Origin: Flectonema sp. DT1601
Lineage: Eukaryota
Length of the DNA: 64,000 nt
NCBI GenBank assembly: GCA_964019425.1
Contig: OZ025804.1
Span: 186,001 to 250,000, forward strand
Direction of reading: 5' to 3'
Of this stretch, positions 1 through 64,000 are shown piece after piece (positions within the stretch are counted from its first letter, which is position 1; each line of letters begins with the position of its first letter). Both the position numbers and the translations under genes were made by a program. The notes under the pieces are model-generated. The model searched no databases and was not told the DNA's origin. It worked only from the letters and a program-made list of their open reading frames with translations.

Positions 1-224
1 TCAACATTGTGAGGAAGAGCATATCTAGAGAAGTACCTTTCACCGTTAGCTCTATGCTCCTCAGGCCATGGTGGAGTACCATAAGCACCCATTCTAACAA
101 ATGATGGTATCGGGATGGTCCTCGTCTCTATTCCTCTCATCACTTGTTCATACTGCCGATCTATATTCGCTGAATGAGCAAACAGGTAGTCTCTTGTTGA
201 GGTAGCCCTAGTAAGCTGCGGCAT
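1..224 (-). CDS. Partial hypothetical protein (N-terminus; runs off the window edge)
   Basis: Manual translation from ATG at 224 gives MPQLTRATSTRDYLFAHSANIDRQYEQVMRGIETRTIPIPSFVRMGAYGTPPWPEEHRANGERYFSRYALPHNV, open to position 1. It is on the same strand as its neighbours and is absent from the ORF track because it has no stop in the window. Confidence 0.6.
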   Translation of the reverse strand, partial: MPQLTRATSTRDYLFAHSANIDRQYEQVMRGIETRTIPIPSFVRMGAYGTPPWPEEHRANGERYFSRYALPHNV

Positions 225-494
225 GTACAACTATTCTCTTGTTGAAAAAAAAAATATATAATAAAACACAGCTACCGCATCACAACAAATACATTGTACA
301 AAATACCAAAACCTGAAAATAAAAACAAGGCTCACTGCAAGTCAGGTAGCTTACAGGAATTAATATTTATTTTTCAAAAAAGACTCCCTAAAACGTTACT
401 ATTCAGACTGGTATAGAATTAGTTGAGTATCTCTAGTTCGGATGTAGATTCCGTAGTCCGATAAACCAATTGGAAGCATGCATGTCTCTAGACT

Positions 495-525
495 GGGTTC
501 TGGCTTAGAGGCGTTCAGCTATAAT
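495..525 (-). rRNA. Short isolated fragment resembling the LSU rRNA 3' domain (not a full rRNA gene)
   Basis: The reverse complement reads ATTATAGCTGAACGCCTCTAAGCCAGAACCC, matching the conserved LSU motif CTGAACGCCTCTAAG(C/T)CAGAA. The flanks are not recognisably rRNA. Confidence 0.45.
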
Positions 526-558
526 GTGTCGTAGTGTTGTTATAAATAAAAGACTTCC

Positions 559-777
559 TCACTTTCCATAAATATTTGTAAACCTGTCGTTTGAGTATCG
601 CTCTCCCGGAGCGAAACCACTATTCCCATCTGACTTGTAGGCTTGGTAGTAAGTGTTATCTATGTCAGTCCCGACGACTGGTACGGCGCAGGCAGCCATT
701 TCCATGCGCTGCTCAAAGCTGCTTTCCGTCTGTGGCGGATTTATCTTTCGCTTGTAGGCCTCCCATGACCGAGACAT
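559..777 (-). CDS. Small hypothetical protein (~72 aa, MSRSWEAYKRKINPPQ...)
   Basis: ATG at 777 lies within ORF 559..912. Composition is coding-like and the strand matches the gene block. Confidence 0.5.
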   Translation of the reverse strand: MSRSWEAYKRKINPPQTESSFEQRMEMAACAVPVVGTDIDNTYYQAYKSDGNSGFAPGERYSNDRFTNIYGK

Positions 778-1807
778 TGACGATATGCTGACTTGATAAT
801 ATAGAAAGGGAGAAGATGAAATAAGGAGAGCGAGGGAAACAAAAAATAATTGAAAATACGCACCCCGACAGCCACTCAACATGTTCATCTGGTTTGATAA
901 GTAAGTTAACAACGGCCCCCACTTTGATAATTAGTTTTAATACACGCGGTAAAGATTGTTAGCTCTAGTAAAGAATTTTAAAAAAAAAAAGAAATCGGCA
1001 GACATGGGAAGAGATGACAGAAACCCTAAAAAGCAGAACACAGCTGATCAACTCTTATTCGCAAAATCAATCAACGGGAAAAAAAAATCTAAACAAATAA
1101 ACTAAATCCGTGATGAATACAATGAAGTACATTATTATAATTATTATTTTTGTTGATGTTGTTTTTTTTTTTTTTTTTTCAACTCGGTCAACCCTCAACG
1201 GTAACCGTCACCTCAGGTTCTTGTCTTCGAATAACATAAATTGTTACAAAAAGTTGTTAAAACAAAAAAAAATAAAAAAATAAAAAAAACAGGGGAAGAT
1301 GGGAAAATGAAATGTATAATAAAAAGAGAATACAACCTAAACCTTAAATAAAAAAAAAGGGTTATGGCCCACAAGAATAATAACAGAGGAAAATAATATC
1401 ATAAACTGTACAATACAAAACAACCAAAAAAAAATTGAGGGATTTTTTTTTTTTTTTTTCTTCTTTTTTTTTTTCGAATAAAATACTGTTAAGGAACTCA
1501 CCCATTGTGCCGAGCTTGGAATTGTCCTTAATAAGTGACCAAGGCTGACAGTGTATTTTTGCTTACCGATAGGTAACAAATCTCCTTGTTAGTTTCTGAA
1601 CATAGGAATTATTTTTGTATCGGTCACTTAATGTGCCGAATAAGAATAACTGACACAAAAAGTGTCCTTACAGTGAAGGAAAAAAAAAAAAAAAAAAAAT
1701 CCACTGTAAGAGCGTAACTATTTTTGAGTTTAGGAAAACAGTTCGTGAAGAGAACGCTATTCTCAATCACACGCAGACATGGCTGTGATTTATTATCTGC
1801 TCACATT

Positions 1808-2980
1808 TCAACATTCTAAAAGCCGATGTGTGATTGGATCTGTTGTAATGATTGGTGAGAAACATCCCCTTCCTCTACTCGTACGCGGGGATCCATTCGG
1901 AGTGGAAGACGGTTTTCCGGTGATTCCCAAAAAAGGATCTGAAGAAGTACCTCCTTTTGTATTTAACACATCAGAATTCCTGTAAGAACACGGTGATTGC
2001 TTACGATGGATAGCTGGATTAAAACTTATCGACTCAGGGACGAAAACAGGAGGAGCAGCAAGACAGCCTTTTAAATTACGAGAATGTGGTGGTGGATTAC
2101 TACCATCAGTGTTATTGTGAGATATTACATTTCCGTGATTGCGTTGAACAGAATCGAATACTGGACTGTTACATCTTTTACCTTTATAAATCTCTCCTTT
2201 GTTCTTATTGTCTTCACCAGGTGTCGTACATCTTATTCTACTGCTCGGTCTTATTGAAGTGTGGTATCCTTTTTCTGTTTCACCCCAAGCAGCATTAGGT
2301 GATCTGTGCTCAACAATATTTGTGTTGTTATTCTTTCTAGGAGTAGATGCCCACCTCCTACCCCTCAACTGACCATCTGACGATACTAAGTAATGACCGG
2401 GTGATGAACCTTCCGCACTCGATCCGAAGATTCTCCCTGGCTGCGGCCTCATGCTGTGACCGATGATGTTTCCTGAAGACTGGGAGGTGATACTACTGGA
2501 ACGACGCTTTCCAGTCCGAGATTCGTTGATTTCCGTCGATGTTTTGTGTCGAGCTGGACTCGATCCTAATGACATTGATCTAGGAACAGGATTCTTTGTG
2601 TTGCTAGGTTCTGGAACATAACCTCGAATGCGCCTTCTCACAGAGTCCTTACGAGGTTCGGCGATTAGTTTCTTGCTGGGTCTCCTATTGTCGTCGACCG
2701 TCTCACTGCTTTGAATGTTTGTGAAGGTGCCAGTGCCGCCTCTAATGCTTTCCTTTCTCACAGCTCCCTTCGGTGCATGAGGTGAGATTGTTATTCCAGT
2801 TTTGGTGTTAGCGAGTAAGCTTCTTCTGTGCACGTCGTTCAATTTTCTTCTCGATGGCGATTCAGCTCTTTGTTCGAATGTCGCACCCGATCCCTTCTGC
2901 TTCCTCACCTCCTCCCGAACTTCCCTCTGAAGCTGCGATTTCATCTTAGCCCTTCTCTCCGTAACAGATATAGTCGGCAT
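1808..2980 (-). CDS. Hypothetical Arg/Ser/Pro-rich low-complexity protein, 390 aa
   Basis: Long ATG-initiated ORF in an AT-rich background; no domain recognised. Confidence 0.75.
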   Translation of the reverse strand: MPTISVTERRAKMKSQLQREVREEVRKQKGSGATFEQRAESPSRRKLNDVHRRSLLANTKTGITISPHAPKGAVRKESIRGGTGTFTNIQSSETVDDNRRPSKKLIAEPRKDSVRRRIRGYVPEPSNTKNPVPRSMSLGSSPARHKTSTEINESRTGKRRSSSITSQSSGNIIGHSMRPQPGRIFGSSAEGSSPGHYLVSSDGQLRGRRWASTPRKNNNTNIVEHRSPNAAWGETEKGYHTSIRPSSRIRCTTPGEDNKNKGEIYKGKRCNSPVFDSVQRNHGNVISHNNTDGSNPPPHSRNLKGCLAAPPVFVPESISFNPAIHRKQSPCSYRNSDVLNTKGGTSSDPFLGITGKPSSTPNGSPRTSRGRGCFSPIITTDPITHRLLEC

Positions 2981-3951
2981 TATTATTATTTATTATTAAT
3001 TCCAATCTCACTGAAGTTAAGAATAAAACGATGATGAGGGTAGGACACTAAAACTGAAATCAATTACTTTAGTTGATGTCCCTTTTGAGGGCTAATCTAA
3101 TCCACCTTCTTAGTAATAATCCTTACTATCTGATCATATTTAAGGAAAAAATAAACATCTGTATTGTATCAGAATTAACTACTGTACTTGGAATAATAGC
3201 GTGAAGAAAAACAAGTGTGGAATTTTTTTTTTTTTTTTTTTTTTGGATTTTCAGAAGTTTAGCGTGGTTTTTTTTCTGCACAAATGATACTTCCGGCATC
3301 CACAGCTGCAGAAATAATAGCGGCGTGGAAAAATTAACGCGAATCGGGAATTTCTGAATTTTTCAAAGTACAGTAAAATTAACATTTAGCTACAATACAG
3401 ACCAAATAGGTGTGATCCTGAAGTCGGAGGTGATATTTTTTGACAAAACTCAAAAAGATACGTAAGTAGGCTAAACCGACCTTCCTTTCAACCTGAAAGA
3501 CGGGATTGAGGATAAATGTGTTGAGCTCAGTTTTGTTGTTATTATTTCTATTTCATACTTTTGTTTCTTTTTCCACAACACACATGGCCTAAACAACAGT
3601 TTATTAGCTAGATTTGTAACAGAAATTTCCCTTTACGAGGAATCTAAAATCCTATAATTGGACCCACAAAGAACAAACACAAACCAGACAAGATCAAAAC
3701 AAAGAAAACCAACTTTTTTATAATAATAAATATCCTCTAACGGTAATGTCAACACCAAGGAGGGATTAATGAGGCCCGGTAAGGAGAGAGAATTACTTTG
3801 CAAAAATAATAACTGTCCTTTTGTAGCATCTTTAACATAAAAAACGATATTTTAACAATACGCATAAGATGCCGAAGAAGCTTCCCACAGTAGCAATAAG
3901 AAAGAGGGGGAAAACAAAATGCTACTTGAATTTTCGTATCCGAAAAACCAG

Positions 3952-3982
<31 letters not shown>

Positions 3983-4098
3983 CCCCATTCATAAAAGAAG
4001 TCATAAAATAGAAACCAAATAAACTCCAAATCGACGATATCAAACGCACTGAACGGAAGGTCATAAAAGAGGAAGTTAAAACAAGAACAAACATCAAT

Positions 4099-5508
4099 CT
4101 AAGTAACTAGTTTAATGTCATCACCAACACTCAGAGGATGAGATAAATGGCTCTTAAGTTGCTCTGGAGTGGCATCCAATATAAACAGAAGAGCTGCGTG
4201 AAGAGTTGCTTGGGCCCAACCAGCGTTTCCATTCATAAGTTTAGCGGGTGCAAACACAGAAAGATATTCGCTTACTGAAAATATATTTGGTGGATTGGAG
4301 AGAAGGATACAATGAATGAATATAGGAACAATACTATCAGCACCGATATCGTTTCCTGATAAGTTCATTTCATCTGAAATAGCAGTGTGAATGATTGCAA
4401 GAGATTCAGTTAAATGATTTAATCTGTTCGAAACACCTCTTTGAGAAGACATCCATTGAAGGTGAGCAATAACATCTTTATATTTTGGATTTGATATTTC
4501 AATAGTGTCATCTTGGTCTTCCATCACACTCGATATTTTCAACTCAACATCTGAATCGACTGTTCCGAACTTTCGTATCCAAACAGATAATAAACTTTCT
4601 TCAGTTTGGTCCTGAATGGTATTTTCAATACAAACTTTTAGCTTTTGACGGGCATCTTCATTCTCTAAGCAAAGTCTCCAAATTTTATACAAATGTTGGG
4701 AAAGAGTTCCCTGAAACTGTATTTTATCTTCTTTAATCCTATCCATCGTATTACTAGCGCTTCCAATGGAATCAGCGAGGATTTTAGCCTCAAACATTGA
4801 CAACACTGCTCCGACGGCTGAATCTTTAGTTCTTGCCTCGATAGCAATCTGTTTTCCTATTTGAATCCAAGACCTTGAATAGTTGCTGGCTCTCCTTGCA
4901 TCACCTGGTGGGGGAGACCAATTCTCACTAATGAACTGAGGCCAATCAAAGGCAGTAGGGTCTTTAGATAATTGCTCTATCTGTACTGTTGGCTGGGTTT
5001 TCATATTGTGAAAACCTCGTAGTACGGTACTCAAAGCCGATGTCAAAGCTTCGCGACCTTCTGTAGCAAGCCTAACAGGACTAATACCGTGTAATTTATT
5101 ATGCTTGTTCCTCTTCGTGAAATACATTTCAGGATCAACATATTGAGTGAATTGTCGTTCAATATTATCGAGTTGCGAACGAGCACCTTGGAGAAGTGAC
5201 ACTACTGGATGAGTTTTTTTTTGCTTTGAAAAGGAATGCGACGAAGAAGGCGTCACGGAGCTCTCTGACTGTGATCTTGCCTCTGCTATGAGAACCTTCA
5301 ACGACTCAACAATGTCAGTCAATTCTGACAACATGGATTCCATTCCTGCAGGGCTCCCCACCGAACATTCTTCTTGTGTATCCCCATACAAAGATGCATG
5401 AGCTGTAGCTTCATGAATGCAACTCTCTGGAGACGAAGCTTCCGACGGAGAATTTTGTGAACCCTTCTTTCGGGGGCTACCAAAGTGACCCTCCACTACC
5501 ACTGCCAT
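4099..5508 (-). CDS. VPS9-domain protein (putative Rab5-family GEF)
   Basis: The C-terminal segment GADSIVPIFIHCILLSNPPNIFSVSEYLSVFAPAKLMNGNAGWAQATLHAALLFI fits the VPS9 pattern (GADxxxP...NPP...G.xGY/W...L.AA..FI). Upstream exons are possible. Confidence 0.8.
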   Translation of the reverse strand: MAVVVEGHFGSPRKKGSQNSPSEASSPESCIHEATAHASLYGDTQEECSVGSPAGMESMLSELTDIVESLKVLIAEARSQSESSVTPSSSHSFSKQKKTHPVVSLLQGARSQLDNIERQFTQYVDPEMYFTKRNKHNKLHGISPVRLATEGREALTSALSTVLRGFHNMKTQPTVQIEQLSKDPTAFDWPQFISENWSPPPGDARRASNYSRSWIQIGKQIAIEARTKDSAVGAVLSMFEAKILADSIGSASNTMDRIKEDKIQFQGTLSQHLYKIWRLCLENEDARQKLKVCIENTIQDQTEESLLSVWIRKFGTVDSDVELKISSVMEDQDDTIEISNPKYKDVIAHLQWMSSQRGVSNRLNHLTESLAIIHTAISDEMNLSGNDIGADSIVPIFIHCILLSNPPNIFSVSEYLSVFAPAKLMNGNAGWAQATLHAALLFILDATPEQLKSHLSHPLSVGDDIKLVT

Positions 5509-5859
5509 TTTGGTCTTACCGTTTCGTTGAGAATCTGCGAAGGGAGGTTAAAGAAAAGAATTGATAACAGTGAACAATAAAAATTTCATTACAGTAATAT
5601 TCTCTCTAAGGGTGGTTGGGCAGTTGTTTCCGTATAATTTTCTATGCGACCTCCAGGAGCCTCTCCGGTTTTTTCACTTTAAACGTGAAGCATGATACAC
5701 ACATTGATTACTGTAAAAGGAATAATTCTGTCATCCGTTCACCTTTTTTCAGACACAAATATGAGTAAATTGATACAAGTAATGTGATACGAATCTTTCT
5801 TGTCACCAGTTTCTTTTAAGAAATAATGAGAACAAATCTAGTCACAGGATTCAATGCAA

Positions 5860-6400
5860 ATTTAGCATACAGGATGCTAAACACCAACTCTCTCGTTGTC
5901 AGCCAATCTGATACTGCAACCAAGTCATTCAAGATCTTGTTCTTCAGAAGTGTTATCAACCCGCCAACTACAGTCAACGCTCCCGATTGCTCGACAACAA
6001 CACCTCTCCATCCTTCTAAGGAAGCATCAACAAGGAGAGTTAACTTCGATACTGAGGATCTTTTCCTGATTACTCTGATCCCAACTGCATCAGTCATCCA
6101 ACGAGATAATTCCAATCGAACAGAATGAGGAACAACACCACTTCATCAGTACTTTGCCCTTGGAGGCTGCAATGCACTCCATGTTGCCAAGAAGACATAC
6201 TACACTCTCATTCATCGTTGCCTTTGTACAGATCAAGTCGCTCAGTCGCCTGATGAAATGCGACTCAAAACATGGTGTCCACTGCCTAGATGCCTGCACT
6301 TACTCAAGAAGGAAACAACCATGCTGGAACACTTTGGGGACTGCAAGAACAACGAGGCATCACGGGTAACTATATCAAAGGAAGGTAGTACGATCTGGTT
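5860..6400 (-). pseudogene. Degenerate TATE/VIPER (DIRS-group)-like retrotransposon fragment: end of RT plus start of RNase H
   Basis: Frameshifted pieces HFIRRLSDL... and KLTLLVDASLEGWRGVVVEQSGALTVVGG match the DIRS/TATE RNase H motif TDASxxGWG. Confidence 0.65.
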
Positions 6401-6788
6401 TACAAGACACTACGCCAATGTTAAGTAGGGAAATTTCTTTCTGCTGGTCACCAGCCGTTCCGATGTGTCTTCGGACCGACTTCTTGAGATCGTCAACAGC
6501 TGGCTGCGTGACTGAACTTATTCTGAGTCTGTTGACTCAGCTGCTCAACCATCCTCTCCGTTGCGTTCCTGAGTGCGTCCGTGTCGTCACGCAGCGTCGA
6601 CATTGCCTCTTCGTCGTGCGTTACCACCTTGCTTGATGGGGTGAAGCTCAGTCTTAGTCCGACAATTGCTGCCTGAGTCAACTTTAAGGTCTCGGTCAGA
6701 TGACTGATAGAGGAGATGCTAAAAAGACACCAGATTGTTTATATCGATCAGCTGTGACCAATTGAGGCGATCGGCAGGGTGGAGGTGT

Positions 6789-6899
6789 TCACGATTTTTC
6801 ACTTTGCTACACGAAAATTCACGATTTTTCACTTAATTTTTTGCTGCTTTCTGGTAGTGAAATCCCGTGAAAATGTGTGAATTCTAGTGAAAAAAGTGA
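6789..6899. repeat. Imperfect inverted repeat, ~45-bp arms built from TTTTCAC/GTGAAAA motifs
   Basis: The left arm tcacgatttttcact...cacgatttttcact is complementary to the right arm agtgaaatcccgtg...agtgaaaaaagtga, around a ~21-nt loop. Confidence 0.55.
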
Positions 6900-7084
6900 G
6901 TGATATCCAAATGGTACCGTTGGTGCTGGTGTGCTGTGCGATGTCAAACCTGTTCAGTTTGCCATACATGTCACTTTGACAACTAAATGGGCATCGCTTG
7001 TGCCCAGTGACCCATCACCCTTCCTGACCATCGCTTGTGGTGAGGTTCCGGACTTTGGACCGGCGCATCGCGTGTGTGGTGGGC

Positions 7085-8115
7085 TTAATCACTGAGGGGC
7101 TCATTCTCGTTCAGACTGTTCTGTTCTGTTCTGTTCTGTTCTGTTCTGTTCTGTTCTGTTCTGTTCTGTTCTGTTCTGTTCTGTTCTGTTCTGTTCTGTT
7201 CTGTTCTGTTCTGTTCTGTTCTGTTCTGTTCTGTTCTGTGGTGTCTTTCCATTACTCCTCCCATCTCTGCCAGGAGACAGGTGAATGCTGGTTCTGTAAG
7301 CCAGATATCGCGAACAACCCGACCATGATCATTCAGCAAATATGAGATGTCAATTGTGGCTGCCTCTGACATGTCACGTGCAACCTCTGCCCAAAACTGG
7401 AGAAGTTGTCGCGGAGTGCGATGCTCCCGGGAGAATGAGATGAGACGTCTGAGCACACCATTCACAATACTATATTGTGCACACATGAACTCCATGATGT
7501 TGCCCATTTCCTCGTTACTGAGAGACATCAGGTAAGCGTATGCCCGCCTGCGACGATGAGAGTATTTGATGAGGCGCTTGTTGCGCTGCAAGAATGTGAG
7601 AACCCACCTGAGGAATGGAATACCTCGAAGCAGGCATGATAACACATAGCATGCAAATGCTAAGGTTCCGAAGCGCCCATTCGTAACCTTCTCTTTAAAT
7701 GGGCACGCCCTAAAAGAGATGCGGTGCTTCTTGTGAAGCCAGTAAGCAAACGACCGATTCCCACGTATGAAGAAGCACAGATGTTGCGTCACTTACCAGG
7801 CAGAATGTACTCTCCCGGTTGCGAATGAGGAACACACAATCCTGCACATACAACCACCGGATCATCTCTCTTCGTGCAGCCCAATAACTGACGGAGTCAA
7901 GACCATGAAGCTGGCGGGTAAACTGCGGAATGCGGCGCATGGCGATGTGGTGGCTGAGGGCGGAGATGCAGAGTCCCAGCAACAGTGTATTGCGATACAC
8001 CGTTAACCTCACCAATCTTCTCATCGCACCAGATCAGCAAGTCATCCGTGCCAGCAACACGAGCCCTAACCTCCAAGTCATCTTCAACTTCTAGTCCCAT
8101 ACCAATACATCTCAC
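7085..8115 (-). pseudogene. Frameshifted ORF(s) of unknown function inside the repeat domain
   Basis: Overlapping minus-strand ORFs 7897-8115, 7710-8024 and 7085-7792 lie in different frames in a GC-richer segment. The 3' end runs into a microsatellite. Confidence 0.35.
7116..7239. repeat. (CTGTT)n pentanucleotide microsatellite, ~25 copies
   Basis: Directly visible perfect tandem repeat. Confidence 0.98.
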
Positions 8116-8555
8116 AGCTTTGATCTGCTAGTCACATACAGCAAGATCTCTGCTGGCAAGGTATCGCGAAGCTGCACTGTTACTCTTACGAGAGCTATGT
8201 GAATGAATTACCACAATAAACTGTAGAGAACGATAGGATTAACAAGCACCACCACTTCAACGATCACCACACATGCCTATCAACCCACCTGTGCTAGAAT
8301 AGTTCAGCAACCAAAAAGAATGAAACTGTAACAAGAGCTGGATTAAAGAGAACTTTAGTATTAACAACGGTGCATCATTGCAAAAACTTTGAAGAATGTG
8401 ATTGAGCTACTCAACAATCAGAAGCAATCGCGATGTTTTCGCAACATCGACATCGTCTCTCAGACTCGAGTCAAATATTTGGACCTGTACTTTGCTAAGT
8501 GTATTAATGAGCTTCAGAACAGTGAACGATACATGACATGAAGACTGGCAATGAT

Positions 8556-9417
8556 ACCTACCTAGGAGTGAATAAATCAACAGGGGATCCTTTTGGATCG
8601 GCCCTCCCTTCACTTCCGCTCTCCAACGGGGGGTCGCACCCCAGCCAATCGTCAGCGAAGAAAAGATTGCAAGGCATCGGCAAGCAATTTTTTCAAAACT
8701 TTGTGCGGAGCTGGCAGTTTTTAAGACTTCGTGGAGCTGGTGGTTTTTTAAAACTTTGCGAAGCTGGCGGTTTTTTGAAATGTGGAGCTGGCGGTTTTTA
8801 AAACTTTGTGTGGAGCTGGCAGTTTTTAAAACTTCGTGGAGCTGGTGGTTTTTTGAAATGTGGAGCTGGCGGTTTTTTAAAACTTTGTGTGGAGCTGGCA
8901 GTTTTTAAAACTTCGTGGAGCTGGTGGTTTTTTAAAACTTTGCGAAGCTGGCGGTTTTTTGAAATGTGGAGCTGGCGGTTTTTAAAACTTTGTGTGGAGC
9001 TGGCAGTTTTTAAAACTTCGTGGAGCTGGTGGTTTTTTAAAACTTTGCGAAGCTGGCGGTTATTTGAAATGTGGAGCTGGCGGTTTTTAAAACTTTGTGT
9101 GGAGCTGGCAGTTTTTAAAACTTCGTGGAGCTGGTGGTTTTTTGAAATGTAGAGCTGGCGGTTTTTTAAAACTTTGCCTGGAGCTGGCAGTTTTAAAATC
9201 TTTGTGGAGCTGGTGGCTCTTTGAAACTTTGTGTGGAGCTGGTAGTTTTTTGAAATGTGGAGCTGGTAGTTTTTTGAAATGTGGAGCTGGCGGTTTTTTA
9301 AAACTTAGTGTGGAGCTGGCAGTTTTTAAAACTTCGTGGAGCTGGATGTGGAGCTGGTGGTTTTTTAAAACTTTGTGTAGAAATTTTTTATTTTTTTTAT
9401 TTTCAGCTTAATTAAAA
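8556..9417 (-). mobile_element. Family D element: terminal TTTTG hairpin (8583-8608) followed by an internal satellite
   Basis: aggg-gatcc-tttt-ggatc-gg-ccctccc is homologous to the terminal hairpin of the other families. The element abuts family B copy 1. Boundaries are approximate. Confidence 0.5.
8693..9380. repeat. Minisatellite with a 24-29-bp unit GGAGCTGGYRGTTTTT(T)RAAA(CTTYG)TGT and ~105-bp higher-order period
   Basis: A tandem GAGCTGG core is visible. A four-monomer block recurs at about 8701, 8885 and 8990. Confidence 0.95.
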
Positions 9418-9817
9418 TTTCGATAAAGTGGGAAGTAACGGACTGGGAGCTTTTGGCTCCTGCCCTATTCCCGATGTAAACTTTCTTTTTATTTTTATTT
9501 TTTTTTTAACAGGCCCAAAGGGCGACAATGATGGTTGCTGACCAAGGAATAATATTCAAATGAATTTTCGTTTCAAAGAAACGAACAGAATTAAGAGAGA
9601 GGCAGAGGAAAAAAAAAAAAAAAAGAAAGAAAAGAAAAGAAAAAAAAAAATGAAGAGGAAATAATCAAACATGAAAAAAAAAAAAAAAAAAAATATATAT
9701 ATAAATAAAAAACGTTGTATGAAAAAGGAAAAAAAAGAAAAAAAAAAGACCAGAAAAGGAAAGAGAAAATGAAAAGGTATAATATTATTGTGGGGATATG
9801 AGGGATAGCAGGGAGAT

Positions 9818-9850
<33 letters not shown>

Positions 9851-10047
9851 CTTATTTATTATTTAAAAAAAGGAAACAATCAGTTTAGCGTCTCGATCAG
9901 GACGGAAAATAGAAATTAATCGACATAGTTGATCGATAGAAAAAAAAACTATGGTAACATTGTTTATTCATTTTTTTTTTTTTTTTTTTTTTTTAAATCT
10001 TTTTAATTATTTTAAAGAAAAAACAATCAGTTTAGCGTCTTGACCAG
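9418..10047 (-). mobile_element. Family B element, copy 1 (truncated, 630 bp)
   Basis: Begins TTTCGATAAAGTGGGAAGTAACGGACTGGGAGCTTTTGGCTCC. The same end occurs at 18226 (1-nt deletion) and, as reverse complement, ending at 27452. Confidence 0.85.
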
Positions 10048-10049
10048 CT

Positions 10050-10190
10050 ACAAACACAAAATACACACACAGCTTGCAGTGTGTTCTTTGTGTATGTTTT
10101 CTTCAGGTGTGAGTAGTTTTTTTGTTCTTGCTCTTCAGGGAGGGTCTTAGCCAAAAGCTAACAATCCAAATCTCACCTGGAAATTCAACT
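10050..10190 (+). mobile_element. Family A fragment, inverted (end-to-end with the copy starting at 10196; ~140-bp-arm palindrome)
   Basis: Reverse complement of 10196-10336 with a few mismatches; 5-nt spacer TGTAC. Confidence 0.9.
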
Positions 10191-10195
10191 TGTAC

Positions 10196-10474
10196 GAGTT
10201 AAGTTACCAGGTGAGATTTGGACTGTTAGCTTTTGGCTAAGGCCCTCCCTGAAGAGCAAGAACAAAAAAACTACTCACACCTGAAGAAAACATACACAAA
10301 GAACACACTGTAAGCTGTGTGTGTATTTTGTGTTTGTCACAACAGGAGAGAAAAGAAAGAATGTCAAGGTTGGTCACCTTGCCTATCAACGCACAACATT
10401 GGTGGTCTCTACTAGACCCTGAGTGATCCCACTGGATCTCTCATCGTTCATAGTACCTATGTGAAGTTATAAAG
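10196..10474 (-). mobile_element. Family A (1366-bp unit), first segment, interrupted by the 1280-bp array
   Basis: Near-identical to 28350-28629. The sequence resumes at 23349 (TCAAAGGTAAACTATGAAC). Confidence 0.9.
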
Positions 10475-13400
10475 AAAAAGAAATTTGGGAGAGGAATAGG
10501 GGCAGTGAACTTTTGATTCAGGCCCTTCCCAACGAACAGGACGAAGACTTCTAAAACCTGAGATGAACCAATTGAGTTGAAACAAACAAATAACAGAGAC
10601 GCAACACATACCGGAACATCATCGCAAGCAATGCTTCGGACCTCCGTCGACCTTCGTTCTTCCGGCGGCAAAGGGAAACAAGAAAGAACGGGCAATGAGA
10701 CAAACCTGTTAGTTGGTGTTGTGTTGTTGTTAAAAACAAAAACATAAACGCCAGGAAGTTCGACAACGAAGACATCGACATCGATCGCTGCTCTGCAGAT
10801 GTCCGGCGGGTGTTTGTCTACACTGTGTTTATTGTTTGTTTTTTTCCCAAGGTTCAACCCTGGGAAGAGAAGTAAAAAATTCCGTCAGTGTTGGCCTTCC
10901 TGTTCGAAGGTGCGCACCAATGACGATAAATAGAGTGGGGGGGAGAAAACCTTTGATCCAACTGGATCCCTTCACGAGCTGACATTGCCATGTGAAGTTA
11001 AATATTCTGGCGATGCCAGCTCAGGCGACTTAGCCTGCTTTTTTCTTTAAATAAAAAAAATAAAAAGATACCAACAGGTGGGGTGATGGGTTGCGCCACT
11101 GCAATCCAGTCACAAAAAGAAACAAAGGTAATCTCCAGGGTTCTCGACCCTTGGTTCTCCCTGCGCAAGCATCGCATGGAGGGTGACGCTAAGCACCCGG
11201 GGGGTACGAAACAAACTTTCCCCCTGCTGTCCTGTTTGAAATAAAAAAAAAAAAAAAAAAAAACAAAGGGATAGAAGTAAACAGAATACATTACACCTCA
11301 ACAGGTGACTCTAAACACCCAGGGGATACAAACCAAACTTTCCCCCTGTTGCCCTGTTTGAAATAAATTAAAAAAAGAACAAGAAAACAGAATACAATAC
11401 TCAGCAATCAGACTCGTTCACTCGCTTCGCCAGAGCCGTTCGAGCCGATGCTCATGTAAAGTTACCTGTTTTCTTTTAACAAATTAAATAAAATAAAATA
11501 AAAATAAAGTATACAAACCAAACTTTCCCTGGAATACAATACCTAACAATCAGTGCGTTCACTGGCCTTAGGGCTGTTCGGACTTATGCTTTGGACTGTT
11601 CCCTTGCAGAAAAAAAAAGTAAATAAACCAACTTTGGGACATTAGAAAAGCATAAAATAAAAGTTGCTACAACCAAAAGACAACTGCAAAAAATAAGGTT
11701 TTTGTAGGGGAGCTACAATGTAGCAATAATGTCACACAGTCATGTGGCGAGCTGAATAAGAAATTTGGGAGAGGAATAGGGGCAGTGAACTTTTGATTCA
11801 GGCCCTTCCCAACGAACAGGACGAAGACTTCTAAAACCTGAGATGAACCAATTGAGTTGAAACAAACAAATAACAGAGACGCAACACATACCGGAACATC
11901 ATCGCAAGCAATGCTTCGGACCTCCGTCGACCTTCGTTCTTCCGGCGGCAAAGGGAAACAAGAAAGAACGGGCAATGAGACAAACCTGTTAGTTGGTGTT
12001 GTGTTGTTGTTAAAAACAAAAACATAAACGCCAGGAAGTTCGACAACGAAGACATCGACATCGATCGCTGCTCTGCAGATGTCCGGCGGGTGTTTGTCTA
12101 CACTGTGTTTATTGTTTGTTTTTTTCCCAAGGTTCAACCCTGGGAAGAGAAGTAAAAAATTCCGTCAGTGTTGGCCTTCCTGTTCGAAGGTGCGCACCAA
12201 TGACGATAAATAGAGTGGGGGGGAGAAAACCTTTGATCCAACTGGATCCCTTCACGAGCTGACATTGCCATGTGAAGTTAAATATTCTGGCGATGCCAGC
12301 TCAGGCGACTTAGCCTGCTTTTTTCTTTAAATAAAAAAAATAAAAAGATACCAACAGGTGGGGTGATGGGTTGCGCCACTGCAATCCAGTCACAAAAAGA
12401 AACAAAGGTAATCTCCAGGGTTCTCGACCCTTGGTTCTCCCTGCGCAAGCATCGCATGGAGGGTGACGCTAAGCACCCGGGGGGTACGAAACAAACTTTC
12501 CCCCTGCTGTCCTGTTTGAAATAAAAAAAAAAAAAAAAAAAAACAAAGGGATAGAAGTAAACAGAATACATTACACCTCAACAGGTGACTCTAAACACCC
12601 AGGGGATACAAACCAAACTTTCCCCCTGTTGCCCTGTTTGAAATAAATTAAAAAAAGAACAAGAAAACAGAATACAATACTCAGCAATCAGACTCGTTCA
12701 CTCGCTTCGCCAGAGCCGTTCGAGCCGATGCTCATGTAAAGTTACCTGTTTTCTTTTAACAAATTAAATAAAATAAAATAAAAATAAAGTATACAAACCA
12801 AACTTTCCCTGGAATACAATACCTAACAATCAGTGCGTTCACTGGCCTTAGGGCTGTTCGGACTTATGCTTTGGACTGTTCCCTTGCAGAAAAAAAAAGT
12901 AAATAAACCAACTTTGGGACATTAGAAAAGCATAAAATAAAAGTTGCTACAACCAAAAGACAACTGCAAAAAATAAGGTTTTTGTAGGGGAGCTACAATG
13001 TAGCAATAATGTCACACAGTCATGTGGCGAGCTGAATAAGAAATTTGGGAGAGGAATAGGGGCAGTGAACTTTTGATTCAGGCCCTTCCCAACGAACAGG
13101 ACGAAGACTTCTAAAACCTGAGATGAACCAATTGAGTTGAAACAAACAAATAACAGAGACGCAACACATACCGGAACATCATCGCAAGCAATGCTTCGGA
13201 CCTCCGTCGACCTTCGTTCTTCCGGCGGCAAAGGGAAACAAGAAAGAACGGGCAATGAGACAAACCTGTTAGTTGGTGTTGTGTTGTTGTTAAAAACAAA
13301 AACATAAACGCCAGGAAGTTCGACAACGAAGACATCGACATCGATCGCTGCTCTGCAGATGTCCGGCGGGTGTTTGTCTACACTGTGTTTATTGTTTGTT

Positions 13401-16400
13401 TTTTTCCCAAGGTTCAACCCTGGGAAGAGAAGTAAAAAATTCCGTCAGTGTTGGCCTTCCTGTTCGAAGGTGCGCACCAATGACGATAAATAGAGTGGGG
13501 GGGAGAAAACCTTTGATCCAACTGGATCCCTTCACGAGCTGACATTGCCATGTGAAGTTAAATATTCTGGCGATGCCAGCTCAGGCGACTTAGCCTGCTT
13601 TTTTCTTTAAATAAAAAAAATAAAAAGATACCAACAGGTGGGGTGATGGGTTGCGCCACTGCAATCCAGTCACAAAAAGAAACAAAGGTAATCTCCAGGG
13701 TTCTCGACCCTTGGTTCTCCCTGCGCAAGCATCGCATGGAGGGTGACGCTAAGCACCCGGGGGGTACGAAACAAACTTTCCCCCTGCTGTCCTGTTTGAA
13801 ATAAAAAAAAAAAAAAAAAAAAACAAAGGGATAGAAGTAAACAGAATACATTACACCTCAACAGGTGACTCTAAACACCCAGGGGATACAAACCAAACTT
13901 TCCCCCTGTTGCCCTGTTTGAAATAAATTAAAAAAAGAACAAGAAAACAGAATACAATACTCAGCAATCAGACTCGTTCACTCGCTTCGCCAGAGCCGTT
14001 CGAGCCGATGCTCATGTAAAGTTACCTGTTTTCTTTTAACAAATTAAATAAAATAAAATAAAAATAAAGTATACAAACCAAACTTTCCCTGGAATACAAT
14101 ACCTAACAATCAGTGCGTTCACTGGCCTTAGGGCTGTTCGGACTTATGCTTTGGACTGTTCCCTTGCAGAAAAAAAAAGTAAATAAACCAACTTTGGGAC
14201 ATTAGAAAAGCATAAAATAAAAGTTGCTACAACCAAAAGACAACTGCAAAAAATAAGGTTTTTGTAGGGGAGCTACAATGTAGCAATAATGTCACACAGT
14301 CATGTGGCGAGCTGAATAAGAAATTTGGGAGAGGAATAGGGGCAGTGAACTTTTGATTCAGGCCCTTCCCAACGAACAGGACGAAGACTTCTAAAACCTG
14401 AGATGAACCAATTGAGTTGAAACAAACAAATAACAGAGACGCAACACATACCGGAACATCATCGCAAGCAATGCTTCGGACCTCCGTCGACCTTCGTTCT
14501 TCCGGCGGCAAAGGGAAACAAGAAAGAACGGGCAATGAGACAAACCTGTTAGTTGGTGTTGTGTTGTTGTTAAAAACAAAAACATAAACGCCAGGAAGTT
14601 CGACAACGAAGACATCGACATCGATCGCTGCTCTGCAGATGTCCGGCGGGTGTTTGTCTACACTGTGTTTATTGTTTGTTTTTTTCCCAAGGTTCAACCC
14701 TGGGAAGAGAAGTAAAAAATTCCGTCAGTGTTGGCCTTCCTGTTCGAAGGTGCGCACCAATGACGATAAATAGAGTGGGGGGGAGAAAACCTTTGATCCA
14801 ACTGGATCCCTTCACGAGCTGACATTGCCATGTGAAGTTAAATATTCTGGCGATGCCAGCTCAGGCGACTTAGCCTGCTTTTTTCTTTAAATAAAAAAAA
14901 TAAAAAGATACCAACAGGTGGGGTGATGGGTTGCGCCACTGCAATCCAGTCACAAAAAGAAACAAAGGTAATCTCCAGGGTTCTCGACCCTTGGTTCTCC
15001 CTGCGCAAGCATCGCATGGAGGGTGACGCTAAGCACCCGGGGGGTACGAAACAAACTTTCCCCCTGCTGTCCTGTTTGAAATAAAAAAAAAAAAAAAAAA
15101 AAACAAAGGGATAGAAGTAAACAGAATACATTACACCTCAACAGGTGACTCTAAACACCCAGGGGATACAAACCAAACTTTCCCCCTGTTGCCCTGTTTG
15201 AAATAAATTAAAAAAAGAACAAGAAAACAGAATACAATACTCAGCAATCAGACTCGTTCACTCGCTTCGCCAGAGCCGTTCGAGCCGATGCTCATGTAAA
15301 GTTACCTGTTTTCTTTTAACAAATTAAATAAAATAAAATAAAAATAAAGTATACAAACCAAACTTTCCCTGGAATACAATACCTAACAATCAGTGCGTTC
15401 ACTGGCCTTAGGGCTGTTCGGACTTATGCTTTGGACTGTTCCCTTGCAGAAAAAAAAAGTAAATAAACCAACTTTGGGACATTAGAAAAGCATAAAATAA
15501 AAGTTGCTACAACCAAAAGACAACTGCAAAAAATAAGGTTTTTGTAGGGGAGCTACAATGTAGCAATAATGTCACACAGTCATGTGGCGAGCTGAATAAG
15601 AAATTTGGGAGAGGAATAGGGGCAGTGAACTTTTGATTCAGGCCCTTCCCAACGAACAGGACGAAGACTTCTAAAACCTGAGATGAACCAATTGAGTTGA
15701 AACAAACAAATAACAGAGACGCAACACATACCGGAACATCATCGCAAGCAATGCTTCGGACCTCCGTCGACCTTCGTTCTTCCGGCGGCAAAGGGAAACA
15801 AGAAAGAACGGGCAATGAGACAAACCTGTTAGTTGGTGTTGTGTTGTTGTTAAAAACAAAAACATAAACGCCAGGAAGTTCGACAACGAAGACATCGACA
15901 TCGATCGCTGCTCTGCAGATGTCCGGCGGGTGTTTGTCTACACTGTGTTTATTGTTTGTTTTTTTCCCAAGGTTCAACCCTGGGAAGAGAAGTAAAAAAT
16001 TCCGTCAGTGTTGGCCTTCCTGTTCGAAGGTGCGCACCAATGACGATAAATAGAGTGGGGGGGAGAAAACCTTTGATCCAACTGGATCCCTTCACGAGCT
16101 GACATTGCCATGTGAAGTTAAATATTCTGGCGATGCCAGCTCAGGCGACTTAGCCTGCTTTTTTCTTTAAATAAAAAAAATAAAAAGATACCAACAGGTG
16201 GGGTGATGGGTTGCGCCACTGCAATCCAGTCACAAAAAGAAACAAAGGTAATCTCCAGGGTTCTCGACCCTTGGTTCTCCCTGCGCAAGCATCGCATGGA
16301 GGGTGACGCTAAGCACCCGGGGGGTACGAAACAAACTTTCCCCCTGCTGTCCTGTTTGAAATAAAAAAAAAAAAAAAAAAAAACAAAGGGATAGAAGTAA

Positions 16401-18225
16401 ACAGAATACATTACACCTCAACAGGTGACTCTAAACACCCAGGGGATACAAACCAAACTTTCCCCCTGTTGCCCTGTTTGAAATAAATTAAAAAAAGAAC
16501 AAGAAAACAGAATACAATACTCAGCAATCAGACTCGTTCACTCGCTTCGCCAGAGCCGTTCGAGCCGATGCTCATGTAAAGTTACCTGTTTTCTTTTAAC
16601 AAATTAAATAAAATAAAATAAAAATAAAGTATACAAACCAAACTTTCCCTGGAATACAATACCTAACAATCAGTGCGTTCACTGGCCTTAGGGCTGTTCG
16701 GACTTATGCTTTGGACTGTTCCCTTGCAGAAAAAAAAAGTAAATAAACCAACTTTGGGACATTAGAAAAGCATAAAATAAAAGTTGCTACAACCAAAAGA
16801 CAACTGCAAAAAATAAGGTTTTTGTAGGGGAGCTACAATGTAGCAATAATGTCACACAGTCATGTGGCGAGCTGAATAAGAAATTTGGGAGAGGAATAGG
16901 GGCAGTGAACTTTTGATTCAGGCCCTTCCCAACGAACAGGACGAAGACTTCTAAAACCTGAGATGAACCAATTGAGTTGAAACAAACAAATAACAGAGAC
17001 GCAACACATACCGGAACATCATCGCAAGCAATGCTTCGGACCTCCGTCGACCTTCGTTCTTCCGGCGGCAAAGGGAAACAAGAAAGAACGGGCAATGAGA
17101 CAAACCTGTTAGTTGGTGTTGTGTTGTTGTTAAAAACAAAAACATAAACGCCAGGAAGTTCGACAACGAAGACATCGACATCGATCGCTGCTCTGCAGAT
17201 GTCCGGCGGGTGTTTGTCTACACTGTGTTTATTGTTTGTTTTTTTCCCAAGGTTCAACCCTGGGAAGAGAAGTAAAAAATTCCGTCAGTGTTGGCCTTCC
17301 TGTTCGAAGGTGCGCACCAATGACGATAAATAGAGTGGGGGGGAGAAAACCTTTGATCCAACTGGATCCCTTCACGAGCTGACATTGCCATGTGAAGTTA
17401 AATATTCTGGCGATGCCAGCTCAGGCGACTTAGCCTGCTTTTTTCTTTAAATAAAAAAAATAAAAAGATACCAACAGGTGGGGTGATGGGTTGCGCCACT
17501 GCAATCCAGTCACAAAAAGAAACAAAGGTAATCTCCAGGGTTCTCGACCCTTGGTTCTCCCTGCGCAAGCATCGCATGGAGGGTGACGCTAAGCACCCGG
17601 GGGGTACGAAACAAACTTTCCCCCTGCTGTCCTGTTTGAAATAAAAAAAAAAAAAAAAAAAAACAAAGGGATAGAAGTAAACAGAATACATTACACCTCA
17701 ACAGGTGACTCTAAACACCCAGGGGATACAAACCAAACTTTCCCCCTGTTGCCCTGTTTGAAATAAATTAAAAAAAGAACAAGAAAACAGAATACAATAC
17801 TCAGCAATCAGACTCGTTCACTCGCTTCGCCAGAGCCGTTCGAGCCGATGCTCATGTAAAGTTACCTGTTTTCTTTTAACAAATTAAATAAAATAAAATA
17901 AAAATAAAGTATACAAACCAAACTTTCCCTGGAATACAATACCTAACAATCAGTGCGTTCACTGGCCTTAGGGCTGTTCGGACTTATGCTTTGGACTGTT
18001 CCCTTGCAGAAAAAAAAAGTAAATAAACCAACTTTGGGACATTAGAAAAGCATAAAATAAAAGTTGCTACAACCAAAAGACAACTGCAAAAAATAAGGTT
18101 TTTGTAGGGGAGCTACAATGTAGCAATAATGTCACACAGTCATGTGGCGAGCTGAATAAGAAATTTGGGAGAGGAATAGGGGCAGTGAACTTTTGATTCA
18201 GGCCCTTCCCAACGAACAGGACGAA
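10475..18225 (-). repeat. Family C: head-to-tail array of a 1280-bp non-coding unit, part 1 (~6 copies)
   Basis: Sequence and ORF track recur exactly every 1280 bp (10998, 12278, 13558, 14838, 16118, 17398). Confidence 0.97.
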
Positions 18226-18618
18226 TTTCGATAAGTGGGAAGTAACGGACTGGGAGCTTTTGGCTCCTGCCCTATTCCCGACGTAAACTTTCTTTTTATT
18301 TTTTTTTTTTTTTTAACAGGCCCAAAGGGCGACAATGATGGTTGCTGACCAAGGAATAATATTCAAATGAATTTTCGTTTCAAAGAAACGAACAGAATTA
18401 AGAGAGAGGTAGAGAAAAAAAAAAAAAAAAAAAAAAAGAAAGAATAGAAAAAAAATATGAAGAGGAAATAATCAAACATGAAAAAAAAAAAAAAAAATAA
18501 AATATAAATAAAAAACGTTGTATGAAAAAGGAAAAAAAGAAAAAAAAAAGACCAGAAAAGGAAAGAGAAAATGAAAAGGTATAATATTATTGTGGGGATA
18601 TGAGGATAGCAGGGAGAT

Positions 18619-18656
<38 letters not shown>

Positions 18657-18909
18657 TTATTATTTAAAAAAAGGAAACAATCAGTTTAGCGTCTCGATCA
18701 GGACGGAAAATAGAAATTAATCGACATAGTCGATCGATAGAAAAAAAACAATGATAACATTGTTTATTCCTTTTTTTTTTTTTTTTTTTTATTCTTTTTA
18801 TTTATTTTTAAAGAAAAAACAATCAGTTTAGCGTCCTGACCAGGACGGAAAATTGAAAGTGATCCACATAGTCGATCGATAGAAAAAAGACAATGATAAC
18901 ATTGTTTAT

Positions 18910-18942
<33 letters not shown>

Positions 18943-19334
18943 CTTTTAATTATTTTAAAGAAAAAACAATCAGTTTAGCGTCTTGACCAGGACGGAAAAT
19001 AGAAAGTGATCGACATAGTCGATCGATAAAAAACAATGATAACATTGTTTATTCCTTTTTTTTTTCTTTTTTTTTTATTCTTTTTATTTATTTTTAAAGA
19101 AAAAACAATCAGTTTAGCGTCCTGACCAGGACGGAAAATAGAAAGTAATCGACATAGTCGATCGATAAAAAAAAAACAATGATAACATTGTTTATTCCTT
19201 TTTTTTTTCTTTTTTTTTATTCTTTTTATTTATTTTTAAAGAAAAAACAATCAGTTTAGCGTCCTGACCAGGACGGAAAATTGAAAGTGATCGACATAGT
19301 CGATCGATAAAAAAACAATGATAACATTGTTTAT

Positions 19335-19365
<31 letters not shown>

Positions 19366-20139
19366 CCTTTTAATTATTTTTTAAAGAAAAAACAATCAGT
19401 TTAGCGTCTTGACCAGGACGGAAAATAGAAAGTGATCGACATAGTCGATCGATAAAAAACAATGATAACATTGTTTATTCTTTTTTTTTTTTTTTTTTTT
19501 TTTTAATCCTTTTTATTATTTTAAAGAAAAAACAATCAGTTTAGCGTCTTGACCAGGACGGAAAATAGAAAGTGATCGACATAGTCGATCGATAAAAAAA
19601 CAATGATAACATTGTTTATTCTTTTTTTTTTTTTTTTTTTAAATTCTTTTTATTTATTTTTAAAGAAAAAAAACGGAAAATAAAAATTAGTCGACAAAGT
19701 CGAACGATAAAAAAAAACAATGATAACATTGTTTATTCTTTTTTTTTTTGTTTTTTTTTATATTCTTTTTTATTAATTTTGAAAAAAAAACAATCAGTTT
19801 AGCGTCTTGACCAGGACGGAAAATAGAAAGTAATCGACATAGTCGATCGATAAAAAAAACAATGATAACATTGTTTACTCTTTTTTTTTTTTTTTTTTAA
19901 ATTCTTTTTATTTTAAAAAGAAAAAAAACGGAAAATAGAAATTAGTCAACAAAGTCGAACGATAAAAAAAAAAACAATGATAACATTGTTTATTCTTTTT
20001 TTTTTATTTTTTTTTTTATATTCTTTTTTATTAATTTTGAAAAAAAAAACAATCAGTTTAGCGTCTTGACCAGGACGGAAAATAGAAAGTGATCGACATA
20101 GTCGATCGATAAAAAAAAAACAATGATAACATTGTTTAT

Positions 20140-20176
<37 letters not shown>

Positions 20177-21606
20177 CTTTTTTTTTTTTTAAAGAAAAAA
20201 CAATCAGTTTAGCGTCTTGACCAGGACGGAAAATAGAAAGTAATCGACATAGTCGATCGATAAAAAAAACAATGATAACATTGTTTATTCTTTTTTTTTT
20301 TTTTTTTAAATCTTTTTATTTATTTTTTAAAAAGAAAAAAAAAAAACGGAAAATAGAAATTAGTCAACAACGTCGAACGATAAAAAAAAAAACAATGATA
20401 ACATTGTTTATTCTTTTTTTTTTTATTTTTTTTTGTATTCTTTTTTATTAATTTTGAAAAAAAAACAATCAGTTTTGCGTCTTGACCAGGACGGAAAATA
20501 GAAAGTGATCGACATAGTCGATCGATAAAAAAACAATGATAACATTGTTTATTCTTTTTTTTTTTTTTTTTTTTTTTAAATCCTTTTTATTATTTTTAAA
20601 GAAAAAACAATCAGTTTAGCGTCTTGACCAGGACGAAAAATAGAAAGTGATCGACATAGTCGATCGATAAAAAAACAATGATAACATTGTTTATTCTTTT
20701 TTTTTTTTTTCTTCTTTTTTTTAAATCCTTCTTTTTATTTTTTAAAGAAAAAACAATCAGTTTAGCGTCTTGACCAGGACGGAAAATAGAAAGTAATCGA
20801 CATAGTCGATCGATAAAATAAAAACAATGATAACATTGTTTATTCCTTTTTTTTTTTTTTTTATTCTTTTTATTTATTTTTAAAGAAAAAAACGGAAAAT
20901 AGAAAGTAATCGACATAGTCGATCGATAAAAAAACAATGATAACATTGTTTATTCTTTTTTTTTTTTTTTTTTTTTTAAATTCTTTTTATTTATTTTTTA
21001 AGAAAAAAACGGAGAATAGAAATTAGTCGACAAAGTCGAACGATAAAAAAACAATGATAACATTGTTTATTCTTTTTTTTATTTTTTTTTTTATATTCTT
21101 TTTTATTAATTTTGAAAAAAAAAAAAAAACAATCAGTTTAGCGTCTTGACCAGGACGGAAAATAGAAAGTAATCGACATAGTCGATCGATAAAAATACAA
21201 TGATAACATTGTTTAATCTTTTATAATTTTTTATTTTTTTTTTTGTTTTAAAAAAAAAAAAAAAAAACAAGCGGAATTGATCATAATGGGTGGTAGGGGT
21301 TGTTATAACTTCGTTTGAAAATTCTTCTTTTTTGATTTCTTTTTTTTTTTCTTTTTACAGGAGTTAAGATCACTTTCAGGAGACAACACATTAACAAGAG
21401 CAGCAAGCAGAGTTGACACTATCAATTCAAATTTGAAATACCGGGAATTAATTTACAAGGAGGTATCTCAAGTGACTTGGTATCTCTAGCGTGTCGGTAT
21501 CTCTGGAGTGCTGGTATCTCGTATGTGCGTTGGTATCTCATGAGTGATGGTATCTCTTGTGCATTAGAGAAACGAAAAAGAATGTCATGACCATGACGGA
21601 AGAATT
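18226..21606 (-). mobile_element. Family B element, copy 2 (3381 bp), inserted into a family C unit without TSD
   Basis: The host sequence ...GGACGAA|GACTTCTAAAACC... is split exactly at 18225/21607. The element contains ~19 subrepeats of ~142/~115 bp and six GGTATCTC motifs. Confidence 0.9.
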
Positions 21607-23348
21607 GACTTCTAAAACCTGAGATGAACCAATTGAGTTGAAACAAACAAATAACAGAGACGCAACACATACCGGAACATCATCGCAAGCAATGCTTCGG
21701 ACCTCCGTCGACCTTCGTTCTTCCGGCGGCAAAGGGAAACAAGAAAGAACGGGCAATGAGACAAACCTGTTAGTTGGTGTTGTGTTGTTGTTAAAAACAA
21801 AAACATAAACGCCAGGAAGTTCGACAACGAAGACATCGACATCGATCGCTGCTCTGCAGATGTCCGGCGGGTGTTTGTCTACACTGTGTTTATTGTTTGT
21901 TTTTTTCCCAAGGTTCAACCCTGGGAAGAGAAGTAAAAAATTCCGTCAGTGTTGGCCTTCCTGTTCGAAGGTGCGCACCAATGACGATAAATAGAGTGGG
22001 GGGGAGAAAACCTTTGATCCAACTGGATCCCTTCACGAGCTGACATTGCCATGTGAAGTTAAATATTCTGGCGATGCCAGCTCAGGCGACTTAGCCTGCT
22101 TTTTTCTTTAAATAAAAAAAATAAAAAGATACCAACAGGTGGGGTGATGGGTTGCGCCACTGCAATCCAGTCACAAAAAGAAACAAAGGTAATCTCCAGG
22201 GTTCTCGACCCTTGGTTCTCCCTGCGCAAGCATCGCATGGAGGGTGACGCTAAGCACCCGGGGGGTACGAAACAAACTTTCCCCCTGCTGTCCTGTTTGA
22301 AATAAAAAAAAAAAAAAAAAAAAACAAAGGGATAGAAGTAAACAGAATACATTACACCTCAACAGGTGACTCTAAACACCCAGGGGATACAAACCAAACT
22401 TTCCCCCTGTTGCCCTGTTTGAAATAAATTAAAAAAAGAACAAGAAAACAGAATACAATACTCAGCAATCAGACTCGTTCACTCGCTTCGCCAGAGCCGT
22501 TCGAGCCGATGCTCATGTAAAGTTACCTGTTTTCTTTTAACAAATTAAATAAAATAAAATAAAAATAAAGTATACAAACCAAACTTTCCCTGGAATACAA
22601 TACCTAACAATCAGTGCGTTCACTGGCCTTAGGGCTGTTCGGACTTATGCTTTGGACTGTTCCCTTGCAGAAAAAAAAAGTAAATAAACCAACTTTGGGA
22701 CATTAGAAAAGCATAAAATAAAAGTTGCTACAACCAAAAGACAACTGCAAAAAATAAGGTTTTTGTAGGGGAGCTACAATGTAGCAATAATGTCACACAG
22801 TCATGTGGCGAGCTGAATAAGAAATTTGGGAGAGGAATAGGGGCAGTGAACTTTTGATTCAGGCCCTTCCCAACGAACAGGACGAAGACTTCTAAAACCT
22901 GAGATGAACCAATTGAGTTGAAACAAACAAATAACAGAGACGCAACACATACCGGAACATCATCGCAAGCAATGCTTCGGACCTCCGTCGACCTTCGTTC
23001 TTCCGGCGGCAAAGGGAAACAAGAAAGAACGGGCAATGAGACAAACCTGTTAGTTGGTGTTGTGTTGTTGTTAAAAACAAAAACATAAACGCCAGGAAGT
23101 TCGACAACGAAGACATCGACATCGATCGCTGCTCTGCAGATGTCCGGCGGGTGTTTGTCTACACTGTGTTTATTGTTTGTTTTTTTCCCAAGGTTCAACC
23201 CTGGGAAGAGAAGTAAAAAATTCCGTCAGTGTTGGCCTTCCTGTTCGAAGGTGCGCACCAATGACGATAAATAGAGTGGGGGGGAGAAAACCTTTGATCC
23301 AACTGGATCCCTTCACGAGCTGACATTGCCATGTGAAGTTAAATATTC
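21607..23348 (-). repeat. Family C 1280-bp array, part 2 (~1.4 copies; ~7.4 units in total)
   Basis: Continues the interrupted unit and ends at TGTGAAGTTAAATATTC. Confidence 0.95.
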
Positions 23349-23534
23349 TCAAAGGTAAACTATGAACTACAAATGACTTAGCCTGTTATTATAATGCCAC
23401 AGGCAGGCCCTGCATTCAGCAGCTATCCAGCAGTGCTTGGATGTCCTGATCTTCTTCTAAAAAAAAGAAAGAAAAACAAAACTGTAGCTGGGATCACTCA
23501 GGATCAACAGACTACCAATGCTACCTGTTGTACT
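23349..23534 (-). mobile_element. Family A, second segment
   Basis: Matches 28631-28816 and is interrupted at 23534 by family B copy 3. Confidence 0.9.
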
Positions 23535-26500
23535 ATCATTCATTTTAATTTTCACTGTTTCCCATCTACATTTTATTTTCAAATAGTTCCGGTCTGTCTC
23601 TGATGATAAATAAAACTGATCATGTTAACTCAATTTTTTTTTTATTATGTGCAAGAGATACCAACACGCAAGAGATACCAACGCACATACGAGATACCAG
23701 CACTTCCGAGATACCGACACACAAGAGATACCAAGACACTTAAGATACCAGCAAGGACAGTGAGAGGTAGAATGAACTCTCCTCCTTGTGTCCGATCCTG
23801 ATTATTTTTTGTTGAATTGGTAGTGTTACCTCATTTTGCTACTCTCGTATCTGTGTTGTGTTAACTCATGTAAGTGATCTTAACTCCTGTTAAATAAAAA
23901 AAAAAAAATTTCAAAAAAAAAGAAATTAAAAAAGAAGAATTTTCAAATGAAGTTATATCAACCCCTGCCACCCATTATGATCAATTCCGCTTGTTTTTTT
24001 TTTTTTTTTTTTTCTTCTTTCTTTTCTTCAAATATAAAAAAAAATTAAAAAATATAAAAGATGAAACAATGTTATCATTGTTTTTTTTATCGATCGACTA
24101 TGTCGATTACTTCCAGTTTTCCGTCCTGGTCAAGACGCTAAACTGATTGTTTTTTTTTTTTTTTTTTAAAAAATTAATAAAAAGAATATAAAAAAAAAAA
24201 AAAAAGAATAAACAATGTTATCATTGTTTTTTTTTATCGTTCGACTCTGTCGACTAATTTCTATTTTCCGTTTCTTTTCTTTAAATAATAAATAAAAATA
24301 ATTTAAAATAAAAAAAAGGAATAAACAATGTTATCATTGTTTTTTTATCGATCGACTATGTCGATTACTTTCTATTTTCCGTCCTGGTCAAGACGCTAAA
24401 CTGATTGTTTTTTTTTTCAAAATTAATAAAAAAGAATATTAAAAAAAAAAAAAAAAAAAAAAAAGAATAAACAATGTTATCATTGTTTTTTTTTATTGTT
24501 CGACTTTGTTGACTAATTTCTATTTTCCGTTTTTTTTCTTTAAAAAATAAATAAAAAGAATTTAAAATAAAAAAAAAGAATAAACAATGTTATCATTGTT
24601 TTTTTATCGATCGACTATGTCGATCACTTTCTATTTTCCGTCCTGGTCAAGACGCTAAACTGATTGTTTTTTTTTCAAAATTAATAAAAAAAAAAAAAAA
24701 AAAAAGAATAAACAATGTTATCATTGTTTTTTTTATCGTTCGACTTTGTTGACTAATTTCTATTTTCCGTTTTTTTTCTTTAAAAAATAAATAAAAAGAT
24801 TTTAAATAAAAAAAAAGAATAAACAATGTTATCATTGTTTTTTTATCGATCGACTATGTCGATCACTTTCTATTTTCCGTCCTGGTCAAGACGCTAAACT
24901 GATTGTTTTTTTTTTCAAAATTAATAAAAAAGAATATAAAAAAAAAAAAAAAAAAGAATAAACAATGTTATCATTGTTTTTTTTTTATCGTTCGACTTTG
25001 TCGACTAATTTCTATTTTCCGTTTCTTTTCTTTAAAGAATAAATAAAAAGAATTTAAAATAAAAAAAAAGAATAAACAATGTTATCATTGTTTTTTTATC
25101 GATCGACTATGTCGATCACTTTCTATTTTCCGTCCTGGTCAAGACGCTAAACTGATTGTTTTTTTTTTTTCAAAATTAATAAAAAAGAATATAAAAAAAA
25201 AAAAAAAAAAGGAAAAACAATGTTATCATTGTTTTTTTTTTATCGTTCGACTTTGTCGACTAATTTCTATTTTCCGTTTCTTTTCTTTAAAGAATAAATA
25301 AAAAGAATTTAAAATAAAAAAAAAGAATAAACAATGTTATCATTGTTTTTTTTTATCGATCGACTATGTCGATCACTTTCTATTTTCCGTCCTGGTCAAG
25401 ACGCTAAACTGATTGTTTTTTTTTTTTCAAAATTAATAAAAAAGAATATAAAAAAATACAAAAAAAAGAATAAACAATGTTATCATTGTTTTTTTTTTTA
25501 TCGTTCGACTTTGTCGACTAATTTCTATTTTCCGTTTTTTTTTTCTTTAAAAAATAAATAAAAAGAATCTAAAATAAAAAAAAAGAATAAACAATGTTAT
25601 CATTGTTTTTTTATCGATCGACTATGTCGATCACTTTCTATTTTCCGTCCTGGTCAAGACGCTAAACTGATTGTTTTTTTTTTTTTTCAAAATTAATAAA
25701 AAAGAATATTAAAAAAAATACAAAAAAAAAAAGAATAAACAATGTTATCATTGTTTTTTTTTTTATCGTTCGACTTTGTCGACTAATTTCTATTTTCCGT
25801 TTTTTTTCTTTAAAAAATAAATAAAAAGAATTTAAAATAAAAAAAAAGAATAAACAATGTTATCATTGTTTTTTTTTATCGATCGACTATGTCGATTACT
25901 TTCTATTTTCCGTCCTGGTCAAGACGCTAAACTGATTGTTTTTTTTTTCAAAATAAAAAAAATATTAAAAAAAAAAAATAAAAAAAAAGAATAAACAATG
26001 TTATCATTGTTTTTTTTTATCGTTCGACTTTGTTGACTAATTTCTATTTCCGTTTTTTTTTCTTTAAAAAATAAATAAAAAGAATTTAAAAAAAAAAAAA
26101 AAAAAAAGAATAAACAATGTTATCATTGTTTTTTTTATCGATCGACTATGTCGATTACTTTCTATTTTCCGTCCTGGTCAAGACGCTAAACTGATTGTTT
26201 TTTTTTTCAAAATAAAAAAAATATTAAAAAAAAAAAAATAAAAAAAAGAATAAACAATGTTATCATTGTTTTTTTTTTATTGTTCGACTTTGTTGACTAA
26301 TTTCTATTTTCCGTTTTTTTTTCTTTAAAAAATAAATAAAAAGAATTTAAAAAAAAAAAAAAAAAAAAGAATAAACAATGTTATCATTGTTTTTTTTATC
26401 GATCGACTATGTCGATTACTTTCTATTTTCCGTCCTGGTCAAGACGCTAAACTGATTGTTTTTTTTTCAAAATAAAAAAAAAATATTAAAAAAAAAAAAT

Positions 26501-27452
26501 AAAAAAAAAGAATAAACAATGTTATCATTGTTTTTTTTTATCGTTCGACTTTGTTGACTAATTTCTATTTTCCGTTTTTTTTCTTTAAAAAAATTAATAA
26601 AAAGAATTTAAAAAAAAAAAAAAAAAGAATAAACAATGTTATCATTGTTTTTTTTATCGATCGACTATGTCGATTACTTTCTATTTTCCGTCCTGGTCAA
26701 GACGCTAAACTGATTGTTTTTTCTTTAAAAATAAATAAAAAGAATAAAAAAAAAAAAAAAGGAATAAACAATGTTATCATTGTTTTTTTTTTATCGATCG
26801 ACTATGTCGATTACTTACTATTTTCCGTCCTGGTCAAGACGCTAAACTGATTGTTTTTTCTTTAAAATAATTAAAAAGATTTAAAAAAAAAAAAAAAAAA
26901 AAAAAATGAATAAACAATGTTATCATTGTTTTTTTTTCTATCGATCAACTATGTCGATTAATTTCTATTTTCCGTCCTGATCGAGACGCTAAACTGATTG
27001 TTTCCTTTTTTTAAATAATAAATAAGAAAAAAAAAAAAAAAAAAAAAAAAGAGCATCTCCCTGCTATCCCTCATATCCCCACAATAATATTATACCTTTT
27101 CATTTTCTCTTTCCTTTTCTGGTCTTTTTTTTTTCTTTTTTTTCCTTTTTCATACAACGTTTTTTATTTATATATATATTTTTTTTTTTTTTTTTTTTTC
27201 ATGTTTGATTATTTCCTCTTCATTTTTTTTTTCTTTTCTTTTCTTTCTTTTTTTTTTTTTTTCCTCTGCCTCTCTCTTAATTCTGTTCGTTTCTTTGAAA
27301 CGAAAATTCATTTGAATATTATTCCTTGGTCAGCAACCATCATTGTCGCCCTTTGGGCCTGTTAAAAAAAAATAAAAATAAAAAGAAAGTTTACATCGGG
27401 AATAGGGCAGGAGCCAAAAGCTCCCAGTCCGTTACTTCCCACTTTATCGAAA
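23535..27452 (+). mobile_element. Family B element, copy 3 (~3.9 kb), opposite orientation, inserted into a family A unit
   Basis: The intact target CTACCTGTTGTACT-TG-CTCACTATGG (28803-28828) is split with loss of 2 bp. The element has ~23 subrepeats alternating ~142/~115 bp and ends ...CCCACTTTATCGAAA. Confidence 0.9.
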
Positions 27453-29998
27453 CTCACTATGGGGGGTGATGCCAAACACCCAGAAGTACTTAACTACTTT
27501 CCTTCTTGCTGCCCAGGAGTTTCTGACCAGAACTAATAGAAAATAAAAAGTAGATGGGAAACAATAAAAAGTAAAATGGATATAACTGAAGTTAAACAAG
27601 ACAAATGAAGTAACAGACCAGAACAGAAAGAGGATTGTAATAGAAGATTACAAATAAAAAAATGCAAGTATCAACACATAATCAAGATACACCAGCAGCT
27701 AACAAACAACATAAAATTGAAGATCAGTTGCCAGAGTATTTCAACCATGGTAGAATACTCGCCCCTCTGGCAGGGATTATCCCAGACTTGTCCTTTAATT
27801 TAGTTGGACACCATGGCTTACAACCCTTCCAGAGGGAAGCACCATTATGACTTCTATTTTTTTTCTTCAAGAAAATCATAAGGTGGTAACAAAGAAAAAT
27901 GCTAAGAGGAACCCCTTATTAACACCTAAGACATCTAAACTGCAGCCCAGCTTATGCCCAATGCACTAACAGGTCATTCCCTCACACTCAGATCAAAAAA
28001 TCAAAGTTCAGAGTGCATCTTAGCGTGAATGAGAGAATTTCCTCCCGCTTTTTTTGAACAAAAGGGATAGGAGAAGGGATAGAAAACGAACATAAAAATA
28101 AAATTTTAAGTGAGAAACACTTAGCAGAAATACTTAGCAGCTTTTAAGGAGCTGAAAAGCAAAAAAAAAATCTAAGTGAGAAACACTTAGTAGTAACACT
28201 TTGTAGCTAATTGAGCTGAAAATAAAAAAATAAAAAATTTCTAAGTGAGAGATACTTAGCAACTTTTAGAACAAATAATTAAGTAAATAACCTGTTGAAA
28301 TGGTAGTTAATGTAACCATTACAGGTTTGATGCCAAAACTGACAAAGAATGAGTTAAGTTACCAGGTGAGATTTGGACTGTTAGCTTTTGGCTAAGGCCC
28401 TCCCTGAAGAGCAAGAACAAAAAAACTACTCACACCTGAAGAAAACATACACAAAGAACACACTGTAAGCTGTGTGTGTATTTTGTGTTTGTCACAACAG
28501 GAGAGAAAAGAAAGAATGTCAAGGTTGGTCACCTTGCCTATCAACGCACAACATTGGTGGTCTCTACTAGACCCTGAGTGATCCCACTGGATCTCTCATC
28601 GTTCATAGTACCCTGTGTGAAGTTATAAAATCAAAGGTAAACTATGAACTACAAATGACTTAGCCTGTTATTATAATGCCACAGGCAGGCCCTGCATTCA
28701 GCAACTATCCAGCAGTGCTTGGATGTCCTGATCTTCTTCTAAAAAAAAGAAAGAAAAACAAAACTGTAGCTGGGATCACTCAGGATCAACAGACTACCAA
28801 TGCTACCTGTTGTACTTGCTCACTATGGGGGGTGATGCCAAACACCCAGAAGTACTAAACTACTTTCCTTCTTGCTGCCCAGGAGTTTCTGACCAGAACT
28901 AATAGAAAATAAAAAGTAGATGGGAAATAATAAAAAGTAAAATGGATATAACTGAAGTTAAACAAGACAAATGAAGTAACAGACCAGAACAGAAAGAGAA
29001 TTGTAATAGAAGATTACAAATAAAAAAATGCAAGTATCAACACATGATCAGGATACACCAGCAGCTAACAAACAACATAAAATTGAAGATCAGTTGCCAG
29101 AGTATTTCAACCATGGTAGAATACTCGCCCCTCTGGCAGGGATTATCCCAGACTTGTCCTTTAATTTAGTTGGACACCATGGCTTACAACCCTTCCAGAG
29201 GGAAGCACCATTATGACTTCTATTTTTTTTCTTCAAGAAAATCATAAGGTGGTAACAAAGAAAAATGCTAAGAGGAACCCCTTATTAACACCTAAGACAT
29301 CTAAACTGCAGCCCAGCTTATGCCCAATGCACTAACAGGTCATTCCCTCACACTCAGATCAAAAAATCAAAGTTCAGAGTGCATCTTAGCATGAATGAGA
29401 GAAATTTCTCATCGCTTTTTTTGAACAAAAGGGATAGAAGAGGGGATAGAAAACGAACATAACAATAAAATTCTAAGTGAGAAACACTTAGCAGAAACAC
29501 TTAGCAGCTTTTAAGGAGCTGAAAAGCAAAAAAAAAAATCTAAGTGAGAAACACTTAGTAGAAACAATTTGTAGCTAATTAAGCTGAAAATAAAAAAATA
29601 AAAAATTTCTAAGTGAGAAATACTTAGCAACTTTTAGAACAAACATTTCAGTAAATAACCTGTAATGATTAAACCGTTACAGGTTTGATGCCAAGACTGA
29701 CAAGGACTGAGTTGAATTTACCAGGTGAGATTTGGACTGTTAGCTTTTGGCTAAGGCCCTCCCTGAAGAGCAAGAACAAAAAAACTACTCACACCTGAAG
29801 AAAACATACACAAAGAACACACTGTAAGCTGTGTGTGTATTTTGTGTTTGTCACAACAGGAGAGAAAAGAAACAATGTCAAGGTTGGTCACCTTGCCTAT
29901 CAACGCACAACATTGGTGGTCTCTACTAGACCCTGAGTGATCCCACTGGATCTCTCAGGGTAAACTATGAACTACAAATGACTTAGCCTGTTATTATA
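27453..29998 (-). repeat. Family A head-to-tail array, ~1366-bp period (slightly diverged copies)
   Basis: Duplicate ORFs start at 27662 and 29028. The unit start GAGTTRARTT(T)ACCAGG occurs at ~28350 and ~29709. Each unit has three CTAAGTG-AGAAA-CACTTAG-type hairpins. Confidence 0.93.
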
Positions 29999-30430
29999 GC
30001 TACAAATTGTTTCTACTAAGTGTTTCTCACTTAGATTTTTTTTTTGCTTTTCAGCTCCTTAAAAGCTGCTAAGTATTTCTACTACTGCAACTGCCTGCGG
30101 CATTATAATAACAGGCTAAGTCATTTGTAGTTCATAGTTTACCTTTGATTTTATAACTTCACACAGGGTACTATGAACGATGAGAGATCCAGTGGGATCA
30201 CTCAGGGTCTAGTAGAGACCACCAATGTTGTGCGTTGATAGGCAAGGTGACCAACCTTGACATTCTTTCTTTTCTCACCTGTTGTGACAAACACAAAATA
30301 CACACACAGCTTACAGTGTGTTCTTTGTGTATGTTTTCTTCAGGTGTGAGTAGTTTTTTTTGTTCTTGCTCTTCAGGGAGGGCCTTAGCCAAAAGCTAAA
30401 AGTCCAAATCTCACCTGGTAACTCAACTCA
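29999..30430 (+). mobile_element. Inverted family A fragments (29999-30080 and 30091-30430)
   Basis: Reverse complements of ~29495-29576 and ~28349-28689. The second fragment ends at the same fixed terminus (...CTCACCTGGTAACTCAACTCA). Confidence 0.9.
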
Positions 30431-30481
30431 CCAGAAAGCAGCAAAAAATTAACCGTCCAGTCGGTCTTTCTTTTTCTTTGG

Positions 30482-31290
30482 CTTGTGTGTTGTGGTGCAG
30501 GGGATATAGGCAATCTTTTTGAGATCGGCCTTCCCTTTCCACATTGTCATGGAGCGTCTTCATCCATCATCTCCAATCGATACCGCTCTGTGTGAATGCG
30601 GCAAGCGGTGAGAAGGAAACAAAGAAGTAATGGTGCCAACCTGTTTGATGTGTTTGTTTTTGGCTAAGGTCAACCGCAAAGTCACACAGAGACATCGAAG
30701 AATCAGCGTCATCGCTGGCGCTCCATGCATGTTGCAATGTGGCAACAGCCCTCCGTCCCTCATCTGCACTATGTTTGTGAGCGCAGAACAGCCTCTTCTC
30801 ACCTGTCATCCAGCGCATCATCCATATCATCCCGATGTGTGCTTAGCGGCCAGCAGCAGGAAAGAAGCAAAGTAGTAAGTGTTCAAACCTGTTTTGTTGT
30901 GTTTATTGTTGGCAATTTAGGCCGCACAAGTCACACATAGGGATCGGTGGTGCCTGCTTCTACAGTGGCGGTGTCTGTCTTGTCACATTGTAGTGACAGC
31001 CCCTGTCCTTCCTCTACACTCGCATGTCACGATGCGGAGTGGACCGATCTCTTCTCAGATGCACCTGGTCATGGCTTAAGGGCTGTGAAGTTTAAAAATC
31101 TGCCAGCCATGACCCAGTTGTCTTACACTGCTGTCTCAGGACGAGCCAGGCTTAGGCTGCAACTGATCCAAAAGGACAAGTGCACCTCATCGGTCCTCTC
31201 CAAAACGCCTCGCAACACGCATATGTGTATCAGGAGAGGGGTTCCTGCTCTGTCAAAAAAAAAAGGAAGCTGAGATGTGTGGTCAGTTTA
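30482..31290 (-). mobile_element. Family E: old diverged relative of families C and A
   Basis: Terminal hairpin gggga..ggc-a-atct-ttttg-agat-cg-gcc-ttccc at 30500-30535. The internal motifs (C/A)AACCTGTT and GACATCGA are shared with the 1280-bp unit. Boundaries are approximate. Confidence 0.5.
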
Positions 31291-31343
31291 GAGTCATGAC
31301 AGGACTACAACGAGACTCAAAGCAAAAACAGATACTGGAATAT

Positions 31344-31696
31344 GGGTTAAGTTGCCAGGTGAGATTTGGACTGTTGGCTTTTGGCTAAGGCCCTCCCTGA
31401 AAAGCAAGAACAAAATAACTACTCGCACCTGAAGAAAACATACACAAAGAAGACATATACAAGTCCATCGCATCGCTTGCTGAACCTCCATCGATCTGCT
31501 TCCATCGTCCCTTGGCAAAAACAGGTAACGGAAAAAAAAAAGCAAGACAAACAATGCCAGGACAACGGAAGCATCGATATTGCTCCAGCAGATGCGAGTA
31601 CCTGTAAGCTGTGTGTGTATTTTGTGTTTGTTACAACAGGAGAGAAAAGAAAGAATGTCAAGGTTGGTCACCTTGCCTATCAACGCACAACATTGG
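31344..31696 (-). mobile_element. Family A-like copy retaining a central segment homologous to the 1280-bp unit
   Basis: Starts GGGTTAAGTTGCCAGGTGAGATTTGG. Segment 31460-31600 (ACCTCCATCGATC...GCCAGGACAACGGAAGCATCGATATTGCTCCAGCAGATG) is missing from family A but aligns by eye to family C. Confidence 0.75.
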
Positions 31697-31989
31697 CGTC
31701 CAAACTGATTGTTTCTTTTTTATAAAAAAAAAAGGGGATCCAATAAGTATGGCTCGAGAATCGAATTGAGAACGAGAGATAACAGTGTTGTTGTAAGAAA
31801 GCATGAAATTTGTAGGCGGTCAGTATTACCAAGATTTTTAGATGAAAAGCCCACCTTCATGTAACGAAAATTGAACCCATGTCGATTTTAATTGTAAAGG
31901 AAAGAATGTCGCAAAAGCGGCTAAAAAGATTTAATTTTGTTTGGGATTTAACATTTTATCTACAGAACCAGATCCACAGGTCCGCTTGT

Positions 31990-32890
31990 TTCCCATGCTC
32001 CCACTCTTGACTTCCATTCTGAACTTGATCATGTGCTGAATTTATCGAAGATGGTGAGACCGGATAGTTCGTTTTCTCGCTTGCATGATTACTGGTTGAA
32101 AACGGAATTGCAAAAGGCATTGCAGCCTGGTGAAGTTGAAAGCATCCCATTCACTGCGATTGAACAAAAGTCAACTGGTTTGTGCCAAAGGTTCGTTCTT
32201 ACGAAGGAGTCGAATGAGCATCTGGTGGATATGTTGCTGATGTGCCTTTGGGACATATCTCGGAATATCTGGACTCGGTTCTATTTGATTGCGCGAGTGG
32301 AAGGGATTTCAGAACTGGTTTTTATCAGGTAGAGATTCCTTGTGATGCTCGCAAGTTCTTTGGTTTCAGATCGGACGATGGTCAGTATTTCGAGTTGACT
32401 CGGTTGCCAATGGATTATTCTTGTGCACCGGAAATTATGCACACATTGGCTGCCACTATCGCTGGGCATCCAGACTATGGATCTGACATTGCTGTTCATG
32501 ATGTTAGAGTTGATGCTTGGATCGACAACATCAGATATTCAGGCTTGAAGAAGGAAGTAGCTCTTAGAACTGCTAAACTCGATAATCGCAAAGAAGGCTT
32601 CATCGACATGGAAGCATTCAATATGGCTGGAATTATGATTTCTCGGGAGTGCATTTTAATCATCAACATAGATCTGTAATAGTTTCTGATAGATTACAAG
32701 GGAAGTTAGCTGTGGTTATTTTGACATCGACCAGTGGATTGGAATCGTTGATAGGTATGCATCTGTGGTGTCTGGAGTTTCACCTGGTAGATGTTTCACC
32801 TGGTAGATGTTTCACCTGGTAGATTCTGGTTTGCTCTGAAGTTTATTTGAAGAGTTATAAATTAGATCAACCGAGGTCTTGGTCTCAACG
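31990..32890 (+). pseudogene. Degenerate TATE/VIPER (DIRS-group)-like reverse transcriptase
   Basis: IPFTAIEQKSTGLCQRF, PLGHISEYLDSV..., DFRTGFYQVEIP, LTRLPMDYSCAPEIMHT and WIDNIRY are RT motifs. WIDN in place of YxDD is typical of kinetoplastid TATE elements. Multiple stops and frameshifts are present. Confidence 0.8.
32777..32824. repeat. Three tandem 16-bp copies of GTTTCACCTGGTAGAT within the RT remnant
   Basis: Directly visible. Confidence 0.9.
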
Positions 32891-33639
32891 GTCAAGGATC
32901 GCAAGTGCGTTACAGAAGGGAAAGTGCAACATTGACGATCGATCCAAATGAACATGGTGACACAATCTTATTAACAGTGACACAGGCAATTTTATTAGCA
33001 GACACACAGGTCAAGAAGATGTTATCGCCGAAGAAACCATTGAAGTTAACACTAAGCTCTGCACAACTAAAAAGTGATGAAAAGCGGCGCTCCTCGCTCC
33101 TCGCTCCTATTATAATGGCTGCTGTGGGCGGATTAGCGGCGCACAGAGGGAAGCGTTTGGTATTTAGAAAGGAATTAGTCAGACCTGGAAACATTGAAAT
33201 AACTTAACCTGTTAACAAGCATAGAGATTGATGATGTAGATTGCTTCCATGACACTCTGCGTGACTTGCAGCCATTACCTAGGCCAAAAACAAACGCAAC
33301 AAAACAGGTTTGCCTCTTTGTTTCTTTCTTGCTGCTCGCTGCAGTCACATGGCTAAACCGCATAGCTTGGTATGAGGATGACTTTAGTCATTTGTCAAGA
33401 AGCATTAACACCGAAAGCGGATTCAGAGTGTACCTACTTAGAATACAAGAGGTGCATCACGAGCGGAAGAGGAAATCCAACATCATAAATCTGTTATTGG
33501 TGTGATCGAGAAGCGTTTGCAAGATGCTCAAACTGCATCAATTCGAAACAATTGAATTTATGTGAAAGCTTACGTGCGGTTAATTTATTTTCTCTGAATC
33601 TAATCTCTCTTCCCCCCATTAGGTTACTCCCCTTACAAT

Positions 33640-35112
33640 ATGGTGGCGAACCATGTTCGAGACGTCTTGGCCGAGCATAAAGCTGTTTTACAAACCTTTT
33701 TATCTGATGATACATACAGAAGCGCTATGATTATGATTTGGACTGCAAGCTACGGAGGAGCGCTGCACGCCCCAGTGACGCCATTCTACTACCTTGAGAT
33801 GGGAGCAGATGAAATGGATATTGGATTATTTGGAGTTATTGGTTCATGTGGAATGTTGATTGCACCCTTCTATGGTTGGCTTCTAGACAAACACGGCAGC
33901 TACCCAGTCATGATTTTCAACTGTCTTCTATGTGCAACCGGATGTCTTTTACGTGGTGTGGCACCTACTCTTAAAATGGTTTTATGCGGAGTGCTTCTTC
34001 TAGGACTCGGTGGTGGTAATCTATGGAACACTACTTTATCTCATATTGTAAGACATACGCCTGAGAATAGGCGTTCCGCTCATATATCAGCTTTTCTATT
34101 TCAAGTTGGTGTTTTGCGGCTGTTAGGAAAGAGTATGTATCCCATATGGGATACTTTACTACGAATCTGTGGGTTGAACAATCAGCTAATGCGTTTCAGG
34201 GTGCACATGGGTGTTTGTACAGTTTTTTGTTTTTACGGAATTTTTATACTTTATCGGTCGAGGGCAGCGCTGTCGAAAACCGATCTTTGCCCAACGGTAT
34301 ATGAAAAAACAAGTGACATCGGAGAGGACGAGGACGATGCAAACGCATGTGAAGACCCTGATGAGCGAAACAACAACCAACGAGAACCAGAGTCCAACAA
34401 GGTCGGTATTGTGATTACATCCGTTGGAATGGCCTGCCAAGCATTAGTCTCAATGGTGATGGGTACTCTGTGGCCGTTGTTTTTACACGATCAATACGAT
34501 TGGGGTGCTTTGGAATACTCATATGTATTGTTTATAAATTCTGTTTTCATGACCCTCGCCGTAGCCTGTGCTCCCAGACTTGAGGTCCATGTTGGTTTTA
34601 TTCCATCAGCCATAGCTTTGTGCTTTGTGTCGGGAATATGTGTTTCCATGGCTTTTGGTTCTCCGGTACTGTTTGGGAATGAGTGGATGGGAAGAGTAAT
34701 TCATATTTTGTTTTTCGTATTGGGAAGTTCCTTTATTGCATGTTTAGAGCCTATATGCAAAGTTATAGGATCGTTATTTGCCCTGCCAACATCACAAGCC
34801 CGCGCGATGTCCGCCCTTGCAATTTCTGGCGGTATCGGAGAAATGATAGGTAGTGCCTCTGGGACTTTTCTCTACAAGAAATATTCAAAGCACCCCAATG
34901 GAGGTGTGCTTCCTGCTATATTGTTAATAGTTGTTTTAACAATATCGGTGTTTTTATTTGCAACGCTGTCACTGCCTACGAAACAACCGAAATCCTCCAG
35001 TGAAGCGGTTGATGTGGGGAACCTGCCAACAGGATTTGATGCTCCTTCTGGTGGGATGTCTCAACTGCGACATCTTCCTTCTAAAAACAATATTAATGAG
35101 TTAGATTCCTAA
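33640..35112 (+). CDS. Major facilitator superfamily transporter
   Basis: 490 aa with ~12 hydrophobic segments, motif A-like GWLLDKHG and an acidic central loop. Confidence 0.88.
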   Translation: MVANHVRDVLAEHKAVLQTFLSDDTYRSAMIMIWTASYGGALHAPVTPFYYLEMGADEMDIGLFGVIGSCGMLIAPFYGWLLDKHGSYPVMIFNCLLCATGCLLRGVAPTLKMVLCGVLLLGLGGGNLWNTTLSHIVRHTPENRRSAHISAFLFQVGVLRLLGKSMYPIWDTLLRICGLNNQLMRFRVHMGVCTVFCFYGIFILYRSRAALSKTDLCPTVYEKTSDIGEDEDDANACEDPDERNNNQREPESNKVGIVITSVGMACQALVSMVMGTLWPLFLHDQYDWGALEYSYVLFINSVFMTLAVACAPRLEVHVGFIPSAIALCFVSGICVSMAFGSPVLFGNEWMGRVIHILFFVLGSSFIACLEPICKVIGSLFALPTSQARAMSALAISGGIGEMIGSASGTFLYKKYSKHPNGGVLPAILLIVVLTISVFLFATLSLPTKQPKSSSEAVDVGNLPTGFDAPSGGMSQLRHLPSKNNINELDS

Positions 35113-35588
35113 TATAACCACATTGTTGATTGTGAAGACTTAATGATTCTTTAGGGTACTTATAATGGTTAACATACTCATCCAACCTTCTTAAGCCTCT
35201 CAAATAATAATTTTCACAAATTTCCCACTTCTGAATGGATACTTCTAGGTGACTTTTGAGCAATTCTTGCTGTAAAGCACATCAAGAAGATATCCTATTG
35301 ATTGATGTGATTATTGTATTTTAATTCCCTTCAGCGTAAGATGTTATATAAACAGAGTTGAACATACTTGAGTGATAAGCTCCAGGGCGGTTTTTGTTGT
35401 TGTAATTTTATTTCTACAGTTTGGGAGGGAAGAGGAAGAAAAGTGAGTTTTAGAGATTTTTCAAAGTGGACCGACAGTCCTCTCGTTGGTGCAACAACCC
35501 CTCCCGAAGGTTGTCAGCAGCAGATGATTTTAGTTCTGATATTGATACCGTTATCGGTGTGACTGATCTCCCTCAAGACTTCTTAATT

Positions 35589-37470
35589 ATGAGAGAAACT
35601 GCCGAAGACATGCGGCAGAAGATGAAGGAAGCAGAGAGAAAGCACCGACTGACTCACATGAACCAAATTATTGAATCTGTGAATCAAAATCTGGAAAAAA
35701 TTGAAATTTCAAACATGGGAACCATCCAAAAACGAAGACGAAAGAAAGAAGACCTTTTCAGGGCATTGGGATTACTAGATGGTAGACATGTGAATACGAT
35801 TTCAGAAAGTATCCATTACATATTAATAAAAATATTACACACAGCTGGATGGTTTTCTATTCGAATACGAACCCTCTTCACATCTGTTCGGAAAGTCCAA
35901 CGATGTGTAAGACAGTGGCTAATAACTATTTCACAAAAGAAAGCATTGCTGCTTCACATTTGGTCAAGTACCGAGGCTCAAGACCAGTCTCTGTCTAATC
36001 GAAAACTTGGTAAGAAACGATTCACATCATCTCAGCAGTTCTCGTCTATAAATGATATCAGTGCGAACTACTTCAGAAAGTGGGTACCTAAAGAGCTTAA
36101 GCTTGACGTCATTCATGATTTATACAACGAAGCAAAACTACGTTGGAAGAAACGCTACGCTGACTGGCGCTTTGAAACTCGTCAACAGCGATGTAGTGTC
36201 CGCGAGCGGAAATTAATTCTAAAAAAAATGTATCGATGTGAAAATAACGTTCGATATTTGTGTGGACTTCCACCAAGCGTCCGCGACGATCGGGAAATGA
36301 TCGATACGCAGATCTCTCCTTCTCCAGGTTTGTTATTACTGTTTGAATCCGCGACTTATGTTTTAATAATACAAGTATTAAAAATAAACTAATAATGCAA
36401 CAGGCTTTTTCTGGCTGGAAGAACTCGTAACTGAATACTCTGTTGATCATCTTACATACATGGCTTACCTCAAAGATCGTGAACGTTCTATAGCAGTGCT
36501 TGTTCCTGGCTTGTCGGCTACAGAGCGGGGTGCACTTTTAAAGAAGAAGCATCTCGACGCGGAGGATTTACTTCCGATGGAACAGACCCGCCCAGTGATA
36601 TTATCTGAGTTGTTAAGGAACGGACATCGAAGTATTGTTTTTGTATTGTCAGGAGGATTTCATCATCCATTGTTAGCCGGTCAAAAGGAAGGGATAGATC
36701 CTGTCAACATATTGAGAAGAACTCCAAAACAACGGAGAGCAGAGGCTCAGAGAAAATCTGTTGATCTCACCGCCCGCACTGCCATACTGATGAACGCTCC
36801 CATCCAACAGGCTGTTGAAATTGCTGATCATCAAGCAACTCAAACTTTTATATCGAATACGTTTAATCATGAAAAGTCAAGACTGGGATCTCTTCACGCC
36901 AAAACTGTCGCTCGTAAGATGTCGATTCTTAATACAGGATTCACAGCTGGGTATTGGGAAACCTTTGCCAGGCAAGGCGATCGCCTTCCGATTGTCAAAA
37001 GCAAAGAAAAACAACGATGGGCAAGATTTCCCGTTCAAAAACGACGTCCTGACCCAGTCTCATATTTTAAGGGAAGATGTACTTTTGACAACTGCGACTG
37101 TCAAATGTTTAAAATTATTGGAAGGGAAGCCACTCAGCGAGGGGGAACTCTAATATGCGCTTCTTGCAATCACTGGAATCGATACCATGGATTATCTGAG
37201 TCTTCTTTATTACTTTGGAGAGCTGATGCTACCTTTGGACCCGTTTCTTATGAAGCAAAAAACCGAGATTCCTGTCCAGCTGGTGTAGTTGCTCCTGTTG
37301 AAGGTGTGAATTCCACCCAAGGGGTAATCACTTCCTCTTCTTCTCCATTCGTAGATGTAGCCCTTGCAGCTAACTCACGGATGCAGGAATCTGACTTACC
37401 ACAGAAATACGATCTCACATTATTTAGGAAATCTTCTTTTTACAAAAAACACGTTCTAAGATCGACATAA
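35589..37470 (+). CDS. Hypothetical protein, two exons (intron 36328-36403), with a C-terminal Cys/His cluster
   Basis: A GTTTGT...CAACAG intron joins ORF 35466-36392 in frame to ORF 36460-37470 (SPSPG-FFWLEELV). The cluster is CTFDNCDC...CASCNHWNRYH. The start is uncertain (first ATG 35589; frame open from 35466). Confidence 0.65.
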
Positions 37471-37758
37471 TCAGATACTTGTATTTACACAGATGATGTG
37501 CTGACGTGTTTTATATTTTTTTTTGACACTTTTTGTTATTAATTCCTCTTATTGTTTCTTTTAAATTCGTTTTTAATTCCGCAGTCGGCACTGCCAGCTG
37601 TTATTTTGGCAGGATGTATCACAAAGTCAAATCGAAAATTTATGATTTTTTTTTTTTTTTTTTTTTTTCACCCAGCCAAGAAAATATTTGATATTACTTT
37701 TGTATTGGTACCTAAAGTTGTTACTATTTCTTTATCCCCCTCAGCGGTTAATATTATT

Positions 37759-39153
37759 ATGTATTTTCCTAAAAGAAATGTATCATTGTGTGTGTTAATA
37801 CTTTTACTACCTGTGAACTGTTCTGACGTCGGATGTGGGGAACCAGCGTATGAGGTTACTGACTGCACAAATATCCACTGTCCAAGATGGATTATGGGAC
37901 ACTGTGTGAGAGGATTACCTGAAGGATCAGAATGTTTGTTAGATCATGATTGCCAGCAAGCAGATTGCTTAGACAGACTTACAAAGGACAGTTGTGCAGG
38001 AGAGAAATGTGAATGTGGACCAACTCAATTAGATCACATCAGTTCCAAGAGTGCGGTCATAAGTGCACTCGGGGCTGCTGCTTGTTTCGGATGTATGTTC
38101 GTTCCTCTTCACAATCACGTTGACCCGACGAATATTGATGTTGTTACTCAATTTCTTCTCGCCTCAGGAGTGTGGATTGTCGGTGTTGGTTTTTCATTAG
38201 CACGTCCTGGCACAGTCATGCATCCCTTTGCTGTGATTGGTGGTCTTAGTTATGCAGTCGCAAACATGCTTACACCATTAGTTGTTGCTTTAATTGGGGC
38301 ACCTGTTTCGATGTCTATATGGGCTCTCTCTTCAATGTTCACGGGGTGGACAATTTCATATTTTGGGTTGTTTGGTCTCCCTGAATCAAGGCATGATATA
38401 AACATGTCCCTAAGCATTGCTGGACTCTCTCTGGGAGCAGTTGCTATTCTTTGCTTTCAGAGGATTAGAGTTCGGAATAAAGAAAACGTACCTCTTGAAA
38501 ATACTGGAACGAGTACAACTGAAAACCAAGCAATGTACACTGCTGCACAAGGTGGAGAAGAAGATTTCGAAGAAGACGAGAGCGGGTGTGAGGAAGACGA
38601 TTTACCGCATCCTGACTCCCCAACAATTTCTAGAAGTTGGGTTCAGAAGTTAGGCCCCCTTGAGCGTCGTTTGGTTGGTTACTTCCTATCAGTTGCAGCC
38701 GGAGTAGCATACGGTGCTCACATGGCACCTGTAGTTTACATGGCTCATAACTGGGATTCATTAAGTAGAGGTAATGCTGTACCATTTAGTCCTTATGGAT
38801 TAGATTATGTGTTTTCACAAACTTGTGGACTTCTTCTTGGAGCGACATCCCATGCTCTGTTAGCTATCTTAGGTGGTTGGGGTGCTGCGCAATTAAATTC
38901 ATCCGCCTTGCTTCCGTCCCTCTGCTCTGGTGCCATTTGGGGCATTGGTCATGCTCTAGCTATTTACGCTGCGACAACATTTAATCTTGCTGTATCTCAT
39001 CCGATTATTGTTATTGTGACGCCTGTCATTTCATCATTTTGGTCCTCTGCAATCTACCGAAATATTACACCAAAGCACTTCCAAAATCTGTCATTCGCGC
39101 TTGCGTTATCAGTGGCGTCGGCTGCGTGCACTGTAGGGTCGATTGCCGACTGA
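37759..39153 (+). CDS. TMEM144-like / DMT-superfamily membrane transporter with an N-terminal signal and Cys-rich region
   Basis: ATG at 37759 (MYFPKRN). About 10 TM segments; the motifs CFGCMFVP, HPFAVIGG, GLDYVFS and SGAIWGIG resemble TMEM144. Confidence 0.75.
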   Translation: MYFPKRNVSLCVLILLLPVNCSDVGCGEPAYEVTDCTNIHCPRWIMGHCVRGLPEGSECLLDHDCQQADCLDRLTKDSCAGEKCECGPTQLDHISSKSAVISALGAAACFGCMFVPLHNHVDPTNIDVVTQFLLASGVWIVGVGFSLARPGTVMHPFAVIGGLSYAVANMLTPLVVALIGAPVSMSIWALSSMFTGWTISYFGLFGLPESRHDINMSLSIAGLSLGAVAILCFQRIRVRNKENVPLENTGTSTTENQAMYTAAQGGEEDFEEDESGCEEDDLPHPDSPTISRSWVQKLGPLERRLVGYFLSVAAGVAYGAHMAPVVYMAHNWDSLSRGNAVPFSPYGLDYVFSQTCGLLLGATSHALLAILGGWGAAQLNSSALLPSLCSGAIWGIGHALAIYAATTFNLAVSHPIIVIVTPVISSFWSSAIYRNITPKHFQNLSFALALSVASAACTVGSIAD

Positions 39154-40390
39154 GATATGTATCGCAGCAGTTGTTATCAGATTTTTAATTAAATTATGGT
39201 GGCAGCTTTATGTGGAAAAAAAAAAAAAAAAAAAAAATTATTTGTTTCGAAAGCAATCCATGATCCTTGCTCCCAATTATTGCGCGTTTTTTCTTTTTCT
39301 TTTTTTTTGCTTCTTACTCATTTTTGTTGTACTTCATCGTACCTGCGGGAGGGTTATTGTTCCTCTCGCTTTCAGTTTTGAAGACTTCGTCGTCATGCGA
39401 AACTCGTGGTTTGTACGGTTTAGAAAAAACGAAAAGAAAAACAAACAAAGTGAAAAAAAAAAAATTTAAAAAGTTCATATTTTGTATTCAAATTAAATAA
39501 GTTGTGTTTTGGTCGCGTGCTCATCCAAGTTTCTTCTTCTCCTTTTCAGTTTGGAGAAATTCTTTTTTTTTTTTTTTTTGATTAACAAAATAATCGACTT
39601 TGTTGTCGGTAGAATGTAAGAATTGTTTTCTACTTCCTGATGTCTGTTTTAAATTAAAACGTAGTTTTTTACTGCCTGAAGTTGGCTTTCATCCATCGAA
39701 GGTAAGGTATCATATTATTATAGAATCGTTGTTTTGTGTATTTCTTTGTTTTACTTTTACTTTTACTTTTACTTTTACTTAACTATTATTATTCACTTCA
39801 TGAGTCTTTACTTAAACGTTCGTGTTATTCATTTTATTTATTTACTTTTTTTTTCGGTTTGTTAAGCTAGGGGGGGGTAAAGGTAGAAAGCTGAAGTTTG
39901 TCGTCTTTTTTAATTTTTTTCTAATAAATTAAATTACCTCTCTTCAGCTGAAGCTAATTCAGCAATCCAAACCAAGTCTTCGGAAACTGTTAAGGATTGG
40001 GTCCTCTGTTGTTGTGACGTTAGATCACGTGACTGGTTTCGATTTAGCGCACTTATCTTGTGATAAACTCATTTTACGAATTTTCTGCATTTGATTTTTT
40101 TTTTTTTTTTTGATTGACTGTACAAGATTAAGGCTCCTGAAACTACGTATTCCACAAGTGGTTTTTTGGGAACAGCAGAGTAATTTATTTGATGTTTTTC
40201 ACGTGTCTTATTTTCTCGAATTTATTTTTTTAATAATCTCATACACTAACTTACAATGTAGGGAAGGGAACTCCTGAAGTTATGAAGTGCTCTGTTAGGA
40301 CTCGGTTGGTGGGTTTTTTGTTAAAAGTCACACAGCCGCTCCGTTGGTTCATTTTCATATCAACTTTTTCTTATAAAAAAAAAAAGTTTT

Positions 40391-40427
40391 TTTTTATCGT
40401 AGGATACTTCGTATCCTACGATAAAAA
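40391..40427. repeat. Perfect 17-bp-stem hairpin TTTTTATCGTAGGATAC-TTC-GTATCCTACGATAAAAA
   Basis: Directly visible inverted repeat in an intergenic region. Confidence 0.9.
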
Positions 40428-41076
40428 CGCTTGAATTGGAGTTTTATCATTTTTTTGGTATCTCTTAACAACAATCTGCACTGCAGGTTTTTTGTTTTAC
40501 TGCGAAGGGAAAGCAATGAATTGCTTCGTGAGCTTCTTACTGTTAGTTGTTTCTACTGTTTTGGGCTCTTTTTGTTGCCTTCCGTGAAATAACTGACGTA
40601 GACAATTTTCCTATCTTTTTTTTTTTTTTTTTTTTTTTTTTTGCAAGAGAATATTTCCACGTTTCCCTCCAACCCCTTAGTCCGTCAGTTTTGGTTTTTT
40701 TGTTTTGTTTTGTTAAACAACAGAGAAGTACTTTATCTCAGGTGTGTAAGCAGGTCTTTGTTTACGCACTCTGGTGATAAGGTCCTTCTATTCTTGTTGC
40801 AAACGTGTCTTTTGTGCACATCGATATCAGTGGTGTTTTTTTTTTTTTTTTGTACTCACCCATCGATATGACTACTGAATTACTATTCTATTCTTTCTTT
40901 ACAGCATCTTAATATAACAGGCAAGGTTGAAACATTGTGGTTGTAGTTGACCTTCTACCTGATATAAGAAGGCTTATTGAAGATCTATTCAGTGACTTTT
41001 GTAATCTTTAATTCTTTTTATAAGGGAAAGAAATAAATTAATAACATAAAAAAAAATAAATAAAAAATAAAATAAA

Positions 41077-42321
41077 ATGGATAGATTACTGAAAGCTATC
41101 GGAGTGTTGGGTGAATTTAATGAACTGGTGGTGGCCGCTACTATCCCGGCAGAGGATGGTGGGCTGGATGTGAATTGGGAGAAAGTTCTTGAGATTTGTG
41201 ATTTAATGAATCTAACAATTCAAAATGGAAGAGAACTTTTAAAAACAATAAGAAAACGGCTCACCAACACCGACAAGAATATCTGTTATCTAACACTCGT
41301 CGTAGTGGAAACAATGATTAAGAATGGAGGCAGATCATTTCATATGCTGCTGTCAAGTACTCCCGATCTACTAAAAGAGATTTCAATCATAGCAGCCTCT
41401 TCGGAAGATCACATTTCTGTAGAACATGCGAGAAAGTTGGTGTTGGCACTTTCATTATTCTCACACGGTAGGAGGGAGCTGAAGGGATTTACAGCGATGG
41501 CAACACACACTGAACTAGCAGAATATCGTAAAACAACAATAACAGAGGATTGGAGAACTGTAACCGGTCCTGGAACTGCTGGAATCAAATCAGATCCAAA
41601 AAGTTATCAGGAGATCTCACCCAGAGCACCACCAGAAACACACGTTGTCAGAACATCTGAACCTCGAGAAGTTCCACCAGAAGGTCTTCACGCTCGTGTT
41701 GATCCCGTCGTCATCTCACCTCGCAGAGACCTACCTGATGAGATTAGAAAGATCTGGACTGATGTAAATCTTTTAAAAGCAAAGCTCCTCGACATTAACA
41801 GGGGACGTGAGTGCACTGAAACAGCCTTTGAAAGTTTAACATCACTAGCAGACGATATTCGTAATGGTAGATGTAAAGTAACTGAAGCAGCTAGTCACAG
41901 TACTAATACTTCTCAATTAACTTATTTATTAGAATTGAGTGACACTTTGAATGCTACTTTAGGTGAGTTTGATAGATTTGTTACCATCTACCAAACAGGT
42001 GAATCAAATAATAAAAACTCTGAAGACAGTGACGAGACTGAAGACTTCTTAGATGCGACTCCGAGAGAAGACTCAACACCGAGTGCTGCTCCTCAAACCG
42101 CATCCGATTCGAATATACGTTTGGACTTAGAGCAGGTGTTGAACCGTCCAACTCCACATGCCAGTACTCCTCCATCTCTTGGTGATTTCACTCATGTGAA
42201 AGAGACAAAACCAAATAACAACTCAGCAGCTATCCCTCTTTCTGATTCAGAATCTGAAGAGATAGAAACGTTTCAACCAGTGACTATGATGGAACCAATT
42301 GGTGTTGGAGGTATTAATTAA
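41077..42321 (+). CDS. VHS and GAT domain protein (TOM1-like)
   Basis: N-terminal VHS-like VNWEKVLEICDLMN...ELLKTIRKRL...LVVVETMIKNGG; GAT-like LTYLLELSDTLNATLGEFDR; acidic disordered tail. Confidence 0.82.
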   Translation: MDRLLKAIGVLGEFNELVVAATIPAEDGGLDVNWEKVLEICDLMNLTIQNGRELLKTIRKRLTNTDKNICYLTLVVVETMIKNGGRSFHMLLSSTPDLLKEISIIAASSEDHISVEHARKLVLALSLFSHGRRELKGFTAMATHTELAEYRKTTITEDWRTVTGPGTAGIKSDPKSYQEISPRAPPETHVVRTSEPREVPPEGLHARVDPVVISPRRDLPDEIRKIWTDVNLLKAKLLDINRGRECTETAFESLTSLADDIRNGRCKVTEAASHSTNTSQLTYLLELSDTLNATLGEFDRFVTIYQTGESNNKNSEDSDETEDFLDATPREDSTPSAAPQTASDSNIRLDLEQVLNRPTPHASTPPSLGDFTHVKETKPNNNSAAIPLSDSESEEIETFQPVTMMEPIGVGGIN

Positions 42322-43049
42322 AGTAATAAAACTATTGTTTTGTTTATGGCTATTTTGATTACAGTAGCTCATGGCACACACAGACCTGCGTGTTATCCAT
42401 CGTCGCTATTAATTGTACGTTCGTTTACAATATTTTCTTTGTAGGAGGAGGTTGTGGTGTCTTATTCACACTTCCTTTCTTGGTTCTCTTCGACATCCGT
42501 TTTGTTCTGATTGTAAAAGTGATATCGTTGTTTGTAGTCTTGAGAGTTAAATCTCTCTTGTGTGATCAATTCATATCCTCAGCTGTTTACCATTCGGTCG
42601 GGTTATGTTCTAAATGTGTGGATTTGTGTCTTTTTTTTTTCTTCTTTTCTTTTTTAGAACAACCGTGCAACAATGTTTTTCAAAAGTTCTTCTCTTCCCC
42701 CCACCCCGAGTGGTGTTACTGTTATTGTTGCTGAGTAGTTATCTATAAAGAGAAACAATGTCGTAACAGAAATATATAAAGTGAAAAAAAGTAGAAAGTT
42801 ATGATCCTTAACACAAGGCTCTCTACTTCTATTAGTAATCAGTTTTTGTTTCGTACAATCGGCATTCGTGATTCCCTCCCTTTCTTTTAATGAAGTACTG
42901 TTGTGACTGTTAGAAGGGGATAAGCTCAATTCAAATTCCAATTATTTTCTTACTAACCTTTTGAGACCTCTTTCTGAGTGCGGTCTATGATATTCCAACT
43001 GCTGTGAATAATTTCTTTTTTTGTACCGACGTTGTCGGTGAAGAAACTA

Positions 43050-43148
43050 TTCAGATTGAAAGCCGATATTTCTTGTGGTCATGGTTTTGTTTTCCCGTGT
43101 GCGACAGGATTTTATCTGCGTTCAACGAAATATAAGGCTAATCTGAAT

Positions 43149-43152
<4 letters not shown>
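43050..43152. repeat. Short dispersed intergenic repeat, copy 1
   Basis: TTTCCCGTG(TG)CGACAGGATT.T.TCTGCGTTCAACGAAATA.AAGGCTAATCTGAAT also occurs at ~45619-45674. Confidence 0.7.
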
Positions 43153-43184
<32 letters not shown>

Positions 43185-43500
43185 ATTAATGTCGTATCGT
43201 TAGGCGATGCCGATCGATTTTACCCGCGTGATTCCCTTATTGTTGACAACAGTGTTGATGTGTGTTTTTTATTTTATTTTATTTTGTTTTGTTAAAAAAT
43301 GTTTTCTTTTTTTGGAACAATACTAAGCTGGAAAAATAACCAACCAACTACACTAACAGTTTACCATATACAACAGGTATACATAAACAAGATGAGTGAC
43401 CTTAACTGATGTGTGAGTAGTCTTATTAAATTGTATTTGTCTTAAGAAATTTTATTGACAGAGAGGAAAAAAAAAAAAAAAAAAAAATTAAAAAAAAACA

Positions 43501-44091
43501 ATGTCTCAGGATTTAAAGGTTGTGATGGTCGGAGACGTCAGTGTTGGTAAGACTAGTATTGTAACACGATTTACATCAAACAAATTTTCAGAGAATGTCA
43601 GTCAAACAATTGGAGCATCTTGTCTCTTCAGAGAGCTAGAAGTCGGAGGTACGCCTGTCAAATTCTCAGTCTGGGACACAGCAGGACAAGAAATTTATCA
43701 CAGCATGGTTCCTGTTTATTTTAGACAAGCTGCTGCTGTAATTTTAACATACGATATCTCTAATAAAGATACGTTGAAAGCTGTACAGAAATGGATAGAT
43801 CAAATTAAAGGACACGCGCCAGCAGAAGTTGTCGTTGCTCTCGTCGGTAACAAATCAGATCTTCTGGAGTCGGATGACGAGAGTGATGATGCAAAGGACG
43901 TCGCACTTATGATTGACGGATTTCATACATCAGTTTCTGCAAAGACTGGTGATAACGTGAGTGAGTTATTTGAGGAAATATATAAACAATATTTAATTAA
44001 GAATCCAGACAAGAAACCGAGTTCGAAATCTACCGTAAAACTACCAGGTGATAATGGATCAAAGCAAGATGGTAAGCCATGTGCATGTTAG
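43501..44091 (+). CDS. Rab small GTPase (Rab5/22/31-like)
   Basis: GDVSVGKTS, TIGA, WDTAGQE, GNKSD and SAKTG motifs, with a C-terminal CAC prenylation motif. Confidence 0.93.
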   Translation: MSQDLKVVMVGDVSVGKTSIVTRFTSNKFSENVSQTIGASCLFRELEVGGTPVKFSVWDTAGQEIYHSMVPVYFRQAAAVILTYDISNKDTLKAVQKWIDQIKGHAPAEVVVALVGNKSDLLESDDESDDAKDVALMIDGFHTSVSAKTGDNVSELFEEIYKQYLIKNPDKKPSSKSTVKLPGDNGSKQDGKPCAC

Positions 44092-45594
44092 TCATCCAAC
44101 TCACTGACTGCGTTGGCTATAATGCAACTAAGGATCGATTCCAGTGAGAAACAGATCCTCATTAATTATGAAGTATCGAAATCACAAGTTTTTTTTTTTT
44201 TTTTTTTTTTTTTTGACTACAGTGATAACATAAAATAGACTTAAAGGTCTGAAGCAGCTGTCACTATTTTCTCTGCAAACAGTGATGGACAATTAATTGG
44301 AGGGGAAAAAAAAAAAAAAAAAAAAAAAACTAACTAACTACCACTACCATACTAACTACTTACTTTCCGTGTTGTGTGTTCTTGTTTCCCTTTTCATGTG
44401 TATTCCCCGTTTCTTGCTATGTTGTAGATATATAATTATCATTCTTGTTACGTTACGTTGTTCTCTTCAATTTCACAATCTCTCTCTTTTTTTTTGAAGG
44501 GAATAGAACATGGGAAATACTCTAAAGCGAAAAAAATATAAATAAATAAGAATAACTAGCCATAGGGTCGCTTATCGCGCTCTCCCAATACGATACCTGT
44601 GTTCTTAAGAGGGATTTTTAAAGTTTTATTTTAGTGAAGTTACTTTTTTTTGAAACTTCTTCATTGTTTTTTCATATTTTTGAAATTAACCCCCCTCCAC
44701 CCTTTTCGACTCTGTGATTGCATTAAAGGACAAAAAAAAAAAAGAAAAAAAATAGCGGCATACCTATCTCCCCTCACGGTCCATCTGGATTGCTGTTTCG
44801 TGCCTAAACAAAAAAAAAAAAATAACTACTAACTTTTTTTTTCTTATGATTGATGTTGTTAATCGTAGGTCCTTTTTTTTCCCCCTTCGTTTTTATTTTT
44901 GTTTATCTGTTTGTGTTAAAAAAGCAGAAACGGATTTGCTTCCAACTGGAACATAAGATTTCCGGGTGATTTCATTTCCGATCTGTGAAATAATAGTGTG
45001 CATCTGTTCACCTGTGGGGACAAAAAAAAAAATAAAAGAAAAATTACGGTTCCCCGGCTGCGCGCGTGTTGCGCTCACCACTTTGTGTTTTTGTTTGTGA
45101 CACATGATGAAGTGAATCTTGCCTTATTTGCTTTGAAAAATATTTCATTTTTTCCCCCCAAACTTTTGTTTCAACTTGATGAACGTTGAAAAGTTGACTG
45201 CGGCTTAGACTTCACAGGCAGGGTAGTCAGCACCAGTTAAGGTCACTGATGGGCCTTTAGAGAGATAGGTATCGGTCAATTGCTTCGCTCAAAAAGAAAA
45301 ATACTCTCTTCTCGTTTGGTTTCCGCACCAAAACATGCCTGAGTATCGTACATGGGAGCGGTTTAATTCAATATCTGACATCGCAGAGTCAGAAGTGTGG
45401 GAAATAATAACACAAGGGAAAAAAAAAAAAATTAAAAAAAGAAAAGATTGAATTTTGAAAGTTCTTTTTTGCTTCAGGTTCTGATCTTATTTATGTCATT
45501 GATTTTTTTTTTGTTGCACAAAAACAAAAAAATAAGATCTTTTTTTTATTTTATTTTATGCCAACGTAGTCCGAGAAAAAGGTTTTCGGATCGA

Positions 45595-45680
45595 AAACTG
45601 TTATTTCTTATGGTCATTTTTCCCGTGCGACAGGATTCTGTCTGCGTTCAACGAAATAAAAGGCTAATCTGAATGGTTTT
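45595..45680. repeat. Short dispersed intergenic repeat, copy 2
   Basis: Similar to 43050-43152. Confidence 0.7.
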
Positions 45681-45945
45681 TCTTTCCTACTCGAATGTCA
45701 GGTTTTCTTTGAGAAGTATTGATCAGCACTCTGCCTGCCGGTGAGAATACCTTAAGGGGAGGGGCTGCTTGCACCTTGTAGAAAAAAGGGCAAATTAAGT
45801 CATTTTTTTTGCGGAAAAAAGAACACACGTGGCGTACCTCTGCAATTCAAACGGTTGTTTGTAATTTTTGTGTTAATGAAAAACTTTTATTTTATTTTCA
45901 AAAAAACAGACTTTATATTTTATCAAAAAAAAAAGTAACTTTAAG

Positions 45946-47096
45946 ATGCTCACGTCGGGATCATCGTACAGCAGTTCAGTTGGACGTCCAGCCAGTGGAC
46001 TCGTCGGAGGAGTTGGTATGGCTGCTGTGAGTGAGAGCACGAGAGACATGAAAGTCTGTGTTTTAGGAGCAAGTGGAGGGATTGGTCAGACTTTATCATT
46101 ATTTTTAAAAGTTCACTTACCAGCAGGAACAACTTTAAGCCTTTACGACATTGCTCACACTGCTGGTGTCGCTGCTGACATTTCTCACGTTGACACTCAA
46201 GTCAACGTTGAGTGGTATCAGGGCGGCAGATCAAAGGCCGAGCAGAACCAGGAGCTTGAAAAGGCTCTTAGCGCAGCTGACGTAGTTTGCATTGTCGCTG
46301 GTGTTCCAAGAAAGCCTGGTATGACAAGAGACGATTTGTTTAATGTAAACGCTGGTATTATCGCAGACTTGACTGAAGTTGTAGCAAAGGTTGCTCCAAA
46401 CTCCATTCTCTGCATTGGAACCAACCCAGTCAACAGTTGCGTCCCAATCGCTGCTGAAGTTCTAAAGGAATGGAAGTGTTATGACAAGAATAAGTTACTC
46501 GGAGTTACTCTTCTCGATAACATGCGTGCCTGCAAATTTGTAAACGAAGCGCTTCCTGAAGGTAAGATTGTTAAGGAAGTTCCTGTCGTTGGAGGTCACT
46601 CTGCTACAACTATTGTACCATTGTTTTCATTAACTGAAGGAGGTAAACATATTAATACATCTGACCTGAAGAAACTGTCTGAAAGAGTTCAGAATGCTGG
46701 TACTGAAGTTGTGACAGCTAAGGCTGGAAGGGGATCTGCAACTCTCTCTATGGGTGCTGCCACAGCATACTTTGTTGTTGCTCTTGTTGAAGCTCTTCGT
46801 GGTGATCGTAAACCATCTGTTTGTGCGATGGTTGACACTGATGGTGCGTCTAAGGCGCCATACATGGCCTGGCCTGTCCAATTGGGAACTGATGGAATTG
46901 AGTCACGTCTATCAATTGGAGCAATCAACAGTAGTGAAGAGGTATGTAGAAATCGAATTTTAAAAAAATGTCATTTTTTCCATGAAATCAACAAACACAA
47001 CAACAGGCTCTCCTAAACAAAGCCATTCCGATCCTTATTAAGGACGCAGAGAAGGGAAGAGATTTCTTTCACGCTCGTAAATCAGCAAAATTATAG
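45946..47096 (+). CDS. MDH: Malate dehydrogenase, glycosomal/peroxisomal type (intron 46942-47006)
   Basis: GASGGIGQ, AGVPRKPGMTRDDLF, TNPVN, GGHS and GSATLSM motifs. Removing GTATGT...CAACAG gives the C-terminus ALLNKAIPILIKDAEKGRDFFHARKSAKL* (PTS1). Confidence 0.95.
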
Positions 47097-48129
47097 TCAA
47101 CTGTCTCACTGTGAGATTAATACTTAGTGAGCTGTGGGCTATATGTGTATTTTAGTTTTTTCATTTTTTTTTTAAAAAAAAGGTTTTTTTTTCTCTTCAC
47201 TAGTTGGATAATTTACAAACAGTTTTTAAAGGTGGCGCTTATTACGTCACAGACATCATGAGAGCTACTTATTTGTTATAATTTACAGTGCGTGGTTACT
47301 GGTGCCAGCCTACAGGGCGGTTCGATTGTGTTGAGAGATGGAAAATTTAATTTTTATAGCCCACGTTCATATTCATTGGTTGAGTTCCACGATTCGCTTA
47401 TCACAAACCTAAAAAATAAATCAATCGTTTTTATTATTCTAATATAGCCGATTAGCTGAGCTTTTTATTTATATAGGAAGGTGTAACCTGACTTGTTCCC
47501 CCACCTTCCCCCCTTGATTTATTTATCCAAGTCCCCCCCCCTCTGTATCCTTAACAGATGTTAAATTATCGTTATGTTAATCCGATACAAAACAGTTGTA
47601 TTTTACAAATTCAAACTTCAACCCCTCCCCTCTTTTTTTTTTCTTCTTTCTTTTGCTTTTGTTTTCTTTAATTGAAATGTGCTTACGTTACTTAGAAAAA
47701 AAAAAAAAAAAAAAAAAGAAAATTGCGGCAAAAATGTATGAGTTTCTTTTTTTACATTATGTTGCGTGGTCTTTAGGTATTTTTTTTTCTTTCTTTCTTT
47801 TTTTTCCCATTCTAGTTTTTCATAATTGCCTACTGCATTGAAAATACCATTATTAATGCTGTCGGTAAAAGACTTCCTCTGCGTGCATTTGCAGAGCTTT
47901 CCAGTGCGTGTATTTCCCCTCTCCTATTTTTATTTCCCCCTCCCCTTTCTTCTTTTTGATTTTCCACCGCGTCTTTGCGGATGTTCACAAAAATACATGG
48001 AGCAAAGATGAAAAAAAAAAGAATTCTTTCTGTGTAGAAAAAAAACTCTTTTCTTAAAGTAGTAAGCTTTGTGATACATCTTGTGTTTGGACCCCCGTTT
48101 TTATTTTTTTTTGGAGAAACTATAAAACC

Positions 48130-48160
<31 letters not shown>

Positions 48161-48860
48161 GAGGAGGAGGGAGAGAGAAAGACTGCTTTTTAATAACGAC
48201 AATTTAATAGCAGGAAAATAAAATTTGTCCTCCATCAGGAAATTATTATTCTTGTGAGGCACACGATATGGAGAAATTATTATTATTATTTTTCCTTTTT
48301 TTTTTTTGCACTTATTTTTGTGCAATCAAAAAAAAAAAAAAAAAAAACAACAACAAAGCAGCAGGTTATTTATATTGACTGCTCCAGCCTACTTCTTTAT
48401 AAGGCTATAACTATATTTAATTTACGTATGCGGTGGCAGCAAGCACCGGACTACAGTATTTTTTTTTTCCCGGACAATTGAGTGAAAAGAGATAATTTGT
48501 TGTTAAGCAAGTATTAATGTTGGAATCCAAAGTTGGTTATTATTTTTTTTCAACGTTATTTGTTTGTTTTTGCTTTTGGTTAATTTTTTTTTTCTTGTTT
48601 TCTTTTCTACTCTGATTGAAAATGACGAAGATGAGAACGAATTGTATCACCATTGGACAGGAGGGAAAAAAAAAAAAAAAAAAAAAAACAAAAACAAAAA
48701 AAAAAATCTGATTCACATTTTTTTTTTTTTCATGTTTTTTCATGTCTCCTTCGATTTCAAGGAATTTGTACGAAATTCGTTGCATGATAGTTGACACATC
48801 TCTGTAGTATATTTTTTCCTCCCCATTTTTTTTTTCCCCTTCAAAGTTAAAAGCCACAAC

Positions 48861-50104
48861 ATGGGTATTCAAGGTCTCACAAAACTACTCAGAGATAAGG
48901 CTCCCGGATGTATAAAAGAAACTGAAATAAAAGTATACTTTGGAAGAACAATAGCAGTAGATGCGAGCACAAGTATATACCAGTTTGTCATCGCTATGAA
49001 GATGGCTAGCGAGTCAGGTGTGACTGAACTAGCAACAGACGGCGAAGTAACAAGTCATCTTCAAGGAATGTGGAGTAGAACACTTCGAATGATTCACGAA
49101 GGATTAAAACCAATATACGTCTTTGACGGTGCTGCTCCAGAAGCAAAACAAAAAGAACTTGAAAGCCGTAAAGCAAAAGCTGCTGAAGCAACATCAGACC
49201 TGAAAAAGGCAATTGAAGAAGGAGATGCCGCACAGATTGAAAAAATGAGCAAACGTACCGTCCGAGTCAGCAGAGAACAAACAGCTGACTGTCGTAAATT
49301 ATTAAAACTAATGGGAGTTCCCTCAGTTGATGCAAAGACTGAAGCAGAAGCTCAATGTGCTGAACTGGTCGCAAAAAAGAAAGCCTGGGCTGTCGGAACC
49401 GAAGATATGGATGCTCTCACTTTTGGAGCAAAAGTCCTCCTCCGTCACATGTCGTACTCCGAAGCAAAAAAAAAACCGATTCTGGAATTCCATCTTGACG
49501 CCGTACTCCAGGCTCTCGACTTCACAATGGAACAGTTTGTAGATATGTGTATCCTCTTAGGTTGTGATTACTGTCCTCGTATTCATGGTATTGGGCCTGT
49601 TAAAGCTTTTGAAGCAATTAAAAAACACAAAACAATTGAGACTTTCCTAAGTAACCTGGATATGTATGAGATTACTTTGGTTTATTTTTTTCTTCTTTTT
49701 TTTTTTTTTTTACTGCAGTTACAACTAACTAACATAAAAACAACAGGAAAAGACATCCTCTCCCAGAACCGTATCCTTATAAGGAAGCTCGTGAACTCTT
49801 TAAGGAACCTGGTTGCCATGATTCTACGGATGCCGATACTAATTACAAGGCACCTGATGTCGAGGGACTTTTAAAATTCATGGTCGATGAAAAGAAGTTT
49901 AACAAGGACAGAATCTTAGCAGGAATCGAAAAATTAAAGAAAGCGAGAGCTAAAAAACCTCAATCAAGATTAGATCAATTTTTCACTGTCAAACCGGCTT
50001 CTGTAGCCACCATCAATAAAAGAAAACTTGAGGAACAAGCTAAGGCAAAAAAACAAATTAAGCTACAGAAAGGCAAGGGTGGTAAGAAAGCGGTGAAGCG
50101 TTAA
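48861..50104 (+). CDS. FEN1: Flap endonuclease 1 (intron 49664-49746)
   Basis: MGIQGL, DAS..IYQF, YVFDG, EAEAQCA, TEDMDAL and LGCDY motifs. Splicing restores KRHPLPEPYPYKEARELF and the PIP box QSRLDQFF. Confidence 0.96.
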
Positions 50105-50477
50105 ATCTCACCTTTCTGTTCACCTGCAATTGGGTTGCTTTTGTAATGTTTTTATTGTTTTATAGACTTTTTTTTTTTTTTTTTTTAAAGCAATTCATAA
50201 ACACGTCGGAAATCTCATATCCTATTCTTCTAAATCGTTAACCACACGTGTTGATTGTCAAGTATGGTTTTAAAATAGTTTGTTGTTGTAATAATAATTT
50301 TTCTCCAGAACACCACGCAAGTCAACGTCTCTGTTTTGTGTGAGATAGGGAGTATTGATTTTTATATTACCAAACAGGGGGTGGGGCTTTGTTTTTCCCC
50401 CTCTTCCTCCTCCCACCTTTTTTTTTTTTTTTTTACTTGAAAAAAAAAAAAATAATAAGGGTGAGGAGAAAAGTAAA

Positions 50478-51239
50478 ATGGTTCAGGAAATCAGTCTCGT
50501 GGTATTGGGTGCTGGTCTGACTGGTAAGAGTGCTATCACTGTGCAATTTCTTCAGGGTAACTTTGTATCCACGTACGATACCACTGTTGAAGACTCCTAC
50601 AGAAAGATAGTTGAAGTAGATGACAAGGCTTGTCATTTATCTATTCTAGACACTGCTGGTCAAGACGAGTACAGGAATATGAGAGCCATGTATTACGCTA
50701 AGGGAGGAGGTTTTATGCTTGTCTACTCCGTATTAGATAGAGGTAGTTTTGTAGAGTTAGAAAAGTTTCACGGTGAACTAGTCAAGGAAAGACAAGATCT
50801 CAGCCCCGAAGCACTCGGGGACAACGAACACGCACCTATTGTGATATGCGGGAATAAGATAGACTTAGTGGGTGAAGAGGAGAGAGAGGTATTGAGAACT
50901 GAAGGTGAGGAGTTGGCTGCTCGTTGGAAATGCAAATTTTTTGAAACTTCCGCGAAAACAAAAGACAACGTTGAGGTTTCCTTCCATGAACTCATCCGAC
51001 AGGTCAAACGTGCACAGCAACGAAAGACCTATCAAAAAGCAAACGCCGCGCAACCACCAACACAGAGCGCTGATCACTCAACACCGCAAGGTATTGTTAT
51101 TATTTATTATTGATGTGAGGAAAGAGTTCTCTTTAAAATACTTTATTAACAACCAACAGGAGGTTCCAATCAACAAGCTGAACAACCCAAACAAGAATAC
51201 CAAAAGAAGAAGAAAAAGAAGAAGTGCACTATTTTATGA
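50478..51239 (+). CDS. Ras/Rap-family small GTPase (intron 51091-51159)
   Basis: GAGLTGKS, YDTTVEDSY, DTAGQDEY, GNKID and ETSAK motifs. The spliced C-terminus is ...QKKKKKKKCTIL* (polybasic tract plus CaaX). Confidence 0.93.
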
Positions 51240-52518
51240 TATACGGACACACTGATAGCATGATAATGTCCACCTCCTGTATTACAGCTGTATTGGATTT
51301 GTATAAGAAACCGTTTCTCTGGAAACAGATAAACGTGAACCAATGACAAATAACAGCGAATATCGACCGTACTGCAATCGAAGTAGCTCTACCAATCGAA
51401 CACGCTCTGGGTGATATGAAATAAATTAATACGTACGGCTGTGGCTTTAGCAAACCCACTCATCTAGTCCGTACTTGTGTAAAGACTAGAAAAGTAGAAA
51501 ACGAAAACAAAAAAATAAATAGAAGTGCCGTTTTTCTCTCTCTCTCTTGGCATCCCCCGTTCCGTTTTTTTTTTTTTTCTTTTCATAAAAAAAAACAGAA
51601 AAAAAAAAAAAAAAAAAAAAAAAGACGAAAAACTACGAAACGATAGTTGAGAAAATACAACGCCACCATTCACAGCATAGATTCACAACCAAGCAGGTGA
51701 TCAAAAGAGAAGTGATGTGCTGTGAGCTGAATCCCTCAACCTTTACTTATATAGAGAACGTTGGGCGCGAACTCATGCGTGTCTACCCCTGACTGATTAC
51801 AAATTTGGCTGTCTGTTTCACATCACTCGTTGAGTGTAAGGCATGTTCTTGGAGGTTGAAAAAAAATAAAAAGAAAAAAGAATAACAAATATAGATGCGA
51901 ACGAGTTTCTTGGTAAAATTACGAGATCCGGTCTCTTGGGCACACAAAAAAAACAAAAAACAAAAAATAGAATCCACTTCACCAAAAAAAAAAAAAGTAA
52001 ATAAAAAATAAAAATTCGTTTCCTTCACTTCCCCGCTCCTCGTTTAGATAATCTCATTTTTTGTGTTATTTGTTTTCAGTTCTTTTTTTTTTTTTTTTTT
52101 TTTTTGTTGTTGTTTTTGTTGGATGATAAGGAGGAAAATAAAAATTAAAAAGGAACCAGAATTTTTTTTTTTTTTTTTTGTTATGAAGCAATACTCGTTG
52201 AGTGACATAGAAGGGAGAGAGCTACCTACTTATTAGTCGGTGAGGTGGCAGAGAGTCAGTTTTTTTTGATTCCTACCGAACTTTAAAAACAAAAACAAAA
52301 CAAAAAAAACAAAAAAAAATTCCAGATACTTAAGAAGAAGGGGATTCTTTCCCCTTTTCTTTTGACTTTCATGACTTCATTTAATCCAATGTTCTAACAC
52401 ATGCTCAAGTAGACTGAAGCCTGCCTTTGTGTGATTATTGTCGTTGTGTGTTTTATTAATATAATTATAATTGACTTCATCAGTTACACACCCCCCCCCC
52501 CTCTGTGTGTGGGGTAGG

Positions 52519-53253
52519 ATGCATCTTCCACACCATCATTTACATCACAATGGAGATCTTTATTTCTTCACCGCAACGATTGATGGATTAATGATTACAA
52601 TGGCGATTAACGGTGCGACTTATTTAGTGTCAGATCAACTTGCTCAGAAATTTGAAAGAAGTTGGGGTAATAAAGTAGAACAAGACGCAGAAGTGCAAAG
52701 CATCGACTGGATTCGGACTTTGAGGTTTGGTGCTGTTGGAATGTTTTGGGGAGGAACGACAACGTTTGCTAGGTTTTCGTTTATATCGTTAGTGTATCCA
52801 GGATATGGTCTTAGTGTTGCTATTGGAAAAGTTTGCATAAATCAATTAATATTCTCACCAATCGCTCATGGAGGAATCCTTCTTATAAATGAATGGGGGA
52901 AGACTGGTTCTTTCATGTCTGGTTGGGACAAACTTCGATATAACCTACTTGAAGTTCAACTGGTAACTTGGGCTACGAAAATACCTCTAAATTTGATTTG
53001 CTTCTCGTTGATCGATTCGATACCACTACAAGCATTGTTTATGAGAACTTATGATATTGTGTTTTATATTTTTATATCTCATGTTGCTGATCGCGATGAC
53101 GCAAGTTCTGATCCAAACGGAAAACTTCTTAACGATGATAGCGACGACGAAGATGGTTCCATCGGACATGAAAGTCCAGCATTTGAAAAAGAAGGGTGGT
53201 CTTGCGTACCACCAATTAAGAAAAAAAGAACATGTGAATGCACCGTTATGTGA
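52519..53253 (+). CDS. Mpv17/PMP22 family membrane protein
   Basis: SDQLAQ, DWIRTLRF, KVCINQLIFSP and W...NLICF motifs; ATG at 52519. Confidence 0.85.
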   Translation: MHLPHHHLHHNGDLYFFTATIDGLMITMAINGATYLVSDQLAQKFERSWGNKVEQDAEVQSIDWIRTLRFGAVGMFWGGTTTFARFSFISLVYPGYGLSVAIGKVCINQLIFSPIAHGGILLINEWGKTGSFMSGWDKLRYNLLEVQLVTWATKIPLNLICFSLIDSIPLQALFMRTYDIVFYIFISHVADRDDASSDPNGKLLNDDSDDEDGSIGHESPAFEKEGWSCVPPIKKKRTCECTVM

Positions 53254-53652
53254 AGTGAAGTACCTTATTGAAGCAGTGACTGTTTGACAACATTACACGT
53301 ATTCCTGCAGTCAGAACATACACGTCTGCTGTAAGAGTCTACGCTGTGTGATTTTTAAACACCAGCTGCTAATATGATTCTGTTTGGTATTTAAATTTTT
53401 TTTTTTTTTTTGAACTTGAGATTCCAAAAAAAACCTTACACGATTCTATTATGGAACTTGTTGAAATCTGTTTTTTATTTTATTTTATTTTTTTGAATCA
53501 CCAAATTATGTTTCTTTTTGCAGGGCTGATACACATATGAGCAGTTGACAGCGAGCTCAACTAAACTTATTAGTTTTTTTTGCATCGTTTTTTTTTTTCT
53601 TCTTTTGAGGTAGTATTTCTTTTATTTTAGCAACACAAAAAGGAATAATTAA

Positions 53653-55062
53653 ATGCGTGAATTAGCACTCTTTGCGTCACTGATCTCCATAGGGACATCA
53701 TTTCCAATCATTGAGGGATGTAATGACTGTAGTAATATCGGAGGTCGTTTTCAACCATCGTTACCGAATCCAGCGACTAGTGCCGGAGATATTTATTATT
53801 TAGGATCATTTAACTCTGAGAAAGATTGCAGCAATGTTGTGAAAGAAGGAAGTCGACAGTACTACTCCTACACCTGGTTTTCTGCAAAGACTGCGAATAC
53901 TTCCTATGAAAACATGTGCTATGCAGTTGCTACTAACAAGTGGGATTGGTTTCCACATGGAGTTAACCAGGCATTCAGCGGAAGACTTTTTTACGGATGC
54001 GACAGTGAAGAAGATTGTGCTCTTAATGGAAAATGTAATAAACAAACAAAACAATGTTTGTGTAACTCTGGATGGACTGGACTAGCATGTACACGACTTG
54101 ATGAGCGACCAACTAAATCTCAAAATGGTTTTCAATTTTCATCAGAAGGAGTGAATCACAGCAGTTGGGGAGGTGCTATTCTAAAAAGTGATGAAACTTT
54201 TCACATGTACAGTAGTCTTATGACTCACAAGTGTGGACTCGATTCCTGGGCTACGAACTCAAAAATCATCCATGCGACCAGCGACAATATTCTCGGCCCT
54301 TACAAGTATGATGGCAGCTCTGAACTATTTCCAGTCTTCAGTCACGAACCTGATGTTAAAGTCATCAACAAAAACAATGGAGAGGTAGGAATATTCTTCA
54401 CAATGAGAAATCCAGATAAATTCCCTTTGTGTGACTGCACTAATGGAACTACACCAAAATCATGTAATTTATATCCTGCCCATCCCGACAAAGATCCCAC
54501 ATATGTCAGTACTGCCACCAATCACAGTGGTCCATGGTCAACACCTATCGCTATTATGAAGGATACATTCTCTGATAGTAATTTGACTCCTCTACTCAAT
54601 GAGGATGGTTCTCTTATCGGTCTTTGGAGGTCGTTTTACAATCATTCTTACAGTAGAATCCACTTAGTGACTGCATCGGATTACAAGGACCCTTCAACAT
54701 ATAAATATAACGTAAGTTGGTCAGGTGATTTGTTTAATTTGGGAGGTCCGACTGAAGATCCATTTCTGTTTAAAGACAGTGATGGGTATTACCACGCGAT
54801 ATTTCATAATATGTACGGATGCATGCCTTGTGGAGGTCATGCTTTTTCAAAAGATGGTTTCAGCTGGACTTACACTGGTGGAGATTCCTACGGATGGTCG
54901 TATCTTGTTGGCGACACTAAATATGATGTCGTTAGAAGAGAACGTCCTCATTTAGTTTTTAACGATCAACAAGTTCCTATTGCGTTGAGTACTGGTGTCA
55001 TTCCTGGAGGTGATACTCAGGATTACTCATTTACTCTTGTTGTTCCTTTAGGGTCCCAGTAA
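53653..55062 (+). CDS. Secreted GH43-like five-bladed beta-propeller glycoside hydrolase with an EGF-like module
   Basis: Signal peptide; EGF-like CALNGKC...CLCNSGWTGLAC; SSWGG, HEP, TEDPFLF and RRERPHLVF motifs. Confidence 0.7.
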   Translation: MRELALFASLISIGTSFPIIEGCNDCSNIGGRFQPSLPNPATSAGDIYYLGSFNSEKDCSNVVKEGSRQYYSYTWFSAKTANTSYENMCYAVATNKWDWFPHGVNQAFSGRLFYGCDSEEDCALNGKCNKQTKQCLCNSGWTGLACTRLDERPTKSQNGFQFSSEGVNHSSWGGAILKSDETFHMYSSLMTHKCGLDSWATNSKIIHATSDNILGPYKYDGSSELFPVFSHEPDVKVINKNNGEVGIFFTMRNPDKFPLCDCTNGTTPKSCNLYPAHPDKDPTYVSTATNHSGPWSTPIAIMKDTFSDSNLTPLLNEDGSLIGLWRSFYNHSYSRIHLVTASDYKDPSTYKYNVSWSGDLFNLGGPTEDPFLFKDSDGYYHAIFHNMYGCMPCGGHAFSKDGFSWTYTGGDSYGWSYLVGDTKYDVVRRERPHLVFNDQQVPIALSTGVIPGGDTQDYSFTLVVPLGSQ

Positions 55063-55374
55063 GCTGCGAATGTTTTCGTTAACGTGTATTTTTTTTTTTT
55101 TTTTTTTTTTTTTCTTGAAAAGTTTAAAAATCCCTCATTCCCCTAGTTGCGTGTTTTCGAACTCCGATACTTTTTTTTCTCTCTTTTGTTAATCGTGTGG
55201 TTTACGAAACCCAAGTTTTTCTTATTGAGGGAAAGTATCTTCAAAAATTGTGTATTGTACTATCTGGAGGGAAACAGACAGATGGGACTCGGTGTTCTCG
55301 TTTTCTGTGATATTTCCTCACGGCACTGATTCAAGTTATAATGTTATGCTCGTAGCTGAAACAGGGTTACTTGA

Positions 55375-56916
<1,542 letters not shown>

Positions 56917-57500
56917 ATAAATAAAATATAGTTTGGCATCCCCGTGACCAGACCTGTTATGTCGTCACCACAGGAGCCTAAATGCGTAAGTAGAGTTGTG
57001 TTAAAGACATATCTAGCAATCTGTTTTTTTTACATCATATCCTTTTTAATGTAATCCTGATGAGCAGTTTTTCTTGTTCACCAATTTATCTACTTTCTTT
57101 TGGTATTTCTTGTTCTTATTTTTCTCCCATGGAATAAAAGCATTTTGCAGTTTCGTTTTTTTTTTTTTTTTTTTTGTACCAACTATTCAGATTAAGAGCC
57201 GTTTTATTTATATATTCTTTTTTCCTCTTTTGTGCCAGGTTGGTATTGCCGTCGTTGTATTATCGTTATTATCTGAACGTGTTTTTTTTTATAAAAAAAA
57301 TCTTTTTTTTTTTTCTTTAATTTGCTGAAGTATCTATGAGAAGGAAGAGGAAACTGCAGTCAGCTTTTGTTATTCAAAAAAAACACACAAATAGCTAGAG
57401 TGATTATATTGAAATTGAAAAAAAAAAAAAAAGGATAGAATCTGAAAGTGTTTTTAACCTTCTAGTTTTTATGTATTCACTTTCTTCAGGTTTTCATTAA

Positions 57501-58163
57501 ATGAGTCAATCGCCCCTTCCTCGATCTCCTTTAAATGAAAATCCAACGAGAGGTTTTAAGTCTGGAAGGAGTAACGGGATGGCATCAGGTTGGGGACACC
57601 ATGATGAAGGAGCCGTGTTATCTGGTTGGATGGGATCAGGTTCCCCTCAAAGTACTCAACCAAGAGAAGACTCAATTCGTTACGACAGCATCCCAAGGCA
57701 TGGAAGTTTAGGTGGTGTTGGATATCTTTCGGGTAGAGAAAGAGAAAAAATTGAAAAAAAAGATCAAATAAATGACTGGGTAACATACAACAATGACTAC
57801 AACAGTCCAGTGAGGGATTCAAAACGTCCTTGTCCAACTTGTAGTACGAAGTTTGATATTTCTCATGGACCTCGACCTCCAAATTCTAATGAAATAAAAA
57901 CAATTAGAAATGAACTCGTCTCTGACTGGGTTACAACAGGAGACGGTAACATCCCTCGTGGAGGACGTAAACTTTACATCGAACACAGTCGATGGCCTGA
58001 CGGACATGACGGAGGAATTGTTGAAGTGCCAATCCCTCATGCGAGACACCTCGTCCACCCCGAACATACTTTAATGGAATTATGGCCTGCCTATAAAGAT
58101 ACTCACATTATAAGAGGCCCTCCAGCACCTGAAGAATGGGCTCGCCATGCCAAGTATTTCTAA
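57501..58163 (+). CDS. Hypothetical protein, 220 aa
   Basis: ATG-initiated ORF in the plus-strand block, preceded by a pyrimidine-rich AG. Confidence 0.7.
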   Translation: MSQSPLPRSPLNENPTRGFKSGRSNGMASGWGHHDEGAVLSGWMGSGSPQSTQPREDSIRYDSIPRHGSLGGVGYLSGREREKIEKKDQINDWVTYNNDYNSPVRDSKRPCPTCSTKFDISHGPRPPNSNEIKTIRNELVSDWVTTGDGNIPRGGRKLYIEHSRWPDGHDGGIVEVPIPHARHLVHPEHTLMELWPAYKDTHIIRGPPAPEEWARHAKYF

Positions 58164-58499
58164 TAACTCTTCGCGTTGTAATAATTGAGATGTCCTCCTT
58201 CTCGATTCTCAATTCGAATGCGGAAAAACCCTTTTAGTACTTAACTACACTTTTTGATTATTTCCTTTGTATTGTATTGTACGTTTCCTTCTTTCTATTT
58301 AATTCTGACATCTCGATACCAAAGCAAACCACTTTTTTATATTATTTCTTCTTAACAAAGGATATGGATTTTCGCATCTCTCAGTCGACGAAAGCATCTC
58401 ATTATGTCTGTGAGAGTCTCACGGTTGCTGGTATGTTACCATGTTGAGCTTTTCCTGATTCGTATATTAATTCATTATTAAGTAAGGGTCACACACAAG

Positions 58500-60302
<1,803 letters not shown>

Positions 60303-61013
60303 ATCGTTTATTAACATCTTTTATGATATGTACGTCCTATCTGTTATGTTTAGTTCCCATGTAGTGATTAGCAGTTCCCTGCCCACAAGTACCATAACTC
60401 ACTTAATGAGATCCAGTTGGGGGAGGCAAGCTGGGAATATTTACGTAGCCGTCATTCTCCTAGTCTGGCAATAACTTGTTGGAAATAAAAAATGGAAAAA
60501 AAAAAAAAAAAAAACTGCACTTGTAGTATAAAGCATATCTCCAGGTGATTTGATTATTGATATTAATTTTCGCAGAGCTATCCGAAATCTCAGTAGTCGG
60601 AGAGTGAAACAGAGAGAATTCTTTTTTTTTTTTTTTTTTTTTAAAGAAACGAACAGAATCGTAGTTCAACAAAATGAAAAAACAAAAATAAAAAAATAAA
60701 AAAATAAAAACACTTATTGGTATCCTTGCCTAACACTGAAAATAAAAAAATGAAAAAAGAAAGACGACAGAAAAAACTAAAAAAAAAAAAAAAAAGCAAA
60801 TCAGTCCAGTGTGCGTAGACACGCGAAGCGTTAGTGTTTATTGCTCGGTAATAACTGTTGTTGTAGTAATGTTGAGATTAATTAATATTGGTATTTTTTC
60901 ACTTAAATAGTTCGAAGTCATGTTTGATATTATTGAGGATCTTATCGCTGTCCACAACTCAATAATAATACTCACACTCAATTAGGTGTTTTACTCTTCT
61001 CACAAAAAAGAAT

Positions 61014-61671
61014 ATGTCAACCCTCCGCGGTGGTGATCGTAAGATCGACTGGGCTGAACTCAGTGGTAAGCTGCCATCGTCAAAGAGCGCAGCTGACAAA
61101 CAAAAGCGTCGTCAAATCTTCAACGGGATGGATATGAATGGGAATGGATATTTAAGTCTTGCTGAAGTAGACAAGGGTGTGAGAGATGTATTGAAATCTG
61201 ATGACTTGTTTGATTGTAAACCTGCCATGTTGCGAGCATTTAATGCTGTGAAGGACACAGCGCCTTCACACACTCCGCACTCGGACGATTACGTGACGAG
61301 ATCTGAATTCAGATTGCTTATGGTTTGTTTTGTTTTATTTTAATGTTATTGAGTGTACCAATGTCGGAGGGAGAATATCTGACTATCAAGAATCCCACAA
61401 TCCCATAATGAAACACAAACAGGTATCCCTCCGTCAAATGTTCGAACTGTGGCACATGTTTGAATTAATCGATACAGGTGATGACAGAAGAGTTGACGAA
61501 TCAGAGTTCACGAAAGCCGTTCCGATGATTCAGAAATGGGGAGTGAAGGTCGATGATCCGTCAGCGACATTCAAAGAAATCGATGCCAATGGAGGAGGGC
61601 AAGTGTTGTTTGCAGAGTTTGTTGACTGGGCAATGAAGAAGGGTCTCGACCTTGAAGATGATGACGACTAA
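61014..61671 (+). CDS. Flagellar calcium-binding protein (calflagin-like EF-hand), copy 1 (intron 61323-61422)
   Basis: EF-hands DMNGNGYLSLAE, DTGDDRRVDESE and DANGGGQVLFAEF; calflagin-like RAFNAVK, EFRL and FELWHMF. Confidence 0.9.
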
Positions 61672-62576
61672 AACGTCAAAACATATCTGTACTGCAAAGT
61701 GCAATTAACACCCTTCCCTCTCTGTGTAAAATAACCACACAGTTTTTTAACCACCAAGACTACAAGGCTGGGTGTTTCCCTTTGGTCTGATATTTTAACC
61801 ATGTTTGATTGTTATATTTTGGTGCTCAAAGAGTAAAACGCACTCTTCATTTGCATTTTATTTTTTTTGCACTAACGAGCTTTAAAAAAAAAAAAAACAA
61901 CAATAAAAATTGACCTTTTATCGTGTTCTCAGTTGCTGTGTTTATTACCGCCGGAGCGTTTTCGCCGTGGCTTAATATGTCGGTAAATGAAGTTTCAGTG
62001 AACTAAATTGTTTTTTTCTTTTTTCTCCCACTATTCTCCCTTTCATTCCCCCTCTGTTTTTTTTTTTTTTTTTTCCCTTAGTCGTTTATGAAGATGAAGT
62101 GCAGTATTATAAAAAAAAAAAAAAAAAAAAAAATGCGATCTACAGAAATTTTTCATTTTCTCTTTTCAAACAAATCTAGTGGTCGTCTTCAACACTTCCC
62201 GAGATGAACAATGAAAAGTGGGTGCGAACTCATTAATACTAAAAAAAAACAAAAAAAAAAAAATGTAACACCACACAACAATAAAAAGTATGGAGCAGAC
62301 ACAAAAGATTGCATTGCTTGTTCGCGTAACGTTCAACTCAGGGATTTTCTTTTGTTGTTATTGTTACTGCTTGCTTTGCTTATTTGTTTGTGTGCACTCT
62401 GCTTCTCTGCGGTTCATTATTTTCCTCTTTAGTAAATTAATATATTTGATAAAACAGCCCATACACCATGAAGGGGGGAAAAACATAAATGTGATCCTTT
62501 GTAGGGAATAATATTATTTGTGACTTGTTGTTAGCGTTCTGTTAGTTATTTCTCAGGTAAACAACACTTGTTAGAA

Positions 62577-63234
62577 ATGTCAACCCTCCGCGGTGGTGAT
62601 CGTAAGATCGACTGGGCTGAACTCAGTGGTAAGCTGCCATCGTCAAAGACCGCAGCTGACAAACAAAAGCGTCGTCAAATCTTCAACGGGATGGATATGA
62701 ATGGGAATGGATATTTAAGTCTTGCTGAAGTAGACAAGGGTGTGAGAGATGTATTGAAATCTGATGACTTGTTTGATTGTAAGCCTGCCATGTTGCGAGC
62801 ATTTAATGCTGTGAAGGACACAGCGCCTGCACACACTCCGCACTCGGACGATTACGTGACGAGATCTGAATTCAGATTGCTTATGGTTTGTTTTGTTTTG
62901 TTTTAATGTTATTGAGTGTACCAATGTCGGAGGGGGAATATCTGACTATCAAGAATCCCACAATCCCATAATGAAACACAAACAGGTATCCCTCCGTCAA
63001 ATGTTCGAACTGTGGCACATGTTTGAATTAATCGATACAGGTGATGACAGAAGAGTTGATGAATCAGAGTTCACGAAAGCCGTTCCGATGATTCAGAAAT
63101 GGGGAGTGAAGGTCGATGATCCGTCAGCGACATTCAAAGAAATCGATGCCAATGGAGGAGGGCAAGTGTTGTTTGCAGAGTTTGTTGACTGGGCAATGAA
63201 GAAGGGTCTCGACCTTGAAGATGATGACGACTAA
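62577..63234 (+). CDS. Flagellar calcium-binding protein (calflagin-like), copy 2 (intron 62886-62985)
   Basis: Near-identical to copy 1 (offset 1563 bp) with two amino-acid differences. Confidence 0.9.
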
Positions 63235-63512
63235 AATAAGAAAACCGAAAAGTTTTTATTATTTTTCAAAAAAAAAAAAAAAAATTACCCCGAAAAAAAG
63301 TATAAAAAAAAAAGTTAAAAACTCTATACCTCGCAATCCAAGAAAATAAGAAAATGTATTTTTCCGAGTCCTAATCTACACGAAAAAAAAAAGACAAAAC
63401 AAAAGAAGACAACAATAACTTGTAAATAGTCCCTTGGTGACTCCCCCCAGCTCAATACTTCCAAATATAGATTCTCATTATTATTATTTCTTTTACCAGC
63501 AAATACAGTCTC

Positions 63513-64000
63513 ATGGCTGAAAGAGACGTCGTAAAGGACGCGCTTGATATCCTAAAGAGTGGCCTATCCCTACCTCCAGAACACGGGCTCTATAATATAA
63601 GACTCAGTGACGACAGGGGATTTAAACTTCTACAAAGTGGTACCATAGTAAACAAGCCCGGTTGTATAACAAAAACACTTATATTTCCGTTGGGGTATAA
63701 AGGTGAACGCCAGGAGATAAACTGGGTTAATGGAAGTATATTTTGGTACACTGTTGGGACTGCTGAGATCGATGGTGAGATTACCTTCGTAGTTGAGGGT
63801 CCAGATGGACTAAAAATACGAGGCCTCTCACCACTTGCAACGTATCGCAGTTTTGTAAGAAAACTCCACGATGCGGAACAAAAACCTTTGGCGATGTGTT
63901 CTGCTCATCGATTTTTTGGATTCTCAATACCAACAGTGAAGGAAATACTTTTTCATCTACCTGGTGTTGCTTCTCGTAAACTCCCAAGTCGAATACTTCC
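63513..64000 (+). CDS. FYRN/FYRC-domain protein, partial (runs off the window)
   Basis: Manual translation gives MAERDVVKDALD...LLQSGTIVNKPGCITKTLIFPLGYKGER (FYRN-like) ...SAHRFFGFSIPTVKEILFHLPG (FYRC-like). There is no stop before the window edge. Confidence 0.7.
   Translation, partial: MAERDVVKDALDILKSGLSLPPEHGLYNIRLSDDRGFKLLQSGTIVNKPGCITKTLIFPLGYKGERQEINWVNGSIFWYTVGTAEIDGEITFVVEGPDGLKIRGLSPLATYRSFVRKLHDAEQKPLAMCSAHRFFGFSIPTVKEILFHLPGVASRKLPSRIL

Follow-up and report, generated by a model that had tools for sequence, protein, structure and literature searches.

Hairpin-ended, protein-less repeats in a diplonemid genome: a candidate set of non-autonomous mobile elements

The locus and its nested repeats

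The window analysed here is a 64,000-nucleotide stretch of a Flectonema sp. DT1601 contig. Several of its genes contain introns; they encode a flagellar calcium-binding protein, FEN1, SRP54 and malate dehydrogenase. The last of these shares 73% identity with its Diplonema papillatum counterpart and 77% with a protein cluster containing Rhynchopus euleeides, as against at most 57% for kinetoplastids, and by these higher identities to diplonemid proteins the host is placed among the diplonemids. Repeats account for half of diplonemid genomes and many of them have no known origin, according to the accessible part of one genome report (PMC10161547). The repeats described below are grouped in one cluster and are designated families A to E, with a longer A variant called A'.

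Comparison of the window with itself resolved positions 9418–30430 as a set of nested insertions. To the left of these, family D (8540–9377, minus strand; single copy, start approximate) consists of a hairpin at 8586–8599 followed by a short-period tandem array, and its variable end adjoins an inverted 37-nt internal piece of an A unit (9378–9414, plus strand). B copy 1, of about 630 nt (9418–10049, minus), has its fixed end at 9418, 4 nt short of a TGAG, and its hairpin at 9446–9460. It meets, variable end to variable end, an inverted A copy of 141 nt (10050–10190, plus) with a fixed end at 10190. The head of the first A unit comes next (10196–10473, minus; fixed end 10196, hairpin 10226–10240). 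Inserted in this unit is a chain of C units, whose first part (10474–18225, minus) comprises 6.06 units of 1280 bp, five of six units being identical and the remaining one differing by a single base. B copy 2 (18226–21606, minus; 3381 bp with an internal 142-bp satellite) was in turn inserted in a C unit, with nothing lost or duplicated, and the C chain resumes beyond it for 1.36 units (21607–23349, minus) up to a variable end located at a point homologous to the insertion site in A. The first A unit continues at 23350–23534 (minus) and is interrupted again by B copy 3, which is inverted, has a diverged tail (23535–27456, plus), shares CTCA with the target at its fixed end and carries some 60–75 nt of A-like filler at its variable end. 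The tail of the first A unit follows (27453–28349, minus). Taken together, the pieces of this first unit, delimited by self-comparison, match the second A unit at 1322 of 1351 bases.

The second A unit is complete, with 1358 bp (28350–29707, minus; hairpin loop at 28386), and the third, likewise delimited by self-comparison, is truncated (29708–29998, minus). An inverted internal A piece with a short filler (29997–30090, plus) lies between two variable ends, and an inverted, truncated A copy of 340 nt (30091–30430, plus; fixed end 30430) closes the chain. Both A and C are arranged head to tail, over 2.2 and 7.4 units respectively. Further right are family E (30485–31342, minus; single copy, start approximate), with a hairpin at 30513–30525 and a body homologous to C; an A' copy (31343–31700, minus) that keeps a segment common to C and adjoins 35 nt of inverted B satellite; and an old E-like fragment without a hairpin (33230–33381, plus; z 30). 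The hairpin ends point outward both in the B/A inverted pair on the left and in the A chain on the right, and four variable ends carry short pieces of A or B, inverted or in the same sense.

These repeats were originally predicted to be non-autonomous mobile elements, and the analysis supports this. They had also been counted as five unrelated families, a view that has to be abandoned: in local alignments the bodies of A, A', C and E are collinear homologues (A–C z 7, A'–C z 9, C–E z 15), with 303 of 453 aligned bases identical between A and C. B and D, both of which contain internal satellites, have only about 30 nt of the hairpin head in common with the other families, and the D head resembles the E head over 30 nt. 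By alignment, the families represent three lineages at most, namely A/C/E, B and D.

The hairpin and the fixed end

The five hairpins were found where they had been placed, that of C lying at 10506–10520 and the others at the positions given above. A descriptor scan of the window returned 18 sites with a CAAAA loop, D being added as a nineteenth once the loop was relaxed, and all 19 fall between 8594 and 31383. Shuffled sequences (n = 100) gave 0.01 sites per 64 kb with the strict loop and 0.13 with the relaxed one; the descriptor was written after D and E had been seen and is no blind test for these two. A covariance model built from eight A, B and C copies recovered all 17 A/B/C sites of the window at E ≤ 6e-12, together with one chance match, and missed D and E at E ≤ 10. 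Exact and tight hairpin patterns had no match in viral or metagenome contigs. A loose pattern had 25 metagenome matches, in none of which all three free stem pairs were Watson–Crick, and one viral match with three of three pairs, located in coding sequence of an RNA-virus-like fragment that carries a helicase; since none of them has DNA similarity to the window, they are attributed to chance.

Read on the CAAAA strand, the A/B/C alignment has 71 of 72 cells paired and double changes at four of nine pairs, which bears out the compensatory stem changes of the original prediction. With D and E added, 46 of 50 cells of the upper stem are paired and all five pairs show double changes; one double change occurs within family A itself, in the copy at 10050–10190. 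Pairing drops to 21–49% in slid controls. The pair counts come from about five lineages and carry no phylogeny-corrected significance test, and the covariation signal drawn from them is suggestive. The putative outer pairing between the G-rich stretch and CCC has a register that differs from family to family. As had been proposed, G·U wobble is favoured on the CAAAA strand, at three positions, one stem pair being G·U in seven of eight A/B/C rows; the copy at 31374 indeed goes against the rest, its wobble favouring the opposite strand. Folding energies give no preference for either strand. Because G·T pairs form in DNA too, the wobble speaks for a strand and not for RNA.

Families A, B and C, whose ends can be mapped (D and E being single copies), have one fixed and one variable end, as anticipated. 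The seven junctions named in the original prediction are right to 1–4 nt; the reference point lies 36–38 nt from the loop. At eight junctions in the window and two outside it, the fixed end is located at a TGAG or TGAA or at most 4–5 nt from it. For the eight, which include an A' flank of no known origin, the offsets from TGAG, TGGG or TGAA are 0, 0, +1, +1 (or +5), +2, +4, +4 and 0–4, and the two outer ends of the A chain agree to within 1 nt. Far ends range from 141 to about 3920 nt (141, 340, about 358, 630, 3381 and about 3920 nt, plus mid-unit ends). Mapped ends share 0–4 nt with the target, for example TG or TGAG. Three insertion sites could be rebuilt, with losses of 0, 1–2 and 2 nt. 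A target duplication, whose absence had been claimed, is found in none of the three, nor do they have a common target sequence. The claimed lack of poly(A) also stands at the junctions examined. No microsatellite targeting was seen at the insertions, and the 30–40 bp tail that is optional in Penelope insertions was not seen in the one insertion unit concerned, the A chain.

A proposed copying mechanism and its rivals

We consider it moderately probable that these protein-less repeats with a hairpin-marked fixed end are copied by a reverse transcriptase (RT) that is supplied in trans and binds the hairpin in RNA of the CAAAA strand. An enzyme of the Penelope type would account for somewhat under half of the total probability; another non-LTR RT of diplonemids is less likely. 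Gripped by the RT, the hairpin would set the start point of synthesis, and DNA synthesis would begin about 35 nt downstream of it, primed by a chromosomal 3' end and aided by 0–4 nt of microhomology with the target. We infer that priming fits better than nick-and-join with the few-base spread of the ends and with the TG or TGAG that they have in common with targets. Since chains start at the fixed end and stop mid-unit, the RNA template may be multimeric or circular. Inverted copies and fillers could arise from renewed priming, this time on the opposite strand, or from a template jump. The mixed B/A inverted pair and the common TGAG/TGAA end suggest that a single enzyme may serve A, B and C.

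Against copying by an RT speaks the identity of the C units through long A runs, on which such an enzyme is expected to slip; this could be due to amplification at the DNA level at a later time, or to polishing of the assembly. No partner RT, GIY-YIG or other enzyme tied to the hairpin was found in the window. The frame at 7241–7792 has no Atlas match. That at 32890–33204, beside the old E-like fragment, was rejected as a partner protein: its three matches include one that is informative, a 117-aa unnamed protein, it has no longer homologue and no Atlas match, and is unrelated. A Penelope-type element of diplonemids was found neither by literature searches nor in seven supplements of PMC10161547.

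It is rather unlikely that the set stands for ribozyme-free retroelements with circular or multimeric RNA that are new to Euglenozoa and served by an undescribed RT, either a deep Penelope-like one or the VIPER RT, which is related to that of hepadnaviruses, acting without its recombinase. The corresponding picture, equally doubtful, is one of lineages with 1.3-kb units that would keep only the hairpin as the mark of an internal start point, roll into chains and parasitise one another as well as VIPER.

Rolling-circle replication by an HUH enzyme, of the Helitron2/Helentron or Replitron kind, is unlikely. It would involve a nick at the TGAG by the hairpin and peeling of the strand, a missed stop giving chains and variable ends. 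Tandem arrays derived from Helitrons, with two to seven monomers of as much as 2 kb, and Helitron2 copies filled with minisatellites have been described (PMC12001565), Helitron-like ORFs are present in D. papillatum (PMC10161547) and one end of Replitron-1 is fuzzy (PMC10288648), as far as the accessible parts of these reports go. The perfect C chains, the internal satellites of B and D and the absence of target duplication at the three rebuilt sites would suit such a process. The fixed end nevertheless wanders over 0–5 nt, without a TC or CTRR end, and the targets share no dinucleotide and have lost 0–2 nt. Neither terminal nor subterminal inverted repeats occur among the longest inverted pairs listed (the best five per region), whereas inverted pairs with fillers, which rolling circles do not lead one to expect, are present. 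The Replitron hairpin, moreover, is at the fuzzy end, and that of the present repeats at the fixed end. Copying by a trans-supplied RT would accommodate the spread of the ends through priming.

The cluster is flanked by RT remnants (5849–6133 and 31733–32889) that match diplonemid and trypanosomatid proteins. We take them to be of the VIPER type, a label that follows annotation names together with a weak hepadnaviral RNase H match, which agrees with PMC6681497. The same set of contigs contains young, intact VIPER-type RT genes (929 aa). The 11-member protein cluster matched by the remnants comprises five members with a normal C-terminus and six that are cut; four of the six end in A, C or B, one has an unmatched tail and one has no tail. 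The four chimeric ends correspond to A (16/16 and 6/7 residues), C (10/11) and B (12/12), stop in the same way in each case and break into internal points of these families, always with the CAAAA strand in the VIPER sense. The repeats might accordingly be counterparts of the Trypanosoma cruzi SIRE, parasitic on a VIPER-type tyrosine-recombinase retrotransposon whose RT would copy their RNAs into cDNA that is integrated or captured at breaks, sometimes as chimeras; VIPER is reported to make no target duplication (accessible part of PMC12278014). We regard this as very unlikely. Recombinase integration predicts precise, full-length ends. The window's VIPER remnants, which lack their own 3' ends, share no split direct repeats with the elements, and no hairpin was found in them. 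A' and E are oriented opposite to the neighbouring VIPER pieces, and the uniform sense of the four chimeras is weak evidence, for an insertion in the opposite orientation may stop at once and escape notice. Simple nesting in repeat-rich DNA accounts for the association.

Copies outside the window bear on both mobility and form. A 62-residue chance frame in A, used as a marker, has 70 variants, and its two window forms are spread over many contigs (71 and 62, with lengths reaching 1.45 Mb), among which more than one assembly may be represented. Among the marker proteins listed, 3 of 15 are cut short, and variant P0180 terminates in EFR-stop, which is how the fixed end of B translates, although over three residues only. 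An exact-sequence look-up of 20 chance frames matched five, and none led to a long protein. Being young and dispersed, the families are likely to be active mutagens in this species. Sequence words of 28351–31700 are also present in 16 runs of 12 studies; no RNA run is among them, which says nothing on expression. We infer that the matching contigs in these other libraries are stray molecules of this organism. The seven runs examined contained closed unit-length contigs, with A in 1387 nt (run X1) and C in 1280 nt (run X3), and, in X1, a 1382-nt C cycle into which 75 nt of a B hairpin end had been inserted; A contigs in X3 and X4 terminate at most 2 nt from 10196. Long pieces of E, of the A' flanks or of the VIPER remnant were not seen in the seven runs, where gaps prove nothing.

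Such a closed contig could represent either a free circle or a tandem chain. The nuclear capture of small free DNA circles (mitochondrial chromosomes or plasmids), with the hairpin as replication origin and the fixed end as nick or start site, is the least likely explanation. It would draw on the closed contigs of 1280–1387 nt, on the more than 1400 mitochondrial insertions of D. papillatum, 11 of them whole circles (PMC10161547), and on the GGGCCAAAAA/TTTTGGGCC motifs that Namystynia mitochondrial circles have in common (PMC7049700). Known diplonemid mitochondrial circles, in the accessible parts of PMC7049700 and PMC5658414, measure 2–12 kb and combine a constant region with a unique cassette, unlike the A and C units, which are 1.28–1.36 kb long and homologous along their full length. 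Capture also predicts random breakage rather than ends at one site, a tandem chain explains a closed contig equally well, and the B end carried by every unit of one C cycle indicates mobility. A literature search on retroplasmids found nothing. Telomere-repeat priming was discarded, a single TAACCC being present, at the A' end only, and no arrays in the window.

Comparison with known systems

The original prediction held that the repeats fit none of its established parallels cleanly. SIRE resembles them as a euglenozoan non-coding element without target duplication, found beside VIPER, and differs in that it equals the A2-B2 repeats of VIPER (PMC6681497): no such identity is seen with the VIPER remnants of the window, which lack their 3' ends, and truncation is variable. 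Helitron2 and Helentron share with the repeats the absence of duplication, a subterminal hairpin, tandem arrays and internal satellites, and are set apart by their T-T or TC/CTRR signatures, by the imprecise fixed end of the repeats and by the inverted pairs.

Helitrons and Helentrons carry a 5' TC and a 3' CTRR, or insert between T and T or between A and T, with exact ends. No such signature was found at the junctions and rebuilt sites. A TC/CTAG signature is given for Helitrons in the accessible part of PMC12001565. Replitrons have short terminal direct repeats and an RG-3' target; the three rebuilt sites show no target in common, and the true 5' ends of the monomers are uncertain.

In stringent LINE/SINE pairs, differing bodies have a common 3' stem-loop, a fixed 3' end and a variable 5' end. 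Unlike these, the present repeats have no tRNA head, no poly(A) or repeat tail and no duplication, and their chains are long. A tRNA-derived SINE or an ingi-type retroposon is excluded by the absence of tRNA head, poly(A) tail and target duplication.

Metazoan non-LTR retrozymes are likewise protein-less tandem monomers, from dimers to multimers, for which a circular RNA template and a Penelope-type RT have been proposed (accessible parts of PMC7229834 and bioRxiv 10.64898/2026.07.22.740005). Their units of 150–450 bp each carry a type I hammerhead; units here are at least 1.3 kb. The claimed absence of a hammerhead was upheld by Rfam scans and a core-motif scan, no stem II being formed: Rfam gave no gathering-level match, whether in 5000–34000 or in A and C units taken singly, and hammerhead core and twister loop motifs do not form in the units. 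With no ribozyme found, retrozymes as defined in these two reports are excluded.

The closest likeness is with hammerhead-less Penelope-type elements and the non-autonomous MRC1, for which chains, 5' truncation and inverted copies are described in the accessible part of Craig et al. 2021; PMC3846280 describes inverted repeats, palindromic junctions and duplication-free copies. This anatomy is that of the present repeats, and to this extent the claim of a clean misfit falls. As in non-autonomous Penelope elements, 5' truncation goes with a conserved 3' end, units form head-to-tail tandems, partial or multi-copy (C and A chains), and an inverted truncated copy stands at the 5' end (30091–30430, and 10050–10190 against B). 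Chlamys and MRC1 of Chlamydomonas differ in having an autonomous partner, a 30–40 bp tail and microsatellite targeting, none of which was found here, and the Chlamys host groups given in the accessible part of Craig et al. 2021 do not include this one. The repeat set works like, and best fits, non-autonomous Penelope-type elements of the MRC1/Chlamys kind, in which it is a candidate for membership; if this is true, a Penelope-like kind of element extends to diplonemids. Craig et al. 2021 (accessible part) describe as unresolved the way in which elements of the Penelope type select their 3' end and give rise to tandem and inverted copies, and a hairpin that covaries and keeps its distance from the end offers a defined cis-signal for mutagenesis and a bait for the enzyme. 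A further difference from Chlamys and MRC1 is that a single covarying hairpin has been retained in several lineages that have diverged from one another.

Variable ends and a second palindrome

The protein-less repeat families A and C, which are homologous, carry a small palindrome (GATCC-3/4 nt-GGATC) at homologous positions, located at 10425-10440 in A and, for example, at 10955-10970 among the C units. This palindrome is a second one in addition to the main hairpin, and its stem is also that of the hairpin of family D. Three proteins from other contigs (P0155, P0174 and P0178) are interrupted at almost the same CCATGG site, found in the A unit at 27815-27818 / 29181-29184, which is possibly a hot spot for variable ends. 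The second copy of family B (18226-21606, -), inserted in a C unit, terminates at 21597-21609 with GAATT followed by GA belonging to the target. Since this sequence would match the beginning of the next TGAG, the fixed-end motif, the copy may be a nearly exact monomer.

VIPER-type remnants and a shared 23-mer

A tyrosine-recombinase retrotransposon of the VIPER type has left broken frames for its reverse transcriptase (RT) and RNase H at 31733-32889 (+) and 5849-6133 (-), and intact relatives of 929 aa are encoded on other contigs. The same 23-mer occurs at 30431-30453 (+), flanking the inverted A copy, and at 6780-6802 (-), upstream of a VIPER-type remnant; it is perhaps a fragment of a VIPER terminal repeat.

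Ribozyme candidate, host genes and unassigned frames

Covariance searching retrieved a Twister-P1-like ribozyme candidate at 7008-7091 (-), scoring 25.7 bits against a gathering score of 67.2 (E 0.0017 for 301 bases searched), with P1, P2, P4 and the core loops all there and an insert of 22 nt. It is preceded by a simple-repeat tract and followed by a VIPER-type remnant. At 7085-8033 (-), a frame of 235 aa overlaps one of 107 aa, and neither found a match in Pfam or the Atlas. The pair, possibly a further decayed element, stops at a simple-repeat tract. Host genes include two tandem, intron-bearing and almost identical genes for flagellar calcium-binding proteins (60969-63234, +). A 100-aa frame at 32905-33207 (+) is 47% identical (E 1e-6) to an unnamed 117-aa protein whose GGFL-hydrophobic stretch may be reminiscent of Polinton/adenovirus core proteins.
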